A stretch of DNA of 64,000 nucleotides, taken from the IMG/VR virus record IMGVR_UViG_3300017971_000214, positions 62,261-126,260 of that record, one strand, 5' to 3'. This DNA comes from a virus. The notes under the pieces are model-generated. The model saw nothing but the letters and a program-made list of their open reading frames with translations, was not told the origin of the DNA and did no database searches. Numbering within the stretch: position 1 is the first letter of the stretch; the number at the start of each line of letters is the position of its first letter. The position numbers were made by a program, and so were the translations under genes. This document shows positions 1-64,000 of the stretch, in pieces.

Positions 1-372
1 GTGTACCAGCTCAACGAAGACCTGAAGAGTCGCATGAGGCTCGTTGCGCTTACCTACCCGAAGTCCTCCAAGGAGAAGGAGATCATCGCCGCGGTCCTCT
101 CCGACACGTCTCTGGATCAGTCGGTAGTCGACCGGGTGATTCTCCTTGCGCACGAGACTCGACAGCAGTCGTTGGAGTACGCGCTCAGTACACGCGACGT
201 CGTGCAGTTGCTGGAGGACATCGCGGCTATGGATTTGACCAGGGCGCTGCGCATCGTACTCGGCAAGTTCGACGACACCGACCGGGACACGGTGGCAGAG
301 AGAATCCAAAGCATCTTCGGCGTGAGCTTCGATCAGACCTCGCGGCGTCGCGGGGCTGCAGCGAGGGCGTGA
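1..372 (+). CDS. C-terminal part of a MoxR/CbbQ/NirQ-type AAA+ ATPase (5' truncated by the window edge)
   Basis: YQLNEDLKSR..L.YP..E arginine-finger region and STR sensor-2 motif; directly followed by a VWA gene. Confidence 0.75.
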   Translation: MYQLNEDLKSRMRLVALTYPKSSKEKEIIAAVLSDTSLDQSVVDRVILLAHETRQQSLEYALSTRDVVQLLEDIAAMDLTRALRIVLGKFDDTDRDTVAERIQSIFGVSFDQTSRRRGAAARA

Positions 373-373
373 G

Positions 374-2515
374 GTGCGGACTCCTTTTTCTCCCCCCGCG
401 GACCCGCTAGCTGCGGCGATGTCGGAAGAGGCTGAGTCCGCCGACACGTTGGCGGACTTACGTCGGTACTCGGTGCTCAAGTCGGTGGCCTACAAGACCG
501 TCGACATGTTCTCCGGCATCACCAAGCGGCGCTTGTGGCTGAAGGACGGCTCCTTCGTGGGGACAGACGGGAACGAGATCAGAGTTCCCTTCTCCGATCC
601 GGACTTCTACCAGCTGGTGGAGCGCCAGCTCGCCCACGTCCTGTTTCGCTCGGACGCCAAGGCCAAGAAGGTGTTCGTCCGGGACTACTCGATGAAGGTG
701 GCGGAGGTAGCCAAGAAGATGGGGGTCGAGCTGAACGCCGGCCACCTTCAGGGAGCCATCGGCCACATCATCACGGTTCTGGAGAAGCGCCGCGTCACCT
801 CCCTGTGGGGGATCTTGTATCCCGGCAGCCACCAGCTACTGAAGGAGATCGACCAGGAGTCCGTCGCAGAGCTGATGAATGAAGCGCACGGGAGCCTACT
901 CGCCTATCTGACCTGTTTGGAAGGCGACGGAGCGTCGGTCGGTGCGGGGGAGATGGATCGATTCCGGCCCTACATCGAGGAAGCCTTCCGGAAGGTGCAC
1001 AAGCGGGGGTTCTCGGCGACGCTTTCGATCTCCAAGTGGCTCGTGATGCAGTTCGTCAACGAGATCATCCGAGAGCTGAAGGACATCCCACCCCCTCCCC
1101 CGCCCATGCCTACGCCCCAAGGGCAGCCCGGCTCTGCTGGAAGCTCCGGCGAGAACGATTCAGAGAGGGAGGAAGGTGACGACTGCGACTGCGACGCCCC
1201 GAAGGCTGGGGGCAGCTCGGAGGGATCCGGAGAAGAAGGCGATGAAGGCTCCCAGGAGCCCTCTGAAGGCGACGATGGGGAGGGGGAGGGCGACGCCCCC
1301 GACGAAGGCGACGAAGGGCAGGAAGGGGCCTCAGAGGGGGAAGAAGACGGGGATGGGGATGCCCCCTGGAACCCGCCGCCTCCGCCGGCTACCGGGGCCG
1401 AGCGTACCCAGGCGCTGAAAGATCTGATCGACAAGCTGGGGAAGGCCCCCGAGCAGGTGAAGGACACAATGCTGGAGTCCAAGTTCACCAAGTCTCGGCA
1501 CTCGCCTAAGGCGCAGGCGCTTGCTTCGCAGGCGTTGAAGGCGGACGTGAACAACCCGGACAAGTTCGAGGACAGCCTGGATGACTCCGAGCAGGAGATG
1601 GAGGACATCCTGGATGCGGCTCTCCGAGCCATGCGCCAGAAGATGCACCACGACGAGTGGTTGCAGAAAGATGCGATGGCGAAGATCAGCTTCGTCGACA
1701 AGGAGGATCAGAAGCACGCCCGGCAGCCCATGAGCTTCGAGGACCAGCAGACGGTCAACCGTCTGCGCGCGATGTTCCACCGCGTGATGGGCAAGCGCAA
1801 GAGCGTGCTGGAGTACGAAGGCACGGAGATCGACGTGAGCGCCTACATCGAGCGCATGACCACAGGGCTTCCTGTGCCGTGCTTTCGATCGGAGGGCACG
1901 GGACGAGGGTTCAAGGCCCTGTTGTTGCTGGACCGATCGAGTTCGATGGGTGGTGCCAAGACGCAGCAGTGCGAGAGGGCGGGTCGAATCATACGGAGGG
2001 CGTTGGAGTTCCCTTTCGTGGAGACCACGGTGTGGGGCTTCAGCTCGAACGAGCCGGGGCAGATCTCGCTCATCCGGCACAACTCACGCGCCGACGTCGA
2101 GCTGCGGGAGGGGGAACGAGGGTCGGGAGGTTCGACGCCGCTGCACGTGGCTGTTCGTCTGGGGGTACGCGAGCTGGAGCGGGGGACCGAGAGCAAGCAG
2201 CTTTTCGTCCTGACCGATGGCTTTCCTACGCACGCTAAGCGCAACGGGAAGATCTTCGCTACCGAGCAGCTGATGCTGTTTGTCCGCGACGAAGTGCGGA
2301 AGGCGCGGAGTAAGGGGATCAACGTCACTTGTGTCTTGGTGGGCGCACCGGACTGGAGAAAGCCCGACCAGATCCACTACGACATGTCCCCAAAGCAACT
2401 TTCCTATATGTTCGGCCCTCGTCGCAACTGGCGTCAGATGGACCCCGAGCGTGTCGGCAGCGATCTAGTTCACCTTGTTGCCACGAGCTTCGTGGACTTT
2501 CTGAAGCGGGGGTAG
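374..2515 (+). CDS. VWA-domain protein (CobT/NorD/CbbO-like partner of the AAA+ ATPase)
   Basis: MIDAS DRSSSM, GSTP, VLTDGFP; long acidic/Pro-rich linker; position after the MoxR-type ATPase. Confidence 0.85.
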   Translation: MRTPFSPPADPLAAAMSEEAESADTLADLRRYSVLKSVAYKTVDMFSGITKRRLWLKDGSFVGTDGNEIRVPFSDPDFYQLVERQLAHVLFRSDAKAKKVFVRDYSMKVAEVAKKMGVELNAGHLQGAIGHIITVLEKRRVTSLWGILYPGSHQLLKEIDQESVAELMNEAHGSLLAYLTCLEGDGASVGAGEMDRFRPYIEEAFRKVHKRGFSATLSISKWLVMQFVNEIIRELKDIPPPPPPMPTPQGQPGSAGSSGENDSEREEGDDCDCDAPKAGGSSEGSGEEGDEGSQEPSEGDDGEGEGDAPDEGDEGQEGASEGEEDGDGDAPWNPPPPPATGAERTQALKDLIDKLGKAPEQVKDTMLESKFTKSRHSPKAQALASQALKADVNNPDKFEDSLDDSEQEMEDILDAALRAMRQKMHHDEWLQKDAMAKISFVDKEDQKHARQPMSFEDQQTVNRLRAMFHRVMGKRKSVLEYEGTEIDVSAYIERMTTGLPVPCFRSEGTGRGFKALLLLDRSSSMGGAKTQQCERAGRIIRRALEFPFVETTVWGFSSNEPGQISLIRHNSRADVELREGERGSGGSTPLHVAVRLGVRELERGTESKQLFVLTDGFPTHAKRNGKIFATEQLMLFVRDEVRKARSKGINVTCVLVGAPDWRKPDQIHYDMSPKQLSYMFGPRRNWRQMDPERVGSDLVHLVATSFVDFLKRG

Positions 2516-2517
2516 CG

Positions 2518-3042
2518 TTGGGGCAGGCGCTTTACACAGGACCCAAGGGCCTTTGTCGAGACTGCGGCAAAGAGACCTTCATCCGGCTGGGCTCGATGGT
2601 AGGCAAGGTCAAAGAGCGCGCGTGGGAGATCCACCCGGAGCTGATGCAGCTCATCTACAGCGACATCCGCCGGGCCACCGTGATGCTCAGCAGAGGGAAG
2701 CTAGAGGTTCGGTGCCCCGCCTGTATCGAGGACCCCATCGTCCAGACGCCCAAGGCGTCCAAGCTGATGTGGGTGGCTCTGGACGGTGTTGTGGGCGACG
2801 CACCTTCAGGCATGCTCATCGGTCCGTTCTGCAACCAGTGCTTCAAGGTCCGTCGTCGTAAGTTCGAGTCGCAGGACGGCTTGGCCGCGGACCTGCCCGT
2901 CTACTACGTGACGGTCACCCAGAACAACCTGGAGATCGTCCGAGAGACCCCACGGCCCGTGGAGATTCCCCCCGAAGACGAGCCCAGTCGCGGCGGGGAG
3001 CCAGACGACTCCGGAGCAGCGGAGGTGGGGGGACTGTTTTGA
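2518..3042 (+). CDS. hypothetical protein with three CxxC pairs
   Basis: CRDC, CPAC, CNQC; TTG start chosen just after the upstream stop. Confidence 0.55.
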   Translation: MGQALYTGPKGLCRDCGKETFIRLGSMVGKVKERAWEIHPELMQLIYSDIRRATVMLSRGKLEVRCPACIEDPIVQTPKASKLMWVALDGVVGDAPSGMLIGPFCNQCFKVRRRKFESQDGLAADLPVYYVTVTQNNLEIVRETPRPVEIPPEDEPSRGGEPDDSGAAEVGGLF

Positions 3043-3076
3043 TGCGTCCATGTGGACGTATTGCGGAGGTGAGGTA

Positions 3077-3433
3077 ATGGTGACGAAGAAGAAGGCCAAG
3101 AAACCGGCCAAGAAACCGGCCAAGAAGGCCGTCAAGAAGACCGCGAAGAAGGCGCAGCCGAAGAAAGCGGCCAAGAAGAAGGTAGCCAAGAAGAAGCGGG
3201 CGCCTGCGGGCTCGGATACGGTAGTCGAGCGCGAGGTGCAGTCGGCTTTGAAGGGTGGTCCCAAGAGCAACCAGGAGCTGCGTTCTCAGCTCGGCACCGA
3301 GGACAAGAAGCTGACACGGACGCTGCAGCGGCTGCGACGCCGCGGGTTGCTGAAGGTGGTCAAGGGCCGCTGGGCTCTGACGACCGTCGAGATCTGCCCC
3401 AAGTGCGGCGGCAAAGGCTGGGTCAAGAAGTAG
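3077..3433 (+). CDS. histone H1-like Lys/Ala-rich protein with winged HTH and a C-terminal CxxCxGxG
   Basis: PAKK/AAKK repeats, LTRTLQRLRRRGLLKVVKGRW wing, CPKCGGKG; RBS GGAGGTGAGG. Confidence 0.7.
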   Translation: MVTKKKAKKPAKKPAKKAVKKTAKKAQPKKAAKKKVAKKKRAPAGSDTVVEREVQSALKGGPKSNQELRSQLGTEDKKLTRTLQRLRRRGLLKVVKGRWALTTVEICPKCGGKGWVKK

Positions 3434-3440
3434 GGCCGCC

Positions 3441-3575
3441 ATGCCCGCTTTCATCGCCGAGAAGCAGCTTCACCCTAAGCTGCGGGCAAGGATCAGTGTG
3501 TCCTATTGGGCCGTCGTTCTTCTGTCCTTCGTGCAGGTAGTGGTTCTGGCAGTCGTCTTGTGGAGGTGTATGTGA
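3441..3575 (+). CDS. small single-pass membrane protein, 44 aa (below the ORF track cut-off)
   Basis: MPAFIAEKQLHPKLRARISVSYWAVVLLSFVQVVVLAVVLWRCM; fills the gap and ends in a GTGA overlap with the next gene. Confidence 0.55.
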   Translation: MPAFIAEKQLHPKLRARISVSYWAVVLLSFVQVVVLAVVLWRCM

Positions 3576-4015
3576 AGCCTCAGACCACGGAGGAGCTAGC
3601 CGATTGGATCGGAATCCGCCACCGCGCGGTAGAAGGGATGGATGTCGATGAAGAGTGGACGCGGATCTGCACCACTCTTGGGCTCACCAGCGACGAGCTG
3701 GAAGCCGCCGGCCCCGAGGGCTGCCGGCGTTTCATCGACATCTACGACCGAGGGTTCCGGGCGGCCGAAGGCATGTGGCACGGATCTTTTCAGTCCTTGC
3801 GCAAGCAGTACGGAGAGGAAGTGATCGGAAGCGACTACCGGCTCGCTGGCTTCAGCTTCGTGCAGATCAACGGCCGTATGATTCAGCTCGTAGCGAATCA
3901 CACCGGGCGCACAGCGGAGGAGATTCGAGCCTACCTAGAAGGCGACGAACACAACCCGAAGTTGTTCAGGGCGTTTGCTTACTTCGGGGTTCACCCCGTA
4001 GGGAAAGGCTTCTGA
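3572..4015 (+). CDS. hypothetical protein
   Basis: GGAGG RBS before GTG; TGATG coupling to the next gene. Confidence 0.55.
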   Translation: MKPQTTEELADWIGIRHRAVEGMDVDEEWTRICTTLGLTSDELEAAGPEGCRRFIDIYDRGFRAAEGMWHGSFQSLRKQYGEEVIGSDYRLAGFSFVQINGRMIQLVANHTGRTAEEIRAYLEGDEHNPKLFRAFAYFGVHPVGKGF

Positions 4016-4428
4016 TGAGCTGGCCCAAAGCCGCGGTCTACCTCCCGCCTCCGTGGAACAGCCCACGGACGGTAGACGTCCTAGGATTCTACAGGAACGC
4101 CGTGTGTGGCGTAGACGGAAAGGTACGCATTACCAACGGAGAGTGGACCGAAGAGCTAGGGCTCAAGAACGCGCTGAAGTTCGAGGACATGGCCCCCGGT
4201 GTGCACATCGTAGAGGAGCCTATCCTTTGGGTCCGCTTGCGGCTGGGGTGGCCCGCGTGTGAGCGACGGTTCGAGATCCCAGGACGCGACGTGGTGTGGG
4301 TCAACACCGAGGCCGCGCAGGCGTACCGCATAGGAACCATGCTGCCCGTCATCGGAGTCGGCTACGCAGCCGACGAGAAACTGAGGCTGTTCAGAGAGGA
4401 GTTCGGAGATGGGAAAGCCCCAGCGTAA
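4015..4428 (+). CDS. hypothetical protein
   Basis: ATG overlapping the upstream stop (TGATG); GC3-rich codons. Confidence 0.5.
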   Translation: MSWPKAAVYLPPPWNSPRTVDVLGFYRNAVCGVDGKVRITNGEWTEELGLKNALKFEDMAPGVHIVEEPILWVRLRLGWPACERRFEIPGRDVVWVNTEAAQAYRIGTMLPVIGVGYAADEKLRLFREEFGDGKAPA

Positions 4429-4975
4429 GCACTACGTGCTGTTCATCAGTCCGGGGACGTTGTTCTCGGAGACCACTAGCAAGGCCATCGACTCGTGGGA
4501 CACCAAGAAGGCGGTGGAGCTGTCCAAGGGCATCGAGGAGCGCCACGGCGCCACGCCCTACGGCTTCCGGTTCGAGACCTACCTGAAGGGCGAACCCGTA
4601 CCGGATGGAGAGGGAGGAACACTGGAGGTGCGCCCCAAGCGCGTCGAGACTTCGGGCATTCACTTCTTGGGAGGGAGGATCGAATCCTACGGTGAAGTGG
4701 TGACTCGAAACGACCCCAAGGAGGACATCCTTCGCAGCAACATGCGAGGCGAGACGGCGTTCATCTGCATCAACACCAACAGCTACAAGAGCACGACGCC
4801 CTTCGGGGAGGACGACTGCGTGGTGGACGAAGAGGGCAACGTGGTTGAGCGCGGGAACGATCCCGAGCGCATGAAGTACCGCGAAGAGGTCAAGGCGGAA
4901 TGGGACCGCCAGCACGAAGAGGACATGAAGAGATGGAGAGCGAGGGAAGAATCCGCATCCGCAAACGAGACCTGA
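4409..4975 (+). CDS. hypothetical protein
   Basis: GAGGAG RBS; typical codon usage. Confidence 0.65.
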   Translation: MGKPQRKHYVLFISPGTLFSETTSKAIDSWDTKKAVELSKGIEERHGATPYGFRFETYLKGEPVPDGEGGTLEVRPKRVETSGIHFLGGRIESYGEVVTRNDPKEDILRSNMRGETAFICINTNSYKSTTPFGEDDCVVDEEGNVVERGNDPERMKYREEVKAEWDRQHEEDMKRWRAREESASANET

Positions 4976-5166
4976 TCAGCACAGGCAAGGGCAAGAAGCT
5001 GCACATCGTGGAGGGGGTCGAGAACGGGATGGTGCACGTGCTCTGCTGCGCGCACATCTACGAGGACAACGTGGTGGAGCGCATGTCTCCCAGCTTGGCA
5101 GTGCGCGGCCGTGTGTGCCGGCGGTGCCAGGCGTACTTCAACAAGTGGAACGCAGCCAAGCGCTGA
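4933..5166 (+). CDS. hypothetical protein, possible Zn-binding
   Basis: H, CC and CRRC motifs; fills the gap; start uncertain. Confidence 0.45.
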   Translation: MESEGRIRIRKRDLISTGKGKKLHIVEGVENGMVHVLCCAHIYEDNVVERMSPSLAVRGRVCRRCQAYFNKWNAAKR

Positions 5167-5179
5167 CTAGAGGTGAACC

Positions 5180-5620
5180 ATGACCATCAAGAAGACCACC
5201 ATCCTGATCATTCTGGGCGTACTACTCGCCTGCGGTCTGACCGGCTTCGGTTGCTGGGCAGTACCCAAGTGGAACGTCTACAGCCAAGAGATGTCGGGCA
5301 AGGCCAAGCTAGCAGAGGCTGAGTCCTCTCGGCAGATCGCCATTCTCGAAGCCAAGGCTAAGCAGGAAAGCGCCAAGATGCTCGCGGTTGCCGAGGTCGA
5401 GCGCGCCAAGGGAGTAGCGCAGGCCAACCAGATCATAGGCGAGTCGCTGAAGGGCAACGAGAGCTACCTGCGATACCTCTGGATCCAGGGTCTGCAGGAC
5501 GGTAGCAGCGAGGTCATCTACATTCCGACCGAGGCCAACATGCCCATCCTCGAAGCTCGGGACGAGCGCCCCACGCCTAAAGCGGAGAAGGCTGCTACGC
5601 CGCCTCCCGAAAAGAAGTAG
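5180..5620 (+). CDS. short SPFH/band-7-like membrane protein
   Basis: N-terminal TM helix, Ala/Glu coiled coil, YLRYLWI and VIYIPTEAN motifs. Confidence 0.7.
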   Translation: MTIKKTTILIILGVLLACGLTGFGCWAVPKWNVYSQEMSGKAKLAEAESSRQIAILEAKAKQESAKMLAVAEVERAKGVAQANQIIGESLKGNESYLRYLWIQGLQDGSSEVIYIPTEANMPILEARDERPTPKAEKAATPPPEKK

Positions 5621-5632
5621 GAGAAGAACGAG

Positions 5633-6559
5633 ATGCGATTGGTCAAACCGTACTACGAGGTGGAAAACTTCCCTCCCGGTGATGAAGTCCTGGCGATGTT
5701 GGAGCGCGCGGCCCGGACTTGCTACAAGTCGGAGGACAAGATCGAGGATGGTCGGGAGGTGTGCTCTCACTGCAAGGGCACCGGCTACGAGGCGAAGCTC
5801 CGGTACTCCGAGATGGAGGATCGAGTCTCTGGCGCTCACGTCCAGAAGTGCTCCGAGTGCGGAGGTGTTGGCTACCATCAGATCGACGAGCCTTCGAGCT
5901 ACGCCATCATCAAGAAGATCCTGAAGTCCAACCGACGCGCCAAGCTCGTCAAGAAGATCACCGAGCGGCTGGGGTTTGTGGGACGTGCCGGTGTGCTGAC
6001 GGGAGCCACGGAGGGCGAGCTGGCGGAGGTCGCCGAAGCTATCATCGACGACGTGTGGAACGACGACCCGGCACACGAGTCGGTCATCGAGCACGTTAGC
6101 GCTACGGTCCGGTTCATCTGTGCTCGCGGCATCACACACGAGATGGTGCGCCACAGGATCGCAGCCTATTCGCAGGAGTCGACGAGGTACTGCAACTACT
6201 CGAAGGGGAAGTTTGGCGAGTCCATCACCTTCATCGACGACGAGCACTACCTGACCGACGAGCAGCGCGAGTGGGGCCGGGCTGCGCAGAAGGTCATGGA
6301 GGACACGTACATGAAGATGGTGGAGAGCGGTCTCGCTCCGCAGATCGCGAGGAACTATCTCCCCATCGGGCTGAAGACGGAGATCGTCGCGACCTACAAC
6401 ATGCGCCAGTGGAGAAACGTATTCAAGCAACGGTGCTCCCCAAGGGCACACCCCCAAATGAGGGAACTGATGGTCCCTTTGCTTCACGACTTCCGTGCGC
6501 GTGTTCCGATTCTGTTCGACGACATCTACCCGAACATGACGTGGCCGGAGGCGGTATGA
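5633..6559 (+). CDS. thyX: FAD-dependent thymidylate synthase with Zn-finger insertion
   Basis: AARTCYKS, HESVIEH, RHRIAAYSQESTRY ThyX motif, AHPQMR. Confidence 0.92.
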   Translation: MRLVKPYYEVENFPPGDEVLAMLERAARTCYKSEDKIEDGREVCSHCKGTGYEAKLRYSEMEDRVSGAHVQKCSECGGVGYHQIDEPSSYAIIKKILKSNRRAKLVKKITERLGFVGRAGVLTGATEGELAEVAEAIIDDVWNDDPAHESVIEHVSATVRFICARGITHEMVRHRIAAYSQESTRYCNYSKGKFGESITFIDDEHYLTDEQREWGRAAQKVMEDTYMKMVESGLAPQIARNYLPIGLKTEIVATYNMRQWRNVFKQRCSPRAHPQMRELMVPLLHDFRARVPILFDDIYPNMTWPEAV

Positions 6560-7239
6560 TCGCCGAAGAAGTCGAGCCCTTGGTACTCGTGGTGCAGGGG
6601 ACCGAGAAGCCCTGTGGGTACGCGTGTCCGACCTGCAAGAAGGTGTACGTCAGCGCCTATGACGACCCGAGCGAGAAGGCGATGGCGACGGTGCGAGATG
6701 TAGCCCAGCGGTGCTGCGCGGAGAAGGTCTGCCAGGACTGTGGCAAGATCTCCGGAGACTCCAAGTACGTCTACACGGTGTGCGCCGAGTGCCGGGCCAA
6801 GAACGACGCTGAGCGGGAGGCCAAGCGTTTCGAGAAGGCCAAGAAGGTGCCGCTCTCCGACTACGACGGCGAGACGCTGTACTGGGAGGAGAACTACTAC
6901 AACGACGTGTGGGAGCTGTACGACCACTGTGTGGACAACACCGAGGAAGGTGAGGAGCCTGACTTTCCCGAGTACGTGTGGGCCTGCAAGCGGGTGCCTT
7001 TCACGCTCGATGCTGACCGCATGGTGAGCGACGAGTGCGAGTACAACCACCACGACGAAGCCTACGATCGTATTCCGCGGAGCGAGATCGCAGACCTCCA
7101 AGTGTTTCTCGACGGTTGGTGCGAGCAGCAAGGGGTGACGACCTACGAGCAGGACACCGGCACAGCAGTCTTGATCCCGCCACCTCCGAAGGACTACCAA
7201 GACGGGCTGGAAGACACCCCAGTCGAGAAGGAGTCGTAG
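6556..7239 (+). CDS. hypothetical Cys-rich, acidic protein
   Basis: ATGA overlap with thyX stop; CPTC, CQDC, CAEC. Confidence 0.6.
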   Translation: MIAEEVEPLVLVVQGTEKPCGYACPTCKKVYVSAYDDPSEKAMATVRDVAQRCCAEKVCQDCGKISGDSKYVYTVCAECRAKNDAEREAKRFEKAKKVPLSDYDGETLYWEENYYNDVWELYDHCVDNTEEGEEPDFPEYVWACKRVPFTLDADRMVSDECEYNHHDEAYDRIPRSEIADLQVFLDGWCEQQGVTTYEQDTGTAVLIPPPPKDYQDGLEDTPVEKES

Positions 7240-7241
7240 GG

Positions 7242-7952
7242 ATGTTGATCGGAATTTCAGGCATGGCCGGTTCTGGGAAGGACGTGGTCGCCACCGACTT
7301 GGTGGAGGACTTCGGGTTCGTGCAGGTCGCCCTGGCGGACCCGGTGAAGCGCGCAGCTCGGCATGTGTACGACTTCACGGTGGAGCAGTTGTGGGGGCCG
7401 AGCCCCGAGCGCGCGAAGCCTGACACCCGCTACCCGCGCGAGCATGGCCCGTGGACGGACGACGAGAAGTGTCTGTGCTGCGGCGTGGAGTGGGGCAGGC
7501 CGGCGCAGAAGAAGCAGTGCTACCTGACGCCTCGCTTCGCTATCCAGACGCTCGGGACCGAGTGGGGGCGCGGGTGCTACTTGGACACGTGGGTGGACTA
7601 CACCATCCGAACCGCCAACCGGCTGCTCGGTCCCCAAGGGGAGCATCTTCGCTACGATCCTGTGGACGGGATCATCGAAGCACCGTTGCGCGACAGCTGG
7701 AAGGCGAAGGGCGTGGTGGTGTCGGACATCCGGTTCCGCAACGAGTTGGAGGCCATTCGTGCAGCGGATAGCAAGCTGTGGCGAGTGCTGCGCGTCGGCC
7801 ACGAGAAGCCCAAATGGAACCACGAGTCCGAAACGGAGCAGCAGGGTTTCAAAGACGAGGAGTTCGACGTGGTGCTCAAGAACGCGGGCACCTTGGCGGA
7901 CCTACACACGCTGGTGAAGAGGTCGATGATGGCGATCAAGGAGCTAGGATGA
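7242..7952 (+). CDS. deoxynucleoside monophosphate kinase (T4 gp1-like)
   Basis: GMAGSGKD P-loop, TPRFAIQTLGTEWGR, VVSDIRFRNE, HESE. Confidence 0.88.
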   Translation: MLIGISGMAGSGKDVVATDLVEDFGFVQVALADPVKRAARHVYDFTVEQLWGPSPERAKPDTRYPREHGPWTDDEKCLCCGVEWGRPAQKKQCYLTPRFAIQTLGTEWGRGCYLDTWVDYTIRTANRLLGPQGEHLRYDPVDGIIEAPLRDSWKAKGVVVSDIRFRNELEAIRAADSKLWRVLRVGHEKPKWNHESETEQQGFKDEEFDVVLKNAGTLADLHTLVKRSMMAIKELG

Positions 7953-8275
7953 ACTTCAGCGAGTACCAGAAGAAGGCCGGAACGACGGCGCTCTACCCCG
8001 ACCGAGGCAACCACATCGCCTACCCCGCGCTAGGGCTTGCCGGCGAAGCTGGCGAGGTCGCAGAGAAGGTGAAGAAGATCTTGCGAGGAGACCGCGAGTT
8101 GGACGACGAGTACCGCGCGGTGCTGCGCAAAGAACTCGGGGATGTCCTGTGGTACGTGGCGGCGATGTGCCACGAGATCGGAGCCGACATGCAGGACGTC
8201 GCCGAGGAGAACATCGCGAAGCTCGCCTCGCGGAAGGAGCGTGGGGTCATCCGCGGAAGTGGGGATGACCGATGA
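7949..8275 (+). CDS. mazG: MazG-like nucleoside triphosphate pyrophosphohydrolase
   Basis: LGLAGEAGEVAEKVKK, KELGDVLWYVA, GSGDDR. Confidence 0.9.
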   Translation: MNFSEYQKKAGTTALYPDRGNHIAYPALGLAGEAGEVAEKVKKILRGDRELDDEYRAVLRKELGDVLWYVAAMCHEIGADMQDVAEENIAKLASRKERGVIRGSGDDR

Positions 8276-8475
8276 AGGTCGAGCCCGGACCCGAGCTGAC
8301 GAGGGCGCAGGGGGACCTCGTGATGGAGCTGTTGTCCGATGCGCGTGACAGCGTGTACCGAGCGGCGCAGGAAATCGGATCGAAGGACCCGGCCCACGAC
8401 GTCCTGTGGAGCATGGCCGGGAGGATCGAACACGAGAAGGTCAAGCTGCTGCGGCGGTGCAAACAATGCTCTTGA
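8272..8475 (+). CDS. hypothetical protein
   Basis: ATGA overlap with the upstream stop. Confidence 0.5.
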   Translation: MKVEPGPELTRAQGDLVMELLSDARDSVYRAAQEIGSKDPAHDVLWSMAGRIEHEKVKLLRRCKQCS

Positions 8476-8505
8476 CCGATCTGAATGTAGGCGGTAGTCC
8501 TACAT
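8472..8505 (+). promoter_or_regulatory. putative sigma70-type promoter with overlapping palindromic operator
   Basis: TTGACC-N17-TAGTCC; inverted repeat ATGTAGG (8485-8491) / CCTACAT (8499-8505) straddles the -10. Confidence 0.4.
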
Positions 8506-8510
8506 GCCAG

Positions 8511-8672
8511 GCTGGACTAAGCCTCCAGCACAGTGGGTGGTCACTCCAGAAGCGAAGAAGAGTCCGGAAGGGGATCTTCACCGGTTTCTCCCCCCTGCCG
8601 GTGATGCCCGGCTTAGCTTTCGGGCTCTCCTTCGCCGCTGGAGTGCGTCTTGAAGCCGATGAGAGGAGCCCG
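8511..8672 (+). ncRNA. structured 5' leader (long hairpin plus pseudoknot) of the replication initiator gene
   Basis: nested helices CACTCCAG/CTGGAGTG, GCGAAG/CTTCGC, GAGTCCGGAAG/CTTTCGGGCTC, CACCGG/CCGGTG; loop CTAAGCC complementary to GGCTTAG. Confidence 0.6.
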
Positions 8673-8677
8673 TAGCC

Positions 8678-9952
8678 ATGCCCCGACCCAAGAAGCAGCC
8701 GGCCCGTGTGAACCCTTGGCGCCTCTTTGTGGGGGCCATGGTGCCCAACTGGCTGCTGCTGCGCCCCGAGCTGTCCCTCGGTGCCAAGCTCGTCTACGGG
8801 CGCCTCGCCCAGTACGCCGGGCGCCGGGGCTACGCCTACCCACTCATGAAGACCCTCGGGCGCGCGGTAGGGGTCAGCGAGAGGCAAGCGCGACGCTACG
8901 TCTCGGAGCTGAAGAACCACGGTCTCCTGGACACGGTCGACTACTCGGAGACCAACCGACCGAGCCGGTACTACTTCCTAAGCCACCACTGGATGTATGA
9001 AGAGGAAGTACACGAAACCACACTAGAAAGCGCGGGGGACCAGGACCAAGAAGAAAACGACCAGGAATTGCAGAGCGATTCCGAGGATTTGACACACCCC
9101 CCGGACACATATGACCGGACCCCCCGGACACATATGACCGGACCCCCCGGACAGATGTGTCCGCCAGAAGAGAGTCAGGGAAGAGAGTCAGAGAAAGAGA
9201 CTCAGGGTAGCGCCTTGCGGCGCCCCATCCCGGAAACGCCTCCTTCCGGCCCCCCGTCGAAACCGCAGGATACTGAATACGCCAGGCCACCTGATATGAA
9301 ACGCGATTGTCAAGTGGGGCGCTCAGTTCCGGTCCCCTCGGTGGCCGAGCTGGGTGCGGTCGTGAAGGCCGCTCAAGCGGAGGCCGACGACGCCGCGCGC
9401 ATCAAGGCGGCCAAGAAGAAGGCCGCGGCGGAGCGACGCCAGCGGTACAACGAGCAGCGCAAGGAGAACCGGAAGAACGAGCAGCGCGCGACCAACCTGC
9501 AGGGCAATGGGCTGAACGGGTCGAAGCTCACTCCTGAGCAGCGCAAGCGCCTGAAGAAGTGCGAGGGGCTGTGGCTATCCGGCATGCGGGCTCGTTGGCC
9601 CGACGCTACGTTTGCGGCGTGGAGCGGGAAGGAGCGCGGGCAGTGCACCAAGTTGCTGAAGCTCTACCCTGGTGACCTCGTAGGGCAAGCGCTATCCTAT
9701 GTGATAACCAACTGGGATGCGATCAAGGAGAGGCTGTTCAGAGGCAAAGGCTCCTTCCCCACGGTGGGGATGGTGCTCCGGCTGCACGACGTGCTGGTCC
9801 CCGAAGCCGAGACGCTAGGAAAGGCGCTGGCTGTTCGGGACGAATACAAGCAGTGGTTCAAAGACAACCCCAACAGCCTGTACCCACCGGATGACCTGGA
9901 GGCCAGGTACAACGCGGTCAAACCAGATCTCGAAGCGCTTGGATTGGAATAG
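8678..9952 (+). CDS. replication initiator protein with N-terminal winged HTH
   Basis: LSLGAKLVYGRL..YAYP.MKTLGRAVGVSERQARRYVSELKNHGLL (HTH_36-like); internal iterons; followed by DnaC-like and DnaB genes. Confidence 0.8.
   Translation: MPRPKKQPARVNPWRLFVGAMVPNWLLLRPELSLGAKLVYGRLAQYAGRRGYAYPLMKTLGRAVGVSERQARRYVSELKNHGLLDTVDYSETNRPSRYYFLSHHWMYEEEVHETTLESAGDQDQEENDQELQSDSEDLTHPPDTYDRTPRTHMTGPPGQMCPPEESQGRESEKETQGSALRRPIPETPPSGPPSKPQDTEYARPPDMKRDCQVGRSVPVPSVAELGAVVKAAQAEADDAARIKAAKKKAAAERRQRYNEQRKENRKNEQRATNLQGNGLNGSKLTPEQRKRLKKCEGLWLSGMRARWPDATFAAWSGKERGQCTKLLKLYPGDLVGQALSYVITNWDAIKERLFRGKGSFPTVGMVLRLHDVLVPEAETLGKALAVRDEYKQWFKDNPNSLYPPDDLEARYNAVKPDLEALGLE
9096..9164 (+). repeat. three tandem 23-bp iterons (putative origin)
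   Basis: ACCCCCCGGACACATATGACCGG x2 exact plus ACCCCCCGGACAGATGTGTCCGC; unit is not a multiple of 3. Confidence 0.85.
9168..9207 (+). repeat. three purine-rich 13-mers next to the iterons
   Basis: AAGAGAGTCAGGG, AAGAGAGTCAGAG, AAGAGACTCAGGG. Confidence 0.7.
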
Positions 9953-10585
9953 ATGAAGGATGGAGGGAGCAACGTGGAGCGGCTGCGCCGCACGCTAGGT
10001 CGATCGGACCTGGAGCGCATGAACATCCCGAAGAAGTTCTGGGGTGCGAAGGTGCAGTATGCCCCCGAGAGCGTGCGCGACGTCGTGCGCCGCTACCTGC
10101 TCAACATCGACAATATGGTGGCCCGCGGGGCCGGCATGTACGTCGTCGGGAAGCCCGGCGTGGGCAAGACCTCTATCGCCGTTATGGTCTGCAAGGAAGC
10201 GCGTTCCTGCGGCTTCACGGCCTACTTCACCCCCATCTGGGAGTTGAGGGAGTGCATCAAGTCCAGAGTCATGTTCGAAGAGAACACGTCGGTTCTGGAC
10301 CGCTGCAAGGAAGTCGATGTTCTGGTGCTCGATGATCTCTGCGCCGATGACGTCAAAGACTACACGTTCGGCGCTCGTCGCATCGAGGAGCTGCTGTCGT
10401 ACCGGAGTTCTCAGAAGCTCGTCACTGCGGTTACGACGCGATTGGATGCGTCGGAGCTGAAGAGCAAATTCGCATCCTTGATTTCATCGACACGTGGGTG
10501 CATGGTGTTCCTCCCCGTCGAAGGCCCAGACCTGAGACGGAAGCAGGACGAAGAGTTGAATAGAGCGGTGTTCGGTTCGGACTAG
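9953..10585 (+). CDS. DnaC/IstB-like AAA+ helicase loader
   Basis: GKPGVGKT Walker A, VLVLDDL Walker B, GPDLR; lies between initiator and DnaB. Confidence 0.85.
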   Translation: MKDGGSNVERLRRTLGRSDLERMNIPKKFWGAKVQYAPESVRDVVRRYLLNIDNMVARGAGMYVVGKPGVGKTSIAVMVCKEARSCGFTAYFTPIWELRECIKSRVMFEENTSVLDRCKEVDVLVLDDLCADDVKDYTFGARRIEELLSYRSSQKLVTAVTTRLDASELKSKFASLISSTRGCMVFLPVEGPDLRRKQDEELNRAVFGSD

Positions 10586-10619
10586 CACGCGATCTGGCGT
10601 TGCTGTCTGGGGGATAGTA

Positions 10620-13196
10620 GTGGGCGTTGATCTCGACAAAGGACTGGTTGCATCCATACTCCGCGATGGCCCCGACGCTTTGAAGGTCGTGAGGGAGTTC
10701 GGGATTGACGGCAGCCTTTTGGTAGATCCGGGGCGCAAGTTGTTCGACTTCGTCGAGCACTACTTTCGGCAGTATGGCCAGCTCCCCACGCCCGAGCTGC
10801 TGGTATCGAAGTTCGAGAAGGGCTCTCTTCCCGACGTGAAGGATCCAATTGAGTACTTCATCTTGGAGATCCGCGGCAGGAAACTGCAGAACGATCTGAA
10901 GGGCCGCGTCTACCCGTTCATGAAGATGCTCGAAGACGGGCAGAAACCCTTCGAGGCTCTAGACGAACTGGACATTCTGATCCGTGGTCTGCGTCAGGCT
11001 CACGAGATCACACGGGCTCAAGCCGAGAGCGTGCCGAAGCTGTGGCCTGAGGTGATGGATCTCTACGACCGGGTGAAGGGCGGGGAGAAGGGCATTCTCA
11101 CCCCGTGGCCTACGGTGAACAACGAGACGCTAGGCTTCTGGCCTGAAGACCTCGCGCTGTTCGCGGCCCGGCTCGGCATAGGCAAGTGCGTAGCCGAGGA
11201 TACGGAGATCGTAGACCCAGAGACAGGTGTTCCGCATACCATCCACGAGGTGTGTGAGAGAGAAGATCTCAGGAAGGTGTTCACTTGGAGCAAGGAGCGG
11301 GGGGTTCACGCTGCGCGGATAACGGCCAAGGTAGACACGGGAGTAAAACCCTGTCTGCGGTTCCGCTTTGCGTCTGGTCGCGAGGTCACTGTGACGCCGG
11401 AGCACCCTTTTCTGACCTCAGCTGGTTGGGAACCAGCGGCGGACTTGGTTGTGGGGGCTTCTGTGGGCCTTCCGGCTCGGGTGCCGTTCCCCGAGAGCCC
11501 CGAGCAGCTGCTTCCAGAGGCGGTTGATCTCCTCGCACTCCTGTTGGCGGAAGGGAGCTATAGCGGGAAGCACGTTGGGGTCTCTAGCGATGATGACGTA
11601 TTGTTGTCGATCGCTAGTCGAGCGTCTGACGCTTTCGGAGTAGATCTGAAGTACCGCTCGGGAGTCGACTACGATTTCGTCCGGCGGGAGAAGTCAGGCC
11701 CCAACCATGTGAGGACGTTTCTACGCTCTCACGATATGGACGGGAAGAAGGCCGTAGACAAGATTATCCCAGAAGCCGTGTTTGGTCTCCCTTCCGATCA
11801 GCTAGCTCGGTTCCTCGGGCTGTTCTGGATGTGTGACGGGTACGTAGATGGCACCGGTCCTGGCGTGACGCTTGCCTCCGAGAAGATGGTTCAGCAGCTC
11901 CAACATCTTCTCCTCCGTTTTGGGATTCATAGTAGTGTTGATCCAAAGAAGGCTACGTGTGAGGGGCGTGTATTCAACGCGTGGCGTCTCAGGGTGTACG
12001 CTTCCTCTTGGCCTGTGTTCTTGGCCGCTATTCCGCTGTGGGGTAGCAAGCGAGAGCGGTTGGAGGAGTTGGAGAGCCTGGACCGAAATCCTAACATCGG
12101 CTTCCCCAGGGTTTCAGGGGAGTTCAAGGCGCATCTTTTGGGATTGGTACGGAAGAGAGAAAACCATGGGAAGCTGAAACAGGTTGGCGAGCGCCTTGGC
12201 TGGTCCAGCTATTTCATGTTCCGCAGCCTGTTCGGGAAGGGCGACACTTTGTTGCTTCGGCGCTTCGCGGTGTTCTGCGAAGTATTTGGGCTGGAAAGGG
12301 AGTTCGGTTGGTTGTGGGACAGTGAGATTTTCTGGGACTCTGTGGAGTCTATCGAGGACGTCGGCCCTACCAAGATCTATGACCTCACTGTCGAGCCTTC
12401 TGCGTGTTTCTTGGCCAATGACGTGATCGTTCACAACACGTGGGCGGCGGCCATCATCGCTCATCACGCGTGGGCCGTGGGCGGCCACAAGGTGCTGTTC
12501 GGAACGACGGAGATCTCCAAGATTCGCATCGCCATGCGCTTCGCGGCGATCCACTTCAAACTCCCCTACCGTGAGATTCGCCTCGGGAAGCTCGACGCCT
12601 TCAACGAGAAGAAGATGCGCGATGGCATCAAAGACATCATGGATGCCGAGGGGCTGTACGTCATCGGCGGGGACTTCGACTTCCGCGTGGAGTCCTACGA
12701 GAACGCCGTCGAAGAGGTGGCGCCCGAGCTGTCGATCTTGGACGGAGCCTATTTGCTCAAGACGCAGGGGCAAACCAGGACCGAGCGCGCTGCCAACGCC
12801 TTCGACGAGCTGAAGCGAATTTGCAAGCGCACGAAGTGCCCGAGCATCGTCACCATGCAGTTCAACCGCGAGGTGAAGGCAGGCTCCAAGGCCACGGCAG
12901 ACGCCGGCAACATCGCGCTGACCGACGTCGCTGGCTGGAACGCCGATCTCGCCTACGGACTGATCCAGTCCGAGGACATGAAGAAGGACCGCCGTATGAT
13001 CTTCAAGCCCTTGAAGGTCCGTGAAGGCGAGGGCGAGGAGTTCGAGGTCAATTGGGACATCGACAAGGTGAACTTCACCGAGCTGCCGAAGCTGGGTGGC
13101 GGCGGGGGTGGAGCCGATGATGATGACGATCCGTTCGGTGCTGGAGTGAACGGCACGGGCGCCAGCTCGGGCGGTTCGGACGAGGTGCCTTTCTAG
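10620..13196 (+). CDS. dnaB: replicative DnaB-like helicase containing an intein (about 441 aa after splicing)
   Basis: AARLGIGK|TW split Walker A, TTEIS, ILDGAYL, MQFNR, KVREG. Confidence 0.9.
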   Translation: MGVDLDKGLVASILRDGPDALKVVREFGIDGSLLVDPGRKLFDFVEHYFRQYGQLPTPELLVSKFEKGSLPDVKDPIEYFILEIRGRKLQNDLKGRVYPFMKMLEDGQKPFEALDELDILIRGLRQAHEITRAQAESVPKLWPEVMDLYDRVKGGEKGILTPWPTVNNETLGFWPEDLALFAARLGIGKCVAEDTEIVDPETGVPHTIHEVCEREDLRKVFTWSKERGVHAARITAKVDTGVKPCLRFRFASGREVTVTPEHPFLTSAGWEPAADLVVGASVGLPARVPFPESPEQLLPEAVDLLALLLAEGSYSGKHVGVSSDDDVLLSIASRASDAFGVDLKYRSGVDYDFVRREKSGPNHVRTFLRSHDMDGKKAVDKIIPEAVFGLPSDQLARFLGLFWMCDGYVDGTGPGVTLASEKMVQQLQHLLLRFGIHSSVDPKKATCEGRVFNAWRLRVYASSWPVFLAAIPLWGSKRERLEELESLDRNPNIGFPRVSGEFKAHLLGLVRKRENHGKLKQVGERLGWSSYFMFRSLFGKGDTLLLRRFAVFCEVFGLEREFGWLWDSEIFWDSVESIEDVGPTKIYDLTVEPSACFLANDVIVHNTWAAAIIAHHAWAVGGHKVLFGTTEISKIRIAMRFAAIHFKLPYREIRLGKLDAFNEKKMRDGIKDIMDAEGLYVIGGDFDFRVESYENAVEEVAPELSILDGAYLLKTQGQTRTERAANAFDELKRICKRTKCPSIVTMQFNREVKAGSKATADAGNIALTDVAGWNADLAYGLIQSEDMKKDRRMIFKPLKVREGEGEEFEVNWDIDKVNFTELPKLGGGGGGADDDDDPFGAGVNGTGASSGGSDEVPF
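11187..12437 (+). mobile_element. DnaB intein, 417 aa, LAGLIDADG homing endonuclease
   Basis: starts CVAEDTEI, block B VTPEHPF, LLLAEGS and LFWMCDGY, ends VIVHN before T. Confidence 0.92.
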
Positions 13197-13202
13197 GGTG
13201 AG

Positions 13203-13523
13203 ATGATGGCGCAGGTAGGACAGATTCCCCGGTACGTGAAACACGTCACGATGGCCATTCTCAAGAAGAGAGGAATCCATTCGTTCGAGGCTGCTCTCGA
13301 CATTGCTAGGGCTCAGCTCACCAAGTTCGGCTACCTCGCGGCGGGCTCGGACAAGGGACCCCCTGCGAGAATCAAGCTGACGGCGGAGGGCAGGAAGAAG
13401 AACAGGGAGTTCGCTCGCCGCCCGATGCGCATGCTTTTGGAGTTCGATCGGGCGTATCAGAAGTCCAAGTGGGGCGGGAAGGACTTGAGCGAGCGGGAGG
13501 CGGGTTCAAAATCAGAGGACTAG
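13203..13523 (+). CDS. hypothetical basic protein
   Basis: fills the gap between dnaB and primase; RBS-like GGGTGAG. Confidence 0.55.
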   Translation: MMAQVGQIPRYVKHVTMAILKKRGIHSFEAALDIARAQLTKFGYLAAGSDKGPPARIKLTAEGRKKNREFARRPMRMLLEFDRAYQKSKWGGKDLSEREAGSKSED

Positions 13524-13528
13524 ACCGG

Positions 13529-14638
13529 ATGGACTTGGAGCAGATAGAGAAGTTGTTCAAGGTCTTGGGGTGCCTAGAGACGCGGTACAGCGGCACGTGG
13601 CTGAACGCCTCGTGCCCCTTCGCTGCGTGGAAGCACAAGAAGGGCCGCGACTCCCGTCCGAGCTTCGGCATCTCGATAGCGCCCGGCTGCGTGAGTCGGT
13701 ATCGGTGCTTCGCGTGTTCGACTTCGGGGGACCTTCCCACGTTTTTGTGGGCGTTGCAGAAGCTGAAGGGCGACGGCCCCTGGTTCGAGAGGGCTTCCAA
13801 GATCCTCATGGACCACGAGCATCCATCGCTTCGGGAGATCGAAGCTCGTATTGCTTTCGCCGAGGACCCGGAGAAGACGATTGCCGACCGACTGGCTCGG
13901 GCGCCTTCGGGTTGGGCGTACTCGGAGGCGAAGAAGCCTAGCTTCGCGTTCGATCAGAAGAGCGACGGGCGGAAGGCGCTGAAGCTAGACCACCTCGAAT
14001 ACGTGAAGATTCCAGAGGAGCATCTGGATCCTTTCCACTCCATTCCTCCCGAGGTGCTGGACTACCTGACAGGCCCAAGGCGTAAATTGCAGCACACCGC
14101 TATCGCGTTGTGGGATCTGGGGTGGCACCCACACAAGCGCCGAGTGGTGATCCCTATTCGAGACTGGGATGGGAACCTCGTAGCTCTCACCGGGCGCTGT
14201 CTCGACCAGTACGACGCCAAGGACGACAAGTGGTGGCACGAGCAGGAGCCCAAGTTCCTTCACAGCAAAGGTTTCAAGCGGGACTACTTTCTGTTCGGCG
14301 AGCACTTGGTGGAGCAGGGAGAACCCGGCATTCTCGTGGAGGGTCACTTCGACGCCATGTACCTCCGGCAGATGGGTTACCCCAACACGGTGGCGGTGAT
14401 GGGCTCCTATTTGAGCAAGGTACAGGTCGAGAAGATCGTGTCGATGTTCAGCGAGGTCACCATCTTCCCGGACGGTGACGAGGCTGGCGGAATCGCTGCC
14501 GAGAAGTGGGAGCACGCGCTGAAAGGCCGGGTCGATGTCAAGGTGCTCACGGTACACACGGGCCGCGATCCTGACGATTACGACGACGAGGAGTTGTTGG
14601 AGCTGATGGGCTTTGACTATCAGGACGCACCCTGCTAG
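13529..14638 (+). CDS. dnaG: DNA primase (Zn-finger plus TOPRIM)
   Basis: CPF..H...D..PSF, CFAC, VEGHFDA, PDGDEAG, DPDD. Confidence 0.88.
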   Translation: MDLEQIEKLFKVLGCLETRYSGTWLNASCPFAAWKHKKGRDSRPSFGISIAPGCVSRYRCFACSTSGDLPTFLWALQKLKGDGPWFERASKILMDHEHPSLREIEARIAFAEDPEKTIADRLARAPSGWAYSEAKKPSFAFDQKSDGRKALKLDHLEYVKIPEEHLDPFHSIPPEVLDYLTGPRRKLQHTAIALWDLGWHPHKRRVVIPIRDWDGNLVALTGRCLDQYDAKDDKWWHEQEPKFLHSKGFKRDYFLFGEHLVEQGEPGILVEGHFDAMYLRQMGYPNTVAVMGSYLSKVQVEKIVSMFSEVTIFPDGDEAGGIAAEKWEHALKGRVDVKVLTVHTGRDPDDYDDEELLELMGFDYQDAPC

Positions 14639-14659
14639 AGTTTTCCCCCTGCGACTCCG

Positions 14660-14688
14660 TAAAGGGTCGTTCGTTTTTCAACATCAGC
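14660..14688 (+). terminator. possible intrinsic terminator after primase
   Basis: GCGACTCC-GTAA-AGGGTCGT then TCGTTTTT. Confidence 0.35.
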
Positions 14689-14719
14689 GCGTAGCGTGAA
14701 AGCACGCCAGGAGATAGAA

Positions 14720-15523
14720 ATGAGCGAAGAACAGTCTTGGTACAACACTGGGTACGACGGCGTCTCGAAGGAAGAGGCGCGCATCCAGGCATCGCGCGGC
14801 CCGAGCCGCGTGTGGATCAAAGGGGGGACGGGGAAAGACCTCGTCCTTGTCGACGGGGAACCGTTCTGCATCTACGAGCACAATGCGAAGATCGACGGCA
14901 ACTGGCGCAACCATCACACTTGTATGCGGGGGTTCGAGGATCCCTGCCTGTCGTGTGAGACGCTGGGGGCCAAGAGCCGGTACTACTGCGGCTACCTTAC
15001 TGCGGTGGACTGCTCGCTCTGGGAGGACAAGAAGGGCAACAAGTACCAGTTCGAGGTGAAGCTCATCGGCGGCAAGCTGGGGCAGCTCAAGAAGTGGAAG
15101 CGCAAGCAGGAGTCGCGGGAAGAGGACGGCAAGGGCGGCCTGGCGATGACCAAGTGGAAGGTCTTCCGGGAGGACGACACGAAGGCGTCTACGGGCGATG
15201 AGTGGGAAGCTGACGGCGAGGTAACGAAGCCGGAAAAGCTGTTCGAGGTCGCCAACTACCGCGGGAAGCTGCTGTCCGAGATGTGGGACGAGGCGGAAAA
15301 AGAGGAGCCCAAGATGGTGGCTCTCAAGAAGATTTTCCAGCTGGAGTTCGACGACGACGGCAATCTCGTGCGCAAGGTTGTCCCGTTCAACTACATGGAA
15401 GTCCTGAAGCCGAGGGGCAACCAGTTCGTGAAGGACATGCTTCGCGGAGCTTCGACGGACGACGACACCAACAGCGATAAGTCTGGTGGCGCTGGAGGGT
15501 CGGAGGACGACGTTCCGTTCTAG
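14720..15523 (+). CDS. phage single-stranded DNA-binding protein (gp32-like)
   Basis: H..C..C..C putative Zn site, aromatic-rich core, acidic tail ending EDDVPF; replication context. Confidence 0.7.
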   Translation: MSEEQSWYNTGYDGVSKEEARIQASRGPSRVWIKGGTGKDLVLVDGEPFCIYEHNAKIDGNWRNHHTCMRGFEDPCLSCETLGAKSRYYCGYLTAVDCSLWEDKKGNKYQFEVKLIGGKLGQLKKWKRKQESREEDGKGGLAMTKWKVFREDDTKASTGDEWEADGEVTKPEKLFEVANYRGKLLSEMWDEAEKEEPKMVALKKIFQLEFDDDGNLVRKVVPFNYMEVLKPRGNQFVKDMLRGASTDDDTNSDKSGGAGGSEDDVPF

Positions 15524-15541
15524 GGGCGTAGCTGAGGCTAT

Positions 15542-15588
15542 GCCCCGCCGGCTGCCTATTCCCCCCTTGGTGGTCGGCGGGGCTTTTT
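15542..15588 (+). terminator. intrinsic terminator
   Basis: GCCCCGCCGGCTGCC / GGTGGTCGGCGGGGC 15-bp stem with G-U pairs, followed by TTTTT. Confidence 0.8.
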
Positions 15589-15603
15589 CATTGGGAGACG
15601 GGC

Positions 15604-15813
15604 ATGAGTGAGCGGAGTCGGGTGGTGTTCGCTGTACTGCACTTGGGGCGAAGCGGCATGGAGGTGGTGAGCGAACGTGGAGGCAGGAAGCGCAAGGTGA
15701 ACATCACCTGGCACCGGAAGGATGTCTCTGACGCTCCTCCCGAAGACTGGGCGAATCAGGTCAGCAAAGAGCAGGATTTCCAGGACTCTGATCGTATGCC
15801 GGACATGGGGTAA
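15604..15813 (+). CDS. hypothetical protein
   Basis: GGGAG RBS; fills the gap. Confidence 0.5.
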   Translation: MSERSRVVFAVLHLGRSGMEVVSERGGRKRKVNITWHRKDVSDAPPEDWANQVSKEQDFQDSDRMPDMG

Positions 15814-15817
15814 TCTG

Positions 15818-17164
15818 TTGCGGGTCGTAATCGACAAGCTCGCCTGGATCTCGAAGGCCGACCTCGAACCTGCCAAGGAGCAGGTGCTTCGTCGACAGCT
15901 CACCGTGACTCCCCGCAAGGTCGGGGACTATCCAGGGGACCCCCCGAGCCCCATCAAGCTGTGGGTTGAGACAGAGACTCACATGGGGATCCCTCGCGAG
16001 TACTACCGCGAGAACAAGAAGGACGATCACGAGGTCGTTTACGAGTACACGATGGGAGCGAAGCTCCCGAGCGTTCTCGCGTTCGAGGGCGAGCTGCGTG
16101 AGGAGCAGAACGAGGCGCTGCACTGCCTGTTGGACACGTTTCCCGATGAGGCATGCACCGGAGGTCTCGTGAGGGCCGCGCCCGGATGGGGCAAGACGGT
16201 CTGGTGCTGTGCGGCCATCGCGACTCTGAACGTCCCGACGCTGGTCGTGGTGCACAAGGAGTTCCTGATGAACCAGTGGCGCGAGCGCATTCAGCAGTTT
16301 TTGCCGGATGCGGAGATCGGCCACGTGCAGCAGGACACCTGCGACTTCAAGGGCCGCCACGTCGTCTTGGCCATGGTTCACTCGCTGGCGCAGAAGTCCT
16401 ATCCTGATGATCTTTACTCCTACTTCGGTCTGGTGGTTACCGACGAGGTGCATCGCATCGGGGCCGAAACGTGGTCCGCGGTCCCCGCCAAGTTCGCAGC
16501 TCGGTGGCGCTTGGGTGTCACGGCGACGCCACGGCGGAAGGACCGCGCGGACAACGTGTTCAAGTACCACATCGGTTCGATCTTCTTCACGGCGCACGAG
16601 CAGCGCCTGAAGGTGAAGATCAAGCGGGTGTGGACTGACTTCAAGCTCGTCAAAACCTCGCGGTTCAACCCGTCGTTGGCCCCCCGCTCGCTCATCCTGA
16701 AGTTCCTGGTGGCGAGCAAGCAGCGCAACCGGCGCATCGCCGGGCAGATCATCAGCGCGGCGGAAGCAGGCCGGAAGATCTTGGTGCTCAGTGAGCGCCT
16801 GAACCACCTGGACCTGCTGGACGGATGTTTCCGGGAAGGGTGGCGAGAGAAGCACCCGAAGGACGACGTGCCCTCGGTGGGCTACTACGTGGGCGGTATG
16901 GAGGAAGATGAGCGCAAGGAGTCCGCTCAGGCGCAGGTCATCTTCGCCACGAAACAGTACGCTTCTGAAGGTCTCGATATTCCGGCTCTGGATACGCTCG
17001 TCATCGCTACTCCTATGGGGGATGTGGAGCAGGCTGTTGGTCGGATCCAACGCCCCCACCCGGACAAGAAGGAGCCCATCGTAGTGGACATTCGGGACGA
17101 CTACGTCCGGCCCTTCAAGTTCTCCGGACAGACTCGGGACAAGTTCTACCTCCGGGTGACTTGA
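15818..17164 (+). CDS. superfamily 2 helicase (UvsW/Rad25/ResIII-like)
   Basis: AAPGWGKT, DEVH, TAT, EGLDIP, QAVGRIQR; start uncertain. Confidence 0.88.
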   Translation: MRVVIDKLAWISKADLEPAKEQVLRRQLTVTPRKVGDYPGDPPSPIKLWVETETHMGIPREYYRENKKDDHEVVYEYTMGAKLPSVLAFEGELREEQNEALHCLLDTFPDEACTGGLVRAAPGWGKTVWCCAAIATLNVPTLVVVHKEFLMNQWRERIQQFLPDAEIGHVQQDTCDFKGRHVVLAMVHSLAQKSYPDDLYSYFGLVVTDEVHRIGAETWSAVPAKFAARWRLGVTATPRRKDRADNVFKYHIGSIFFTAHEQRLKVKIKRVWTDFKLVKTSRFNPSLAPRSLILKFLVASKQRNRRIAGQIISAAEAGRKILVLSERLNHLDLLDGCFREGWREKHPKDDVPSVGYYVGGMEEDERKESAQAQVIFATKQYASEGLDIPALDTLVIATPMGDVEQAVGRIQRPHPDKKEPIVVDIRDDYVRPFKFSGQTRDKFYLRVT

Positions 17165-17189
17165 CAATTCAGAAACCACCTGCTAAGTT
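17161..17189 (+). promoter_or_regulatory. sigma70-type promoter
   Basis: TTGACA-N17-TAAGTT with TGn extension in an AT-rich gap. Confidence 0.65.
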
Positions 17190-17198
17190 ATTGATAAT

Positions 17199-18020
17199 AT
17201 GGGAAACGGCGACTCAGGCTTTAGTTTCAGGGACTGGTACGCCGAGAACGGCAAGCGCCTGAACAAGAAACGACGCAGGCGCTACCAGGATGATCCGGAG
17301 TACCGCGAGCGCGTGCTGGAGATGAACCGAGTCTCCCGCGAGCGTCGGCGCAAAGAGCAGGAGACAAAGCGGCGCAAGGAGCGGAGCGCGTCCAAGGTCA
17401 AGACGCGGCCGTTACCCTTCAAGACAGTGCGGGCCGTGGTGGAGACCGCGGATGGCAAAGAGGGGGAGGAACAGCTGTTCACCATCGGAGCGCTGGCTCG
17501 GACGGTGGGGTGTTCGGTGCAGGCCATTCGCCTGTGGGAGAAGCAGGGTGTGCTACCTCCCACAGAGATTCGGAACGAGAAGGGCGATCGGCTGTACACT
17601 GCTCAGCAAGTGGAGATGATCTACGAGCTGATGAAGCAGCAGGGGAGGCTCAACGAGAAGCAGGCTAACAAGCCTCGCAAGCGAGACGAGCCCCGGCCCT
17701 TCTTCCGCGACGTCGACTTCGGGGGTGGGCAGGTGGAGGAGATACCTCTATTCCGCATTGGCGTGCTTGCGCAGGCCATTGGGCGCACGGTGCTGACGGT
17801 CGAGCAGATGGAGAGCCGGGGTGCGCTTCCCGAGACCCCGTTCCGAGCTGCGAGCACCCGGTATCGTCTCTATACCGGCGAGATGATCGAGGCCGTAGCG
17901 AAGGCTATGGATGCTCGGGGCGGGACAATTAGGGGGAAGGCCCGCTGGCAGGCTTTCCACGATGAGATTTTGGACGCGTGGAATCGCCTGGGGGTGATGG
18001 AAGCATCGCTCGCAGGGTAG
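17199..18020 (+). CDS. DNA-binding protein with two tandem MerR-type HTH domains
   Basis: FTIGALARTVGCSVQAIRLWEKQGVLP..RLYT and FRIGVLAQAIGRTVLTVEQMESRGALP..RLYT. Confidence 0.8.
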   Translation: MGNGDSGFSFRDWYAENGKRLNKKRRRRYQDDPEYRERVLEMNRVSRERRRKEQETKRRKERSASKVKTRPLPFKTVRAVVETADGKEGEEQLFTIGALARTVGCSVQAIRLWEKQGVLPPTEIRNEKGDRLYTAQQVEMIYELMKQQGRLNEKQANKPRKRDEPRPFFRDVDFGGGQVEEIPLFRIGVLAQAIGRTVLTVEQMESRGALPETPFRAASTRYRLYTGEMIEAVAKAMDARGGTIRGKARWQAFHDEILDAWNRLGVMEASLAG

Positions 18021-18030
18021 AGGGGACGAC

Positions 18031-18381
18031 ATGTCGAAGAAGAACGCGGTGCAGCCCACCGTCGTAACGGTGAGGCGTCAGTTTCTGGAGGGTGGGGAGC
18101 CCGCGAGCCTTCCTGAAGAGAAGACCGAAGTGATCGAAGTCCACCGCTTCGTCGTCGAACCCGCGAAGGTCCAGGTCGGTCGGGGCCTTACCTTGAACAT
18201 GGGCAACTACGAGTCTGCTCGCTTGGATGTGGGCATCGAGGTCCCCTGCTACGTCGAAGAAGTCGACTCTGCTTACGAGTGGGCGCGCCGCTGGGTCGAG
18301 AAGCGTATCGGTGAGGAGCACAAGTCGATCAAGGGGCACGTTGACAAGAAGAAGTCTGGGTCGGAGGAGAACCCGTTCTGA
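18031..18381 (+). CDS. hypothetical protein
   Basis: TLNMGNYESARLDV; ends EENPF; TGATG coupling to recA. Confidence 0.65.
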   Translation: MSKKNAVQPTVVTVRRQFLEGGEPASLPEEKTEVIEVHRFVVEPAKVQVGRGLTLNMGNYESARLDVGIEVPCYVEEVDSAYEWARRWVEKRIGEEHKSIKGHVDKKKSGSEENPF

Positions 18382-20621
18382 TGGCCAAGAAGAAGGACAA
18401 CAAGCCCGGCGTGGAACTCGCGTCCTCGTTGGACAAGCTGCTTGCCAGCAAGGCCATGGCATCCATCCACAAGGATCACGGGGACGCCATCTTCATGAAG
18501 GCGTCCGAGCATGACTCGGCTATCCCTCGGATCCCAACGGGGGTTTTCAGGATGGACTACGCCACCGGAGGCGGCCTCCCCGTGGGGCGCGTCACGGTGA
18601 TTTGGGGGCACAAGTCGAGTGCCAAGACGACCACCTATCTGAAGACCATCGCCAACGCGCAGAAGATGTGCGCGAGCTGCTGGCAATTTCAGGAAACGTG
18701 CAACTGCGGGAACTACAGGGATCCCGTCATCGCGTTCCTCGATGTGGAGGGAACACTCGACCTTCGGTGGGCCAAGGTGCTCGGTGTAGATCTGGACCGG
18801 ATGCTCTACTCCAAACCGGAGTACGCCGAGCAGACGCTCGACATTGCGGAGGCCATCATACGCAACGGTGCCGACATCATGGTCATCGACTCGCTCGCGT
18901 TCCTAGCGCCTGCAGCAGAGATCATGAAGTCGACGAGCGAGGACACAGTGGGACTGCAAGCGCGCCAGCTCGGCAAGGGCACGCGCAAGTTCGTTGCGGC
19001 CGTCAACACTGTGTCCAACGCTCGTGGTATCGGCCCCACGTTGTTCTTCACCAATCAGGTTCGCATGAAGGTTGGTGTCATGTTCGGCTGCTTCCCCTAC
19101 CAGGCTCCCGTCCTACTGGCAGACGGAACCAAACGAAGTATCGGTCAGATCGTCAATCAGAAGCAGCCTGTGGAGGTACTGAGTTGGAATGCACACGAAA
19201 AGAGATTTGAGCCCAAGCGGGTGGTCCGCTGGTGGAAGCAAGGGGTTGATGTAGACGAATGCTGTCTGTCGGACAACGACATCGGGGCGCTACGTCAGGA
19301 GTACCGCACTCTTGTTGTGTCGTATCCGGATGGCAGCGGTCACACCAAGATCACCGCTACTCCGAATCATGAGATATCGACGCCGCGTGGGTTCGTTTCT
19401 GCCGACACGCTCGACTTGGACGACGAGGTATATTGCCGACATGAGCGTGTGGTATTCAGCCACGACTTGGAGCAGTTGATCTTCGGCTCGCTGCTCGGCG
19501 ACGGGTCGATCAGGAAATCGGGAAGGCATACTTCGTACTTCCGAGAGTCCCACGCTCAGAAAGAGCGCCAGTACTTGATGTGGAAGCGCGAATGCTTTGG
19601 CGACTTGGTTCGCGAGAGCCTGACCGACAGAGACGACGAGAGATCAGAGGTAGGTTTCGAGACGAGGGCTCTGTCTTCCTTTTCTCAGTACAAGCGGTTG
19701 TTCTACGGGGAGTCCGGTAGGTACAAGCGGATTCCTCGGTCGTGGCCGATGGTTCTTTCTCCGTTTGCTCTGGCCATTTGGTATCAGGACGATGGTTGGC
19801 TGGCAGACGAAGGCGGCACGAGAAAGCGCAACGTGATTTGCCTCCACGAGACTACGCCGGATGAAAAGGATCACATCAAGAAATTGATCGAGGGGCTATT
19901 CGGACTGCAGGTCGCAGTGTGCTCCGGCGGCCATCGCACTGATATCCAGTTCAACGGGGAGGTAGCGGACAAATTCGAGAAGATAGTGGCTGGTTGGGTT
20001 CATCCCAGCATGTCGCACAAGCTGCGGACAACTGCCGGTGTGGGTCAGCTGCTGCCTCGACTCGAATTTGGGTGGTGCACTGAGGTTGTTGCTCATCCGT
20101 GTCCTGTTGTTGAGATCCGAAGGTCTATGCGAGAGGGATCTTCTGGAGTCCGGTACAACTTGGAGGTGGAGGATAACGCCACCTACGTTGTTGGAGATGC
20201 CATCGTCCACAATTCGCCCGAGACGCAGCCCGGCGGTCTGTCGACCGGCTTTGCTTCTTCGCTGGAGATCAAGACCAGGGCGGGCAAGTTCGAGATGGAC
20301 GAGGTGCTAGGAAAGCCTCTTACTGCGGGCTTCGCGTTTCGCGTCGAGAAGAACAAGGCCGGCGTGCCTAAGATGGAGGGCGACTTCAAGCTGCTGCTGA
20401 TGAGCACGGAGCACCGGCGTGTTGGGGATGCGGTCAACGAGCCCTTCATGGTCGACATGGCGCAGAAGGTCGGGCTCGTGGAAGGCGGCGGTTCCTCGTG
20501 GAAGGCGCTCGGAGAGAAGTTCAAGTCCAAGACCGCCATCGAGGAAGCAATGATCCAGAGCCCCGACTTCTACCTGCGCATGCACAGCGCTTTGATGGCT
20601 GTGCTGCTGTCGGATGACTAG
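18381..20621 (+). CDS. recA: RecA-like recombinase containing an intein (about 371 aa after splicing)
   Basis: GGGLPVGR, GHKSSAKTT, VIDSLA, NQVRMKVGVMFG|SPETQPGG, VEKNKAG. Confidence 0.92.
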   Translation: MAKKKDNKPGVELASSLDKLLASKAMASIHKDHGDAIFMKASEHDSAIPRIPTGVFRMDYATGGGLPVGRVTVIWGHKSSAKTTTYLKTIANAQKMCASCWQFQETCNCGNYRDPVIAFLDVEGTLDLRWAKVLGVDLDRMLYSKPEYAEQTLDIAEAIIRNGADIMVIDSLAFLAPAAEIMKSTSEDTVGLQARQLGKGTRKFVAAVNTVSNARGIGPTLFFTNQVRMKVGVMFGCFPYQAPVLLADGTKRSIGQIVNQKQPVEVLSWNAHEKRFEPKRVVRWWKQGVDVDECCLSDNDIGALRQEYRTLVVSYPDGSGHTKITATPNHEISTPRGFVSADTLDLDDEVYCRHERVVFSHDLEQLIFGSLLGDGSIRKSGRHTSYFRESHAQKERQYLMWKRECFGDLVRESLTDRDDERSEVGFETRALSSFSQYKRLFYGESGRYKRIPRSWPMVLSPFALAIWYQDDGWLADEGGTRKRNVICLHETTPDEKDHIKKLIEGLFGLQVAVCSGGHRTDIQFNGEVADKFEKIVAGWVHPSMSHKLRTTAGVGQLLPRLEFGWCTEVVAHPCPVVEIRRSMREGSSGVRYNLEVEDNATYVVGDAIVHNSPETQPGGLSTGFASSLEIKTRAGKFEMDEVLGKPLTAGFAFRVEKNKAGVPKMEGDFKLLLMSTEHRRVGDAVNEPFMVDMAQKVGLVEGGGSSWKALGEKFKSKTAIEEAMIQSPDFYLRMHSALMAVLLSDD
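19089..20213 (+). mobile_element. RecA intein, 375 aa, LAGLIDADG homing endonuclease
   Basis: starts CFPYQAPV, ATPNHEI, GSLLGDGS and IWYQDDG, ends AIVHN before S; inserted in the L2 loop VMFG|SPET. Confidence 0.92.
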
Positions 20622-20624
20622 CTC

Positions 20625-21044
20625 GTGGGGGAAGGTAGGATCAAGAAGCCTAGCCCCAAGTGGCTGGAGGATGGCGGCGACCGAGGAGCGCGGACGAGGC
20701 GATCGAAGAAGAGCGAGGAGAAGCTAGCAGGGCGCTTGGGTGGTCGTAGGCTTCCGGGGTCGGGAAACAAGTCATGGTCAAAGCACGACAAGACGACGGC
20801 GCAGGGGGATGTGGGGGTCGCCGGGTTTCATCTGGAGCACAAGGAGACCGAGAACGAGTCGATCGGGTTGAAGAGGGAATGGCTGCACAAGGTGGAGGCC
20901 GGAGCGCGAAGGACGATGAAGGATCCCGGACTGGTGATGAAGTTCGTGAGGCCCGTTGGGGAAGGGGACGAAGAGTACGTCATTCTCCCTTTGGAGGTAT
21001 TCGAGCGTTTACGGGCCGCCTGCGGACTCGATTCCGAGAGGTGA
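20625..21044 (+). CDS. PD-(D/E)XK nuclease, Hjc-like Holliday junction resolvase
   Basis: E..LA...GG..LPGSG, GDV, LEHKET. Confidence 0.65.
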   Translation: MGEGRIKKPSPKWLEDGGDRGARTRRSKKSEEKLAGRLGGRRLPGSGNKSWSKHDKTTAQGDVGVAGFHLEHKETENESIGLKREWLHKVEAGARRTMKDPGLVMKFVRPVGEGDEEYVILPLEVFERLRAACGLDSER

Positions 21045-21199
21045 TCCGAGCCTTCTACTGGGAGGCGGCCGATTTCAAGAACGACCCGCTGTTCCGCGCA
21101 GCTCTGGACGACGCCTGGTGGGAGGGGTTCTCCACAGGAGATCCGCTTCGGCGGGGCAAGAAGGAGTGCGAGGAGATCGCCAAGAAGAATTTGTCGTGA
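21041..21199 (+). CDS. small hypothetical protein
   Basis: GTGA overlap with the upstream stop; fills the gap. Confidence 0.45.
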   Translation: MIRAFYWEAADFKNDPLFRAALDDAWWEGFSTGDPLRRGKKECEEIAKKNLS

Positions 21200-21208
21200 G
21201 GATGCACC

Positions 21209-21526
21209 ATGAATGACGAGGAGATGGCAGAGTTCATCAACGAGGCCGTCGAGCAGTACCGGGAGGTAACGCTCGAATTTTTGGAGGCGCTGGACGACGA
21301 AGACGCTCCGGACGTTGTGGTGGCCTTGTTGCACGCGGTGGCTCACGAGCAGGGACACGTGGAGGGGATGGCCGCGCTGTTGGGTAATTCGAAGGAGGAC
21401 CGGGCGGCGGCGCGAGCCAGCTCGCGGCGCCAGGGGATGGAGGAAGCTCTAGCCAACCACGACGAGGGGCCGTGTGAGGGGTGCCGGGCGTCCGAGGAGC
21501 TACGTCTGGAGCTGTTCGCCAACTAG
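21209..21526 (+). CDS. hypothetical acidic protein
   Basis: GAGGA RBS; codon usage. Confidence 0.55.
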   Translation: MNDEEMAEFINEAVEQYREVTLEFLEALDDEDAPDVVVALLHAVAHEQGHVEGMAALLGNSKEDRAAARASSRRQGMEEALANHDEGPCEGCRASEELRLELFAN

Positions 21527-21535
21527 GAGCTGCCC

Positions 21536-21895
21536 ATGCCCTCTCGCCCCCTACCTGCGCTGGTCAAGGTCCGAAGCGACTTGCACCTGTCGTCGGACGA
21601 GCAGGTGCGCATGGTCTTCGAGGGGGACGAGCGCGTTCCGCTCTTTGAGTGCTTTCCCTGTGAGACGTTGCTCCGCTGGTCGGAGGAGAAGGGCTGGTGG
21701 GAGTGCCCGAGTTGCACCTACGAACTGACTCCTACGGAAGCCGAGGAGCTGGTAGACTTGGCCATTCGCCGACTACAGATCATTTTGACGGACGTTAGGC
21801 GCAAGCAGGGAAAGGACGATGGGAAATGGGGCGAAGAAAACTGGTTCTTCCGGATACTCCGTCGATTGTTCGGAGGATCGAAAAGGAGTTCATAA
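21536..21895 (+). CDS. hypothetical Zn-ribbon protein
   Basis: C..C and CPSC; AGGAG RBS; 70-nt overlap with the next gene. Confidence 0.55.
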   Translation: MPSRPLPALVKVRSDLHLSSDEQVRMVFEGDERVPLFECFPCETLLRWSEEKGWWECPSCTYELTPTEAEELVDLAIRRLQIILTDVRRKQGKDDGKWGEENWFFRILRRLFGGSKRSS

Positions 21896-22686
21896 GGGAG
21901 CGCGAGGTTCCGCCGCTGACTGCGGGGGGCACGATACGAGCTTCCTCCCTTCCCAACCTCTGCGCTCGCGAGGAAGTGCTGGCGGCCCAGCTGGAGATCA
22001 CCCGGCGGGACGATGTGGACGCCGACCTGAACCTCACCTTCGCGCAGGGCACCGGTATGCACTGGGTCATGCAGAACGAGGTCTTGCCTGTGCTCGGCAA
22101 GGTGCTCGTAGGCAAGTGGCAGTGCAAGGTGTGCGGGGAGGTCTACGGTGGTCTCGACACAGAGGACGGCAACATCCCGATGCCGGACTCATGCACGATG
22201 TGCGAGGAGTTGGGAGAGAGCCCGATCTTCGACGGCGACTTCCGCTTCGAGTTCATGGAGCAGGAGTTCATCAACGTCGAGTACCAATTCACGGGGCACA
22301 ACGATGGGTTCTTGAGACTGCCCGAAGCTGACGGGGACGGAGTTTTCGAGCTGAAGAGCTGTAGCGCGTACAAGGCCAAGCAGATCAAAGACGTGCCTGA
22401 CATGGGTCACGTGGCGCAGGCGCAGTCGTACATGTGGCTCACCAACACGCGGTGGGCTTTGCTTCTCTACTGGGACAAGGGGACGTTTCGTGGGCCTCTT
22501 ACGGAGCACTTCGTCGAGCGGGATGAAGAAGCTATCGAGGAGATCAAGTCGATGCTACGAAGTGTTTGGGAGGGCATCGAGACGGGTGAACTCCCAGATC
22601 GCATCTGTACTTCGGTGGACTGCAATCGCGCGGAAGAGTGCCCGGTGGCGAAGCCGTGCTTCGAATACGAGCTGAGGGTGAAATGA
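21826..22686 (+). CDS. Cas4/RecB-like PD-(D/E)XK exonuclease
   Basis: ASSL..LCAR, GTGMH, GHNDG, FELKS, QAQSYM, C-terminal Cys cluster. Confidence 0.82.
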   Translation: MGRRKLVLPDTPSIVRRIEKEFIREREVPPLTAGGTIRASSLPNLCAREEVLAAQLEITRRDDVDADLNLTFAQGTGMHWVMQNEVLPVLGKVLVGKWQCKVCGEVYGGLDTEDGNIPMPDSCTMCEELGESPIFDGDFRFEFMEQEFINVEYQFTGHNDGFLRLPEADGDGVFELKSCSAYKAKQIKDVPDMGHVAQAQSYMWLTNTRWALLLYWDKGTFRGPLTEHFVERDEEAIEEIKSMLRSVWEGIETGELPDRICTSVDCNRAEECPVAKPCFEYELRVK

Positions 22687-23135
22687 CGGACGACGAGAAG
22701 TTGATCGAGGTTCCGGACCAGGAGCCGGTATCGGGGACGCAGGAACGACCGAGGATGGTGCCGCTGGTGTTGGACACCAGGATGCTGCGCCCTCTTCCTC
22801 AGTCTCTCTACGACGCGGCGTGTAGCAACTGCGACAAGCGCCAGTCCCGGTGGGAGATGGGGCCGGCGAATACGGATCGCTGCGTGTTTGTGTGTTCGCT
22901 CTGCTTCCTTTACGAGTCGAAGTGGGGCGAGGCTCGGCGGGACCAGATCGACATTCTGGTCGACGAAGTGGAGAAGGAGAGGGGGCAGAAGTTCCTTCGA
23001 TCTGTGGACGGTACGTCGCTGCTTCGGTGCCAGGACGCTGATCAGATCCTGGCTTCTGTCGCGCTCACCTCCCGCATGTTCCAGGTTCACGACACCATCG
23101 AGGCGGTACGCGGAGGAGCCAAAGGGGGGACCTAA
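22683..23135 (+). CDS. hypothetical protein with CxxC pairs
   Basis: ATGA overlap; CSNC, CSLC. Confidence 0.55.
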   Translation: MTDDEKLIEVPDQEPVSGTQERPRMVPLVLDTRMLRPLPQSLYDAACSNCDKRQSRWEMGPANTDRCVFVCSLCFLYESKWGEARRDQIDILVDEVEKERGQKFLRSVDGTSLLRCQDADQILASVALTSRMFQVHDTIEAVRGGAKGGT

Positions 23136-23683
23136 TGGCCACGGTACTCGGGATCGACACCGGGTTCGCGGCCTGTGGGTACAGCCGCATCGAGCTGGGG
23201 CTCGACTCCGAAGAGGTGCTGGCTCTGGGAGTGGTGCGGACGGCCAAGTCTCCCAACAAGCGGGGCTTCAAGGCTGCGGACGACAACATCCGCAGGGGCC
23301 GTGAGATAGCGCAGGTGCTCATCCCGGTCGGTGAGGGAGTGGACGCTCTGTGTGTGGAAGCCCCCTCGCTACCGCGCAACGCGAGCACGTCGTTCAAGCT
23401 CGGGATCTGCTACGGCATCCTGTGCTGTCTGACCGAAGTGCTCGCCGTGCCAGTGGTCATGGTGAGCCCCCAGGAGCTGAAGAAGGGGGTCTGTGGCAAC
23501 CCTCAGGCGTCGAAGGACGACGTCGCGCAGGCACTCGATCAGCGATTCGGTCGCGATTTCGGGGCTGAGCTGATACAAGGTGGTATCCCGAAGGGCGCGC
23601 ACGAGCACGCCTACGACTCGATCGGGGCCGTGATCTCCAGTCTCGACGCAGAGATCATTCGGATGGTCCGGAGGATGCCATGA
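23135..23683 (+). CDS. ruvC: RuvC Holliday junction resolvase
   Basis: VLGIDTG, CVEAP, P.ELKK.V.GN..ASKDDV, HAYDSIG. Confidence 0.88.
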   Translation: MATVLGIDTGFAACGYSRIELGLDSEEVLALGVVRTAKSPNKRGFKAADDNIRRGREIAQVLIPVGEGVDALCVEAPSLPRNASTSFKLGICYGILCCLTEVLAVPVVMVSPQELKKGVCGNPQASKDDVAQALDQRFGRDFGAELIQGGIPKGAHEHAYDSIGAVISSLDAEIIRMVRRMP

Positions 23684-23985
23684 ATGTCGTCGCGATCTCA
23701 GGAAATGTATCAGCCAAGATCGAGTTTGCGAGGACCGGAGGGGGAACCCCCGTCTGCACGTTCCAGATGGCTTCCGACCGCCACACCCGCGACACGGTCA
23801 TTACCGCCTGGGTGAAAGTCAACGCTTACGGGGCGGGGCTCGTTGAGGCTTGCCGCCAGAGGCTCGCCAAGGGAAGATACGTGGTGGTGGAAGGCGAGCT
23901 GATGAACCGGGACGGTAGGATGGGCGAGTTGCTAGAAGTCCGGGCTCGGCGGATCGACTTCCCGAACAACAACAACGAGAGTTGA
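23680..23985 (+). CDS. short bacterial-type SSB/PriB-like OB-fold protein without acidic tail
   Basis: MNVVAISGNV, WVKVNAYG, LAKGRYVVVEGEL, EVRARRIDF. Confidence 0.8.
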   Translation: MNVVAISGNVSAKIEFARTGGGTPVCTFQMASDRHTRDTVITAWVKVNAYGAGLVEACRQRLAKGRYVVVEGELMNRDGRMGELLEVRARRIDFPNNNNES

Positions 23986-24001
23986 AGGAGCGCGGGGAAC
24001 T

Positions 24002-24943
24002 ATGGGAGCCAAGGCAGCTGCCGTGGTGAGTATCGGTGTCGGTTCGAAAAAGTGGGCGGACAGGCTAAAGAAGCGGTCCAAGGAGATCGTAGAGCAGATG
24101 GATGTCGCGTATGTGGAGCTGGCGGACCTTCTTCACCTTGCGCACGACATTCCGGTGGACAACGACCCCAAGGGGCCTCCGACCTACACTCGGTGGGGAT
24201 ACACGACGTTTGGCTCCTACGCGGAGGGTGCTCTTGGGTTGCAGCGCCGAAAGGCGGAGCGCCTGCGTAGCATTGGGAGGCTTCTCAATATCGAGCTGGC
24301 CGGGCTGGACCCGGCGTTGAAGAAGCGCCTCACGGAGCTAGGTTGGACCAAGCTGACCGAGCTTGTTCGGATTCTCATGAACAAGCACGACCGCAAGACG
24401 GTCGAGAAGTGGGTCGAGTTCGCTGAAGAGAACAGCTACGAGCAGCTTTGGCGTGCTGTGGGGAAGGCCCTGGACAAGATGGGTGTCAAGAACGGAGAGG
24501 TCGTGGACGACGTGACGGAGAGCGTGGTCGACGAGGACGCTGAAGAAGAGGACGAGAGTGTTTTGGAGGACAGCGGCGAGGACGACGGATTCTACGGGGC
24601 CGGAAAGATGACGGTGAAGGACGCTGCCGACGCGCTACCTTCTCCTGCGCGAACGAAGATGTTCAACTTCATGTGCATCGACGAGCAGATCGATGTGGTG
24701 GCTGCGGCTTTGCAGCGCGCCGAGGAGATGGGCGCTGACAACCTCAGCAAGTCCTCTCGTCTCGCGCTAATTTGCACGGACTTTCTCGCGACCAACACGT
24801 TCGGTAAGCCGCACGACCCCAAGTCTCGCGTTGCGTTTCTCAAGAAGCTGGAGAATTTCCTTGGGTGTAAGATCATAGCGGTCAACAACAAGGCCGATGT
24901 GTTCTACGGCTTCAAGACGCTCAAGAAGATAGCGGACAAGTGA
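24002..24943 (+). CDS. hypothetical protein, probably DNA-binding
   Basis: GYTTFGSYAEGALGLQRRKAERL HTH-like segment; AAGGAG RBS. Confidence 0.65.
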   Translation: MGAKAAAVVSIGVGSKKWADRLKKRSKEIVEQMDVAYVELADLLHLAHDIPVDNDPKGPPTYTRWGYTTFGSYAEGALGLQRRKAERLRSIGRLLNIELAGLDPALKKRLTELGWTKLTELVRILMNKHDRKTVEKWVEFAEENSYEQLWRAVGKALDKMGVKNGEVVDDVTESVVDEDAEEEDESVLEDSGEDDGFYGAGKMTVKDAADALPSPARTKMFNFMCIDEQIDVVAAALQRAEEMGADNLSKSSRLALICTDFLATNTFGKPHDPKSRVAFLKKLENFLGCKIIAVNNKADVFYGFKTLKKIADK

Positions 24944-24944
24944 C

Positions 24945-25166
24945 ATGCTGACTGTATCGACACCAGTGATCCAGAACGAGCTGGAGACGGCGAAGAAGAT
25001 CATCGAGAAGTGGCAGGAGAAGATCGAGATGCTGCCAGGCGTGAATGTTCCTGCGGGGGACCCGGCGGCTTTCGACAACTACATGCGCGAGTTCATCGGC
25101 GAGCTGCAGGTTGTCTCTGGCAAGTGCGACACGTTGGCTGAAGCGCTTTCGGGGTCGTTGCCGTGA
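24945..25166 (+). CDS. hypothetical protein
   Basis: fills the gap; GTGA overlap with the next gene. Confidence 0.55.
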   Translation: MLTVSTPVIQNELETAKKIIEKWQEKIEMLPGVNVPAGDPAAFDNYMREFIGELQVVSGKCDTLAEALSGSLP

Positions 25167-25984
25167 CTGAGGCTGCTGAACAAGAAGGGTCGGTTGACGT
25201 CAACATCGCGGACTCCGCGACGATCGACGTGGACGACATGGAGCCGGTCGCTTGGAATCCCAACGAGATGAACTCCGAGGAGTTCGACATGCTCGTTGAG
25301 AACATCAAGGAGGTGGGCTTCATCGACTACCCACAGGTCGTCCCGATGGTGGACGGCTCCTACCGGATCATCGGTGGGGCACATCGGTGGCAGGCCGCCA
25401 AGGTGCTGGGGCTGAAGAAGATCCCTTGCGTCCTGTTGTCTCACGAGCGCTGGACGGACGAGGACTTGCAGAAGTTCGTCACGGTCCGGCTCAACACGCT
25501 GCACGGTCGCATCAACCCCGAGAAGATGGTGGCGCTTCATCGGGAGATGGCCGCCAAGTACGGCGACAAGGCGATGCGTCGGATGTTCGCCTACACGGAC
25601 AAGGCGGGGTGGCAGAAGATCGTCAAGCAGATGAAGAAGGGCATGAAGTCAGCCGGCATGCCTAAGCAGGCGCAGGACAAGTTCGAGGAAGCCACGAAGG
25701 ACGCCAAGACCGTCAACGACTTGGGGCACGTCTTGAACCACCTGTTCAACGAGTACGGCGACACGTTGGAGTACTCGTTCATGGTGTTCGACTACGGAGG
25801 CAAGGAACACCTGTACATTGCCATGAGCAAGAAGACCAAGCGGGTGATGGATCGGGTGATGGAGGTCTGCCGGAGCTGGGGTCGCGATGTGAACGAGGTC
25901 GTCGGGGAGGTCACCGAAGAGTGGCTAAAGAAAGCCGAGCAGATCGAGGACGAAGAGATCGACGCAGAGATAGACGCCAGCTGA
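25163..25984 (+). CDS. ParB/sulfiredoxin N-terminal domain protein
   Basis: WNPNEM, YRIIGGAHRWQAA, N.LHG. Confidence 0.85.
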   Translation: MTEAAEQEGSVDVNIADSATIDVDDMEPVAWNPNEMNSEEFDMLVENIKEVGFIDYPQVVPMVDGSYRIIGGAHRWQAAKVLGLKKIPCVLLSHERWTDEDLQKFVTVRLNTLHGRINPEKMVALHREMAAKYGDKAMRRMFAYTDKAGWQKIVKQMKKGMKSAGMPKQAQDKFEEATKDAKTVNDLGHVLNHLFNEYGDTLEYSFMVFDYGGKEHLYIAMSKKTKRVMDRVMEVCRSWGRDVNEVVGEVTEEWLKKAEQIEDEEIDAEIDAS

Positions 25985-26010
25985 CCGGATCTCCTGTTGT
26001 GTGGTAGAAG
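25981..26010 (+). promoter_or_regulatory. putative promoter for the 26-34 kb unit
   Basis: CTGACC-N18-TAGAAG with TGTGG extension; resembles 38753-38780. Confidence 0.35.
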
Positions 26011-26049
26011 ATGGGAGTCCCCCGGAATCCGCTAGCTAGGAGATCTCCC

Positions 26050-26775
26050 ATGCGCTCTCTACAGGAGAACATCGCCGTTGCTCGGGCTCTGATGGAGTCG
26101 AACGCCATCCGAACCCCCTCGGTTCGCGTCGCTGACGCCTGGCGCAAGACCATCCGAATGGGCGATCAGTACTTGGAACTTCTGACACAGGCGGCGCAGG
26201 CGGCTTCGAAGGCGGCGAAGGCCGATGACCCGGTGGCCTCCAGGCGTGCCAACTCGGACGTCTCGGGGGTCATGACGAAGTTCGTTCCTCTGACCAACAA
26301 GTTCTACTCGTCGCACAAGGATGCCATGCTTTTCATGGACAAGCTGGGCGAGCAGTTGGACCTTCCGACGTACCGTCCGTGGCCCAAGAAATTGAAGTCC
26401 CCTGCTAACCTCACGTCGATGTCGGACGATGAGATCAGGAAGCAGTTGGAGAAGGCCGCGAGGAACGCCATCGGCGGGTGGCGAGACATGTTGGAGAAGG
26501 GCGCCTCTGCGTCCCGGATGTTCCGGGAGGCCGCCAAGAGCAAGGAGACGCCGAGCAACGAGTTTGTATCGGAGATCATCCAGGACGGGCTGAACTTCAG
26601 GGACTCGGTGGGCATCAACGTCTACGCACGGACGAACGGGATCATCCGAAGGGTGGTCGAGCTGTCCAACCGCGCTTGGGAGGCCATGGCGCTGGAAGCA
26701 CGGTTGGACGAGGGCTCGATGCTCCGGTGGAACCCGCCGTGGCGTGGTGAGATTGGCGACGCCGAGGTCATCTGA
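26050..26775 (+). CDS. hypothetical helical protein, possible internal head protein
   Basis: AGGAGA RBS; N-terminal LQE and LME motifs; TGATG coupling to the giant gene. Confidence 0.6.
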   Translation: MRSLQENIAVARALMESNAIRTPSVRVADAWRKTIRMGDQYLELLTQAAQAASKAAKADDPVASRRANSDVSGVMTKFVPLTNKFYSSHKDAMLFMDKLGEQLDLPTYRPWPKKLKSPANLTSMSDDEIRKQLEKAARNAIGGWRDMLEKGASASRMFREAAKSKETPSNEFVSEIIQDGLNFRDSVGINVYARTNGIIRRVVELSNRAWEAMALEARLDEGSMLRWNPPWRGEIGDAEVI

Positions 26776-29700
26776 TGGACGAGATCTTCTTCGCGCGCCC
26801 CGCGGGACTGGCTCTGTGGGAGGACGCCGCAGGCGTCCTGCTCGAAAGCACCGGCTTCGTCAATGAGGTCAAGATCATCGGAGTCAAGACGGACGACTCC
26901 GGCAACAAGAAGATCTTGGTCTGGAAGAACTACAAGTCCGGCCCCAAGCCCGCGTGGATTTCGTCGAAGAACCTCCACAAGCACGCGAGCGACCTGATGG
27001 ACCCCCCAGAGGGGACCACGGATGAGTACCCCCCGGTGGGGGACATCTCCGACCCTGCGAGCTTCACCGGAAGCACCACCGACATCAAGCCCCTGCCAGG
27101 CAAGGAGACAGTTCCCGAGATGGGGGCCGACGTGTGGGTGCCTTCCGTTGCGCTGAAGAACCTTGCCAAGAAGGTCAAGGCCATGGGCCTGAAGCCTCAG
27201 GACACCTTCCAGAAGGCGGTTGCTGCCGGCGAGCCCATCCCGAAGGAGATCCCGAAGGCTGTCGGCCTGTCCGGGCTCCCCAAGGCGGACGAGCCCGCCA
27301 AGGCCCCTGAGACGCCTCCAGAGGCGCCGAAGGAGCCCGAGGCCCCCGAGCCCCCGGCAGAGCCAGAAGCGCCTCCAGAGGCCCCTGCGGAGCCCGCAAA
27401 GCCTGCTCTCGTGATGACTCCGGACGAGGTGGCGCAGGCCGCCAAGGCTGGGGACATCGACAAGTTGGATCAGAACGCTGAGAAGTTGGGGATCAAGGGG
27501 CGCGAGGAGCTGAAGAAGGCGGCCCTCGGCGCCCATGACTCGGGGGACTACGAGAAGGCGGCCAAGCTCGCTGGGGTGTTGGCGAAGGCATTCGAGAAGA
27601 CGAAGGGTGCTAGCCACGCGTTCACCAAGGCGTGGGCGGACAAGGCGCAGGAGTTTGCGAAGAAGGCGAGCGGGGAAGAGCCGGCGCCTCCAGAGCCCGA
27701 GAAGCCCAAGGCTGCGGAGCCTGGGGGGCCGATTGGGGACGATGCTATTCAGGCTGCGTCTGTTTCCGGTGATTGGAGCCAGGTCGTAGCGAGTGCCAAG
27801 GAGCTTACTCCAGAGCAGATCAATACCGTCACCAACGCGTTCAACGCCGCATCGGCTGGAGACGATCACAAGAAGGCCGCAAGCGTGGCCGAGGCCATGG
27901 CGGAGATCCAGCAGGCGCGTGGGGAGGATATTTCGGCCAAGTTCTGGAAGGAGGACGCCGAAGAGGCCAAGAAGCTCGCGGGCCTACCCGTCGAGATGTC
28001 GGTTCCTCAGGTCAAAGACGCTGTTGAGGCCGGAGACATCGCCACGCTGAAGCAGAACGCCACGAAGCTCGGGGCCGCGCGAAAGTTCGTGGCCGCTGAC
28101 ATGGAGTTCGCCATTCAGGACGGCAACTGGAGCAAGGCGTCCGAGCTGGCTTCGATTCTCTCGGACTCCTACAAGGAGCACGGCATTCCGAGCATGGTTG
28201 AGTCCTATGCTCAGGCCGCGGAGAGCTACAAGAAGAAGGCAGAGGATCAGGCGGCGGCGAAGGATGCGGTCAGCGACGTCCAGGTAGACGACGCCCTCAG
28301 CTCCGGCAACTACGATGCGATCGTGGATAACGCCACCAAGCTGACGCCTCACCAGAAGAGCAAGTTCTGCGGGCACGTGGCGGACATGATGGTCGCGGCC
28401 GAGAAGGACCCCACCGCGGAGAAGGCGCAGAAGGTGGCGGAGGGGTGTGGTGCGCTGAAGAAGACCTACGAGGCGCTGGGCGAGGACACCATGGCGGAAG
28501 CCATGGGGGTCGAAGCGGAGAAGTGGGAGACCAAAGCAAAGGAGGCGCAGCCTTCGCCGATGGACGACTCAGAGATCGATCAAGCGGTCTCTGACGGCAA
28601 CTACCAGAAGCTCATCAACAACGCCACGAAGCTGAGCGCGGACCAGATCGACAACGTAAAGGACGCGCACGAGAAGCTGTTCGATGTGGGCGAGTACGAA
28701 AAGGCGTCTGATCTAGCTAAGGCGATCTCTGAGGTAGAGACCCAGCTGAAGGATGACTACGCCGCCACGCAGTGGGCGAAGAAGGCCCAGCAGCTCGGAC
28801 CAGGATTCGCGCAGAACGAGTTGAGCAGCGCCATCGCTTCGGGGGACACCGAGGCGATCAAGAAAAACGCGGACTCGTTGGGGCTGGACGAGAAGTACCT
28901 CATCGCGAATGGAGCAGAGGAAGCGGCAGAAGCGGGCGAGTACGAGAAGGCGGCGAACCTTCTCACGGCTCTCGCGGAGGTTCAGGAGCAGAAGGGTGAG
29001 GAGAAGTCCGCGCAGAAGCTGAAGGCCAAGGCCAAGAACTTCCAGGCGCAGGCCGATCACGGGGAGGCGTTCTCCGAAGCGCTGGCGCAGGGCGACGCCG
29101 ACTACATGGTGGCTAACGCCGAGAAGTTGTCGGCGCAACAGCGCGGCACCCTCGGGGAAGCTCTCACGAAGCTGGAGTCCGACCAGGATTGGGGCAACGC
29201 CGCGAAGATCGCCGAGGCCATTGCCGAGTCGTACAAGCACGAGGACTCCCCCGCGGCCCCGTTCTGGGAGAACGAATCGAAGAAGTACGCCAAGCTCGCG
29301 GGGAAGGAAGTCTCTTCGCCCGTGCCAGAGCCGTTCAACGCTGCGGGGAATCTGACGCCTATGGCTGTTAACGCAGCCTTGGACAAGGGGGACTTGGACT
29401 TCCTAGCTGCGCACGCCGGCAAGTTGCAGGACAAGTCAGGAGTGCTGGAGGCATACACCGACGCGCAGTCTTTTGGGGACTGGGGGAAAGCCGCCAAGAT
29501 AGCTGGGGTCATGGTGGCGCACTATGAGTCCAAGCTCGCTGGAGAGGAGCTGCCCGAGTCGCTGGCGGACACGTACCAGGCGGTTTTGGGAAACTGGCAG
29601 GGCGAGCAGGCTTTCGCGGCGGAGAAGATGGGGAAGGAAGCTCCTCCATCGGCGAAGGCTGCTGCTGAAGCGCAGGGAGAGTCCGCCTACACCAAGTACG

Positions 29701-32700
29701 GCTACGTCAAGGCAGCCGTGGCGGACAAGGCTGCGCAGAACGGCGACTTCGACTTTCTGATGGAGAACGCCTCGAAGATGGGGAAGGCGTCTTTGGGGAA
29801 GGTGAGGGACGGGTTCGAGGTATCTCTGCACACAGGCAAGCCGGGCGATGCCGCCAAGTTCGCGGCGGTCATGGTGGCCCACTACCAGTTCAAGAAGAAC
29901 GGCAAGAAGGCTACGTACTGGAAGGAGATCCAAGACGAGTACGCAGCGGAAGCGGGAGGCGCAGAGGCGGGCGAGGTTCCTTCCAACGCTGACGTCGACA
30001 AGCTGGCGGAGCAGTACTCGGCCGCGCACAAGGCCAACGACTTCGTACAGGCTGCAAACGTCGCCAAGAAGCTGTCGGGAGCCCTAGCGGCCAAGGGCGA
30101 CGCGGCAGGAGCGGAGCTGTGGGGGAAGCTCTCGGACGATGTCGGCAAGAACGTGATCGCCTCGGCTGTTTCCCCTGACGCAGAGGAGTCGAAGAAGATC
30201 GGCGACGAGCTGTTCGATGCCTCTTTGTCCATCGGGAAGGTAACCGAACTGGCAGAGAAGGATCTGTCCGACTCTCAGGTGATGAAGCTGGAAGAGGTAT
30301 TCCAGCAGGCTTTGGAGGACGAGGACCACGGGAAGGCGGCGCAGGTTGCGGAGGCGCTATCTAAGATCCACAAGGACAAGGGCAATGAAGCGACGGCGGA
30401 GAAGTGGGCCGAGTCTGCGGCTTACCACAAGGATCTAGCGGAGAAGAAGCCGGAGGATCCGTACAAGCCCAAGGCCGCCGAGCCGGCCCCCACTCTGGAG
30501 GAGATGGAAGCGAGCGGCGTTCTGGTTCTTCCGTGGAACGCCAAGCCTGCGAAGGGTAAGGAGCACCCGACCGCGGCACAAGCCGCTTCAGCGCAGGGCA
30601 CCTTGGGCCTGGCGGTGGACGAGTTCGTGCATCCCGTGTCCAAGGAGGTGTGGAAGGTCGTGGGGATCATCGAGAATGAGTACATCGACCCCAACGACGG
30701 CATTGTCTACGACAAGAAGACCGGAAAGCCCATCAAGGGCAAGGGCAAGTTCAACATCGTGGAGACGGGGAAGTCTGTCGAAGGGGAGCCCGCAGAAGCC
30801 GCTCCTTCAGGCCCCACGGAAAACTTCCCCATGCCCGAGCCGGCCCCTCCGCCTGCCCCGCCTACGCCAGTTCCGTCTTCGGCTAAGGATGCTGTGGACG
30901 TCATCAAGGCGACGCCGCTACCGAAGGGTGTTCCGAGCCCCGAAGACCTCACGTTGGAGGGGAGCGCCAATCACCTTGGAGGCGCTGGAACGAAGTACAC
31001 GTACACGGACAAGGACGGGAACAAGTGGCTTCACAAGCATGCCTACGCCAAGGGCAGCAGCAGTGCGGCAAAGCCCTACGCCATGATGGCGCAGCAAGTG
31101 TGGTCCCAGGTAGCACTTCGCGCGCGCGGGGAGCATCTACCCATTGCGGCGATGGAGGTATCAGGCCCTGGTGGCAAGAAGGCCCTCGGTACGTTGCAGC
31201 CGCTGGTGGAACGAGACGCCAAGCAGCCTGACCTTCGCGGGGTGGATCCAAAGACGCTGTCCGACGAGGACCGTTCGACCATCGCCAAGGAGCATGTGCT
31301 CGACTGGCTGATGAGTCAGCACGACAGCCACGCGGCCAACTTCATCCGTCGAGCTGAGGATGGGAAGATCTTCTCGGTCGACAAGGAGCAGGGCTTTCGC
31401 TTCTTCGGCTCGGACAAGCTGAGCATCGACTACGCGCCGAACTCCGATCTCTACGGCGAGAACCCGCCCTTCTACAACAAGGTTTGGAGCGGCTGGGTCA
31501 AGGGTGACTACGACATGGACCCGAAGGGACTTCAGGAGACGGTCGAAAAGATCGATGCCATCCCCGTGAAGGAATACATCGATATGATGAAGCCCTACGC
31601 GGAGACCATGTGGCCGGGGAAGCCGGACAAGCAGCTTGAGTTCTTGAAGGCCGCGCGGCGCCGCAAGCTCGACATCCGGAAGGACTTCGAGAGGTTCTTC
31701 ACCGAGCTGTATCGGAAGAAGACCGGAGACGACGGCAATTTCACCTTCGACGCCGGATGGTCCGGAGACAAGCCGAGTGAAGAAGGACCCAAGGTCATCA
31801 AGCACACTGTCTCGGCCAAGGACTACATCAAGGTCTTTGCGTCCGAGCACGACACCACGATGAAGTGGGAGGAGTTCGACGACCCTCAGACAGGTAAGGA
31901 CCCCTCCAAGCTCACGGTGAAGGTAGCCAACAGCGACACCAACGGGCAGAAGAAGCTGGAGAAGATGCTGGCGAAGACGGGGGTGTCCCCTCTGAACACT
32001 ACGCCAGTCAAGGGCGGCTACTACACGATGCTCTTCGTGAACGCCGAGGAGTTCAACAACGCCACGGTGGACTACGAGGAGATCCAGCAGCCGGTCAAGC
32101 CGGGCGACATCGCTCCGACGCCCAAGACCCCCCGTTACTTCCCAGACGACTACGAGCACGCGGTGGCCTCTTCGAACACCGAAGAGATCAAGAACCTTCA
32201 GAACATCTCGACGGGACGTGGAGGGAAGCGCTACGAGTCGGATGGTACAGCGGTGGAGGGAAGTTCTCTGCGGGCACGCCGTTACGAGGACAAGAACGGA
32301 TCGTACTTCGGTTTCCAGTTCAAGCTGCGCCCGGAGATCTGGGAAGCTCTGCGGGACTCGGGGACTGGCGAGCCCTCCACGCTAAAGTTCAAGCAGTCGG
32401 AGTACATCGAGGCAAAGGACGCCTACGTCGAAACGGGCTCGACCATCGACACCGCCAATGCTCGACGTTGGGCGGTGGGATCCTCGGACATCCATTTGGT
32501 TCCTGGCAGTGAGGATAACAAGTCCTCCGACAAGTACTCCTACGTGGGCATGGTTCAGGCGAAGGTTCGCCCCAAGCCAGGACAGTCACCTTACGATGCG
32601 CTGGCGGAGTTGTTGGAGGAGATGAAGCCTGGGTTGGCGAAGGACGTGCTTCGGACCGCGACGCCCGAGGAGAAGGAGATCTGGAAGCTCAGCCAACTCC

Positions 32701-33509
32701 TGTGGGCGCGGGCACCGCAGATGGCAGACAAGCTGGAGGAGAAGGATCGGACCGTCAAGAACCTTCGCAAGAAGCTGAAGTCCAAGGGTGTGTCTCAGGA
32801 AGAGATCGAAAACACTGAGCTGCGTGAGGTGCTTCCGGGGTTTTCGACACATGTGGAGAAGGGTCGCTGGAAGAAGCTGCGCGAGAAGGGCGCACGTTTC
32901 GTTTTCCACGGCGCCGACCTGGGGTCGATCGTTTCCATCGTCCAGCGCGGGGCGCTGGGCATCAATGAGCGCAACGCGGCCGGCGTTCCCAAGACTGGCG
33001 TATCGTACAGCCAGGACGTGAAGACGGGTTCAGGCGATGGCGTGTTGGGTTACGTGGCGCACTCGGCCCAAGGCGGGAAGAGCCCTGGGTCCTACAGCTT
33101 CAGTAAGCAGGTTCAGGTCATCTTCGACCCGCGCGAGCTGGAACGCCTCGACGCCTACATGCATTACGGCGATTGCTACGGCACTTGCACGCCTTACAAC
33201 AACGGCACGAAGTCGGGGTCGGTGTGGAACAAGAGGCAGTCTTTGGAGAAGCGTGTAGAGGGGCTGGCTAGCCAGGGCAGCTCGCACGAGATCTCGTTCC
33301 GCCGAGGCATCTCTCCCACAAGCATCCTTCGGCTCAACGTAGCGAACGAGACGACGCGGAAGAAGGTCATCAAAGACCTTCGAGCTGCAGGCATCGAGGA
33401 AGTGAACGGGCTGCCGGTGGAAGATCTCGTCGTCGTGGGCGGCTCCAACGAGGAGATCTACAAGAAGTACGTCGAGCCCATGATGACGGAGAGGCGAAAT
33501 GCAGCCTAA
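26775..33509 (+). CDS. 2244-aa multidomain protein: about 11 helical repeats, PI3/4-kinase/HipA-like kinase, C-terminal ADP-ribosyltransferase-like domain
   Basis: kinase LGGAG, WLHK, DWLMSQHDSHAAN, SVDKEQGF; ART-like FVFHG..SIVSIVQRG and HEISF; ORF certain, domain calls by eye. Confidence 0.7.
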   Translation: MDEIFFARPAGLALWEDAAGVLLESTGFVNEVKIIGVKTDDSGNKKILVWKNYKSGPKPAWISSKNLHKHASDLMDPPEGTTDEYPPVGDISDPASFTGSTTDIKPLPGKETVPEMGADVWVPSVALKNLAKKVKAMGLKPQDTFQKAVAAGEPIPKEIPKAVGLSGLPKADEPAKAPETPPEAPKEPEAPEPPAEPEAPPEAPAEPAKPALVMTPDEVAQAAKAGDIDKLDQNAEKLGIKGREELKKAALGAHDSGDYEKAAKLAGVLAKAFEKTKGASHAFTKAWADKAQEFAKKASGEEPAPPEPEKPKAAEPGGPIGDDAIQAASVSGDWSQVVASAKELTPEQINTVTNAFNAASAGDDHKKAASVAEAMAEIQQARGEDISAKFWKEDAEEAKKLAGLPVEMSVPQVKDAVEAGDIATLKQNATKLGAARKFVAADMEFAIQDGNWSKASELASILSDSYKEHGIPSMVESYAQAAESYKKKAEDQAAAKDAVSDVQVDDALSSGNYDAIVDNATKLTPHQKSKFCGHVADMMVAAEKDPTAEKAQKVAEGCGALKKTYEALGEDTMAEAMGVEAEKWETKAKEAQPSPMDDSEIDQAVSDGNYQKLINNATKLSADQIDNVKDAHEKLFDVGEYEKASDLAKAISEVETQLKDDYAATQWAKKAQQLGPGFAQNELSSAIASGDTEAIKKNADSLGLDEKYLIANGAEEAAEAGEYEKAANLLTALAEVQEQKGEEKSAQKLKAKAKNFQAQADHGEAFSEALAQGDADYMVANAEKLSAQQRGTLGEALTKLESDQDWGNAAKIAEAIAESYKHEDSPAAPFWENESKKYAKLAGKEVSSPVPEPFNAAGNLTPMAVNAALDKGDLDFLAAHAGKLQDKSGVLEAYTDAQSFGDWGKAAKIAGVMVAHYESKLAGEELPESLADTYQAVLGNWQGEQAFAAEKMGKEAPPSAKAAAEAQGESAYTKYGYVKAAVADKAAQNGDFDFLMENASKMGKASLGKVRDGFEVSLHTGKPGDAAKFAAVMVAHYQFKKNGKKATYWKEIQDEYAAEAGGAEAGEVPSNADVDKLAEQYSAAHKANDFVQAANVAKKLSGALAAKGDAAGAELWGKLSDDVGKNVIASAVSPDAEESKKIGDELFDASLSIGKVTELAEKDLSDSQVMKLEEVFQQALEDEDHGKAAQVAEALSKIHKDKGNEATAEKWAESAAYHKDLAEKKPEDPYKPKAAEPAPTLEEMEASGVLVLPWNAKPAKGKEHPTAAQAASAQGTLGLAVDEFVHPVSKEVWKVVGIIENEYIDPNDGIVYDKKTGKPIKGKGKFNIVETGKSVEGEPAEAAPSGPTENFPMPEPAPPPAPPTPVPSSAKDAVDVIKATPLPKGVPSPEDLTLEGSANHLGGAGTKYTYTDKDGNKWLHKHAYAKGSSSAAKPYAMMAQQVWSQVALRARGEHLPIAAMEVSGPGGKKALGTLQPLVERDAKQPDLRGVDPKTLSDEDRSTIAKEHVLDWLMSQHDSHAANFIRRAEDGKIFSVDKEQGFRFFGSDKLSIDYAPNSDLYGENPPFYNKVWSGWVKGDYDMDPKGLQETVEKIDAIPVKEYIDMMKPYAETMWPGKPDKQLEFLKAARRRKLDIRKDFERFFTELYRKKTGDDGNFTFDAGWSGDKPSEEGPKVIKHTVSAKDYIKVFASEHDTTMKWEEFDDPQTGKDPSKLTVKVANSDTNGQKKLEKMLAKTGVSPLNTTPVKGGYYTMLFVNAEEFNNATVDYEEIQQPVKPGDIAPTPKTPRYFPDDYEHAVASSNTEEIKNLQNISTGRGGKRYESDGTAVEGSSLRARRYEDKNGSYFGFQFKLRPEIWEALRDSGTGEPSTLKFKQSEYIEAKDAYVETGSTIDTANARRWAVGSSDIHLVPGSEDNKSSDKYSYVGMVQAKVRPKPGQSPYDALAELLEEMKPGLAKDVLRTATPEEKEIWKLSQLLWARAPQMADKLEEKDRTVKNLRKKLKSKGVSQEEIENTELREVLPGFSTHVEKGRWKKLREKGARFVFHGADLGSIVSIVQRGALGINERNAAGVPKTGVSYSQDVKTGSGDGVLGYVAHSAQGGKSPGSYSFSKQVQVIFDPRELERLDAYMHYGDCYGTCTPYNNGTKSGSVWNKRQSLEKRVEGLASQGSSHEISFRRGISPTSILRLNVANETTRKKVIKDLRAAGIEEVNGLPVEDLVVVGGSNEEIYKKYVEPMMTERRNAA

Positions 33510-33927
33510 GTTCAGGTTCCGGGACGTCTACGTGGTTACCGCTCCTCCGGGGGACTACAACGGCATCGACATCGCCGTTGGGGTGCGGGTGGTGGAGGGC
33601 CACGTCAACCCCGGTACTAAGCAGAAGGAGAGGTCCATCGAGTGGCTAGCTGCGGACGGCAGCTTCCAGGGGGGCCACACTCTTTTCGGGGACGTGGTCA
33701 AGGCGGAGAACGACATCACCGAGGTGCAGGACACCAGCATCGAGGAAGGCGAAGTCTTTCGCTTCGAGCCTTTGACTATGAGCCTGTGGAAGAAGCTGCT
33801 AGATGGAGGGTTCATCCGAGCTTCGGATTCCCTGGCAGCTATTACGGATATAGGCATTCTGAAGAATGCGCTCATTCAAGACGTGTTGGAAGAGTGGTGG
33901 GTCGAAGAGCCCGAGGACGTCTGGTGA
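33499..33927 (+). CDS. hypothetical acidic protein overlapping the end of the giant gene
   Basis: GGAGAGG RBS; 11-nt overlap. Confidence 0.65.
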   Translation: MQPKFRFRDVYVVTAPPGDYNGIDIAVGVRVVEGHVNPGTKQKERSIEWLAADGSFQGGHTLFGDVVKAENDITEVQDTSIEEGEVFRFEPLTMSLWKKLLDGGFIRASDSLAAITDIGILKNALIQDVLEEWWVEEPEDVW

Positions 33928-33946
33928 TCGACAGATCTTCTTTCCC

Positions 33947-33975
33947 TTGACAATCGATCTCCTTGTTGCTAGGCT
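33947..33975 (+). promoter_or_regulatory. sigma70-type promoter
   Basis: TTGACA-N17-TAGGCT with TGn extension. Confidence 0.65.
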
Positions 33976-33984
33976 GGTGCCTAG

Positions 33985-34890
33985 ATGGAGGACGACCCCC
34001 TTGGCGATCGACCCCATCAGGTAGAGCTGCATGGAGAAGTGAGGCGTATGATTCGGACTTCGACGAAGAAGGTCGCTGTCCCTCTCGGCAAGGGGCTCTT
34101 TCGAGAGACCACCATCGAGATGGAGCAGCACTACCACGACAACACGAAGAAGCTCGTCAAGACGGAGGAGAAGAGCCGGACTGAGGGGAGGCTCCTTCGG
34201 GCGGCCGAGCAGAAAGAGAAGGCTTCCGTCCAGCTGATGGATGCCGACACCTTCGAGGTTCTTTCGTTGGTGGAGGCTACAGAGTCGCAGGCGGTTTCGG
34301 TTCAGGAGCAGCCGGCGGAAGAGCCGGCAGAGGAGCAACCCAAGGTTGCTTCACCTGCTCAGGAACCTTCGGCGGCTCAAGCCGCGGACGTAGGGAAAAG
34401 TGAAGAGGACGACATGGCAAAGGCAGTAGCAAAGAAGGGCGCGGCCAAAGCGAAGGCTGCGGCCAAGAAGAAGACCACAACCAAGGCCAAGGCGGCGCCG
34501 AAGAAGAAGGCGGCGCCGAAGAAGAAGGCGGCGCCGAAGAAGAAGGCGGCTTCGAAGAGCAACGGCAAGAAGGCCGCTCCGAAGAGCAACGGCGCTCCGA
34601 AGACCGCTCCTGCTAGCGGGCAGAGCGGACCGCCCATCGACATGAGCGAGAAGGCGCTCAACGCCAAGGAGCTGAAGATCTTGAGTGCTCTCTGCAACGG
34701 GCAGGGCACCATGACGATCAAGGAGCTGGCGTCGGCGTGCTTCAAGGGCAAAGCCAAGGCGCAGGCAAACAGCTGGGTGCGGAACTCGCTCCGGAGGCCG
34801 GCCCGAGCTGGGCTCATCGAGCAGGTCGAGCGCGGGACCTACAAGGCCACCGCGAAGGGCAAGAAGCACGCAGCTGACGCCAAGAAGTGA
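33985..34890 (+). CDS. histone H1-like protein with C-terminal winged HTH
   Basis: APKKKA tandem repeats; MTIKELA..WVRNSLRRP.RAGLIEQVERGTYKAT; alternative starts at 34048 and 34414. Confidence 0.7.
   Translation: MEDDPLGDRPHQVELHGEVRRMIRTSTKKVAVPLGKGLFRETTIEMEQHYHDNTKKLVKTEEKSRTEGRLLRAAEQKEKASVQLMDADTFEVLSLVEATESQAVSVQEQPAEEPAEEQPKVASPAQEPSAAQAADVGKSEEDDMAKAVAKKGAAKAKAAAKKKTTTKAKAAPKKKAAPKKKAAPKKKAASKSNGKKAAPKSNGAPKTAPASGQSGPPIDMSEKALNAKELKILSALCNGQGTMTIKELASACFKGKAKAQANSWVRNSLRRPARAGLIEQVERGTYKATAKGKKHAADAKK
34489..34550 (+). repeat. 18-bp coding tandem repeat (KAAPKK)
   Basis: AAGGCGGCGCCGAAGAAG about 3.5 copies. Confidence 0.8.
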
Positions 34891-36635
34891 CCCAGTACGA
34901 GGTAGTCCGCGACGCTGAGCGCCTAGGCCCCATCGCGAACGAGGTCGACAGCGCTCAGGTCGTAGGGCTAGACATCGAGACGACGCACCTGTCGCCTCTC
35001 CATGGCGATATTCGACTGGTACAGCTGAACACCGGTCAAGGTACGTATGTCGTTGACCTCTTTGAGACCGGAACACTTGGACCGGTAGCGGATGCTCTGG
35101 GGTCCCAGTCGTCCGTCAAGGTGGTCCAGAACGCGAAGTTCGAGCAGAAGTGGTTCCTTCACAAGCACGACGTGGAGCTGTGGCCGCTGTTCGACACGTT
35201 TCGCGCTAGCGCCCTCATTCACAACGGCAAGCACCTGGGGCACAACCTGTATGATCTCTACAACCGAGAGCTGCAGGTTGCGCCCGGTGTTGACGATCAG
35301 GGCGGGTCGGACTGGACCGGCTCCCTGACGCAGAAGCAGCTCGACTACGCTGCGGAGGACGTCACGTACCTCCACCCGCTGCGCGACAGCTTGAAGCCGC
35401 AGCTCGCGAAGGCGGGGTTGAACAAGATCGCCCTGCTGGAGTTCGGGGCCATCCTTCCCGAGTCCCGCATCGAGCTGAACGGTTTTCGCGTAGACAAGGA
35501 TCGATGGGTAGCTCTCGCGCGCAAGAACGAGGAGCGTGTCAAGGAGCTGCGGTTGAAGCTCGACCGCATGCTGCCCCACCCCAAGGGGCTCTTGTTTCTT
35601 CCGGGTATCGAGGTGGGGTTCAACCTCAACTCCCCGATGCAGGTGAAGGAGTCCTTCAAGAAGCTGGGTATCGACCTTCCGGACACTCGTGAGGATACGA
35701 TGGCGATGATCGCCACCAAGCACGAGGCGATCCCTCTATTCATGGAGTACCGCAAGGTCGCCAAGCTGCTGAGTGCCTTCGGTGCGGATTACCTGAAGCA
35801 TCTCGACCCCGAGACGGACCGGGTGCACACCGACTTCTGGCCGCTGACGGGGGCTGGACGGTATGCCTCGCGAGCGCCGAACCTCCAGCAGATTCCTCGG
35901 GTGTTCGAGTACCGGGACTGCTTCCGACCTGGGGATGGGAAGATCATCATCGTCTGTGACTACGGGCAAATCGAGCTGCGCATCGCGGCGCAGATCACCG
36001 GAGATCCGACGCTGCGCGGTATCTACCTGAAGGGTGAGGACGCGCATCGGCGCACCGCGAGCATCGTCTCGGGCGTGCCCATAGACAAGGTGACCAAGGC
36101 GCAGCGCCAGGCCGCGAAGCCCGTGAACTTCGGGCTCATCTACGGACTCGGTGCTGAGAGGTTGGTCGTCTACTCGATGTCGAACTACGGTGTGGCGATC
36201 ACGCTTCGGCAGGCGAAGCAGTTCATCAAGCGGTACTTCGACGGCTACCCACGCATTCGGTCTTGGCAGGACCGAGCACTGCGCGACGGCGAGCGTACCG
36301 CTACGGCTCGCACTCTATGGGGGCGCAGGCGTTTTTTGGATCCTAAAAAGGCCCGCAATGAATTTCTAAACACCCCGATCCAAGGGACTGGGGCAGATGG
36401 CCTGAAGCGCGCGTTGCGCAACGTCTACTTCGGTCTGAAGCAGTTCGAGGGCAGGGCGAAGATGATCCACATGGTGCACGACGAGATCGTAGTCGAGTGT
36501 GACGACGACCCCGAGCTGGTTCCGCAGGTCAAGCAGACCATCGAGCAATGCATGGTGGATGGCATCCAGCCAATGCTTCCTGACGTGCCGGTGGTAGCCG
36601 AAGCAGATATTGGAAGATCGTGGGCAGCGCATTAA
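34887..36635 (+). CDS. polA: family A DNA polymerase (3'-5' exonuclease plus polymerase, no 5' nuclease)
   Basis: DIETT, YAAEDV, PNLQQIPR, DYGQIELR, AKPVNFGLIYG, VHDE. Confidence 0.95.
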   Translation: MTQYEVVRDAERLGPIANEVDSAQVVGLDIETTHLSPLHGDIRLVQLNTGQGTYVVDLFETGTLGPVADALGSQSSVKVVQNAKFEQKWFLHKHDVELWPLFDTFRASALIHNGKHLGHNLYDLYNRELQVAPGVDDQGGSDWTGSLTQKQLDYAAEDVTYLHPLRDSLKPQLAKAGLNKIALLEFGAILPESRIELNGFRVDKDRWVALARKNEERVKELRLKLDRMLPHPKGLLFLPGIEVGFNLNSPMQVKESFKKLGIDLPDTREDTMAMIATKHEAIPLFMEYRKVAKLLSAFGADYLKHLDPETDRVHTDFWPLTGAGRYASRAPNLQQIPRVFEYRDCFRPGDGKIIIVCDYGQIELRIAAQITGDPTLRGIYLKGEDAHRRTASIVSGVPIDKVTKAQRQAAKPVNFGLIYGLGAERLVVYSMSNYGVAITLRQAKQFIKRYFDGYPRIRSWQDRALRDGERTATARTLWGRRRFLDPKKARNEFLNTPIQGTGADGLKRALRNVYFGLKQFEGRAKMIHMVHDEIVVECDDDPELVPQVKQTIEQCMVDGIQPMLPDVPVVAEADIGRSWAAH

Positions 36636-37099
36636 AGATCGGGGACAGGGTGGTCTGGCGCTCCGCTTCGTGGGGGCGTTGGGCGGAGAAGGTCGGCGTG
36701 GTGGTCTACGTGGGGCCTTCGGCTGACACCCCCGAGCAGCTTCCCGAGAATCCTGACTACTGGTTGAGCGAAGCTGTGCGTGATGACGTGCGCAATCGAG
36801 AGCCCTCCTACTGGGAGCTGTGTCGTCAGTACCCCTCCCCCGGACGGGAGGGAGGCTACTGTCTGCCTGCAGGGGCCGACCGCCCCCAGTGGACCAAGCG
36901 GTCCCGCTACAAGTTCGAGCGGTGCCACAACGGCATCATCGTGTCGGTGTACGAGCGCCGGCAGCTTCCTCACGGGGCCGTTCGGATCATTCCTCGCCGG
37001 CCGCTTTTCTACTCGCCTACCTTGGAGCCTTCCAAGAAGGACACCGGTCCGGTGCTGTGGTGCGACGGGGACCCCAGGCCCACGTTCGAGGTGCCATGA
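36620..37099 (+). CDS. hypothetical protein
   Basis: LKIGDRVVW SH3/KOW-like start; ATGA coupling to the next gene. Confidence 0.5.
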   Translation: MGSALKIGDRVVWRSASWGRWAEKVGVVVYVGPSADTPEQLPENPDYWLSEAVRDDVRNREPSYWELCRQYPSPGREGGYCLPAGADRPQWTKRSRYKFERCHNGIIVSVYERRQLPHGAVRIIPRRPLFYSPTLEPSKKDTGPVLWCDGDPRPTFEVP

Positions 37100-38058
37100 A
37101 GGCGCGCTGGAAGTTCCTGGCGGTGGCGGTCGCTGCCGCCTTGGTGGGGGTCCTGACGTCCTCGGGCACGCAGCACGAGGCCCCAGAGGCCCCGCCCGCT
37201 ACGGCCCTTCAGACGGCCTCTGAGGCGCCGGAAGACGCTGGGGTCCCTGAGGTCGCTCCCGCCCCCAAAGAGCACGGAGAGGTGATCCTAGGGGCCTACA
37301 CGACCTACTACAAGGATGGGCTCGACGACGGGCGCGTCCACAACATCACGAAGCTGGCGCTGGCGCTCAACTTCGTCGTAGCCCCCGGCGAGGTGTGGAG
37401 CTTCAACGAGGCTTTGGGGCCGCGGACCAAGGAGCGCGGATACCTGCCTGCACCAACCATCGTGCTCGGGGAGATGACGGAGAGCTACGGCGGCGGCACC
37501 TGCCAGGTCAGCTCGACGCTGTTCGTGGCGGCGCTGCGTGCTGGGCTGGAGGTGGTCGAGCGTAGACCCCACTCACGCCCGTCGAGCTACATCCCGAAGG
37601 GGATGGACGCCACGGTGAGCTACCCCGAGGAGTGCTGGGTGGAGAAGCCGGACATTCGCATCTGCCCTGACCTGAAGATCAAGAACCCCTACGACTCCCC
37701 GATAGCCATCAAGGGGCTCGGAGGCGTGGAGGGTCCAGACGGCGGACGAGTGCCCGAGGGGAAGGGCGCGCTGGAGGTGGTCATCATGGGGGAGGGCGAG
37801 CCCCCGAAGGTCACGATGAAGTGGCGCTCGTGGAAGACCACTGACCCGGAGAAGCGATTCCGCAAGGTGCTGCACAAGGGGGCGAACAGCTGCCAGAAGC
37901 AGAAGCCGGCCCTCGGCGTGGAAGGCGTGCTCGTCGTGAAGATCAACGGCGAGGAGAAGAGGTTCATCAGTCGGTACAAGCCGGTGGACGAGATCTGGTA
38001 CGTCCCGACCGACTGGGAAGAAGAGACAGAAGACGATCCGTATCCGGAGGAGCCATGA
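37096..38058 (+). CDS. secreted or membrane-anchored VanW-family protein
   Basis: signal/TM segment; PGEVWSFNEALGPRT..RGY, GGGTCQVSSTLF, ERRPHS, G.DATV.Y. Confidence 0.88.
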   Translation: MKARWKFLAVAVAAALVGVLTSSGTQHEAPEAPPATALQTASEAPEDAGVPEVAPAPKEHGEVILGAYTTYYKDGLDDGRVHNITKLALALNFVVAPGEVWSFNEALGPRTKERGYLPAPTIVLGEMTESYGGGTCQVSSTLFVAALRAGLEVVERRPHSRPSSYIPKGMDATVSYPEECWVEKPDIRICPDLKIKNPYDSPIAIKGLGGVEGPDGGRVPEGKGALEVVIMGEGEPPKVTMKWRSWKTTDPEKRFRKVLHKGANSCQKQKPALGVEGVLVVKINGEEKRFISRYKPVDEIWYVPTDWEEETEDDPYPEEP

Positions 38059-38699
38059 AGTTCTCAGAGTTGAATCTGCTCTCCGTGGGCAACACCATCC
38101 AGCTCGTGGGCGCCATTTGGCGCGGGGAGGGGAAGGTGCTGTTGTGCTTCTTCCCCGAGGACGACGCCGAGCTGTATGTCGGGACTACCGAGTTCGGGAA
38201 GGGGGAGCCGATCTTGTTTGATGGTCCTGAGCTTCCGGACGAGGTTGAGACGTTGGCCATGTCGTTGGAGGAGTGGCAGAAGTTCGTCCGGCAGACCGAC
38301 GTCATGGAGACTGAGGTGCTGGCGCAAGCGAAGGACGGGAAGCTGTCGAAGATCATCTTGCGTAAGAGCGCTCGGCAGATCTCGCAGGGCGTCTCGTGGA
38401 AGGTCTTCAAGCGGGACCGCTACGCCTGCCGTTACTGCGGGAAGGACGACGTCCCGCTGACTGTAGACCACCTTGTTCTCTGGGAACTGGGAGGTCCATC
38501 GACGGAGGACAACCTTCTGGCGTCGTGCCGCAAGTGCAATAAGAAGCGCGGCAACCTCCCTTACGACGAGTGGCTGAAGCACCCTTACTACAAGAAGGTG
38601 TCGGCCAACCTTTCTGATCTCAACCGTTCCATCAACGCGGCCATCGCCGAACGGTTGGACAAGGTGGAGAGAGTCCACCACAAGCACACGAAGCGGTAG
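38055..38699 (+). CDS. HNH endonuclease with an extra N-terminal domain
   Basis: VFKRDRYACRYCG, LTVDH, GG...NL..SCRKCN. Confidence 0.85.
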   Translation: MKFSELNLLSVGNTIQLVGAIWRGEGKVLLCFFPEDDAELYVGTTEFGKGEPILFDGPELPDEVETLAMSLEEWQKFVRQTDVMETEVLAQAKDGKLSKIILRKSARQISQGVSWKVFKRDRYACRYCGKDDVPLTVDHLVLWELGGPSTEDNLLASCRKCNKKRGNLPYDEWLKHPYYKKVSANLSDLNRSINAAIAERLDKVERVHHKHTKR

Positions 38700-38752
38700 G
38701 ACACTCCAGGGCTGTGGAGTCGGCGGCGCGCGAGGGAAAACTCCCGTAACTC

Positions 38753-38780
38753 CTGACTATCCGCTGCTCTGTGGTAGACT
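38753..38780 (+). promoter_or_regulatory. putative promoter for the packaging genes
   Basis: CTGACT-N16-TAGACT with TGTGG extension; GTG start 7 nt after the -10. Confidence 0.45.
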
Positions 38781-38786
38781 GACTTC

Positions 38787-39542
38787 GTGGCGAAGAAGGG
38801 CAAGAAGCGTCGATCCCCGGCGTTCACGAGCAAGCGTCCTGTAGGCAGGGAGCGGGGCTTCCAGAAGTTGCGGGCTCTCAAGTGCTTCGACGAGGTCCAC
38901 CGGCGGATTCTCGAAGGTTGGGGGATGCCGGCCCTGGCGCAGTACATCCAGGAGGAGTGCGACGAGTACACGGAGGTTTCGGCGCAGGGTTTGATCTCCG
39001 TATTGCGGCGCTACCGCGACACCATTCCTCCGGCCCAGCTCATTCAGAAGCGCATCCCTTCGAAGTTTGCCAGTGCGCAGGAGCAGGTGGACGAAGGACT
39101 CGACGAGCTGCAGGAGCTGTGGAACCTGTACCAGCTCCAGATGGAGCGTTTGGGCATCGAGTTGCAGAACGAGCGCACCATCAAGAAGCTCTTCCCGTCG
39201 ATGACGCAGGAGATTCGGACGACCCGAGAGATCTTGAGCACCATCGCTGAGTTGAAGATGGACCTCGGGCTCAACAATCGGCAGATCGGAACGGTCGACA
39301 TCGACGCGCACATCACGGCGCATGTAGCCGAGCGTTTCTCCAATCCGAGGGTGGCGCAGGTTCTTGCCAGCCCTGAGAAGCGCCGGAAGCTGTTGGGGAT
39401 TGCCAAGCAGCTTGCCAAGAAGGCCGATGCGCCGGTGGTCATCGACGCGGAAGCGGAGACGGTGGAGGCCAAGGAGGCTCCGCCCGAGTCCGGTCCCGGT
39501 TCGCCTGAGCCCCCATCCGAGCTGCAGGAGACGGGCTCGTGA
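38787..39542 (+). CDS. putative terminase small subunit
   Basis: helical protein GTGA-coupled to TerL; assignment is positional. Confidence 0.55.
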   Translation: MAKKGKKRRSPAFTSKRPVGRERGFQKLRALKCFDEVHRRILEGWGMPALAQYIQEECDEYTEVSAQGLISVLRRYRDTIPPAQLIQKRIPSKFASAQEQVDEGLDELQELWNLYQLQMERLGIELQNERTIKKLFPSMTQEIRTTREILSTIAELKMDLGLNNRQIGTVDIDAHITAHVAERFSNPRVAQVLASPEKRRKLLGIAKQLAKKADAPVVIDAEAETVEAKEAPPESGPGSPEPPSELQETGS

Positions 39543-42500
39543 TCGTCGACCAGGACGGCCGGTCCCTCAGCAAACGAACGGCCGAAGAGGACGAGGATAC
39601 GCTACGCAAGGAGCTGGCAGGGCTGTCTCCTGACGAGCGCGAGGCTCTGATGCTCATGCTCGCCGAGTTGGAGGAAGAGCCCGAAGAAGGCGAGAAGCAG
39701 CTCATCCAGCTCGTCAGTGAGGCCGAGTGGAAGAGGGTCCCGGTCGACATCGAGACGTTCGTCAAAGACGAGTACTACCTCGGCAACACCTGTGCGGTGC
39801 TCTATCCGCAGCTTCTGGAGGACATGAAGGAGCTGTTTGAGGGGGGCGAGTACCAGGAAGCGGTGCTCACCGGCAGCATCGGTTACGGCAAGTGCGTGGA
39901 CCCGGACACGGAGATCTTCGACCCTGCCCGCGGCCGACGCCGAGCTGGTGACCTCGGAGAGGATTGGTCCGTGGTGTCGATGGATCAGGACACCGGGAAG
40001 CTGTGCGTGTCGTCTGCGTCAGCTTTCGCTTCCGGGACCAAGGAATGCATCCAGCTTCGGCTCGCCGGAGGGCAACGCATCGATCTCAGTTACGACCACC
40101 CGGTGTTCACTGCTCGTGGTTGGGTTCCAGCCGCGAAACTTCGGTTGGACGACCTCGTGGCGACGCCGCGCCGGTTGCCGGGGCCAACCACGCCCCTTGA
40201 GATCTCTGACGACGAGGTAAAGCTCGTGGCGTACCTTGCTGGGGATGGCGGCTGTACCGGGAACACCACCTTCACGAACATGGATCCGGGCGTCCTCCAG
40301 GAGTTCTCCGAAGTCGCTCTGGTGTGCGCTGACACTTCTCAGTACGATCGTTTTCACCGGCACATCGAGCCCGAGGTGACGGTTGCGGAAGGCGCGAATA
40401 GTGGGCAGGCGACGACGCTTCAGGTGAAGGGTATTCGACACCTCGTGAAGCGCCACGGGATGGATTCTCGCGCCAAGGAGAAACGCGTCCCCGCAGAGTT
40501 CTACCTACTGCCCGATCGTCAGGTGGCGCTCTTCTTGAACCGTTTCTGGGCCTGTGATGGGTCCATTGGTGTGCAGGGTCCCTGGACCGTCGAGACGACG
40601 TTGGCGTCGGAGGGTTTGGTAGACGACCTTCGGTTCTTGCTGCTCCGGTTGGGGGTGCTTTCTCGGAAGTGCTTCAACCCGAAGAAGATCGAGAAGAAGA
40701 AGTACGACGCGTGGACCCTTTCGATCAGCGGCGCTGACAACGTGCGTGCTTTCCTCGAAGCGGTCGGTCCTGTCTTCTCGAAGGAAGAGGCGTGTGCTGT
40801 TGCCATGGACCGGGCGGTGAGCACCAAGTCGAACACCAACGTCGACATCGTGCCGGTGGGTATTGAAGAACTTCGGGAGATCCGAGGAGAGTTGGGGGCT
40901 CAAGGCGCGCGACTCACCCAAGACTTTGGTTGTCCCGCAGGGCAGCGTCTCAGTCGTGAGAGGTTTCGTCGCTTGGTGCAGGAGCGCGACTACAGCGGCA
41001 AGTACGCGTGGTTGGCCGACACGGACATCTTGTGGGAGCGGGTGCGGGAGCTGAAGCAGCTTGAGGCGCGGCCCGTGGTGGACTTGTCGGTTCCTGGCGA
41101 CACCAACTTCGTAGCCAACGGCATCGTGATCCACAACACCTTCTTCGCGTCGATTGGGATCTGCCGCATCCTTTACGAGCTGTCGTGCATGAACGACCCG
41201 CATCGGTCTCTCGGACTCGCACCGGACACCGACATTTCGATCGTGTGCTTGAGCGTCAACGAGGCTTTGGCCATGAAGGTCGCGTTCGACAACGTGGCCA
41301 CCAAGCTGAAGGCTAGCCCGTACTTCGAGGAGCACTTCCCCTTCAAGAGCACGAAGAAGGAGTTCCGCTTCCCGCACAATGTGTGGTTGGCCGCGAGGGC
41401 GACCACGGATTCCTCCGCCTTGGGTCTCAACGTGATCGGATCTTTGCTCGATGAGACCAACTTCATGGACCGCGGTCGCAAGGTAGACCCGCGCCACGGC
41501 GCCGTCGACCACGCGGAGATGCTTTACACCGGTATCATGCGTCGTATGAAGTCCCGTTTCGGCCGCAGCGGGAAGCTGCCCGGAATGATCTTCTTGGTCT
41601 CGTCGAAGAAGACCCGAGACGATTTCACGGCCCGGCGCATCCGGGAGTCCCGCAACGACCCTCACGTGTTCGTCCGAGACTACGCGCTATGGGACGTCAA
41701 GCCTTCGGCGTACTACAGCAGCAAGAAGTTCTTTGTCATCTGCGGCAACGAGCAGACCCCTTCGCGCATTCTTCAGAAGGACGAGGAGCAGCAGGTCAAG
41801 AGCCAACTACCCGACGACGTGACGCTCATCGAAGTCCCCGAGGACTTCCGGTTCGACTTCGAACACGATCTGGAAGGTTGCTTGACTGGAGACACTCTTA
41901 TTCCGTTGTTGGATGGAACGGAGGCACGGATCGAAGACTTGGTAGGTCGGGAGGAGTTCTGGACGTACTCCTACACCCCGGACGGACGGTTTTGTCCGGG
42001 TAGAGGTAGCGATGCTAGGTTGACCAGGAAGAACGCGAAATTGGTTCAGGTGACCTTGGACAACGGCGAGGTCGTCCGTTGTACATCCAACCACCCGTTC
42101 ATGCTTCGTTCCGGGGAGTACAAGGAGGCCGGAGAACTACAGCCTGACGACTCTTTGATGCCTTTGTACTGGCGCAGGGACAGGTATGGCTATGAGCTGA
42201 TCAAGTCAAATGCGGGTGGTAAGTGGATCCATACGCATCGGTTGGTAGCCAGGGAGGCGTTGAACGAGGGGGGAGCACTGAGCAGCGCTCTGGTTGTCCA
42301 TCATCGCAATTTCGACCGCCTGGACAACTCTCCGTGGAATTTGGAGGTGATGACGGAAGCTGAGCACGCCGAGTTGCATCGGAGGTACTTGCATGAGGGG
42401 ATGCTCTCTGAAGAGTCGAAAGCGCGGGCGCGTGCAGGGCGGAAGGCTCGGCGTGAGGCGAATCCGGAAGAAGCACGGGCGAAGTCGTTGGCGGCGTTGA

Positions 42501-43972
42501 AGAAGGCTAGTGAGGTCTACAACAGCGACGCCTACGATCATTCGGAGGTAGCTAGGAAGGTCGGGAAGACGTATGGGTGGGGGGCCGAAAATCCGTCTGC
42601 GGCGATTGTGGAGGCGCGTAGCCGGAATGGAACCAAGAACATCACGAGGTTGAACAAGTCAGATCAGAACCCGGCACGTAAACCCGCCAACAGGGCCGCG
42701 TCGGCGGCACGTCTGGCAGAGGCGGTTCGATCAGATCCTAGAATGCGTGTAGGCCGTATCAAAGGATTGCACACACGTTGGCACACCGGACCGTTTGAGA
42801 CTTGCCCTCGTTGTCAGGAGTCCCTCCGGGCGGATGGTAACAACCACAAGGTGGTCAGTGTGGAACCAGCCGGTCGGGCTGACGTGTACGACATCACTGT
42901 TGAAGGAGTACACAACTTTGCGTTGTCGGCAGGGGTGGTGGTCCACAATTCCATTCGGGACATTGCGGGCGTGGCCACTGTGGCCATCAGCCCGTTCATC
43001 CAGCGTCGCGAGAAGCTGGTCTTCAACGCCGAGCGCCGCCACCCCTTCAGTGTTGAGATCTACGACCCCTCGCGACCGGGAACCTTCTTGTGGGATCTGA
43101 TGGTCCGCAAGATGCAGATGAAGGACTTCTCCGGTCATGTGCACGAGGCTCTGAAGCCGATCGTGAACCCGAAGGCCCCCCGGCACATCCACATCGACCC
43201 TGCATACCGGAAGGACGCGGTAGGTATTTGCATGTCGCACATCTCGGGGTGGACGGACGTTGTGCGGCGAGCTGAGGACGGCTCTGTTTTCCAGGAGCGC
43301 CAGCCACGGTTCTTCGTCGATCTCATTTTGCAGGTCGTTCCTCCGGTGGGGGACGAGATCGTCCTGGGAGATCTGAGGCGTCTGGTCTACTCCCTGAGCG
43401 ACCATGGCTACATGATCACCTTGGTTACGATGGACACCTGGCAGTCCGTCGATTCGTTGCAGCAGCTCAAACAGAAGGGGTACGCCGCGGAGCACCTGTC
43501 GGTGGACACCAAGATGGACCCTTACGAGCATCTGAAGTCCGCTTTCTACGAGGATCGGGTCGACCTCTACAACTACCCCAGGCTATTCAAGGAGCTGCGG
43601 GAGCTGGAGAAAGACGAGAAGAAGAAGAAAGTCGATCACCCACCTCGTGGCAGCAAAGATATTGCAGATGCTTTGGCCGGTTGCTTGTACACTCTGGCCA
43701 AGCATCAGGCGACGCAGCCCCTTCCGATCTTATCGGGGCTGTCGTATTCTCCCGATGCTTGGATGGAGGAACAGCTACATGCCGCCGCAGCGCACCAGCG
43801 AGGATCCCAGGGAGCGCCGGGAAACCGGTTCTACCCCGAGAACCCCCAAGCTGGTGCAGGGGGCGGTTACCCGCTCCAGGTACTGCCTCCGGTGTTGGGG
43901 GGTGGACCGAACGGTTCGCCGGGCGGAGGCGGCCCTGATTGGGGCGGCGGCTGGAACCCTTCATCTCTGTAG
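39539..43972 (+). CDS. terL: terminase large subunit with two inteins (about 705 aa after splicing)
   Basis: TGSIGYGK|TF Walker A, LLDE, LVSS, HIHIDPA, DHPPRGSKDIADALAG; upstream of the portal. Confidence 0.9.
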   Translation: MIVDQDGRSLSKRTAEEDEDTLRKELAGLSPDEREALMLMLAELEEEPEEGEKQLIQLVSEAEWKRVPVDIETFVKDEYYLGNTCAVLYPQLLEDMKELFEGGEYQEAVLTGSIGYGKCVDPDTEIFDPARGRRRAGDLGEDWSVVSMDQDTGKLCVSSASAFASGTKECIQLRLAGGQRIDLSYDHPVFTARGWVPAAKLRLDDLVATPRRLPGPTTPLEISDDEVKLVAYLAGDGGCTGNTTFTNMDPGVLQEFSEVALVCADTSQYDRFHRHIEPEVTVAEGANSGQATTLQVKGIRHLVKRHGMDSRAKEKRVPAEFYLLPDRQVALFLNRFWACDGSIGVQGPWTVETTLASEGLVDDLRFLLLRLGVLSRKCFNPKKIEKKKYDAWTLSISGADNVRAFLEAVGPVFSKEEACAVAMDRAVSTKSNTNVDIVPVGIEELREIRGELGAQGARLTQDFGCPAGQRLSRERFRRLVQERDYSGKYAWLADTDILWERVRELKQLEARPVVDLSVPGDTNFVANGIVIHNTFFASIGICRILYELSCMNDPHRSLGLAPDTDISIVCLSVNEALAMKVAFDNVATKLKASPYFEEHFPFKSTKKEFRFPHNVWLAARATTDSSALGLNVIGSLLDETNFMDRGRKVDPRHGAVDHAEMLYTGIMRRMKSRFGRSGKLPGMIFLVSSKKTRDDFTARRIRESRNDPHVFVRDYALWDVKPSAYYSSKKFFVICGNEQTPSRILQKDEEQQVKSQLPDDVTLIEVPEDFRFDFEHDLEGCLTGDTLIPLLDGTEARIEDLVGREEFWTYSYTPDGRFCPGRGSDARLTRKNAKLVQVTLDNGEVVRCTSNHPFMLRSGEYKEAGELQPDDSLMPLYWRRDRYGYELIKSNAGGKWIHTHRLVAREALNEGGALSSALVVHHRNFDRLDNSPWNLEVMTEAEHAELHRRYLHEGMLSEESKARARAGRKARREANPEEARAKSLAALKKASEVYNSDAYDHSEVARKVGKTYGWGAENPSAAIVEARSRNGTKNITRLNKSDQNPARKPANRAASAARLAEAVRSDPRMRVGRIKGLHTRWHTGPFETCPRCQESLRADGNNHKVVSVEPAGRADVYDITVEGVHNFALSAGVVVHNSIRDIAGVATVAISPFIQRREKLVFNAERRHPFSVEIYDPSRPGTFLWDLMVRKMQMKDFSGHVHEALKPIVNPKAPRHIHIDPAYRKDAVGICMSHISGWTDVVRRAEDGSVFQERQPRFFVDLILQVVPPVGDEIVLGDLRRLVYSLSDHGYMITLVTMDTWQSVDSLQQLKQKGYAAEHLSVDTKMDPYEHLKSAFYEDRVDLYNYPRLFKELRELEKDEKKKKVDHPPRGSKDIADALAGCLYTLAKHQATQPLPILSGLSYSPDAWMEEQLHAAAAHQRGSQGAPGNRFYPENPQAGAGGGYPLQVLPPVLGGGPNGSPGGGGPDWGGGWNPSSL
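39893..41137 (+). mobile_element. TerL intein 1, 415 aa, LAGLIDADG
   Basis: starts CVDPDTEI, SYDHPVF, YLAGDG and FWACDG, ends IVIHN before T. Confidence 0.92.
41879..42949 (+). mobile_element. TerL intein 2, 357 aa, HNH homing endonuclease
   Basis: starts CLTGDTLI, CTSNHPF, HRLVA..VVHHRNFDRLDNSPWNL..EHAELH, ends VVVHN before S. Confidence 0.92.
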
Positions 43973-44005
43973 TCGTAGACCGGAGGGTCGTGTAGGGAGG
44001 TAAGG

Positions 44006-44353
44006 ATGTCCAAACCGCTCAACAAGCTGATCGAGGATTTGAGAATCCTCATGCTCGAACCCCCGTGGTCTCACTTCGTGAAGCTGCTTCGCATGGTCGA
44101 CTCGATGGACGAGTCGCCGGAGCTGGAGCGGCTGACAAACGACGAGCTGCGTTCCTTCAAGGGGTTCCGCATCACGTTGCATCGCGCCGCCACCATGGAG
44201 CCCGAGACGATGCTCAAGCACGTCGCTGCGCATTGGCTCGGGACGGTGGAACAGGCCGTTCGGAAGCTCCCCATCGGGTCGGAGGCCGTCAAGGTCATGG
44301 ACGACATGATGGGTTACTCGGGCGGCGGCGTGACGCACGGGATGTTGACGTGA
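44006..44353 (+). CDS. hypothetical protein
   Basis: GGAGG RBS. Confidence 0.6.
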   Translation: MSKPLNKLIEDLRILMLEPPWSHFVKLLRMVDSMDESPELERLTNDELRSFKGFRITLHRAATMEPETMLKHVAAHWLGTVEQAVRKLPIGSEAVKVMDDMMGYSGGGVTHGMLT

Positions 44354-44685
44354 GGCATACACGGCGCAAGCGGCTCGTTGAGCGGGTGCTTCGGGAAGGG
44401 CCGATCAGCACCGGAGTCGTGCTGACTACTCCGGACGCCATGTCCCAGCGCGAAGCTCTTGCTGCTGCGGAGGGGGTCAAGCTGAACGGCGTCCTGCGGG
44501 ACATGGGCACGCTGGCAGGTCGAGCGTTGGCCGATGAGCTGGAGGTCGAGCAACTGCGCCCCGCAGACTACTCGGAGTGGCACGAGCTGAGCGTCAGGGT
44601 TCGTGAACGTCTAGTGCAGCGCCTCGCCCGCGGGTGTAGAGAGTTCGACGAGGCCCTAGCCATGGCTCTACGGGGGCGTGGCTAG
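44350..44685 (+). CDS. hypothetical protein
   Basis: GTGA overlap with the upstream stop; fills the gap. Confidence 0.5.
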   Translation: MRHTRRKRLVERVLREGPISTGVVLTTPDAMSQREALAAAEGVKLNGVLRDMGTLAGRALADELEVEQLRPADYSEWHELSVRVRERLVQRLARGCREFDEALAMALRGRG

Positions 44686-44717
44686 CGGCGGGACGTTAGC
44701 GCATTCAAGGGGACGCC

Positions 44718-46550
44718 GTGGGATTCTTCTCCAACATAGCCAACAGGATCAGATCAGCCTGGACCAAAGACAAGGAACAGGTTGCGATCCAACTCGCCAA
44801 GGGAGCCACGGCCGCAGGCTACCCGGCGACGGGCTACGACATTCTTCAGGCTTACGGCTATGAGGTCGTGGCCGACTACCTTCGGCTGGAGCAAGACCTG
44901 CTCGCGAGGTACGTCGACTACGAGGAGATGGACGACTACCCGGAGATCAGCGCGGCCATCGACATCTTCGCGGACGACGCGACTCAGCCGGACACGCAGC
45001 TCAACCGAACGGTGTGGGTGACCTCTCCCAACCAGAACATTCAGACGACGCTGGACGACATGCTCAACAAGCGTCTGAGGATCGACGAGGAGATTTGGGA
45101 GATCGCTAGGACCATCGTCAAGTACGGCAACGACTTCGAGGAGCTGTTGGTCACGGGCGAGGGCGTGGTCGGTTTGAACTACCTTCCGCCTCCTACCGTG
45201 CGGCGCATCGAAGGCCCTCGCGGCGAGCTGTACGGCTTCATCCAGGACTTCGAGGGCCGCTTCGGCTGGTCCCCCGAGGACTTCAAGACGATCCTTGCCA
45301 AGCGCACGGCCGCTATCCAGGCGAGCCAGTTCCAGGGCGCCATTGACGCCGCATCCATGCCGGCTGTGGCGGCGTTGGAGGACTGGGAGGTGGTGCACTT
45401 CCGCCTGCGCGGCAAGCACCGCCGGAGCATCTACGGCTACTCGGTACTGGAAGCGGCCCGATGGATCTGGAAGCGGCTCATGCTTCTGGAGGACTCGGCA
45501 CTCATCTACCGCCTGCAGCGGGCGCCTGAGCGCTACGCTTTTTACGTGGACGTGGGCAATCTTCCGGCTCCTGAAGCCTTGGCTTACGTCAACCGCGTTC
45601 GGCAGCAGTACCGAAAGAGGAAGTACGTCAACCCGTCCACGAACAAGCTCGACCTGCGGTACGACGCGCTGTCTCCGGACGAGGACTTCTTCTTGCCTAC
45701 GAGGCAGGGGCAGGAAGGAACGAGGATCGATGTCATCAGCTCGCCCCAGTGGCAGCACATGGACGACATCGAGTATTTCCAGAACAAGCTGTTCTCTTCG
45801 ATCAAGATCCCGAAGGCGTACTTGGCTCAGGACGACAACACGGCTCGGTCTGTGCTGTCTTCGGAGGACGTTCGGTTCGCCCGTACCGTGATGCGCATCC
45901 AGCGCGAACTTCGCAACGGGATGCGGAAGATGTGCCGCGTTCACTTGGCGGCCATCGGCGTCGACCCGCATCAGCAAGAGTACGAGGTGAACATGACTGT
46001 TCCCTCGTCGATCTTCGAGCTAGCGCAGTTGGAAGTTCGGAATGCTCGCGCCGACCTAGCTTCTCGGATGCGGGAGTTCATGTCGTTGTACTGGGTCTAC
46101 AAGAATGTGTTCGACCTAAGCGACGAGGAGATCAAAGCCATCGAGGCTCAGCGGGAAAGCGATCAGGAGAACGAGGCGGTGTGGGGAGCCCGTGCCGAGA
46201 TGGCAGCTCAGAAGGAACAGGGGGGCGCCGAGGGCGAAGGCGAGGGCGGAGGTGGGGGAGCCCCCCCAGGGATGTTTGCGGGGTCCGAGCCCCCGACTGG
46301 CGCCGAGATGAAGCTCATTCGCGACTCTCGCCAGCTCGCCCGACGTTTGAACGGGGGCCGACGCTCGTCTCTTCTGAGCCCTGTTCGACGAGGATCCGAA
46401 AGGGAACTGATGGCGGGCAGGAACACCGAGGCGGAGAAGAGGGCGGCGGACAAGTTGGAGCGTCTTCTTCGCAACGACGTGGCCCTGAAAAGGTCTTTGA
46501 ACGAATTGGGGTCGTTGGTGCGTGATCTCGCTCGATCCCCAAGGCGTTAG
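44718..46550 (+). CDS. portal protein, T4 gp20-like
   Basis: EDSALIYRLQRAPER..FYVDVGNLP, EDFFLP, DDIEYFQNKL, EDVRFAR. Confidence 0.92.
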   Translation: MGFFSNIANRIRSAWTKDKEQVAIQLAKGATAAGYPATGYDILQAYGYEVVADYLRLEQDLLARYVDYEEMDDYPEISAAIDIFADDATQPDTQLNRTVWVTSPNQNIQTTLDDMLNKRLRIDEEIWEIARTIVKYGNDFEELLVTGEGVVGLNYLPPPTVRRIEGPRGELYGFIQDFEGRFGWSPEDFKTILAKRTAAIQASQFQGAIDAASMPAVAALEDWEVVHFRLRGKHRRSIYGYSVLEAARWIWKRLMLLEDSALIYRLQRAPERYAFYVDVGNLPAPEALAYVNRVRQQYRKRKYVNPSTNKLDLRYDALSPDEDFFLPTRQGQEGTRIDVISSPQWQHMDDIEYFQNKLFSSIKIPKAYLAQDDNTARSVLSSEDVRFARTVMRIQRELRNGMRKMCRVHLAAIGVDPHQQEYEVNMTVPSSIFELAQLEVRNARADLASRMREFMSLYWVYKNVFDLSDEEIKAIEAQRESDQENEAVWGARAEMAAQKEQGGAEGEGEGGGGGAPPGMFAGSEPPTGAEMKLIRDSRQLARRLNGGRRSSLLSPVRRGSERELMAGRNTEAEKRAADKLERLLRNDVALKRSLNELGSLVRDLARSPRR

Positions 46551-46565
46551 TAGGGATCCGTCTTA

Positions 46566-46595
46566 TTGACATGGTTCAGATGGTGCAGGTAGGGT
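46566..46595 (+). promoter_or_regulatory. putative promoter for the head genes
   Basis: TTGACA-N18-TAGGGT in the intergenic gap. Confidence 0.45.
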
Positions 46596-46612
46596 TGGGA
46601 GGCATTGAGCCC

Positions 46613-47548
46613 ATGAATCGCTATATCCCCCTCGAAGAGATCAAGAAGCTGACGGCAGGCAGCTACGAGCATGTCATCGCCGTTGTCGAGAAGGTCGTAC
46701 AGGAGAACTCAGAGGGGATCTTCGGGAAGGCGATCGGAGTTCGGTTGCTAGGAACCTTTCCTGGGTTCGCCATTGCTCTTTCTGAGGAAGGGAGTTTGGC
46801 GAGGATCCAGTTCGAGCGATCTGACGACGGCTCCGTTCGTATCTCGAAGCACGAGGAGCTGGAGCTTCCGAGCTTCGAGAAAGATCGTCTGGAGGACTAC
46901 GCTCGAAGTCAAGTGCGCCAGGCAGTGGAGGCTTGGCACGCCGGGCGCGTGGAAGAGGCTCGTCAGATTCTAGCCGCGGTGTCGCCTTACATCGGGGAGA
47001 AGCTGCCCCGGTCTCAGGACGAGGACGTGGTGGAGTCGTTGGTGTCAGCTTTCCAGGCCGAGCGGCCATGGAAGCAGATGTTCAAGGAGAGATCCGAGAA
47101 CTTCCGCAAGGCGCTGGCGGCTGAGGAGCTGACGCGGTTGGACGAGTCGCGAATGGAAAAGAAGTTCGCGGCGCTGTACAACGGCACGATCTCGGAGGAC
47201 CGAATGGCTCGGTACGACGAGGTTGTGAGATCAGACCTCGCTTACCTCACGGCCCGAGTAGAGTCGCTAAGAGATCTTGCTTCGTCCAGTTACGAGGCCC
47301 TAAGATCTGTGATAAGGTCCGAGGACTTGGCGGAGGCCGCGGTCTCCACCTTGGCCTTGTTCGCCGAAGATCTTGTTTCCGATCTCCGAAGACTTCACAC
47401 CGTGATCACTGAGTCAGCGAGAAAGCTAACCAGGACCGATTGCCTCGGCAAACTGTACGACGTCGTAGCCGAGGGGATGTACGAATACGAGATCGCCGGC
47501 CGTTTCGTTTCGGCCATGTCGACGAGACTTTGCGAAGCCAGCACCTAG
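46613..47548 (+). CDS. hypothetical head-module protein
   Basis: lies between portal and protease; helical; several L-x-E motifs. Confidence 0.6.
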   Translation: MNRYIPLEEIKKLTAGSYEHVIAVVEKVVQENSEGIFGKAIGVRLLGTFPGFAIALSEEGSLARIQFERSDDGSVRISKHEELELPSFEKDRLEDYARSQVRQAVEAWHAGRVEEARQILAAVSPYIGEKLPRSQDEDVVESLVSAFQAERPWKQMFKERSENFRKALAAEELTRLDESRMEKKFAALYNGTISEDRMARYDEVVRSDLAYLTARVESLRDLASSSYEALRSVIRSEDLAEAAVSTLALFAEDLVSDLRRLHTVITESARKLTRTDCLGKLYDVVAEGMYEYEIAGRFVSAMSTRLCEAST

Positions 47549-47558
47549 GAGAACGAAG

Positions 47559-48953
47559 ATGGCACTCAGGCACCCTGTTGTGATCACCCCGCTGGAAGAA
47601 GATCTGAAGAGGATCGGTCTCCTACGGGAGCAAGACGATGAAGAGCCCGCCCCCGAGCCCGATCCCGAGGGCGGCTACGCCGAGATGGGCGACGAGACTC
47701 CGGAAGACGAGCCGGACAAGCCCATGGGTGAGCAGGCTGATGACGAAGAGCCTGCGCCTGAGCCTGACCCCGAGGGCGGCTATGCCACCGAGGAAGAGGG
47801 AGAGGACGACGAGGACGACGAGGACGCCGCCGTGGAGGCCATCGGCACGTTGGCGGGCCACTTCCTCGCGCAGCATCAGGCGATCGGCCCGAAGCCTGCC
47901 GGCGCCGTGGCTGAGGGCAAGCCCGCGCAGCGCGGTCGCCCCCTGCACGAGTCCAAGGCGCAGAGGGTGCAGCGTCTCGCGACGGGCAACCTGTTCGGTG
48001 GTTCTCCGAAGCGCGCTCCCGAGCCCACCAATCGGGTGACGGCTCTGCTGGAGGAAGTTTCCGACATCGTCGGTGACATCCACCGCTCTCGCAAGGAGGA
48101 GCAGATCAAGGGCTTCGCGAACATCGCCGTGATTGCCGACACGCTGGCCTCGCGGTTCAGTGATTGGGGCATGGCGCTGAGCGAGGGCAACCTCTACCGC
48201 GTCGGCGCCATGATGAAGAAGCTCTCCGAGCAGTCGGCCGACATGGCCGTCAAGCTCGACACTCCTCCGGGTGAAGAAGACCCCGAGATGGAGATGGACG
48301 AGCCTCCGATGGACGACGAGCCCGAAGATGCCGCCGCCATGGAGCAGGAAGGTGGCGACGACGCGAAGGTCGATGAGCTGTTCAAGAAGTTCATGGCCAA
48401 GCTGCTCGACGCGCTGCAGCTCTACAACGACGTGACCGGCAAGTCCGAGAGCGACGAAGAGCTTCCTGGCGACGACAAGGAAGACAGCGTGGACGACGCC
48501 GACATGGACGACGACGATGACGCGGCCGAGAACGACCCCGAGATCGACGACGCCGACATGGGCGAGATGGACGACGAGCCCGCGCTCGACGACGAGCCCG
48601 ACGACCCCGACATGGAGTCCGGCGAGATCCCTCCGGGCATCAAGACCTCCGAGACCGACCCTGAGGGGGACGATGACGAGGACGAAGAACCCATGGGCGA
48701 GCAGGAAGGCGATGACGAGGAAGGCGATGACGAGGGAGGCGACGAGAAGGACCCTCCCTACGGCGTGGGTGCCGAGGAGTCAGCCATTTCCGAGGCCCGC
48801 AAGCGCCTGACGGCGATGAAGAAGAAGCTCACGGCCAAGAAGAAGGGCAAAGGCAAGAAGGTCCTGAAGGGTGGCAAGGGCAAGCTGCAGGACGGACTCC
48901 CTTTCGTGCACACGACGAAGGGCAAGCCGGGGGCGAAGAAGAAGAGGAAGTAG
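47559..48953 (+). CDS. highly acidic prohead core/scaffold-like protein with a Lys-rich tail
   Basis: Asp/Glu-rich, duplicated DEEPAPEPDPEGGYA, position equivalent to T4 gp67/68; AGGAG RBS. Confidence 0.65.
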   Translation: MALRHPVVITPLEEDLKRIGLLREQDDEEPAPEPDPEGGYAEMGDETPEDEPDKPMGEQADDEEPAPEPDPEGGYATEEEGEDDEDDEDAAVEAIGTLAGHFLAQHQAIGPKPAGAVAEGKPAQRGRPLHESKAQRVQRLATGNLFGGSPKRAPEPTNRVTALLEEVSDIVGDIHRSRKEEQIKGFANIAVIADTLASRFSDWGMALSEGNLYRVGAMMKKLSEQSADMAVKLDTPPGEEDPEMEMDEPPMDDEPEDAAAMEQEGGDDAKVDELFKKFMAKLLDALQLYNDVTGKSESDEELPGDDKEDSVDDADMDDDDDAAENDPEIDDADMGEMDDEPALDDEPDDPDMESGEIPPGIKTSETDPEGDDDEDEEPMGEQEGDDEEGDDEGGDEKDPPYGVGAEESAISEARKRLTAMKKKLTAKKKGKGKKVLKGGKGKLQDGLPFVHTTKGKPGAKKKRK

Positions 48954-49135
48954 ATGAAGCCTGGCGTGCTCGCCGGACTGCGTACCGGTCGGGCCGCCTG
49001 GAGCTGATAGGCTTCGAGAAGGACGTCAAAGATCCGCCGAACAAGAGGAAGCACCGACTGACCAAGGGACTGAGGAACCGCTCCGCGATTTGGGCCACCC
49101 CTTTCCGGAGCAACTTTCGCTGGCGAGTTCACTGA
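48899..49135 (+). other. start-less 76-codon frame reachable by -1 frameshift at C_CCT_TTC
   Basis: heptamer 48899-48905 is in phase; -1 frame is open to a TGA overlapping the protease ATG; GC3-rich codons. Confidence 0.55.
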
Positions 49136-50745
49136 TGCGCATCGAGCTGACAGAAGAAGCACAACCCGGACCGGGCCAGACGTGGCTGGTGGACTCCCTT
49201 CCCATCGCTCTCCAATTGGTGGAAGATGGCACGGACGGCGGCCGAGTCGTCGTCCGTGGGGAGTTTGCCAGGTCGGGTCAGGCGACCGAGAACAAGCGCA
49301 TCTACCCCGAGTCGTTGTGGGAGAGGGAGGTTCGACGTCTCGCTCCCATGATGACGGAGAAGAAGCTCTTCGGTGAGTTGGACCACCCCAACGACGGGCG
49401 GACCCAACTCACTCGGGTGTCTCACATCGTTACCGGGATGTCGATCACCGACTCCGGGCACGTGATGGGGGAGGCTGAGGTTCTTGACACTGCGCGTGGC
49501 AAGGATCTCAAAGCGATGCTGAAGGCTGGCTGCAAGGTCGGTGTCAGCTCTCGGGGCTACGGATCCACGCGCACCAACGACAAGGGCGAGGAAGTGGTCC
49601 AGGAAGACTACAACCTCGTGACTTTCGATTTCGTTGCCGAACCGGCAGACAGCACTGCGTACCCTGACGTATTCAGCGAGGACAAGGAGACGGGCATGGG
49701 CACTCAAGCTCAGAGGGAAGACGACCAGGCCAAGGCCAAGGCATTCGCTGCCAAGGTGGAGCAGGAAGCGCAGGCGCAAGCCGGGGCTGAGGACTTGAAG
49801 AGGCAGTTCGAGCAGGACATCCTGGCGAATCTCGGCAAACTCTCCGCGGAGCAGCGAGAGAAGATCAAGTCCGAGATGATGTCGGACCCGGCGGTGGCCG
49901 GGGCGAAGGACGTCGTCGAGAAGATCATTGGCTTGCTGAAGCCTTTCCTCTCCGAGAAGTGTGAGGGGGAGGACGGCGACGACGAAGAAGGCGGCGAGGA
50001 GATCGAGTCCCTTCGGAAGCAGGTCAAGGAGCAGGAGCTGAAGCTCGCCGAGGCACATCAGGAGATCGAGCAGCTGTCGGGCCTGGCGCGCGAGGCGGGA
50101 TACAAGTTCTACCTGGAGAGGGCGCTGTCGGAGAACCCGGACCGCCCCCTGGTGATGAAGCTCATCGGCGATCTCAAGCAGTACGAGAACGCGGACGCGC
50201 TGAAGTCGAAGCTGGAGGGCATCCTCGGCGAGATGAAGGCGCGACGCGAGGAAGAGGCTGCCAGGCAAGCCGAGGTCGAGCAGCGGGAAGAGGAGATCCG
50301 CAAGGCTGCCGAGGCAGAGCGGAGCCGGTCGCAGCAGGTGGAGTCCGAGCTGAAGGACAACGTCAACAAGCTGACCGAGGCGCTGGAGAAGGCGTTGGAG
50401 GCGAACAAGGTCATGGGCCTTCAGCTCTACGCCGAGCAGCGCTTGGCCGGGCATCCTCAGAAGAAGACCATCATGCGTCTGGTCGAAGCCGCGGGGGCTG
50501 AGACCAAAGATCAGGTGGAAGAGATCATTGCAGAGAACCGCGAGGTCCCCCGCGACACCGACGACTTGGAGTCCATTCGGGCTCGGGTGCGTCGTGTGAC
50601 GCAAGGCGGGCGCGGCTCTACCCCCGCAGAGGAAGAGACTCCTAGGCCGGCCGCGCGTCGTGCACTGCAGGAGGACAACTACAACGGGCTCGGGGTGGAC
50701 ATCAGCACTCTGCAGCAGCTTTCGGGCATGCGTAGGGACAACTGA
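49135..50745 (+). CDS. prohead protease (T4 gp21-like) fused to a coiled-coil scaffold (gp22-like)
   Basis: NKRIYP, GELDHP, VSHIV, GVSSRGYGS, FDFVAEP; long coiled-coil C-terminal half. Confidence 0.9.
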   Translation: MRIELTEEAQPGPGQTWLVDSLPIALQLVEDGTDGGRVVVRGEFARSGQATENKRIYPESLWEREVRRLAPMMTEKKLFGELDHPNDGRTQLTRVSHIVTGMSITDSGHVMGEAEVLDTARGKDLKAMLKAGCKVGVSSRGYGSTRTNDKGEEVVQEDYNLVTFDFVAEPADSTAYPDVFSEDKETGMGTQAQREDDQAKAKAFAAKVEQEAQAQAGAEDLKRQFEQDILANLGKLSAEQREKIKSEMMSDPAVAGAKDVVEKIIGLLKPFLSEKCEGEDGDDEEGGEEIESLRKQVKEQELKLAEAHQEIEQLSGLAREAGYKFYLERALSENPDRPLVMKLIGDLKQYENADALKSKLEGILGEMKARREEEAARQAEVEQREEEIRKAAEAERSRSQQVESELKDNVNKLTEALEKALEANKVMGLQLYAEQRLAGHPQKKTIMRLVEAAGAETKDQVEEIIAENREVPRDTDDLESIRARVRRVTQGGRGSTPAEEETPRPAARRALQEDNYNGLGVDISTLQQLSGMRRDN

Positions 50746-50793
50746 GGTCGACGGACGGGCACAGCGAGAACGAGAGATACCAAGGAGATAACA

Positions 50794-52293
50794 ATGGGCA
50801 CCGAAGCTCGACAGATCCTCAACGAAGACGCGCGGCGAACCGTGGCCGACAAGAGCTACGTCGGCGCGCTGGTACGGAAGTGGCGGGAGTTCCTGGAGGG
50901 ACTTCCGGAGCGCACCGAGCAAGACCGCTACACGCTCGGCGTCACGGCCGTTCTCATGGAGAACGAGTCGCAGTACCTGCAGAACCTCAACGAAGAGACG
51001 CGGACGGTCAACGTCGGCAGCTTCACGAAGTTCATCTTTCCGGTTCTGCGCCGCGTTTTCCCGAACCTGATCGCCAACGAGATCGTCTCGGTTCAGCCGA
51101 TGACGGCTCCGGTCGGTGCGGTCTTCTTCCTGGACTACGTCTACGGCACCACCAAGGGTGCGACGACGGCCGGCAACCTCTTCCCCCGCGATTTCGATCG
51201 CGACTACTCCTCGGAGTACATCAACGGGGAGGCGCTGGTCACCGGCGACGCCACCAACTACGGTGGTGGTGGAACCGCTCTGACGGCGACCCTGGCGTTC
51301 ACGCCGGTTCGTCCGCTGGATGCCTCTCGGGGCTACAGCGTGGTCGTCAGCGAGATCAACGCGACCACGGGCGCGGTCGTTCAGACGGCGACCGATGACG
51401 GCGCGGGTGGCTTCACCGGTGCGGTCTCGGCCGGAACGATCAACTACTCGAACGGCGCCATCACCGGCTTCCTGTTCACCAACCCGCCCGCCACGGGCAA
51501 TCAGGTCAAGGCGTACTACTACTACGACGGCGAGCTGAACACCCAGGTTCCGCAGATCAACCTGGATGTCAAGAAGGCTCCCGTCGAGGCAGTGCCGCGG
51601 CGTCTGAAGGCTCTGTGGTCCGCCGAGGCCGCGGAAGACCTCCGCGCTTTCCACGGCGTCGATGCCGAGACCGAGATGGTCTCCGCCATCGCGCAGGAGA
51701 TCGCACTGGAGATCGACCGCGAGATCATCCAGCAGCTGTTCGCGTCCTCCACAGGCACGACCGGCACGTTCGACCGGGTTCCCCCGGCCGGCATCAACGA
51801 GCTGGATCACCTGCGGGCGCTGATCACCACGATCAGCACCGTGTCCAACCTCATCCACAAGAAGACGCTGCGCGCGCCGGCCAACTGGATCGTCACCTCC
51901 CCCGAGGTCTCGGCCCTGCTGACCCAGCTCACCACGCACGGCGACTTCCGACCGCTGTGGGTCTCGGGCGGCGAGAGCCCCTACGGCCCGGTGGACGCAC
52001 CGCGTCCGCTCACGCAGCACGGGCAGTTCTCGATCTACAAGGTCGGGACGCTCATGAACAAGTGGCTCGTGTACGAGGATCCATTCTTCACCTCTGACCA
52101 GATGCTCATCGGCCTGAAGGGCGCGAGCTACCTGGACAGCGGTTTCGTGTGGGCTCCCTACATCCCGCTGCAGGTCACCCCGACCTTCCTCGATCCGAAC
52201 GACTTCTCGTTCCGCAAGGGTCTCCGCACGCGCTACGCGTCGAAGATGCTGCGCAGCGAGTTCTACGGATCCGTCAGGATTCAGAACCTCTGA
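50794..52293 (+). CDS. major capsid protein, T4 gp23-like
   Basis: VQPMTAPVG, RRLKALWS.EAAEDLRAFHGVDAE, EIDREII, WAPYIPL, GLRTRY. Confidence 0.95.
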   Translation: MGTEARQILNEDARRTVADKSYVGALVRKWREFLEGLPERTEQDRYTLGVTAVLMENESQYLQNLNEETRTVNVGSFTKFIFPVLRRVFPNLIANEIVSVQPMTAPVGAVFFLDYVYGTTKGATTAGNLFPRDFDRDYSSEYINGEALVTGDATNYGGGGTALTATLAFTPVRPLDASRGYSVVVSEINATTGAVVQTATDDGAGGFTGAVSAGTINYSNGAITGFLFTNPPATGNQVKAYYYYDGELNTQVPQINLDVKKAPVEAVPRRLKALWSAEAAEDLRAFHGVDAETEMVSAIAQEIALEIDREIIQQLFASSTGTTGTFDRVPPAGINELDHLRALITTISTVSNLIHKKTLRAPANWIVTSPEVSALLTQLTTHGDFRPLWVSGGESPYGPVDAPRPLTQHGQFSIYKVGTLMNKWLVYEDPFFTSDQMLIGLKGASYLDSGFVWAPYIPLQVTPTFLDPNDFSFRKGLRTRYASKMLRSEFYGSVRIQNL

Positions 52294-52315
52294 GTCCCCT
52301 TCCTCGTTCTCGCCG

Positions 52316-52360
52316 CAAGGCCCCTCATCCCCGCTGCGGGGTGGGGGGCTTTGTGTTATT
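52316..52360 (+). terminator. intrinsic terminator after the capsid gene
   Basis: CAAGGCCCCTCATCCCCGC / GCGGGGTGGGGGGCTTTG followed by TGTTATT. Confidence 0.7.
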
Positions 52361-52402
52361 CATGCATACGTCCATGTGGACGTATGAATGGACGGAGGGA
52401 CC

Positions 52403-52789
52403 ATGAAAGGCGCAGCGCTGCAGATCGAAAGCGAGCTGGCTAGTTTGGGAATGGACGACGAGGAGCCGCCGGTGGAGCCGGATATTCCGCCCGAGGCCGC
52501 GGACGAGCCTGTAGGGGTAGACGACCCCGCAGACGAGCCGGACGACACCGACCGCGAGCACGCCGCCAAGACGGCTCAGGCCCTAGCGCGAGCTGTCGAT
52601 CAGATGGCCGCGTCGTTCGAACAGGTGCGGCAGGCCGCCCACGCGCTCTGTGAGGCGCTGGAGCCTCGGCCGAACGCCCTGGTGGAAGAGGATGCCGATG
52701 CGGGGGAGGACCCCGAGGTCTCGGTCACAGTGGACGGTGGTGAGCAAGAGAAGGACGGTGAGGAAGATGATGGCGAGGAAGCGGTTTAG
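52403..52789 (+). CDS. hypothetical acidic protein
   Basis: GGAGGG RBS. Confidence 0.6.
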   Translation: MKGAALQIESELASLGMDDEEPPVEPDIPPEAADEPVGVDDPADEPDDTDREHAAKTAQALARAVDQMAASFEQVRQAAHALCEALEPRPNALVEEDADAGEDPEVSVTVDGGEQEKDGEEDDGEEAV

Positions 52790-53204
52790 GTTCCGGAAGC
52801 GCGCGGACAAGGATCTCGTGTTCCTTCCCGGCGTGGGGCGGGTAGCCCCAGGTCAGATCTTGGAAGGCCCCGAGTTCAAGCAGTTCTGCCCCGAGCTGCT
52901 GGAGAGGATCGAAGACCCCGGCGACAACGGGGCCGCTAAGGCCCCTGAGAGCCCCGTGAAGGCCGCCGAGGAGATCAAGGAGCCCGAGCCCCCTCGGGAG
53001 CCAGAAGTGGCTTCTGAGCCCCCACCAGCCCCCGTAGGACCCTCCGTGGTGGAGTCCCCCGAGGATTTCGAGGAGCCGGAGCCTGTGGGGGAGGTTGAGG
53101 AGCAGTCAGATCTCTCCGAGTCCGCGGAGTCCGAGACTGCAGGTCAGACCTCGGCTAAAATGAAGAGGCGAGCTGCAGCTCGCAGGAAGCGGAGGACGAC
53201 ATGA
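52767..53204 (+). CDS. hypothetical protein, basic ends with an acidic Pro-rich middle
   Basis: GAGG RBS; ATGA coupling downstream. Confidence 0.55.
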   Translation: MMARKRFRFRKRADKDLVFLPGVGRVAPGQILEGPEFKQFCPELLERIEDPGDNGAAKAPESPVKAAEEIKEPEPPREPEVASEPPPAPVGPSVVESPEDFEEPEPVGEVEEQSDLSESAESETAGQTSAKMKRRAAARRKRRTT

Positions 53205-53371
53205 ACTGTCCCAAGTGCAACGCTCCAGGGCTTCTGGTCGAAGCGTCTCCGGACGGCAAGACCCAGAAGATCAGGTGCCAGAAGTGCGGTTTCACCGAGG
53301 TGAAGGATCATCAGGGCAGGAAGCTGCTCACCGAGGTAGTTCCTCACCCCCAGACGCCGATCTACGGCTGA
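53201..53371 (+). CDS. small Zn-ribbon protein, 56 aa (below the ORF track cut-off)
   Basis: MNCPKCNAPG...IRCQKCGFTEVKD..; GGAGG RBS. Confidence 0.7.
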   Translation: MNCPKCNAPGLLVEASPDGKTQKIRCQKCGFTEVKDHQGRKLLTEVVPHPQTPIYG

Positions 53372-53381
53372 GGTGTGACCA

Positions 53382-54128
53382 ATGACGGCGGAGAATCCAG
53401 CGTTCAAGTCCCAGACCAAGGACAAAGAGGCTCTTGGGAAGTGGATTCTCCGTCGCCTTGGCGCGCCCATCTGGAAGGTCGAGCTGACACAGGAGCACAT
53501 CGACGACGCCATTGAGGACGCGAAGAGATGGTTCGCCGAGAAGAAGGGGCTACTCAAGCTCGGCTCCCTCGATGTGGTGAGTGGGCAGCCTTGCTACCCG
53601 CTTCCCGACGAAGTGGACTTCATCATCGACGTGGCCTTCGAGCAGTCGCCTTCGGACATGGGAAGTATCTTCTCTCCCTTTCTGCTGATGGAGGAAGAGA
53701 TCCCCTACGATGTGTTTGCGGCTCCGCAGAGCCTCGGTCTCTACTCGACCTACGTTCAGTCCCTATCGTACATCGAGATGGCGCAGCGTATCACCGGGTC
53801 GGAGATGGAGTGGTGGCAGCAGAACCGTCATCTCTACGTTGCCCCCACCCCGGCGAACAGCAAGAAGATCATCTACGTGTACAAGACCTCCGTGTTTGCT
53901 ATCGACCAGCTGTCGGAGCGCGACCACAACTTCATCAAGAAGTACGCGCTGGCGTGCGCCAAGCGGGACCTCGGTCGCATCCGTTCCAAGTACGATGGGT
54001 TTCAGGGGGCGCAGGGGCAGCAGTCGATGGATGGATCTGTGCTTCTAGACGAGGCACGAGACGCCATCGAGAAGTTGGATGAAGAGATCATCCTCGCTGG
54101 CTATCCAATGCTTTTTCTCACTGGCTGA
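53382..54128 (+). CDS. neck/head-completion protein, T4 gp13-like
   Basis: WILRRLGAPIWKVELTQEHIDDAIEDA, KKYALA.AK..LGRIRSKY. Confidence 0.85.
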   Translation: MTAENPAFKSQTKDKEALGKWILRRLGAPIWKVELTQEHIDDAIEDAKRWFAEKKGLLKLGSLDVVSGQPCYPLPDEVDFIIDVAFEQSPSDMGSIFSPFLLMEEEIPYDVFAAPQSLGLYSTYVQSLSYIEMAQRITGSEMEWWQQNRHLYVAPTPANSKKIIYVYKTSVFAIDQLSERDHNFIKKYALACAKRDLGRIRSKYDGFQGAQGQQSMDGSVLLDEARDAIEKLDEEIILAGYPMLFLTG

Positions 54129-54157
54129 ACTTTCAAAAGCATGGGATGACCTAGGTA

Positions 54158-54745
54158 ATGGCCATCAACACCAGCAAGAAGGTAGAGCCCATCCGTCTCG
54201 ACACGAGGCGGAAGGTAGAGCCCGCTGGTGAGTTCGACCTAGAGAGCGAGAACGACGAGCTACAGTCGATTTGGGCTCAGGAGCAGGTGCAGGGTGGAGG
54301 GACAACGGTAGACTATTGGGGGGAGGATCTACAGGGCTCCACATTGGATCCTGTCTACAACGAGCCCTCCGAGCGGAACTGGTTTGGGCCGTACCGTTTC
54401 AAGGCTTTCGTGGAGTTTCCTCCACAGACTTTCGAGGTTCGCGAAGAGGGGAATGCGATCTCTTGGGAAGCTATGATGTGGATTCCTCGGCGCGCCGTAG
54501 AGGACGCCGAAATGCCAGCGTCTCCCAAGGAGGGGGATGTCGTGAGGATCTGGCAGATACCTCACTTCGACAACTTCTCTCAGGGGGCGGACACGAACAT
54601 TCCGGGGGCCGGTTACTATTTCGATGTGATCGGGGTGGAAGAGGACGGACATGTGCACGACAACGCCGAGTTCACCGGGTTCTCGTGCACCATCAAGCGG
54701 CGCACGTGGTTCACTCCAGAGCGTCGTGTGTTGAACGAGACGTAG
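54158..54745 (+). CDS. neck/head-closure protein, gp14-like
   Basis: DPVYNEP, PKEGDVV; follows the gp13-like gene. Confidence 0.65.
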   Translation: MAINTSKKVEPIRLDTRRKVEPAGEFDLESENDELQSIWAQEQVQGGGTTVDYWGEDLQGSTLDPVYNEPSERNWFGPYRFKAFVEFPPQTFEVREEGNAISWEAMMWIPRRAVEDAEMPASPKEGDVVRIWQIPHFDNFSQGADTNIPGAGYYFDVIGVEEDGHVHDNAEFTGFSCTIKRRTWFTPERRVLNET

Positions 54746-54761
54746 GCCAACTGAGGGGACT

Positions 54762-55292
54762 ATGCCGATCACTGTCGAGATGATGAAGGCGGCTTCGAAG
54801 GCGGGGCTGTCGATCGTGTGTGCGTCGTGCGAGCTGTATTGGGAGGCGCGAGACAAGGGCCTCGTGGGGGACCAGTGCCTAGCGACTAACGGTTGCGGCT
54901 CCCCGCTGGCGGGCGACTGCTTCCACGAGTACCGCGGCATCATGACGGCTGACGCCTTTCGGAAGTTCTGCTTCGTGTGCGGCGCCGACGCTACGCATCA
55001 GCTGGACCACCCGACGTGGCCGCGGGTCATTGGGGTGTGTAGGGATCATGTGGGGTGGATGAAGGACGCCCAGATGCGGCGCCCGCAGCGTCGCCCCTAC
55101 GTAGGTGCTCCGCCGAACGGCAAGAAGTTCGAGCTGCCCCCGGAGGAATCGCTCATAGGTAAGATCGTTCGAACGGAGATCGAATGGGCGAATGAAGGCG
55201 GCTACGAGTTCGACCCCAAGGAGTTCTTGAAGGGCGGCGACGCCGAGGAGAAGGATGTCGAAAGTCTCGATGAAGGTGACGCTGAAGTCTGA
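54762..55292 (+). CDS. Cys-rich hypothetical protein
   Basis: CASC, CFVC and four further Cys; GAGGGG RBS. Confidence 0.6.
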   Translation: MPITVEMMKAASKAGLSIVCASCELYWEARDKGLVGDQCLATNGCGSPLAGDCFHEYRGIMTADAFRKFCFVCGADATHQLDHPTWPRVIGVCRDHVGWMKDAQMRRPQRRPYVGAPPNGKKFELPPEESLIGKIVRTEIEWANEGGYEFDPKEFLKGGDAEEKDVESLDEGDAEV

Positions 55293-56094
55293 CGAGACGA
55301 AAGGCATCGAAAGACTGCTCCGAGAGTGGCCGGAGAGAGCAGAGAAAGCCAGAGCCCACCTTTCTTACCTCGCGGCCGAGTACGCCTACAAAGATCTGAA
55401 GCGGCGCATACCGAAGGGGAAGCACACTGCGTCGTACCGAGAAGGGATCGACTTCGCGGAGGTCAGCGGGGTGGGTGCGGGCGAAGCGGCCCATGCGATC
55501 TACGTTGACGTCAACAGCTCGAAGGTCCGCAAAGTTGACGCTCGGAAGGCCGTTCTGTATGTTCGTGCGAAGAAAAGATCGCGCCGAACTCCTCCAGAAA
55601 TCGCTATTCTGGAGCGCTTCAACCCATGGACTGCCAGCTCTCTTCCATTTCTTCCGAGCAAGAAGGACGCGTTGGTGGTTTCGCGCAAGGCGCGCAAGCG
55701 CGACGTCATCAAGATCTCCGAATCTCGGCATCGGGATCGCCCCAAGTGGGCGCCGTTGTTGCGTCGAGCTGGAGTTCGGAAGATCCGCAAAGACCACGAC
55801 ATGAAGATCCCGCGGAAGCTGCGGGCGCTTCCCGACGTGGCGCTGCAAGCGATCAAGATGGAGTTCGGGTTGGGGGCCGAGAAGCCGAAGGCCCACTGGC
55901 GCCCGTCGATCCTAGGCTTGCGGAAGAGCGGATTGCGGCGGATACTACGGGCCGAGCGAGAGCTGACGTCGGTCTTCACCAGATCGGATTTTCGGCACTG
56001 GAAGAAATGGCCCAAAAAGACCAGTCGAAAGGTTAGACTCGGGGAGGCTCGCAAGTTCGAGGCGTTCCAAAAGAAGCTCGGTGTCCGGGCTTAG
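55255..56094 (+). CDS. very basic hypothetical protein, possible virion morphogenesis protein
   Basis: Arg/Lys-rich; EFG and HWRP motifs resemble HK97 gp10-like proteins; neck context. Confidence 0.55.
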   Translation: MSKVSMKVTLKSDETKGIERLLREWPERAEKARAHLSYLAAEYAYKDLKRRIPKGKHTASYREGIDFAEVSGVGAGEAAHAIYVDVNSSKVRKVDARKAVLYVRAKKRSRRTPPEIAILERFNPWTASSLPFLPSKKDALVVSRKARKRDVIKISESRHRDRPKWAPLLRRAGVRKIRKDHDMKIPRKLRALPDVALQAIKMEFGLGAEKPKAHWRPSILGLRKSGLRRILRAERELTSVFTRSDFRHWKKWPKKTSRKVRLGEARKFEAFQKKLGVRA

Positions 56095-56111
56095 AGACGG
56101 AAGGAAGGATC

Positions 56112-56534
56112 ATGAACACTCGCATCAACGCGGTTTTGGAGGACATTCGGACTCAGCTGTCTGAGGAAGAAGGCGAAAGCACGGACGTCACGGCAGCAGG
56201 GCCTGGTGTTCCCGCAGACGTTGGTGGTGACTCGACCGCCGACGCCGAGGCGGGCTCCGGTGGTGCGGTGAACCCGCCCAACGTGAGCGACACCCTCGAT
56301 CTCTACCTTTCGGAGATCGCCGATCTGCTCACCGTCGAGTACGGCAAGGGTGCAGAGGACGCCTTCAAGTTCGTGTTCGACGCCGCCAAGGCGCTGGCTG
56401 ACGAGGGGGCCATTCCGATGATCCCCGAGGACGAGGCCGCGGACGAGGAGATTGCCATCTGGCTCGGCAAGGCCAAGAGCGTTCAGTTCGGTCATCAGGT
56501 GTTGAACAAGGCGCGCGAGATGATGGGCGCGTAG
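56112..56534 (+). CDS. hypothetical acidic protein
   Basis: AGGAAGG RBS; N-terminal VLE and LSE motifs. Confidence 0.6.
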   Translation: MNTRINAVLEDIRTQLSEEEGESTDVTAAGPGVPADVGGDSTADAEAGSGGAVNPPNVSDTLDLYLSEIADLLTVEYGKGAEDAFKFVFDAAKALADEGAIPMIPEDEAADEEIAIWLGKAKSVQFGHQVLNKAREMMGA

Positions 56535-56541
56535 AGGGCCT

Positions 56542-57300
56542 GTGGGAGATCCAAAGATCACACCCCCTTTCTCTGAAGGCGAGCGCGAGGCTTTTCTGCG
56601 CCGCCAACGGGGGCACGACCAGCAAGGCACGGTCGGCATCCGTGACTTCGATCAGGGCCTCATCGAGACGATGGGCGCCTTTGTCGAGGATCAGAGATAC
56701 TGGCTGACCATTCCGGGCATCGACCCTCCGCCCGGACGGCCTGGGGTGTTGGTTACGTTTTCCTTCCCCGAAGCCGAGTTCAAATCCTACGTCCTGCCCC
56801 TGGTGCTCATTCGCCGGGACGACATCTCTCCAGCCATGGAGAGGTGGCACCCCGGCTGTGTCACCTATCGGACGCCACCGGCAGACGCGTTGCCTGTGAA
56901 GCTCCCGGACGATGGGACGATCAACGCGAACAAGGCGGGGCACGATCGAAGGGAGATGGCCTACCAGGCGACGCCTTTCGACATCACCTACACCATCTCT
57001 TGCTTGGCGCACTACCGAGGCGCGCCGGGGCAGCGGGGGCAGGTCCAGTCCGTGTTTCATCACGTGCTTCGGACCTATGGCCCCTATTCGACCGTACTCC
57101 TGCACGACAGCCTAGGAGATCCGAGGGAGTACCACACGTTCACAGAGTCCACGTCCGTTTTGGACGAGCACTCCGAGATAGCTGATCGCATCATCGGGCT
57201 GGCTGTTAGCCTGCGGGTGGAGGCGGAACTCGATCTTTACGAGCCGGGAACCTTCAAGACCGTCACCCAGCCGTTGACCATAAACCTCAGACAACTGTAA
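56542..57300 (+). CDS. tail terminator / sheath stabiliser, gp15-like
   Basis: IRDFD, LP.VLI.R, PFDITYTI; position before the sheath. Confidence 0.6.
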   Translation: MGDPKITPPFSEGEREAFLRRQRGHDQQGTVGIRDFDQGLIETMGAFVEDQRYWLTIPGIDPPPGRPGVLVTFSFPEAEFKSYVLPLVLIRRDDISPAMERWHPGCVTYRTPPADALPVKLPDDGTINANKAGHDRREMAYQATPFDITYTISCLAHYRGAPGQRGQVQSVFHHVLRTYGPYSTVLLHDSLGDPREYHTFTESTSVLDEHSEIADRIIGLAVSLRVEAELDLYEPGTFKTVTQPLTINLRQL

Positions 57301-57312
57301 TGTAGGTGCGTC

Positions 57313-57723
57313 ATGGGCATGTACTACAACCGCGGGCGAGGCAATCTCCCCCTGACCCTCACTGAAGGCCGTTCGATCTCCGTCCCCGGAAACTCTTGGG
57401 TAGAGCTGACCGGTGCGGACGAGACCGTTGCCAGCGTCATGCGCGCCGTCCGCAAGGGACAGCTCCATCGAAAGCCCGAGCGTCCGAAGAAGGCCGCTAA
57501 GGCCGAGCCAGCCCCCAAGGCCCCGGCCCCCGTTCCGGCCAAGGCGCCCGCCAAGGCGCCCGAGAAGATCTCCCCCGTAGCTCCGGCTGCGGTCAAGGAA
57601 GAGGCAAAGACCCCAGCTCCGGTTGGGGAAGAGGCAGCAGCGACCGCGACTGCTGATCCGAAGCCTTCGACAGCGGGCAAGTCCAGTCGTCGTAGCAGGA
57701 AGTCTTCTTCGTCGCTCGACTAG
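57313..57723 (+). CDS. hypothetical protein with an Ala/Pro/Lys-rich tail
   Basis: AGGTG RBS; small gene before the sheath. Confidence 0.6.
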   Translation: MGMYYNRGRGNLPLTLTEGRSISVPGNSWVELTGADETVASVMRAVRKGQLHRKPERPKKAAKAEPAPKAPAPVPAKAPAKAPEKISPVAPAAVKEEAKTPAPVGEEAAATATADPKPSTAGKSSRRSRKSSSSLD

Positions 57724-57766
57724 AAGTTTTCCAGCTGCTCCGAAAAGCCATCTGTAGGAGGTAGTC

Positions 57767-60700
57767 GTGGCTGAGTTTCTAAGCCCAGGCGTATTCATCG
57801 AAGAGGTTCCCTCTTCGACTCAGGTCGTTCAGGCCGTCTCCACATCCAACATGGGGATCGTGGGGTTCACTTCGAAGGGTCCGACAGACGAAGCGACTTT
57901 GGTCACTTCGGTCGATCAGTTCTACAAGAAGTTCGGTGAACTCTCCGCCGAGACTTTCACCGGCCACTGCGTCCTGGCGTTCTTCGCCAACGGCGGTCGG
58001 CGATGCTTCGTCGTTCGTGTCATGCCGAACGACTCGACGGAGGCGGACGTCGACATCACGAGCCGGGTGTACGGTCAGCAGATCAACACCGGTGACGGCT
58101 CGACGACCAACTTCACCGACTCCTCTCCGGGGACGCCGATCGATCTCAAGACCACGATCATCGGCTACAACGGCCCCACGGGCGTCAACCCCGGCATCAT
58201 CATCAAGTGGCGAGCAGCCGGCACGGCGGTCACGACGGAGAACCTGCGCAACCGCGATGACTCTGGCGACGTCACCCAGGTGGGCACCCCCACTCCGGAG
58301 CAGAGCTACGAGTTCCGCGTCGACCCCTCGTCGCTGCCAGCTCTCGCCGAAGGCGACTACAAGCAGTACGTCATCGACCCCTCCGCGAACTTCGTGCTGA
58401 ACTTCGATCCGGACGGCGCGACTCCTTCGACCATCACCGTGGCCACCCCGACGTCGGGGACTGTGGGAACCACGACGACGGCAGCAGGCTCTGTGTGCTC
58501 GTTCGACTTCGCCACAGGCAAGGGTTCGGTGCGCTTCGCCGGCTCCGAGGCGATCGTGGCTGGTGGTCACGGCACCACGCTGACCGCGGACTACACGCCG
58601 ACCACCACCACGTATGCCATCCGTGACGATGGTTCGGGCAACCTAGTCGACTCTGTTGCGGGGTCGATCGACAGCGGTGGGACGAACACCATCGACTACA
58701 ACACGGGTGAGTACGACTTCACGACGGCTACCGCCTACCTCCCCCATGACGACGCCCCCATCCTGACGTACTACGACTACTCGGCGTGGGACATGGACCC
58801 CGTGTCGAACGGCGTGTGGGCCAACAACGTCCAGATCGAGGTCCGCGGCAACGCCGACTACTTCGACGCTGCGACGCAGTCCTACTCGCGGCACGACGTG
58901 TTCGTGCGGGAGTACAACAGCGCCTCTGGGTCCTACGACATCGTCGAGTCCTACGACTCGCTCGACTTCACCGACTCGTCGTCGACCGAGTACTTCCCGG
59001 ATGTGGTCAACGAGCTGTCGGACCTCGTGTCCGTCGAGACCCCTGGTGGCGACGTCTACCCCGGTTCCTTGGACGGCTTCCTGTCCACGGTGATCATGGG
59101 CGGAGGAGACGAGGACAACACGACGGGCAACTCGACGTTCGCTTCGGCGGCTGACCAGATCTTGCCGACGTTCTTGGGCAACTACGAGGTTGGCGCGCGC
59201 TCCGTGAACATCACGGGCACGGCGGCAGGCACTTCGGCGTCGGGCACGATCGTATCTGTCGCTCAGGCCAACTACGTGGATGGCGAGCAGTTCGTTCTCA
59301 ACGACGGTGTGAACCCTCCGGTGACTTTCTGGATCGACCAGACCGGAACGTACACTCCGGGCGGTGGCTACGACGCCACCAACATCCACGTGGATGTCTC
59401 GGGCGATACCTCTGCCACCGACACGGCAGACACCATCGTGGCGGCCATCAACGGCGTGTCCGCGCTGCTCATCTACGCCGACAACACCGGAGGCACCTCG
59501 GCCACGGTCGACCTGATCCACCTGCAGCAGCTCGCCGCAGGCAATCAGACGATCACCGATACCGTGGCGGACGTGGGATTCACCACCACCGGTATGGCTG
59601 GTGGCGCGGATGCAGCGGCCATCGCCATCTCCGACGATGGCAACGGCAACCTGACAGGCTCTGTCGACCCGACCTACGCCACGTCGGTAACGGTTGGCGG
59701 GGTGACGCTCGACCCGAACACCGTGGACTACGCTACGGGCTACGTGAACTTCAAGACCGTGTCGCCCATTCAGGGTGGGTCGGTTCTCACGGCGGCCTAC
59801 TACGTCGAGCCGGAGGAGAGCACGCACATCGAGCAGTTCGGCGACACCACCAAGCAGTTCACCGACTCGCTCGCAGTCGTGCACTACGCGGCGGGCACGG
59901 ACGGCACCTTCACCGGGTCCACCTACACGCGAGGCGAGTTCACCAACCCGACGTTGCAGGCTTCCAAGCGAGGCGTGTACGCGTTCGACGAGGTGGACGA
60001 GCTGTTGCAGGTCGTCATCCCCGACTTCGCCGGGGACGTGACGGTGACCGGAGACCTTCTCGACTACGCAGCTTCCCGAGCGAACCTGCCATCGGGTGGC
60101 GACCGCTTCATCATCCTGACGGTCCCGCTGGGCTCCGACCCGCAGGAAGCGGTGGACTGGTTCCGCTTCGACCTCGGGCGCTTCTCCAAGTGGGCGGCCC
60201 TTTACTGGCCGTGGATCAACGTGGCCGACCCCCTCGCCAACGGTCGCACGCTGACGATGCCCCCGATGGGTCACATCGCCGGCATCTACGCCCGGACCGA
60301 CAACAACAAGAGCGTGGGCAAGGCACCGGCCGGAACGGTCGACGGTGCGCTCAACTGGCTCACGGGGCTGGAGTACGTCGCGACTCAGGGCGAGCGCGAC
60401 TTCGTGTACCCCAACAAGATCAACCCGCTCATCTCGTCGCCGCAGACGGGGCTCGCTGTGTGGGGTGCTCGCACCATCGCGCAGGAGAGCGAGTGGCGGT
60501 ACGTGCATGCCCGTCGCCTCTTCATGTTCATGGAGAAGTCGATCTACAACAGCACGGCCTGGATTGTGTTCGAGAACAACGGCGAAGCGCTGTGGGCTCG
60601 AATCAAGGGCCAGATTGACGGCTTCATGAACGGGCTTTTCAACTCGGGCTTGTTCTTCGGGAACAGCCCACAGGAAGCGTACTTCGTCATCGTGGACTCC

Positions 60701-60820
60701 TCGAACAACGACGCGTCTTCCATCGAGGCCGGACAGGTCATCATCGACGTTGGGGCCGCTCCGAACCGCCCGGCAGAGTTCGTGCGGTTCAGGTTCCAGC
60801 AAGCCACGATCGCTGCCTGA
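57767..60820 (+). CDS. contractile tail sheath protein (gp18-like) with large insertion domains
   Basis: LSPGVFIEE, FFANGG, ALYWPW, KAPAG, VWGARTI, VFENN, P.RPAEFV.FRF. Confidence 0.95.
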   Translation: MAEFLSPGVFIEEVPSSTQVVQAVSTSNMGIVGFTSKGPTDEATLVTSVDQFYKKFGELSAETFTGHCVLAFFANGGRRCFVVRVMPNDSTEADVDITSRVYGQQINTGDGSTTNFTDSSPGTPIDLKTTIIGYNGPTGVNPGIIIKWRAAGTAVTTENLRNRDDSGDVTQVGTPTPEQSYEFRVDPSSLPALAEGDYKQYVIDPSANFVLNFDPDGATPSTITVATPTSGTVGTTTTAAGSVCSFDFATGKGSVRFAGSEAIVAGGHGTTLTADYTPTTTTYAIRDDGSGNLVDSVAGSIDSGGTNTIDYNTGEYDFTTATAYLPHDDAPILTYYDYSAWDMDPVSNGVWANNVQIEVRGNADYFDAATQSYSRHDVFVREYNSASGSYDIVESYDSLDFTDSSSTEYFPDVVNELSDLVSVETPGGDVYPGSLDGFLSTVIMGGGDEDNTTGNSTFASAADQILPTFLGNYEVGARSVNITGTAAGTSASGTIVSVAQANYVDGEQFVLNDGVNPPVTFWIDQTGTYTPGGGYDATNIHVDVSGDTSATDTADTIVAAINGVSALLIYADNTGGTSATVDLIHLQQLAAGNQTITDTVADVGFTTTGMAGGADAAAIAISDDGNGNLTGSVDPTYATSVTVGGVTLDPNTVDYATGYVNFKTVSPIQGGSVLTAAYYVEPEESTHIEQFGDTTKQFTDSLAVVHYAAGTDGTFTGSTYTRGEFTNPTLQASKRGVYAFDEVDELLQVVIPDFAGDVTVTGDLLDYAASRANLPSGGDRFIILTVPLGSDPQEAVDWFRFDLGRFSKWAALYWPWINVADPLANGRTLTMPPMGHIAGIYARTDNNKSVGKAPAGTVDGALNWLTGLEYVATQGERDFVYPNKINPLISSPQTGLAVWGARTIAQESEWRYVHARRLFMFMEKSIYNSTAWIVFENNGEALWARIKGQIDGFMNGLFNSGLFFGNSPQEAYFVIVDSSNNDASSIEAGQVIIDVGAAPNRPAEFVRFRFQQATIAA

Positions 60821-60858
60821 TCGGAAGTTTTCAGCCAGCTACCCCTTAGGAGATAGTC

Positions 60859-61221
60859 ATGCAGGTCACATTCACGAATGCCAGTGCCGACGAGATCTTC
60901 GTCTCGGCGCTCTACGCTCAGTTGGCTGCCGGAGCTTCGGTGACGGCGAGTCGGACTCCCGCACAGATGGACGACCAGGGTCTGAAGGCTCTGATCGAGG
61001 CGGGAACTCTCACGGTGTCCGTCGCCTTGGAGACCGGGGACACGGTTCAGATCCAGAACTTGGATCCGGACGTGTACTGGTACGTGCCGGTGCACACCGA
61101 TGCGAACCGGCCGCTTCCCACCGCGGTGACGCCGGGCACGGTCATCTGGAACTCGGACGACGGGTTCTCGAACTACAGCGACGGCACCGACTGGTACGAC
61201 CCGACTGGCGCTACCACCTGA
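60859..61221 (+). CDS. putative virion decoration/fibre-like protein
   Basis: AGGAG RBS; RP....PGTVIWNSD....YSDGTDWYD motif seen in fibre proteins. Confidence 0.6.
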   Translation: MQVTFTNASADEIFVSALYAQLAAGASVTASRTPAQMDDQGLKALIEAGTLTVSVALETGDTVQIQNLDPDVYWYVPVHTDANRPLPTAVTPGTVIWNSDDGFSNYSDGTDWYDPTGATT

Positions 61222-61240
61222 TCTTTGGTGGCTGGTTGAG

Positions 61241-61276
61241 CGCGGCCCCCGCTTCGATGGTGAGGTGGGGGCCGTG
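61241..61276 (+). terminator. GC-rich intergenic hairpin without a U tract
   Basis: CGCGGCCCCCGCTTC / GAGGTGGGGGCCGTG. Confidence 0.5.
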
Positions 61277-61314
61277 GCTGGACGTCGGCTAGGATAACGG
61301 ACGAAGGAGACATC

Positions 61315-61926
61315 ATGGCAACGCTGGAGATCACCAACACCTCTTCGGACGAGGTCTACCTCGCAGACCTCTACACGAAGATCGCCGTAGGGGCGACCAA
61401 GACCATCGAGCGTTCTGCGACCGACTTGCCTCGCATGCGGTCGCTCCAAGAAGCGATGGCAGACGGCAGGGTTTCCCTGTCGGTCACGTACAGCAACGAC
61501 GAGGTGGCGTCTGGGCTTCATGCCCCGCCGTCGACCATCGAGGCTGTGGACATTGCGCCTGTGGCGGCGGCTACCCCAGCGGCTGGCCTCGCCACGATCT
61601 ACGTCCCCCTTCCTGTGGGGGCCGGGGGTGCGCCGGACGACGTGGAGATCTACCCCGCCGGCTCGCTCCCCTTCAAGTTCCGCGTCGTGGATTTCGTCTT
61701 GTACGTCTCCACGGCCGTAGTGGGCTCTTCGGTGGAGATCAGGGACGAGGCTGCTGGCGCCGGAGCCCAGCTCGCGTCTGCGAGTGCTGCGGCGGCAGGC
61801 CGGATCCCCAACGCCGAAAATCAGACGGCTGTTGCCACACCGGCGGCTGCGAAGGGCCTATTCGCACGTCGATCTGACTCAGGGATCGAGGGAGAGGTCG
61901 TTCTTTTCGTCCGTCCTGAGCTGTAG
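61315..61926 (+). CDS. putative virion protein, N-terminal domain similar to 60859-61221
   Basis: AAGGAG RBS; shared TN.S.DE....LY......GA.....R motif. Confidence 0.6.
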   Translation: MATLEITNTSSDEVYLADLYTKIAVGATKTIERSATDLPRMRSLQEAMADGRVSLSVTYSNDEVASGLHAPPSTIEAVDIAPVAAATPAAGLATIYVPLPVGAGGAPDDVEIYPAGSLPFKFRVVDFVLYVSTAVVGSSVEIRDEAAGAGAQLASASAAAAGRIPNAENQTAVATPAAAKGLFARRSDSGIEGEVVLFVRPEL

Positions 61927-61967
61927 TACGCTACCGGTGAGGTAACAGCCCGAAGGAGAGTTTTCCA

Positions 61968-62531
61968 ATGGCCCGTCCCGCAAGCACTGACTTCATGCAC
62001 GCGATGCGCTTCCACGTCGTGGTTCTCGGCACGAACGCCGAGGAGTACCTGACGGGCGGAGCCGCTTACGCTGACCCGAACATGGCGATCCCGCAAGCGG
62101 GCTTCACCACGTGTTCGATCCCCGAGCTGTCGATCGAGTCGGTGGAGTACAAGGAAGGCACCTTCATCTACCCCCGTAAGTACCCCGGCAACCCGGCGGT
62201 GAGCGACTGCTCCTTCGCGCGAGGCGTGACTCGGGACGACAGCTCGTTCTGGCAGTGGGCGAAGAACTCCGTGGAGGGTTCGGGTGGCGGTGTCGAGTAT
62301 CGCTTGGACATGGACATCAAGCACTACCACCGCGACCAGATCCTCCCGAACGCGCAGGGCCAGATCGCCAACGTCGAGAATGTCGTTCCCGGACGGACCT
62401 ACCGCATCTACGAGTGCTTCCCCATCCGGTGCAAGCCGGCCGGAGACCTCGATGCGACTTCGTCCGAGATCTCCATCCAGGAGATGGACGTCGCCGTCGA
62501 GCGCATCGACGCCACGAACGGCAACTTCTAG
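61968..62531 (+). CDS. tail tube protein, T4 gp19-like
   Basis: AGF..CS.PE, EYKEG, KYPG, RGV, DLDATSSEISI. Confidence 0.92.
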   Translation: MARPASTDFMHAMRFHVVVLGTNAEEYLTGGAAYADPNMAIPQAGFTTCSIPELSIESVEYKEGTFIYPRKYPGNPAVSDCSFARGVTRDDSSFWQWAKNSVEGSGGGVEYRLDMDIKHYHRDQILPNAQGQIANVENVVPGRTYRIYECFPIRCKPAGDLDATSSEISIQEMDVAVERIDATNGNF

Positions 62532-62536
62532 GCGGC

Positions 62537-62785
62537 GTGAAGCTGCCCATCATCGAGCCGTTGCAAGGGCCAGTCAACGGCTCGAATCTCCTCTTCCGCA
62601 CTAGCGTCGACTACGTGCCCGGCTCCACCCGCGTGTTTCTCAACGGGGTGGTCTGGACACAGCACCTGGAGAACGGCTGGGACGAGCTGGGAGGCCGGAC
62701 CCTCCGGATGAAAGAGGCTCCCCGAGCGGAGCCTCCCCCCAGCAACCCGGACGTGCTCTCGGTCTACTACCTTCCTTTGGTCTGA
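62537..62785 (+). CDS. small putative virion protein
   Basis: G.VNGSN..F, YVPGSTRVFLNG motif; GTG start. Confidence 0.55.
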   Translation: MKLPIIEPLQGPVNGSNLLFRTSVDYVPGSTRVFLNGVVWTQHLENGWDELGGRTLRMKEAPRAEPPPSNPDVLSVYYLPLV

Positions 62786-63150
62786 TGGCGGCGTTCGACC
62801 CCCACCCGGACACCTACCTCCCTCGTAATCCGTGGGAGACCGGGACCGTCTGGTACACGAATGTGACCCCCCAGACGCTCTCCCTAGACTGTTGGGCTAC
62901 GGGTTCGAACTACCCTCCCCCGCGGCCGAGCCCGCAGGAGCCCCAGGAGAGCCCCCGAGCTGCCGAGCTGCGGAGACATAGGGCGGCGTCAAGACGGGCC
63001 GTTCTGGAGGCCCTGGCGGCCCGCAGAGGGCTTCGTGACGATCCCTCCCCTCTGGTGCCCCTTCCGGCGAGGAAGGGCTTCAGCGGGCGCCCAGCGGCCC
63101 GCAAACGGGTCTGCGCCGGCTCCAGCCGCTACCGCGTTCTGGTCAACTGA
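62785..63150 (+). CDS. hypothetical protein
   Basis: TGATG coupling; low-complexity Arg/Pro-rich tail. Confidence 0.4.
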   Translation: MAAFDPHPDTYLPRNPWETGTVWYTNVTPQTLSLDCWATGSNYPPPRPSPQEPQESPRAAELRRHRAASRRAVLEALAARRGLRDDPSPLVPLPARKGFSGRPAARKRVCAGSSRYRVLVN

Positions 63151-63197
63151 GCTGTTGACAGATCGGTCGTGGATGAAGACCCTGGACGGTCTGATCC

Positions 63198-63551
63198 ATG
63201 AACCTCCGTGTCCTATCCACCACGCCGCCGTTCGGCACCCCGCGCATGGGCTTCAGGCTGTGCTGGGAGGGGTGCCCCTGCCAGGAGACGGGGCAGTGGA
63301 TGTGGCCCTCCGAGGTCTGCGGCGACTCGCTTCACCCCGACGTCGCGTCCTTCATCGCCGTCCACGTCATCGAGCGATGGGCAAAAATGGGAGTGCGGTT
63401 TGTAGACCTATCCCTTCGGAAGCCCAAGCCTTCTCTCCACGGCGCCCCCCTGCTCGAAAGATTCGTGGTTGCACGAGCCCTCACTCATGCGATACGTAGG
63501 GGTGAGAGGTACGACCGACACGAGGTTGAGGCGTCAGAGATTTTCGCTTGA
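63198..63551 (+). CDS. hypothetical protein
   Basis: fills the gap up to the promoter. Confidence 0.45.
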   Translation: MNLRVLSTTPPFGTPRMGFRLCWEGCPCQETGQWMWPSEVCGDSLHPDVASFIAVHVIERWAKMGVRFVDLSLRKPKPSLHGAPLLERFVVARALTHAIRRGERYDRHEVEASEIFA

Positions 63552-63575
63552 CACTTTTTCCCTATGTGATAAGGT
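63548..63575 (+). promoter_or_regulatory. sigma70-type promoter of the tRNA region
   Basis: TTGACA-N16-TAAGGT with TGn extension. Confidence 0.65.
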
Positions 63576-63587
63576 CGTGATCTAGCC

Positions 63588-63782
63588 ATGACGTTCGTAC
63601 ACAGGCATACCACAGCAGCTCGCGCGGCGCGGAAAGCGTCGGCGCTGTGGTGTGCTCTGTTTTCAGGCATGGGCTATCGCGGACAAGGCACGCCAGAAGC
63701 TATCCAGCTCCAGCCGACCTCCCTCGATAGCACCCTGAATGCCATCGTGAAGCCCTTGGAGGTCGGCGACACAGGCGGTTAG
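63588..63782 (+). CDS. putative 64-aa leader peptide of an attenuator
   Basis: starts 13 nt after the -10, is heavily base-paired, ends TAG TAG on the antiterminator strand. Confidence 0.5.
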   Translation: MTFVHRHTTAARAARKASALWCALFSGMGYRGQGTPEAIQLQPTSLDSTLNAIVKPLEVGDTGG

Positions 63783-63798
63783 TAGGAACGGGAACTCC

Positions 63799-63845
63799 AA
63801 CGATCCGAAAGCCGCCTGGGAAACCTGGTGGCTTTCGTCGTTTCT
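63799..63845 (+). terminator. attenuator terminator hairpin upstream of the tRNA
   Basis: CGAAAGCCGCC-TGGGAAACCT-GGTGGCTTTCG then TCGTTTCT. Confidence 0.7.
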
Positions 63846-63940
63846 GGGTTTGAGATTCGAGGAGACAAGACGATGCATGACGGAAGGAAGGGCAGGAAGG
63901 GCTATCCCGCAGCGCACGCGCGCACCCGAACCCATCTACG

Positions 63941-64000
63941 GGGGTGCTGGCACGCTGGAGAGTCCACCTGATTGTAAATCAGACGCCTTAGGCTATGGCG
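63941..64000 (+). tRNA. tRNA-Tyr(GTA), 3' end cut off by the window edge
   Basis: acceptor 5' strand GGGGTGC, D-loop TGG, anticodon arm CTGA-TTGTAAA-TCAG, long variable arm GCC-TTA-GGC as in class II tRNAs. Confidence 0.75.

Follow-up and report, generated by a model that had tools for sequence, protein, structure and literature searches.

What is the role of the 202 bases (8476-8677) that separate a small gene from the presumed replication initiator gene, rep, in this uncultured high-GC phage? A preliminary description of the window, that is, the whole stretch of 64,000 nucleotides analyzed here, had read this gap (hereafter the leader) as a pseudoknotted two-state RNA switch of the IncI/IncB plasmid type. 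All motifs that it listed could be read directly from the sequence at the positions it gave. The landmarks of the locus are the following:

8272..8475, + strand: upstream small gene, an ORF of 67 aa with a CxxC-like end (RRCKQCS), whose TGA stop marks the start of the leader
8472..8477, + strand: TTGACC, the -35 hexamer implied by the preliminary description, overlapping the stop codon of the small gene
8504..8653, + strand: leader ORF of 49 codons, running through hairpins H2 and H3 (see below), in frame with rep and ending 25 nt before its ATG
8663..8680, + strand: translation start of rep, with the Shine-Dalgarno sequence GAGGAG at 8663-68 and the ATG at 8678
8678..9952, + strand: rep, a replication-initiator-like gene of 424 aa (HTH_36, 1.5e-9; phrog_270 'replication initiation protein', 4.3e-14)
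9096..9207, + strand: three 23-bp iterons and three 13-bp purine-rich repeats, inside rep

Judging from its domain matches, the gene 3' of the leader is plausibly a replication initiator. It has 2924 relatives at E<=1e-3, and its start is backed by the N-terminus MPRPK, which is common to the homologue P0002 (54% identical). Contexts of the GAGGAGCCCG type have further occurrences at genome positions 705, 34980 and 46389. DnaC-like and DnaB genes come after rep, the neighboring genes are all on the + strand, and neither tRNA nor tmRNA was found in the window. The small gene has the composition typical of genes here (GC3 0.84, GC2 0.41) and a homologue in the relative G001 (50% identity, E 7e-21); searches of Pfam and PHROG returned no match for it. 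The same relative carries an equivalent iteron array (L002 3742-3851). The array of iterons and 13-mers inside rep is more likely to be the origin than the leader is, and the leader therefore need not be the origin.

We predicted the folding of the leader with RNAfold, considering both the minimum free energy (MFE) structure and the pair probabilities. The predicted elements are:

8485..8505, + strand: H1, palindrome and hairpin ATGTAGG-CGGTAGT-CCTACAT (pair probabilities 0.95-0.99)
8511..8529, + strand: H2, 6-bp hairpin with the 7-nt loop CUAAGCC at 8517-8523 (stem pair probability 0.84-0.91)
8542..8645, + strand: H3, interrupted hairpin of 104 nt with helices of 8, 6, 12, 3 and 8 bp (-60.9 kcal/mol)
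8610..8616, + strand: GGCUUAG in the internal loop of H3, the perfect complement of the H2 loop and its candidate kissing partner
8646..8661, + strand: H4, weak hairpin of 4 bp that separates H3 from the ribosome site (pair probability 0.55-0.57)

Pair probabilities in H1-H3 range from 0.84 to 1.00, and one fold dominates the ensemble. H1 is a perfect 7-N7-7 palindrome, and its 3' arm contains the AT of the ATG that opens the leader ORF; it has one exact copy in the window, which rules it out as a repeated operator. The stem arms of H2 are GCTGGA (8511-16) and TCCAGC (8524-29), and its loop opens with CUAA, a match to the YUNR U-turn motif as defined in PMC4485353. H3 coincides with an inverted repeat (I1) with 29-nt arms that are 83% complementary, and carries an asymmetric internal loop as well as an 11-nt C-rich apical loop (8586-8596). 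The long interrupted hairpin of the preliminary description is present, with helices other than the 8, 6, 11 and 6 bp claimed for it. That the gap is almost fully paired was an overstatement, since approximately 126 of the 202 bases (62%) are paired in the MFE structure.

This fold is real and statistically unusual, beyond what chance produces. A stretch of 215 nt spanning the leader is more stable than its shuffled versions (z -3.11, matched by 1 of 200 shuffles), and the signal is stronger for H3 alone, folded as RNA of the + strand (z -4.73, none of 200 shuffles as good). Among 8410 GC-adjusted 110-nt windows of the 126-kb record, H3 ranks second in stability. The suggestion that the leader belongs to no described RNA family was borne out by Rfam 15, which gave no match to the leader and 0 matches at the gathering score in the whole window. 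The top models for the leader were eukaryotic miRNAs (21.4 bits, compared to a gathering score of 60; E 0.072), as the leader contains a generic long hairpin.

The loop of H2 and the segment GGCUUAG in H3 are both predicted to be free on the + strand (unpaired p 0.92-0.99 and 0.93-1.00, respectively), and the duplex between them has an energy of -9.0 kcal/mol. No perfect match of 7 nt joining a hairpin loop to another unpaired stretch occurred among 400 dinucleotide shuffles, which reached a maximum of 5, or among 400 random genomic windows, which reached 6; the exact complementarity noticed earlier is thus improbable by chance. On the - strand, three of the seven bases of the 8610-16 segment are paired (unpaired p 0.00-0.01), and both 7-mer partners are free on the + strand only. 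The H2 loop and the H3 internal loop could form a tertiary kissing contact that would compact the leader. By our own estimate, rather than by computation, the 12-nt linker would be nearly extended across approximately 29 stacked layers of H3. We detected no third pairing site at the start codon of rep, where the best duplexes are unremarkable (-5 to -10 kcal/mol).

The other half of the proposed switch was not supported. One strand of H3, CGGGCTC (8621-27), was thought to pair alternatively with GAGCCCG (8666-72), which overlaps the GAGGAG ribosome site. Forcing this pairing costs 8.6-9.6 kcal/mol and its equilibrium probability is 8.6e-7. The ribosome site of rep is instead largely open (unpaired p 0.17-0.98 over 8661-8680), with 2+2 weak pairs there in the MFE structure. 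Given these modeled energies, we do not think that the leader acts as a thermodynamic two-state anti-RBS switch.

Our preferred reading, which we hold tentatively and with somewhat less than even confidence, is that the leader is a folded RNA module, specific to this lineage, that acts in cis and influences the synthesis of Rep. We favor it because both the fold and the kissing complementarity are beyond chance, because the 7-mer partners are free only on the strand on which all neighboring genes lie, because an open ribosome site follows a single dominant fold present in a single copy, and because the changes listed for a variant contig (see below) are few and never destabilizing (three of three with ddG <= 0). 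A module of approximately 180-200 nt would be carried on the sense transcript between the small gene and rep, probably where the relative G001 has an 18-nt junction. It would uncouple the translation of rep from that of the upstream gene, placing a rigid and recognizable RNA domain 15-190 nt ahead of the open ribosome site, and would act as a post-transcriptional dosing element for Rep. The two most likely mechanisms would be an RNase III-type processing or stability site, and an operator recognized by a protein, as in T4 gene 32. Counting against the RNA module are its absence from G001, the equally good folding of H3 on both strands and as DNA, the failure to detect a promoter or a convincing terminator, the changes in the variant contig, which suit a coding ORF no less well, the nearly extended 12-nt linker that the contact would require, and the result that the record, which is 68% complete, yielded no phage-encoded RNase III and no ProQ/FinO protein. 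A bolder version of this reading, which we consider rather unlikely, is that the kissing contact is itself the regulated step that sets Rep dosage and thus replication timing, and that the leader represents, at high GC, an independent case of a wider design in which phages control initiator synthesis through a kissing-loop leader RNA. The contact would then be opened or closed by ribosomes on the 49-codon ORF, by an RNA or protein acting in trans, or by pairing between RNAs; pairing of a hairpin loop with an internal loop between RNA molecules occurs in the pRNA rings of phi29.

G001, the only syntenic relative that we obtained, has both flanking genes with 18 nt between them and no leader. 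No homologous leader was found by blastn of 8272-9100 against phages, in viral contigs searched with Rep, P0002 and the DnaC-like protein or with exact leader patterns, or in metagenome contigs searched with A1 and P0002. Genome contigs gave nothing in one search and, in another, 10 loci that have only the N-terminal domain in common; tblastn of Rep and the DnaC-like protein against phages gave distant matches only. A search with the alignment A3 retrieved eight loci, of which only L002 is full-length, and A5 led to the same contig again. The covariance model R1 matched its own source alone (both strands, G000), and nothing in G001 or in 19 loci. In a narrow search of the open-access literature, we found no leader of this kind in a comparable phage.

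A leader confined to one lineage could also be an insertion that is functionless or selfish, namely what is left of a small hairpin element, mobile or derived from recombination, that is tolerated between two genes. This explanation survives best among the alternatives, and we give it a small but real chance. It would account for the short junction in G001 and for a gapped direct repeat, TGC(G)TCTTGA(AG)CCGAT, that flanks H1-H3 (8466-8480 and 8643-8660). The repeat is marginal, as 59 of 1000 shuffles score as high, and for this reason we rejected a target-site duplication flanking the leader. Unlike repeated hairpin elements, the leader has a single copy in the 126-kb record and no copy elsewhere in G001. 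The improbable loop complementarity moreover suggests selection, and the leader is kept with few changes in a variant contig (X3) that is approximately 97% identical and comes from another habitat. Sediment, seawater and wetland samples contain the phage. Two further origins were tried and rejected. As for a repeated element, the 12-mers of the leader recur elsewhere only at a chance-like level, the expectation being our own estimate. As for a duplicate of the 3' end of the small gene, the alignment score lies below the shuffle mean and is equaled or exceeded by 497 of 500 shuffles.

A second alternative, which we judge quite unlikely, places the function in the DNA: the leader would be an operator or auxiliary origin bound by the initiator or another protein, or would form a cruciform or single-strand hairpin during replication. 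H3, as a 29-nt inverted repeat, folds equally well on the - strand (z -4.92) and as DNA (z -4.07), with none of 200 shuffles as good in each case, which leaves room for a role at the DNA level, and the perfect palindrome of H1 fits with it. In addition, the rep iteron and the apex of H3 (8589-8611) agree at 15 of 23 positions; when random genomic windows were scored against the iteron, 20 of 1492 did as well. In iteron plasmids, rep is commonly autoregulated by way of inverted repeats that resemble iterons and lie close to the rep promoter. However, the resemblance of the H3 apex to the iteron is weak and was noticed post hoc, G001 keeps the array of iterons and 13-mers inside rep but not the leader, and a site in duplex DNA leaves unexplained why the 7-nt complementarity is free on the + strand only.

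The leader could instead harbor a small protein gene of the ordinary kind (49 aa, 8504-8653), the hairpins being incidental to it, an explanation that we consider improbable. Its support comes from the variant contig X3, which has a depth of 2.8 and shows three listed changes in 171 leader positions, compared to four in 124 coding positions. The three changes in the leader (8509, 8512 and 8587) all fall at third codon positions and are synonymous in the 8504-8653 frame, a property that only 20% of the 513 substitutions possible in 8476-8646 have. The upstream small gene shows the same coding pattern, with three of four changes at third positions in our own reading of the frame. The three leader changes are also structure-neutral (all with ddG <= 0, compared to 37% of the 513 possible substitutions with ddG <= 0.3), and the C>T at 8512 turns a G-C into a G-U pair in the H2 stem. 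A coding ORF thus explains the X3 changes no less well than the structure does. This variant support consists of one contig with three further differences unlisted, and reads from the sequencing run X4 did not cover the leader.

Other features of the ORF speak against a gene. Its composition looks non-coding, with GC3 of 0.54 and GC2 of 0.60, compared to 0.74-0.84 and 0.38-0.46 in six genes, and a GC3 as low as this is found in only 3.1% of 162 49-codon chunks of real genes. Among 5.8 billion proteins, none has three 5-residue words in common with its product, which means that gene callers never called this ORF, not even in its own contigs. The ORF is missing from G001, and BLASTP of its peptide against the small-gene peptide gave nothing, so the upstream small protein shows no similarity to it. 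Read-through from the leader ORF into rep can be dismissed, as two TGA codons (8651-53 and 8660-62) part them and both would have to be decoded, while the other genes end on TGA or stay intact when it is read as a stop.

The reading originally proposed for the leader, a switch of the IncI/IncB type, is equally doubtful. In it, a pseudoknot would activate rep, an antisense RNA or the 8621-27/8666-72 pairing would block it, and the ORF might encode a coupled leader peptide. The pseudoknot-capable pairing is real, the H2 loop starts with a YUNR-type CUAA, and a ribosome on the ORF would unzip H3 and finish beside the ribosome site of rep. According to excerpts of PMC8053102 and PMC8383071, the antisense RNA of I-complex plasmids blocks both the leader peptide's translation and the required pseudoknot. 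Against this reading, in addition to the negligible anti-RBS state, the unsequestered ribosome site and the missing third pairing site at the start codon, the ribosome site of the ORF is a weak AGGCGG buried in H1, in front of a frame of non-coding composition. The signals of transcription that it calls for were not detected either. Between 7800 and 9300, we found 0 promoter-like sites (sigma-70-like) on either strand, a count to be read with the proviso that the promoter type of the host may differ, and the hexamers 16-19 nt after TTGACC do not fit TANNNT; the idea that the palindrome covers a -10 element is accordingly unsupported. The same scan detected neither an antisense promoter nor, within the leader, a terminator-like site on the - strand. 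On the + strand, the sole terminator candidate, a stem of 5 bp (8597-8612) whose T tail is weak, was rejected (2 sites compared to 1.3 expected). What endures of the preliminary description is a folded, pseudoknot-capable element of no Rfam family in front of a plausible initiator gene; the switch, the sequestration of the RBS and the details borrowed from IncI/IncB plasmids are not supported.

The leader is an orphan element from one sparsely sampled lineage, and the argument for its function is drawn entirely from position and folding statistics. How the structure of a leader RNA controls initiator dosage has been worked out well in a few plasmid groups and in T4 gene 32; for the initiators of large phages from the environment, little of the kind is known. 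Should the RNA module be real, it would combine a compact fold of exceptional statistics and a defined tertiary contact of 7 nt, and G001 would provide a natural 'minus-leader' control, making a clean system in which to study how leaders set replication timing.

Among known systems, the I-complex plasmids (for example ColIb-P9 repY-repZ, IncB pMU720 repB-repA, and IncL/M) share with this locus a structured leader that abuts the initiator gene, a hairpin loop that can pair with a distant single-stranded stretch, and a short upstream ORF that ends near the start of rep. In these plasmids, as described in PMC8053102 and PMC8383071, the distal partner abuts the ribosome site of rep, this site is kept sequestered as long as the leader peptide has not been translated, and the loop is also the target of a competing, constitutive antisense RNA. 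Here, in contrast, the partner lies in a helix-flanked loop inside a long hairpin, 47 nt upstream of the Shine-Dalgarno sequence, and there is no relation in sequence.

The operator of T4 gene 32 is similar in that a tertiary RNA fold lies approximately 60-70 nt before the start of a replication protein and is present in a lineage-dependent manner. According to excerpts of PMC3014915, it is located 67 nt upstream of the start codon, is missing in the related phage RB49, and consists of an H-type pseudoknot followed by an unstructured A+U-rich tract that reaches the ribosome site. Its absence from RB49 indicates that loss or gain in single lineages is compatible with function. In T4, a large virulent phage, a compact pseudoknot is bound cooperatively by a ssDNA-binding protein; in the leader, a hairpin loop would meet the internal loop of a G+C-rich hairpin of 104 nt, ahead of a gene for an HTH initiator. 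A tract of the T4 type is absent, as the stretch from the contact to the ribosome site is G+C-rich and paired (3' strand of H3, and H4).

The third comparison is with the R sites of phage T7. According to PMC3867540, the idealized RNase III substrate has 22 bp, such sites are common in T7 transcripts, and phage RNase III hairpins uncouple adjacent cistrons and govern the stability or translation of the mRNA. In its lower part, H3 contains 8+6+12 = 26 bp over 29 layers, interrupted by one 2x2 loop and one 1x1 mismatch, and thus reaches the approximately 22 bp or more of quasi-continuous duplex; by duplex length, H3 is a candidate RNase III-type site. Typical RNase III sites of T7 are shorter than H3, and the N leader of lambda provides another RNase III processing hairpin. 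The contact between H2 and H3 has no counterpart in the T7 R sites, with which the leader shares a long, imperfect intercistronic hairpin with internal loops and at least two helical turns.

The window covers bases 62261-126260 of a 126,260-bp IMG/VR virus record with an estimated completeness of 68% (CheckV), and its GC content is 61.7%. A gap of 202 nt, hereafter the leader, is flanked by a small gene and by the replication-initiator-like gene rep. All genes around the leader lie on the plus strand, with MazG-like and ThyX-like genes upstream of rep and genes of the replication machinery downstream.

Features of the leader and its neighbourhood (window coordinates; hairpins H1-H4 from RNAfold)
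8272-8475, plus strand: small upstream gene, 67 aa
8485-8505, plus strand: H1, the palindrome
8504-8653, plus strand: leader ORF with ATG start, 49 codons, in frame with rep
8511-8529, plus strand: H2, with loop CUAAGCC
8542-8645, plus strand: H3, helices of 8, 6, 12, 3 and 8 bp, with GGCUUAG within an asymmetric internal loop
8646-8661, plus strand: H4, a weak hairpin
8678-9952, plus strand: rep, 424 aa; HTH_36 (1.5e-9) and the phage replication-initiator family phrog_270 (4.3e-14)
9096-9164 and 9167-9207, within rep: three 23-bp iterons and three 13-bp purine-rich AGAGTCA repeats
9953-10585, plus strand: DnaC-like loader gene, downstream of rep
10620-13196, plus strand: long DnaB ORF, 858 aa, downstream of the DnaC-like gene

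A Rep homologue (P0002, 54% identity) that begins identically, with MPRPK...VNPWRLFVGAMVPNW, backs the rep start at 8678. The translation of the DnaB-like ORF contains an intein-like insert; the usual helicase is about half as long.

Direct reading of the sequence recovered every motif of the preliminary description where it had been placed. The region 8476-8690 folds at -92.5 kcal/mol (z -3.11, matched by 1 of 200 shuffles; RNAfold), and the pair probabilities of H1-H3 are 0.84-1.00. The stability of H3 is exceptional: by itself it reaches z -4.73, none of 200 shuffles is as good, and it ranks second among 8410 GC-adjusted 110-nt windows of the entire record. To call the gap almost fully paired was an overstatement, as approximately 62% of it is paired (count from the minimum free energy, MFE, structure), and the scan returned 0 promoter-like sites where the palindrome had been thought to cover a -10 element. 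The H2 loop CUAAGCC (8517-8523) and its complement GGCUUAG (8610-8616) are each unpaired at p >= 0.92. When we searched for hairpin loops of up to 12 nt with a perfect complement in any other MFE-unpaired stretch, the longest complement was 5 nt among 400 dinucleotide shuffles and 6 nt among 400 random 225-nt genomic windows; none in either set attained the 7 nt of the leader. The core observation of a fold with complementary loops therefore holds and exceeds chance. The CUAA of the H2 loop fits the YUNR U-turn motif, a feature of fast-pairing recognition loops (PMC4485353); since chance alone often produces such a tetranucleotide, the match is a hint only.

A second exact CTAAGCC occurs inside rep (8978-8988), as part of the 11-mer CTAAGCCACCA, which differs from the H2 loop region at 1 position. 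It could likewise pair with GGCUUAG at 8610-16, and it sits in codons of the conserved FLSHHW motif, of which it is probably a by-product. A gapped direct repeat flanking the H1-H3 block is marginal (59 of 1000 shuffles reach its score). Other stretches that rank high in stability, among them 52271-52431 of the window and 53556-53716 of the whole record, are intergenic G+C-rich hairpins of terminator type, for instance GGCCCC...GGGGCC with a T-rich tail behind it. Conventional intrinsic terminators seem to serve the phage at such sites, and H3 seems unlike them.

H3 is an inverted repeat and could also act as DNA. Minus-strand RNA (z -4.92) and DNA (z -4.07) fold as well as the plus-strand RNA does, so folding energy decides neither between RNA and DNA nor between strands. 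The kissing bases differ between the strands: all 14 are free on the plus strand, while on the minus strand a helix takes up 3 of the 7 target bases (unpaired p 0.00-0.01). This asymmetry favours a sense RNA. The H3 apex (8589-8611) shares 15 of 23 positions with the rep iteron, a weak hint of a putative initiator-binding site; the comparison was post hoc and 20 of 1492 random genomic windows reach the same value. The iterons and 13-bp repeats inside rep are kept in the syntenic related phage contig G001, with different iteron letters (locus L002, 3742-3797 and 3812-3851), in what looks like a lambda-like origin that lies within rep and that the two phages have in common. The origin is likely there, and the leader is no conserved part of it.

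The leader could also be read as coding. Two TGA and two sense codons (8651-8662) separate the end of its 49-codon ORF from the Shine-Dalgarno region, and across the rest of the window TGA behaves as a stop. The ORF has GC3 of 0.54 and GC2 of 0.60, compared to 0.74-0.84 and 0.38-0.46 in the genes here; when genes are cut into 49-codon chunks, a GC3 as low is found in just 3.1% of 162. No predicted protein among 5.8 billion shares words with the peptide. Of four sequencing runs examined, two, from sediment and seawater, gave contigs identical to the window across 8272-8773, and run X4 had no coverage of the leader. A wetland run (X3) returned a 307-nt contig of depth 2.8 that covers 8352-8646 with 10 differences. 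Among the 7 differences listed, 4 are in the small gene (3 at third codon positions and 1 Val/Ile, frames read by eye) and 3 in the leader, which is retained in this one variant (8509 A>T, 8512 C>T, 8587 T>C). All three leader changes are synonymous third positions in the ORF, in whose frame 20% of possible substitutions are synonymous, albeit in one low-depth contig. In the same single contig of depth 2.8 they are structure-neutral or better (ddG -0.4, -2.0 and 0.0, respectively): the change at 8512 replaces a G-C pair in H2 by G-U, and 8587 falls within the apical loop of H3. Of the 513 possible leader substitutions, just 37% have ddG <= 0.3.

The leader had further been proposed to switch between two states, with CGGGCUC (8621-27) pairing to GAGCCCG (8666-72) over the ribosome site. 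Forcing this pairing gives -83.5 compared to -93.1 kcal/mol; in the ensemble it costs 8.6 kcal/mol and has a probability of 8.6e-7. One fold dominates, and in it the ribosome site is open, with the rep Shine-Dalgarno and AUG largely accessible (unpaired 0.17-0.98). These values lend no support to the switch at equilibrium, which would require a trans factor or ribosome traffic. Moreover, GAGGAGCCCG-like ribosome-site contexts recur at further genome positions, so the GAGCCCG half of the pairing is not specific to the leader. The start codon offers no third pairing site. A repeat family was rejected, as the leader is present in a single copy in the record.

No Rfam family matches the leader, for which the top matches are eukaryotic miRNA hairpin models far below gathering scores, and the whole window has zero matches at gathering score. 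The Rep family is large (2924 proteins at E<=1e-3) and the lineage is very thinly sampled; the sole syntenic relative compared was G001, a 168-kb IMG/VR contig (loci L002 and L020). Identity amounts to 62% for the DnaC-like protein, 37% for Rep and 50% (E 7e-21) for the small upstream protein. There, 18 nt holding just a ribosome site separate the small-gene stop from the rep ATG. BLAST of the leader found no match in G001, and R1, a covariance model built on H2 and H3, matched neither G001 nor 19 loci around more distant rep homologues. The leader is thus lineage-specific, through gain in this lineage or loss in G001. The G001 rep homologue is divided between two frames that overlap, 114 aa and 395 aa long (L002, 2992-3336 and 3333-4520); a frameshift, misassembly or a genuine split could account for this.

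A conserved palindrome, (A)TGCGTCCAT(G/A)TGGACG(T/C)AT, is not found in the leader. Pattern search located 4 copies in this record, each with GGAGG a few bases downstream and then a start codon:

3044-3061 and 52368-52385 of the window, plus strand: palindrome copies
4465-4482 and 23774-23791 of the whole record (G000), plus strand: palindrome copies

It has approximately 7 distinct sites in G001 (for example, loci L024, L026, L028 and L030), and the reversed pattern gave 0 matches. The palindrome probably serves as a promoter, operator or translational operator throughout the lineage.

Our preferred reading, held tentatively, is that the leader belongs to the rep mRNA and acts there in cis as a folded RNA module. 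We infer that the H2 loop and its partner in H3 do kiss and that the module controls how much Rep is made; such a contact would be geometrically tight, as a 12-nt linker would have to stretch along approximately 29 stacked layers of H3 (our own estimate). Two mechanisms seem to fit best. An RNase III-type enzyme could recognise the lower stem of H3, which has 26 bp compared to 22 bp in the idealised substrate; phage polycistronic mRNAs often carry sites of this kind (PMC3867540). Alternatively, a protein could recognise the folded leader, as with the T4 gene 32 operator, a pseudoknot 67 nt upstream of the start that the related phage RB49 lacks (PMC3014915). Neither RNase III nor a ProQ/FinO protein is encoded in the record (68% complete), so such mechanisms would need host factors.

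The preliminary description was right about a strongly structured leader in front of rep that has no Rfam match; the two-state switch and the defining details of the analogy to I-complex plasmids were not supported. In those plasmids an antisense RNA blocks translation of a leader peptide and also formation of a pseudoknot, immediately upstream of the rep ribosome site, that rep translation needs (PMC8053102, PMC8383071). The phage leader differs in two defining features, as its distal partner is positioned differently and the rep ribosome site is not sequestered. Consensus scans found no antisense promoter or terminator, with a consensus that may not be the promoter type of the host, and the composition of the ORF at 8504-8653 is unlike that of genes here, yet all three listed variant changes in it are synonymous. 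The element is not a member of the I-complex system, though in its mode of action it may resemble I-complex leaders to some degree; it is a strongly structured, lineage-specific orphan leader whose tertiary contact is credible and whose function is putative.

Follow-up and report, generated by a model that had tools for sequence, protein, structure and literature searches.

A predicted programmed -1 frameshift that would add a conserved basic domain to an acidic head-assembly protein in a T4-type phage head module

Introduction

Conserved frameshifts in phages are known mainly from tail chaperones, along with a few capsid genes. The slippery heptamer of lambda G/GT is of the G_GGA_AAx type, and in T7 gene 10A/10B the end of a head gene contains a -1 shift that yields a minor form with a C-terminal extension. 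In the retroviruses MMTV and HTLV, gag-pro-pol is expressed through a double -1 frameshift. A stimulatory structure 5-9 nt after the heptamer is common at such sites but is not obligatory. For frameshifts of the G/GT type, a passage of one recoding review gives a ratio of 30:1 (PMC5009743).

The locus described here lies in a stretch of 64,000 nucleotides from an uncultured T4-like phage (IMG/VR virus record IMGVR_UViG_3300017971_000214), the whole of which we call the window. It and its relatives resemble lambda G/GT and the tailed-phage counterparts of that system in several respects: a -1 shift (here predicted) late in an assembly gene at a heptamer of the G_GGA_AAx type, an extra C-terminal domain on a long form made as the minority product, a layout that is kept while the sequences have diverged, and the frequent absence of a strong stimulatory structure. 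The two differ in that G/GT belongs to the tail module and the present genes to the head interior, neither part is homologous, and the extension is a free-standing gene in some lineages of the present family. In T7 it is the major capsid protein that is extended, whereas here an acidic, non-shell protein would gain a conserved basic domain. The T4 proteins gp67, which has an acidic tail, and gp68, which has a basic C-terminal part, are encoded at the equivalent position, between portal gene 20 and protease gene 21, but by two separate genes without a frameshift, and neither has detectable homology to the window proteins. According to passages of PMC9958956, both are minor core proteins that are degraded by gp21.

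Results

The window contains Portal_T4, Peptidase_S77 and Gp23 domains in the order of the T4-type head module (gp20, gp21, gp23; Table 1), and these Pfam matches bear out the T4-like head of the original prediction. In a search for annotated precedent, the major capsid protein was less than 38% identical to those of cultured phages, the nearest being at ~35%. The DNA is 62% G+C, and long spurious ORFs are common in it; an antisense ORF of 963 aa at 49129-52020 is an example.

Table 1. Features of the head-gene region, in window coordinates
Feature	Position	Strand	Basis or remark
Portal gene	44718..46550	+	Pfam PF07230 Portal_T4, E 1.2e-74
Acidic gene for head assembly ("core-like"); 0 frame gives 464 aa with a Lys-rich end	47559..48953	+	ORF list
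In-phase C_CCT_TTC, the slippery heptamer proposed for the -1 shift	48899..48905	+	Sequence, relatives
Transframe linker, -1 frame, RAHDEGQAGGEEEEEVD	48905..48955	+	Translation; overlaps 0-frame Lys-rich tail and stop
Extension domain, basic and conserved (EAWRARRTAYRSGRLELIGF...TPFRSNFRWRVH), in the -1 frame and lacking a start codon	48956..49132	+	Alignments of relatives
Second C_CCT_TTC, judged coincidence	49099..49105	+	Codons of conserved Thr-Pro-Phe motif
TGATG, extension-ORF stop TGA (49133-49135) over protease ATG (49135-49137)	49133..49137	+	Ordinary stop/start overlap
S77 prohead protease with a fused, scaffold-like coiled-coil region, starting at its own ATG	49135..50745	+	Pfam PF03420, E 1.9e-16; PHROG 207
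Major capsid protein gene	50794..52293	+	Pfam PF07068 Gp23, E 2.2e-74

The acidic gene ends in TAG at 48951-48953. Its product matched no Pfam or PHROG family, PF17634 gave no gp67/gp68 homology at E <= 0.01, and the 24 database homologues besides the window's own entry are all unnamed or "hypothetical." ESM Atlas returned only unnamed clusters, with recognition below a useful level, for this protein and for the basic tail alike. The name "core protein" given to it earlier fits its place between portal and protease, but is based on position only, the relationship to gp67/gp68 having found no confirmation.

Fifteen codons before the stop, this gene reads CTC CCT TTC, which places the X of C_CCT_TTC at codon position 3 and makes TTC codon 449. 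It is the sole X_XXY_YYZ heptamer, in any phase, of the 1395-nt gene. An open -1 frame extends over 48731-49132 (134 codons, 76 of these past the heptamer); it contains no ATG, GTG or TTG, has no CTG, ATT or ATA ahead of its EAWR motif, and ends on the protease ATG. The layout originally described is what the sequence contains. The AAG-rich end of the 0 frame reads as Glu-rich in the -1 frame, so that a shift would exchange a Lys-rich terminus for a Glu-rich one, as had been noted. The predicted product sizes of 464, 525 (449+76) and, with a second shift, 1062 aa (449+67+546) follow arithmetically from the coordinates.

Among relatives, the hidden frame encodes a basic peptide of ~59-60 residues with the pattern EAWRxRRTAYSSGRxE...FRWRRY, found in 154 of the 169 sequences examined (86 unique after duplicate removal). 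It was kept in the -1 frame in 7/7 of the first loci compared and, in an unbiased sample of loci found through their protease, directly precedes the protease in 66 of the 77 that have upstream DNA. Conservation of the transframe linker sequence was looked for among relatives and was not found. Within the domain, codon-position entropies are 1.16/0.96/1.64, so that position 3 varies most; invariant Ser codons are TCN in 23 loci and AGY in 48, and all six codons are in use for an invariant Arg. At 0.75, GC3 of the extension frame exceeds that of the other two frames (0.58 and 0.54). The antisense frames are open in 37, 26 and 20 of 71 loci, none of them consistently. Judged by these comparisons of codons, the extension frame is under protein-level selection, and the earlier view that the apparent gap is coding holds. 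The 64 extension peptides queried matched no PHROG, and Pfam was also without a match; alignment to T4 gp68 with hhalign gave a probability of 0.2 and no homology. AlphaFold2 returned a weak model of the tail alone, mostly coil, with a mean pLDDT of 63.

The relation of the two frames is conserved. Of 86 unique loci, 71 have the hidden frame at -1 to a long ORF upstream, and three more have it at -1 to a truncated ORF; when the upstream gene was set by homology, using an HMM of the acidic protein that identifies the upstream ORF in 67/85 relatives, the offset was -1 in 63 of 67. Within the last 75 nt of the upstream gene, 52 of the 71 -1-type loci have an in-phase X_XXY_YYZ heptamer. In total, 61 heptamers there are in phase versus 5 and 4 out of phase, a ~27-fold excess, although these counts take in related sequences and are not independent events. 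All 61 fall where the -1 frame is open, and the bodies of the same genes (42.5 kb), used as a control, contain 20, 15 and 5 heptamers by phase.

The main heptamer types are G_GGA_AAC, G_GGA_AAA and C_CCT_TTC. The last occurs in phase in seven other loci (L005, L006, L068, L131, L135, L136 and L161), and in most other relatives G_GGA_AAC or G_GGA_AAA fills the role of slippery site. In L019, L049, L071 and L078, no more than 13 nt separate the opening of the -1 frame from the stop, and G_GGA_AAC fills them. Sites are present in 20/35 clusters at 65% protease identity and in 37/57 at 80%, and heptamer types change inside single clusters; from lineage to lineage, the place of the heptamer at the 3' end of the gene differs as well as its type. 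This spread over many clusters, together with the switches of type, indicates that the site is not one inherited sequence. In the window's own cluster, the relatives have G_GGA_AAA where the window has G_GGC_AAA at the apparent match and C_CCT_TTC further on, in a low-complexity alignment.

Conservation of a slippery heptamer at the first site and of the hidden frame, asked for originally, is thus found in 52/71 loci and 154/169 sequences, respectively. The first shift, giving the 464- and 525-aa products, is strongly supported by this comparison as a putative family-wide programmed frameshift. For the window, we consider it highly probable that a programmed -1 ribosomal frameshift at C_CCT_TTC in the acidic gene makes the 525-aa form.

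A different reading of the same DNA is that the hidden ORF of the window is a separate small gene, translated by reinitiation or from a non-canonical start and never fused. Relatives provide the precedent: the extension follows a stop and has its own start in at least five unique loci (L023, L034, L081, L083 and L151), begins right at the motif with GTG in L002 and ATG in L009, and exists as standalone ATG-started database versions (P0003, P0004, P0009, P0026 and P0030). A profile search of database proteins gave 57 matches, nearly all of 36-135 aa, many of them standalone small ORFs, some of which begin with a Met at the motif itself. None of these 57 was a natural in-frame fusion to an acidic protein, and the domain was also absent from the 5 acidic homologues examined, of 25 listed. 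The extension domain can therefore function unfused, being a separate gene in some relatives. The window itself, however, like 5/6 of the first relatives, has no own start for this frame; the nearest ATG, at 48954 behind GAGGA, is in the wrong frame and opens a non-conserved ORF of 17 aa. A separate gene would also leave unexplained the 27-fold excess of in-phase heptamers and the opening of the -1 frame exactly at the heptamer. We regard this reading as improbable for the window.

Still less probable is a second -1 shift, at the second C_CCT_TTC, that would produce a 1062-aa fusion of acidic protein, extension and protease. The resemblance to retroviral gag-pro(-pol), two identical in-phase heptamers in series, is superficial and limited to this one genome. 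The second heptamer does match the phase of the hidden frame, as originally described, and the frame of the protease is already open ahead of its ATG, but a shift there is unsupported. First, the heptamer is absent from all 6 of the first relatives. Second, no phase is favored among the heptamers that fall in the final 72 nt of the hidden ORF (9 are in phase, against 8 and 5 in the other two phases), and the offset of the protease from the hidden frame varies: of 84 loci, 51 have -1, 21 have +1 and 12 have both in the same frame. Third, the second heptamer results from coding the conserved T-P-F, and a close natural variant, T>C at 49102, abolishes it with Pro kept. Finally, the protease starts at an ATG of its own, which among relatives coincides with or closely follows the hidden-ORF stop (a 1-nt stop/start overlap in 36/84, and a start codon within -1 to +2 nt in 59), and its N terminus appears complete from 49135 because residues 28-176 align to PF03420 profile positions 31-187. 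Unlike in the retroviral case, then, the second site is not conserved and is not required, and the reservation first attached to it, that it could be chance, agrees with the phase counts, the coding of T-P-F and the T>C variant. With the second shift unsupported, the proposal that recoding sets core:protease stoichiometry falls, and what is left is the short:long ratio of the acidic protein.

That the frames are an artefact, one gene split by an assembly indel or a chance open frame at 62% G+C, has in its favor the frequency of long spurious ORFs noted above, but is negligibly probable given amino acid-level selection on the hidden frame, a two-frame layout repeated in 71 unique contigs from many samples, and contigs of four runs (an independent metagenome assembly among the evidence) with no inserted or deleted letters at the first site. 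An independent variant at 95-99% identity (X3) likewise retains the first heptamer unchanged and indel-free. Contigs from an RNA library end at 48901 and resume at 48908, leaving the heptamer unbridged.

Two other routes to a longer product were set aside. Transcriptional slippage is unlikely because no long homopolymer is present at the site. Stop codon reassignment does not fit, since readthrough of the window TAG would be in the wrong frame and would halt after 17 codons, and the stops of the acidic gene among relatives are TAG, TGA or TAA.

In the window, no significant stimulatory RNA structure was found downstream of the heptamer (z -0.39; +0.97). Among relatives, z averages -1.24 and falls below -2 in 18/53. 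For the clade with G_GGA_AAC...KGGSW, the consensus hairpin has only 4 weak pairs in an imperfect alignment, and we do not claim it.

Discussion

In the mechanism that we favor, the majority of ribosomes would end at 464 aa with the Lys-rich C terminus. A minority would slip, tRNA-Pro (CCU to CCC) and tRNA-Phe (UUC to UUU) re-pairing one base back, and would go on to translate a 17-residue Glu-rich linker and the ~59-residue basic domain, terminating after 525 aa in total at the TGA sharing a base with the protease ATG. Ordinary stop/start coupling, with no second shift, would then start translation of the protease-scaffold gene at its own ATG. The change from UUC to UUU is a cognate A-site re-pairing, which, according to PMC4066793, marks the most efficient bacterial motifs. 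We infer that the shift occurs, probably with a low efficiency of a few percent because no convincing downstream stimulatory structure is present in the window.

Such a frameshift would fix the short:long ratio of a protein of the prohead interior. The basic tail, because it is predicted to be unstructured alone, may be a peptide that docks onto or anchors DNA or another component of the prohead. By analogy, we propose that its role could be likened to that of the T part of lambda gpGT, through which a subset of gpG gains a second binding activity.

Gene callers overlook the extension, leaving an apparent gap of 181 nt or calling a spurious internal start, and a whole conserved head protein domain is consequently absent from phage annotation. 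Our search of article texts found no published description of a frameshift in prohead-core or scaffold genes, and neither "scaffold" nor "prohead" occurs in the portion of the recoding review PMC5009743 that was examined. A head-interior case would be an addition to the short list of conserved phage frameshifts. With its interchangeable slippery sites and its fused and unfused states, the family offers a natural series that bears on why phages set protein ratios by recoding.

A broader and more speculative reading, which we put forward tentatively and think rather unlikely as a whole, is that the basic tail is a prohead module that is widespread in an uncultured clade of the T4 superfamily, has so far gone unrecognised and alternates between a free gene and delivery by frameshift, with heptamer-less C_CCT_ACC (or C_CCT_TCY) lineages slipping -1 on P-site tRNA-Pro alone. 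If this were true, C_CCT_ACC or C_CCT_TCY beside a stop would constitute a novel type of shift site in bacteria, kept by selection. The loci concerned are among the 19 of 71 -1-type loci that are without a classical heptamer: an ATG or GTG of their own is present in some of these, and others have only C_CCT_ACC-like strings.

Genomic Setting and Layout of the Two Frames

The virus record from which the window comes is 126,260 nt long and an estimated ~68% complete. The window forms its 3' half, has a G+C content of 62%, and carries nearly all of its genes on the + strand. Its gene content marks the region around the acidic, core-like gene as a T4-type head module (see the table). No close cultured phage was found, the best identity of the major capsid protein being below 38% in 2592 matching records. 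The protease-scaffold protein diverges much more among viral relatives (38-69% identity to the window in L001-L007) than does the capsid protein (71-92% in L001, L003, L004, L005, and L007), the two sets of relatives being overlapping, not identical. The long ORF antisense to the protease and capsid genes is no gene but the kind of shadow ORF typically seen in G+C-rich DNA.

Features of the head region in the window
Feature	Position	Strand	Remarks
Portal gene	44718-46550	+	Portal_T4, E 1.2e-74
325-aa gene of unknown kind	between portal and acidic genes		
Acidic gene	47559-48953	+	464 aa
Hidden -1 frame, open	48731-49132		no ATG/GTG/TTG; terminal TGA overlaps protease ATG
First heptamer, C_CCT_TTC	48899-48905		in phase with acidic gene
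0-frame ORF, 17 codons	48954-49007		ATG right after acidic gene TAG, preceded by GAGGA
Apparent gap, 181 nt	between acidic and protease genes		
TTG	49090		45 nt upstream of protease ATG
Second heptamer, C_CCT_TTC	49099-49105		in phase with hidden frame
Peptidase_S77 protease fused to scaffold-like region	49135-50745	+	
Gp23-type capsid gene	50794-52293	+	
Antisense ORF, 963 codons	49129-52020	-	

The original prediction placed two identical X_XXY_YYZ heptamers in tandem, the first in phase with the acidic gene and the second with a start-less -1 frame that runs up to the protease, and inspection of sequence and translation located every feature that it described, with products of 464, 525, and 1062 aa that agree with the coordinates. 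Over its whole length, the acidic gene has no X_XXY_YYZ string in any phase other than the first heptamer. The 17-codon ORF that follows this gene is not conserved among relatives and arises incidentally from the Asp-Glu codons of the hidden frame.

The assembly indel that the prediction had proposed to check for is absent. Logan contigs of two runs, possibly the source of the window itself, are identical to it, and an independent wetland run (X3) yields a 95-99% variant that spans 48767-49300 without gaps and leaves the first heptamer unchanged. Its upstream substitutions (48851, 48872) fall in third positions of the 0 frame and its downstream ones (48970, 49102) in third positions of the hidden frame. 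The two-frame layout is not an error.

The Hidden Frame as Coding Sequence

All 6 viral relatives first found via the protease (45-69% identity) have a gap of 154-202 nt, and all 6 encode, in the -1 frame to the acidic gene, a peptide EAWRxRRTAYxSGRxExxGF…FRWRxH/Y whose end coincides with the protease start or falls shortly before it. Viral contigs were then scanned more widely with the peptide as query (93 relatives, 80 kept) and with the protease, a query unbiased as to the peptide (83 relatives, 80 kept). A peptide HMM matches 154 of the 169 sequences examined, or 86 once identical regions are removed. The peptide lies directly 5' of the protease in 66 of 77 protease-found loci with upstream DNA, and most of the remaining 11 have weak matches in the same place. 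One relative, L008, is a 3,960-nt contig in a MAG labelled Bacteroidales, with the same acidic gene, a G_GGA_AAA site, the tail, and the protease; this contig is likely a piece of phage DNA that ended up in the bin of a bacterium.

Selection here acts on the amino-acid sequence, not on RNA or a promoter, as several features show. First, nucleotide entropy at codon positions 1, 2, and 3 is 1.16, 0.96, and 1.64 (71 aligned peptides). Second, the invariant Ser is encoded by TCN in 23 sequences and AGY in 48, and all six Arg codons occur at the invariant Arg positions. Third, no antisense frame over the peptide is consistently open. Finally, GC3 in the window is 0.75 for the hidden frame, within the range of neighboring genes (0.72-0.88), versus 0.58 and 0.54 for the other two frames.

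Probable Frameshifting at the First Site

Of 86 unique loci, 71 have the hidden frame at -1 to a long upstream ORF (a further 3 do so with an ORF truncated at the end of the contig), and with the upstream gene defined through its similarity to the acidic protein, 63 of 67 do. Within the final 75 nt of the acidic gene (71 loci), X_XXY_YYZ heptamers number 61 in phase versus 5 and 4 out of phase, with one or more in-phase copies in 52 loci; the bodies of the same genes hold 20, 15, and 5 by phase in 42.5 kb, making the in-phase density at the 3' end ~27-fold higher. G_GGA_AAC (28) is the commonest type, followed by G_GGA_AAA (11), C_CCT_TTC (8), and a few more. The stop comes immediately after the heptamer or one codon later in many lineages, and in L019, L049, L071, and L078, the -1 frame opens just 13 nt ahead of where the stop ends, a stretch that is exactly the heptamer. 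These comparisons make a family-wide -1 programmed frameshift at the first site a well-supported reading, and this part of the predicted tandem stands. The shift would add a conserved basic C-terminal domain to a minority of the acidic prohead protein.

The hidden ORF might instead be translated independently. The main argument for this is that the domain is able to act unfused. Searching 1.84 billion representative proteins with a profile gave 57 matches, nearly all of 36-135 aa with the domain C-terminal; several are true standalone genes (Met plus a short N-terminal extension), and none is an in-frame fusion to an acidic protein. The domain is likewise absent from the 5 acidic homologues examined of 25 listed. 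The standalone arrangement recurs in at least five unique viral loci: L023, L034, L081, L083, and L151 each have the domain as a small separate gene that starts at an ATG of its own and has a short N-terminal extension, ~20-65 nt before the peptide match. The database proteins P0003, P0004, P0009, P0026, and P0030 are of the same kind. The window, however, offers no way to initiate in the hidden frame, and no canonical start precedes the conserved motif there or in 5 of the 6 first relatives. We thus consider independent translation very improbable. With frameshifting as the preferred reading, the free-standing genes of some relatives point to a module that switches, being fused by frameshifting in some lineages and separate in others.

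The frameshift resembles that of lambda G/GT in mechanism and logic but differs in involving a head-interior gene and a new domain, which no Pfam or PHROG family covers. By position, the acidic gene and tail are similar to T4 gp67 (acidic tail) and gp68 (basic C terminus), minor core proteins degraded by gp21 (PMC9958956). Homology of the pair to gp67/gp68 was tested and not found, nor is the tail similar to gp68. Alone, the tail is predicted by AlphaFold2 to be mostly unstructured (pLDDT 63).

The Second Heptamer

The predicted second shift into the protease fares differently. In the X3 variant, 49102 T>C changes CCT to CCC, which retains Pro and loses the heptamer; none of the 6 first relatives has it, and it is a product of a conserved Thr-Pro-Phe motif. 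Across 84 loci, heptamers in the terminal 72 nt of the hidden ORF number 9 in phase versus 8 and 5, and the protease frame relative to the hidden frame is -1 in 51, +1 in 21, and the same in 12, the -1 excess arising because the TGATG overlap is common (36 loci). The protease also has its own ATG, from which it aligns to the S77 profile. The analogy to gag-pro is therefore unsupported, and the second heptamer is a coincidence. The upstream TTG would lengthen the protease ORF to 551 aa; its use is unlikely because relatives align from ATG 49135.

Stimulatory Structures and Apparent Turnover of the Slippery Site

Nothing significant folds downstream of the window heptamer (z -0.39; +0.97 in a second computation), from which we infer a shift of low efficiency. 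In 53 relatives, the 45 nt downstream of the site have a mean z of -1.24, with 18 below -2. Hairpins (z to -3.7) lie just 3' of the slippery site in several clades, including the L028, L048, and L052 group; in L131, L135, L136, and L161, a GGGCTC…GAGCCC hairpin starts 8-9 nt after C_CCT_TTC, and one hairpin has an extended stem, GGCTCC/GGAGCC. The window has no hairpin of this sort. At the first site, A-site re-pairing from UUC to UUU is cognate, a property tied to efficient bacterial motifs (PMC4066793).

The slippery sites do not go back to a single inherited string: of the 35 clusters formed at 65% protease identity, 20 have a site, and the type changes within clusters. Relatives in the window's own cluster have an in-phase G_GGA_AAA in a Lys-Gly-Lys-Gly context; in the window (48843-48852 versus L001 3763-3772), G_GGC_AAA replaces it and C_CCT_TTC lies 48 nt downstream. 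This looks like site turnover, with an older G_GGA_AAA lost and C_CCT_TTC gained, in an alignment of low complexity. In these genes, Pro is encoded by CCT 22% of the time and Gly by GGA 11% of the time. Among -1-type loci without a classical heptamer (L004, L021, L045, L074, L076, L126, and L085, in the last 3-6 acidic-gene codons; L014, L066, and L073), we observed C_CCT_ACC (or C_CCT_ATC) beside the stop, or C_CCT_TCY. These strings may mark a slip that involves just the P-site tRNA-Pro.

Follow-up and report, generated by a model that had tools for sequence, protein, structure and literature searches.

A structured 64-codon reading frame between a phage promoter and a terminator upstream of a tRNA-Tyr gene: a possible small-gene cassette or tRNA attenuator

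In attenuators of the trp, his and phe type, a ribosome at the end of the leader open reading frame (ORF) masks the antiterminator, and the leaders are roughly 14–32 codons long. Leader-ORF attenuators that sense antibiotics, including those of vmlR, msrD and the tylosin-induced yxjB, have reportedly been recognized by Term-seq. Phage morons are promoter-gene-terminator cassettes situated in late operons, and the classical ones are described in temperate phages, where the prophage expresses them. Large lytic phages commonly have middle and late promoter motifs of their own. To our knowledge, the regulation of phage tRNAs has barely been studied. Phage tRNAs rescue infection from tRNA-cutting defences, one of which degrades tRNA-Tyr, and in T5-like phages a tRNA-Tyr placed under a strong promoter overcomes retron-Eco7 PtuAB (PMC11555353).

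The window analysed here, meaning the whole 64-kb stretch of phage DNA, is the last part of a linear contig of 126,260 bp. The completeness of the contig, a linear fragment, is estimated by CheckV to be 68%, which puts the genome of this uncultured phage at roughly 185 kb. The contig has no terminal repeat, and joining its end to its start yields no tRNA; at the start lie small ORFs, and nothing noteworthy matches Rfam there. At the broken end, a promoter, a 64-codon ORF lying in a hairpin-rich RNA, a terminator and a tRNA-Tyr gene follow one another. The whole element is small (~400 nt). Its neighbours are the tail sheath and tail tube genes. The anatomy is real, and it may be that of a common small-gene cassette or of a novel switch for the phage tRNA. 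The features are as follows.

63548–63575, + strand: promoter of the sigma70 type with an extended −10, consisting of TTGACA, a 16-nt spacer ending in TGA, and TAAGGT.
63588–63782, + strand: ORF of 64 codons, near-leaderless, with its ATG 12 nt past the −10 and its end reading ...GDTGG-UAG.
63598–63661, + strand: hairpin 1, with ~27 pairs, within codons 4–25 and followed by UUUU.
63662–63767, + strand: mutually exclusive helices TTCAGG/CCTGAA, GCTATCG/CGATAGC, GCTATCCAG/CTCGATAGC and the 10-bp GCCGACCTCC/GGAGGTCGGC.
63772–63818, + strand: candidate antiterminator, in which CAGGCGGUU (63772–80) pairs with AGCCGCCUG (63810–18).
63800–63853, + strand: intrinsic terminator with a core stem at 63806–63837, a GAAA loop and the tail UCGUUUCUGGGUUU.
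63854–63939, + strand: spacer lacking a sigma70-like promoter, with GAGGAG and an ATG 8 nt on (63859–63875).
63940–64000, + strand: first 61 nt of a bacterial-type tRNA-Tyr(GUA) gene (class II, with a long variable arm), aligned without gaps to E. coli tyrT/tyrV.

The explanation that we tentatively prefer, with a probability of about 0.35, is a plain structured small-gene cassette with leaky read-through. The element would be a self-contained, moron-like unit in a large uncultured myovirus, inserted past its genes for the tail sheath and the tail tube. A strong promoter of the host-sigma70 type, belonging to the phage's own promoter family, would fire at about 63582, judging from the −10, and the resulting RNA of ~260 nt would be translated from its near-5′-terminal AUG into a 64-residue peptide. 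The secondary structure would serve the mRNA through stability, start-codon masking or pausing. Most transcripts would stop at the hairpin at 63806–63837, and a fraction is proposed to read through because the U tail is imperfect. This fraction would supply the precursor of tRNA-Tyr, whose gene starts at 63940 with no recognizable promoter of its own, and the fact that the last codons can pair with the terminator arm would be incidental. A moron-like layout is present, with its own promoter, a single small gene and its own terminator in the late-gene region, and the tail-gene neighbours in a linear, incomplete fragment favour the cassette.

The promoter that the first-pass annotation had proposed is present and belongs to a family of the phage. 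TTGACA lies at 63548–53, TG at 63567–68 within the 16-nt spacer, and TAAGGT at 63570–75, and the −35 hexamer contains the stop codon of the upstream gene. The start of transcription is expected at about 63581–63585 from the position of the −10. In the 126-kb contig, the family pattern, TTGACAATC...TATGTGA-TAnnnT, has 13 sites on the + strand, including the present one, against one on the − strand. At four of the 13 sites, the ATG of a long ORF (207, 59, 273 and 301 aa) is found 6–9 nt past the −10; therefore, leaderless starts are used by the phage. The strand distribution of the family and these starts both support the cassette. A simple consensus scan flagged neither the promoter nor the terminator and returned only a site on the − strand and hairpin 1, the latter as terminator-like. 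The promoter was missed because its −10 fits TATAAT at just three of six positions.

The ORF is found where it had been annotated, and, as had also been pointed out, it contains no run of any one residue or of control codons. An ORF fitting the transcript in the same manner occurs in just 2.1% of 20,000 shuffles, which supports both the cassette and an attenuator and is unfavourable to an RNA that functions without being translated. Three homologues (P0001–P0003) are 81–91% identical at 100% query coverage with their indels in-frame, though this conservation in 3/3 homologues is partly ascertainment because a protein search finds intact frames only. Runs X1 and X2 contain a diverged copy, which also keeps the frame and the stop codon despite a one-codon difference (a loose end before 63773). 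The homologues and the diverged copy are in favour of the cassette.

The properties of the peptide, contrarily, count against it. No Pfam or PHROG family matches the peptide, and no relatives outside its own cluster are found among 1.84 billion representatives. The AlphaFold2 model (pLDDT 57) shows one N-terminal helix with the remainder disordered. The codon-usage score of the ORF is 0.12 per codon, below both that of real genes (0.59 ± 0.36) and that of an antisense ORF in the same region (0.22). Furthermore, the ORF has no Shine-Dalgarno sequence, and the 12-nt gap from the −10 exceeds the gap in the clear leaderless genes.

Several other identities were considered and rejected. A ubiquitin- or ThiS-like protein, to which the C-terminal GG might point, is without a Pfam match and the model shows disorder outside a single helix, and a type I toxin is rejected since the peptide has no hydrophobic span of sufficient length. 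P0004, a 944-aa repeat protein aligned in 14 weak stretches, is treated as a low-complexity artefact, and structure neighbours of the peptide in the Atlas are meaningless at a pLDDT of 0.55. Upstream of the element, a “chaperone” pair joined by a −1 frameshift is rejected, as frame 0 stops at 63156, 63174 and 63192.

The folding of the transcript should be noted, since ordinary small genes would not be expected to show it. The transcript at 63582–63850 has a fold z of −4.31, and none of 200 shuffles is equally stable. It contains nine inverted repeats against 1.04 ± 1.14 in shuffles, where nine or more are reached in 1 of 300, and against 1.35 ± 1.31 (maximum 6) in 84 genome windows, where nine are never reached. 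This excess is a point against the cassette and suits the attenuator. Hairpin 1, with a z of −4.06, and the terminator, with one of −3.2, account for the fold signal; the 3′ half of the ORF (63660–63782) is not special by energy, because its z is −0.33. The arms of hairpin 1, GCATACCACAGC/GCTGTGGTGTGC, lie at 63605–16 and 63644–55. Among 13 promoter-proximal stretches of 100 nt, only the one containing hairpin 1 is strongly structured (z −3.54 versus −2.57 to +1.74). Hairpin 1 may serve to pause RNA polymerase or to stabilize the 5′ end.

All the helices that had been drawn within the ORF, including the crossing one of 10 bp, are found. The strands of the 10-bp helix (63713–22 and 63758–67) are 100% complementary, and the helix GCTATCG.../...CGATAGC joins 63673–82 with 63722–31. 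Residue changes in P0003 and P0001, translated back through their codons, suggest that pairs are broken in the 10-bp helix and in TTCAGG/CCTGAA. Two of the pairs in the 10-bp helix would be lost in P0003, which is unfavourable to the attenuator.

The terminator had been described as a hairpin at 63806–63837 with a T-rich tail. The hairpin stands: its 14-nt arms (63806–63819 and 63824–63837) are 86% complementary, and the energies of the core and of the extended hairpin at 63800–63841 are −22.4 and −25.6 kcal/mol, respectively. The tail, however, is imperfect and just moderately U-rich. It resembles UUCGUCGUU, the tail of another terminator-like hairpin at contig position 53660, and, outside this contig, at least two others from runs X1 and X2 carry the same hairpin sequence behind different upstream sequence. 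Such reuse is expected of a generic module and agrees with the cassette, as does the shared kind of tail, while a hairpin that occurs elsewhere without this leader is unfavourable to an attenuator. On the other hand, for a cassette without regulation it would be odd to have a terminator separate a strong promoter from a tRNA gene that has no promoter.

A ribosome-mediated attenuator gating the phage tRNA gene, as the first-pass annotation proposed, is a doubtful but serious alternative. Transcription and translation of the leader would be coupled, and hairpin 1 with its U run may act as the synchronizing pause. A ribosome at the last codons or the stop codon would cover 63772–80, by which the terminator would form and the tRNA would be off. 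If ribosomes were absent or stalled before about codon 58, CAGGCGGUU would pair first, and transcription would read through into tRNA-Tyr. The parts that this model requires are all present in the right order and with the right spacing. The complementarity that had been noticed between the last codons and the terminator arm is real: CAGGCGG/CCGCCTG (63772–78/63812–18) is extended to nine pairs by a G-U and an A-U pair. The strands are the last codons with the U of the stop codon and the 5′ arm of the terminator, and the helix covers the stop codon. A 9-bp run of this kind is rare: when the 218 nt upstream are shuffled 2000 times it turns up in 6.6% of cases, and when only the last 60 nt are shuffled it does so in 1.3%.

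The energies also suit the attenuator. The local antiterminator hairpin (−22.2 kcal/mol) is nearly isoenergetic with the terminator (−22.4 to −25.6 kcal/mol), and it lies at the very place that a ribosome in termination would cover, an arrangement that the cassette does not predict. The energy of the forced antiterminator fold is −115.5 kcal/mol, compared with −116.2 kcal/mol for the terminator fold, and the ensemble is split with probabilities of 0.55 and 0.45. In nascent RNAs ending at 63819–63830, the minimum-energy fold includes the antiterminator. For the RNA ending at 63823, the probability of the antiterminator is 0.97–0.98 both for naked RNA and with a ribosome placed at codon 10, 30, 40, 50 or 55; it falls to 0.75 with the ribosome at codon 58 and to 0 with the ribosome at codon 60 or on the stop codon. 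The antiterminator is thus contained in the predicted nascent folds unless a ribosome occupies approximately the last five codons.

However, the nascent snapshot does not discriminate. Before their 3′ arms exist, the 5′ arms of 12 other hairpins in the contig are paired at 0.42–0.76, compared with 0.62 here, in a comparison that is partly circular because the 12 were picked by eye as clean from 39 candidates. Pre-pairing of the 5′ arm is generic in this GC-rich contig, and an antiterminator arising by chance is credible, as the cassette requires. Among 11 other hairpin-plus-T candidates with ΔG ≤ −22 kcal/mol, eight have P ≥ 0.84 and three have P ≤ 0.57; these three are as contested in their contexts as the present terminator, which also agrees with the cassette. 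In addition, equilibrium folding with ribosome masks favours the terminator (0.92–0.98) except with the ribosome at codon 50, and the attenuator therefore rests wholly on kinetics. The trp-type switch logic that had been put forward is thus a possibility: the parts exist and the masking holds in silico, but the pre-pairing is generic.

Relatives of the element bear on the candidate antiterminator in both directions. The diverged copy keeps nine pairs through a double change from C-G to U-A, with both strands altered, in favour of the attenuator. In X3, contrarily, position 63817 is altered and one base is gained, leaving seven pairs, and 63772–80 is unchanged. Features of the leader are also unfavourable: the ORF is 2–4 times longer than classical leader peptides of the lengths given above, and both a Shine-Dalgarno sequence and a control-codon run are absent. 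The only Tyr codon, an invariant UAU at 63675–77, is one in 64, which is the level of chance.

In a sharper version of the attenuator, this single invariant Tyr codon would report a shortage of usable tRNA-Tyr. In its boldest form, ribosomes would stall at UAU after a defence nuclease had destroyed the host tRNA-Tyr, and the phage tRNA-Tyr would be made only when needed. A purpose in countering anticodon-nuclease defences, which had also been suggested, is pure inference. That a phage tRNA-Tyr matters against a tRNA-Tyr-degrading defence (PMC11555353) is in keeping with the attenuator.

It is unlikely that the ~260-nt transcript is itself the product and that the ORF is not translated. Such a non-coding structured RNA could be a stable small RNA or a cis leader answering a signal other than the ribosome. 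The fold z, the extreme number of inverted repeats and the 5′ hairpin, unique among the 13 promoter-proximal regions, are what this explanation predicts. Pairing of 63583–90 with 63668–77 can hide the start codon, which would fit the same explanation, together with the missing Shine-Dalgarno sequence, the lack of a protein family or a confident fold, and the ambiguous codon score. X3 has no differences in 63528–63712, 63728–63816 and 63856–63949, whereas its tail gene has 18 in 150 nt (62549–62698); the divergence of X3 near the element is, however, low in general (1/169 and 4/332). The frame kept through indels in the three homologues and the diverged copy, with the ascertainment noted above, opposes an untranslated RNA. 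So do the substitutions L20R, A13E and A19S, which, judging from their codons, would break pairs of hairpin 1 with no visible compensation. The Rfam scan that the first-pass annotation had suggested gave only sub-threshold matches (blv_FSE, mir-995, sR35 and a minus-strand tRNA), with nothing at E ≤ 10 except the spurious mir-995.

Searches for further relatives covered several collections. No relative DNA was found by blastn of the phage collection, and tblastn of the ORF against phages gave no match. Neither exact and gapped sequence patterns nor the 117-aa neighbour protein and the ORF alignment matched in the viral contigs, and the ORF alignment and one exact pattern gave no match in the genome contigs. 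The sole match of the tail-tube query in the viral and metagenome collections is one 40%-identical contig with a different gene order and without a tRNA.

The tRNA-Tyr gene is represented by only 61 nt because the contig ends there. The assignment made in the first-pass annotation stands to the extent that 63940–64000 aligns arm for arm with positions 1–61 of E. coli tyrT/tyrV, but the gene is incomplete and is not called by tRNA finders. In the alignment, 33 of 61 positions are identical and the arms are all in register, including the acceptor 5′ strand GGGGGTG, a 3-bp D stem with the GG loop, U33-GUA-A37 and the long variable arm. The match is weak at position 8, which is a C, in the D stem, whose pairs are G-C, G-C and C-U, and atop the anticodon stem, where C and A are mismatched. 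ARAGORN reports no gene in the window, in the whole contig or across the join of its end to its start. The Rfam tRNA model (RF00005, Infernal) gives nothing at E ≤ 10 on the contig and, on 63900–64000, only an 11-bit minus-strand match. These misses are expected because the gene is truncated. In X3 and X4, as read from loose ends, letters of the D arm or the anticodon stem differ and the pairing is good, and X3 also has a GTA loop. The contigs of runs X1 and X2 extend ~2.7 kb further.

The spacer between the terminator and the tRNA gene contains a 9-nt tandem duplication, AGGAAGGGC × 2 (63885–63902). A (GNNN) tract there was rejected, its six tetramers being too few to count. A promoter of the tRNA gene's own past the terminator had been named as one observation that would speak against the switch; a scan covering sigma70-type sites finds none with at least 7 of 12 matches in 63549–63975, in agreement with the attenuator. 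A separate tRNA unit with a phage-specific, non-sigma70 promoter hidden in 63846–63939 is highly improbable: the middle and late promoters common in large lytic phages and a spacer identical in X3 would suit it, but only purine-rich 13–21-mers are common to other intergenic regions, the X4 spacer has 9 nt missing, indels and five substitutions, and a sigma70-like site is absent.

If the terminator is conditional, the element would be the first leader-ORF attenuator before a tRNA gene, no report of such a device having been found in the literature searched, which is also a point against the attenuator. Translation would then feed back on itself, with its machinery setting how much of its own substrate is supplied. 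If the element is a plain cassette, as we prefer, it is still informative: it shows in one uncultured phage, and clearly delimited, a strong promoter family, starts that are nearly leaderless and a terminator module that can be reused.

Known systems resemble the locus to different degrees. In E. coli, the tRNA-Tyr genes of tyrT-tyrV-rttR/tpr also have as neighbours the small RNA rttR and tpr, a tiny ORF annotated as “protamine-like protein”. There, however, the small RNA and the ORF follow the tRNAs instead of preceding them across a terminator, and no sequence similarity to the present element is found outside the tRNA. The vmlR, msrD and yxjB attenuators are general stall sensors, in which a stall in a short upstream ORF frees the antiterminator and turns the downstream gene on, much as proposed here. 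They differ in that their genes confer resistance or ribosome protection and are located in chromosomes or plasmids, their short leaders have Shine-Dalgarno sequences, and none serves a tRNA.

The trp, his and phe attenuators share with the element a promoter, a leader ORF, a possible pause hairpin followed by U residues, a maskable antiterminator and a terminator before the gene. Unlike them, the present leader has 64 codons, no run of cognate control codons and no Shine-Dalgarno sequence; a tRNA gene instead of a biosynthetic operon lies downstream, and it is a phage that carries the element. RNA that is not translated is also predicted to read through here, not to “super-attenuate”. Morons resemble the element in that a single small gene, with a sigma70 promoter of its own and a factor-independent terminator, sits amid tail genes, while an unusually structured RNA and a promoterless tRNA gene that comes next set it apart from them. 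As in the T5-like phages (PMC11555353), a strong phage promoter is followed downstream by a phage-borne tRNA-Tyr(GUA). In those phages the promoter drives the tRNA directly, whereas 260 nt of ORF and RNA and a terminator intervene here.

The cassette lies at an assembly break rather than at a genome end, because the window forms the final 64 kb of one contig (126,260 bp, 61.7% G+C) that has no terminal repeat and is recorded as a linear virus with a CheckV completeness of 68%, and because other contigs run on past this point. Among the sequencing runs whose assembly contigs were compared with the window end (X1–X4), X1 and X2 have contigs that span 63878-64000 and then extend about 2,736 bases beyond it; positions 2737-2859 of X1 record 8 (2,859 nt) correspond to 63878-64000. 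No close cultured relative was found, as the tail sheath upstream matches 508 phage records, all at less than 60% identity and none covering 80% of the sheath.

Features of the cassette and its neighbourhood (window positions)
57767-60820, same strand, upstream of the cassette: tail sheath gene (PF17482, 1e-08; phrog_23, 1.5e-51)
61968-62531, same strand, upstream of the cassette: tail tube gene (PF06841, 7.2e-17)
After the tail tube gene, same strand: two small ORFs of 121 and 117 aa, no family match
63548-63575, + strand: promoter
63588-63782, + strand: 64-codon ORF
63605-16/63644-55: inverted repeat
63673-82/63722-31: inverted repeat
63713-22/63758-67: inverted repeat, perfect, 10 bp (the 10-bp helix)
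63772-78/63812-18: inverted repeat
63806-19/63824-37: arms of the terminator hairpin
63940-64000, + strand: putative partial tRNA-Tyr gene

At 63083-63109, Rfam weakly matches a frameshift hairpin of retroviruses (18.9 bits, E 3.5), which was rejected as chance, since neither a slippery site nor an open −1 frame is present.

All sequence elements named in the first-pass annotation are located in the window. The promoter ahead of the ORF consists of TTGACA, 16 nt and TAAGGT, with TG two bases 5' of the −10. A pattern search of the contig gives 13 family sites on the + strand but a single one on the − strand, and most family promoters have in common TTGACAATC and TATGTGA immediately 5' of the −10 (consensus TTGACAATC...TATGTGA-TAnnnT). 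The 63548 promoter is thus more than a consensus look-alike. Against this, a generic promoter/terminator scan flagged neither this promoter nor the terminator at 63806-37.

Family promoters, + strand
Contig positions: 82, 2305, 3777, 12383, 36276, 39462, 47228, 58905
Window positions: 14613, 17161, 33947, 46566, 63548

At 4 of the 13 promoters, the ATG of a long ORF (207, 59, 273 or 301 aa) lies 6-9 nt past the −10, which implies that the phage uses leaderless mRNAs. The ATG of the 64-codon ORF lies 12 nt past the −10, without a Shine-Dalgarno sequence. The putative transcript's 5' end including this AUG (63583-63590) can pair with CAUGGGCUA at 63668-63677, right after hairpin 1 (63598-63661, ORF codons 4-25); the segment includes a second in-frame AUG (Met28), and the pairing could hide the start codon.

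The claimed tRNA-Tyr stands as far as its sequence reaches. The 61 nt of 63940-64000 align without gaps with positions 1-61 of E. coli tyrT and tyrV (33/61 identical), all arms being in register, the acceptor 5' strand included. The D arm pairs over 3 bp and has a GG loop, the anticodon loop reads UUGUAAA, and the variable arm is built like that of tyrT/tyrV (3-bp stem, GCC/GGC; 3-nt loop). Less tRNA-like are position 8, which is a C, and two mismatches, C-U within the D stem and C-A topping the anticodon stem. ARAGORN calls no tRNA, whether run on the window, on the contig or across the end-start join, and Infernal calls none at E<=10 on the contig and gives only an 11-bit, minus-strand match on 63900-64000, as expected for a gene cut at position 61 by the contig end. 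In contig loose ends of related phages in X3 and X4, the acceptor strand is identical to that of the window. The X4 tRNA has a perfect GGGC/GCCC D stem, the X4 contig sequence stopping before the anticodon loop; the X3 tRNA differs in the D arm and the anticodon-stem 5' strand and has the same GTA loop. The arm-for-arm alignment makes it very probable that 63940-64000 is a tRNA-Tyr(GUA) gene seen without its 3' third.

A search for sigma70-type sites gives none with at least 7/12 matches between 63549 and 63975. The spacer ahead of the tRNA holds a 9-nt tandem duplication at 63885-63902 (AGGAAGGGC twice); X4 lacks 9 nt there and probably has a single copy. At 63859-63971, GAGGAG and an ATG 8 nt on open a 32-codon frame that enters the tRNA and stops in the anticodon stem, probably by coincidence. 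Elsewhere the contig carries a period-4 G rhythm in nine tracts, each of 10-28 consecutive tetramers beginning with G; the spacer has just 6 such tetramers.

G-tetramer tracts
Contig positions: 596-683, 7935-7974, 10158-10233, 10709-10820, 31445-31492, 32097-32136, 35289-35332
Window positions: 2149-2200, 12290-12329

The 64-codon ORF is present as claimed. ATG ORFs of at least 55 codons that start in the first 20 nt and stop ahead of the terminator are seen in 2.1% of 20,000 shuffles and likewise in 2.1% of 2,521 genome windows. A search of 5.8 billion proteins gives three homologues, all spanning the whole ORF, with BLASTP identities of 81-91%. Their indels are in-frame and restricted to residues 36-50, a frame conservation that is partly ascertainment, since database proteins arise from intact frames only; frameshifted versions of 35-112 residues were detectable in the same search, and none was found. 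Searching 1.84 billion representatives with a profile yields nothing beyond the family's own cluster and one repeat protein of low complexity, and the product has no match in Pfam, PHROGs or Atlas. Its AlphaFold2 model (pLDDT 57) has one helix, residues 3-29. The codon score per codon is 0.12 in frame and −0.56 and −0.53 off frame, compared with 0.59 ± 0.36 for real genes and 0.22, higher than that of the ORF, for an overlapping antisense ORF.

For the putative transcript (63582-63850), the folding energy is −119.7 kcal/mol (z = −4.31; 0/200 shuffles equally stable). Hairpin 1 (z −4.06) and the terminator (z −3.2) account for the excess stability, the ORF 3' half being unremarkable (z −0.33); 195-nt genome windows have a mean z of −0.48 (sd 1.27). 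Nine inverted repeats are counted when arms must be 9 nt or longer, with no more than 1 mismatch and no more than 60 nt between them, against 1.04 ± 1.14 in shuffles (1/300 reaching nine) and 1.35 ± 1.31 in 84 genome windows (maximum 6). In the first 100 nt past each of the 13 promoters, strong structure occurs solely at 63548 (z −3.54; others −2.57 to +1.74). Shuffling the 218 nt upstream reproduces a 9-bp complementarity of the last codons to the terminator 5' arm in 6.6% of cases, and shuffling the last 60 nt does so in 1.3%.

The translation-sensing switch attributed to this complementarity is partly supported in silico. In nascent RNA ending at 63819-63830, the minimum-energy fold has the antiterminator (63772-80 with 63810-18) and the 10-bp helix, and in the full-length RNA it has the terminator. 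The forced antiterminator fold costs just 0.7 kcal/mol (−115.5 vs −116.2), and the full-RNA ensemble is split 0.55 to 0.45. In RNA to 63823, the antiterminator probability is 0.97-0.98 for naked RNA or with a ribosome footprint at codon 10, 30, 40, 50 or 55, and it falls to 0.75 with the footprint at codon 58 and to 0 once this reaches codon 60 or the stop, so that in this snapshot only a ribosome near the stop prevents it. Against the switch, 12 other hairpins give pairing of 0.42-0.76 for their 5' arms while the 3' arm is still missing (0.62 here), which makes pre-pairing a generic trait of this G+C-rich genome. With footprints at equilibrium, the full RNA favours the terminator (0.92-0.98) unless the ribosome is placed at codon 50; the switch model must therefore be kinetic, as the trp attenuator is. 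Among 11 other hairpin-plus-T candidates (dG <= −22), three are as contested in context as the cassette terminator.

The variants also bear on these helices. X3 has no differences over 63528-63712, 63728-63816 and 63856-63949 and 15 changes within the terminator hairpin, which still looks hairpin-like; against the switch, its antiterminator is down to 7 pairs with the opposite strand unchanged. X4 has 63829 T>C, turning a stem G-U into G-C. Also against it, judging from codons, P43T, T44A and V59G in the homologue P0003 would cost the 10-bp helix two of its pairs, and L50P in P0001 would break TTCAGG/CCTGAA. A diverged copy in X1 and X2, at similar depth, holds a related 3' untranslated stretch, a related terminator and a related ORF end that is one codon shorter with the stop retained; in favour of the switch, it carries a U before 63773 and an A after 63817 and keeps 9 antiterminator pairs. 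In another contig, unrelated sequence precedes the terminator hairpin. All of these copies are absent from the 126-kb contig; they come either from the part of the genome (a third) that is missing or from phages that co-occur, and they are the probable reason for the contig break at the window end. The assembly graph branches at 63787-63816 and 63878-63907, and a lower-depth path (583-nt record) omits the 61 nt that separate 63816 from 63878; its length would allow about 520 other bases there, suggesting a strain variant with an extra insert. Together, 63773-63843 and its recurrences look like a family of reusable small-ORF-plus-terminator modules.

Two observations point different ways: the ORF matches the transcript in extent and its frame is conserved, which argues for translation, and the RNA is far more structured than an ordinary gene, with mutually exclusive helices, which argues for a function at the RNA level. 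The best reading (probability about 0.35) is a plain moron-like cassette, whose structured mRNA would serve the mRNA itself and whose leaky terminator would supply the promoterless tRNA by read-through. The ribosome-sensing attenuator of the first-pass annotation, switching on the tRNA when translation fails, is the sole model using all observations; its long leader, the ORF without Shine-Dalgarno, the lack of control codons and the mixed comparative evidence make it doubtful. A non-coding RNA is unlikely, and a hidden phage-type promoter driving the tRNA is very improbable. The estimates for the models lie close together, and across all of them the tRNA is rather likely to be co-transcribed from the 63548 promoter.

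In its anatomy the element agrees with the definition of a moron-like cassette. On paper it works like a trp-type attenuator, but control codons are one defining feature of that class and the ORF lacks them, and partly for this reason it is not classed there; no report of an attenuator ahead of a phage tRNA was found in the open-access literature searched. In T5-like phages, a strongly promoted tRNA-Tyr overcomes retron-Eco7 (PMC11555353). This is the nearest biological precedent for the cargo, though in that case the promoter and the tRNA have no leader or terminator between them. In E. coli K-12, the small RNA rttR and the very short ORF tpr lie downstream of the tRNA-Tyr genes tyrT and tyrV (3067-3623 of the fetched record), a known linkage of tRNA-Tyr to a small RNA and an ORF, in the opposite order to that of the cassette.
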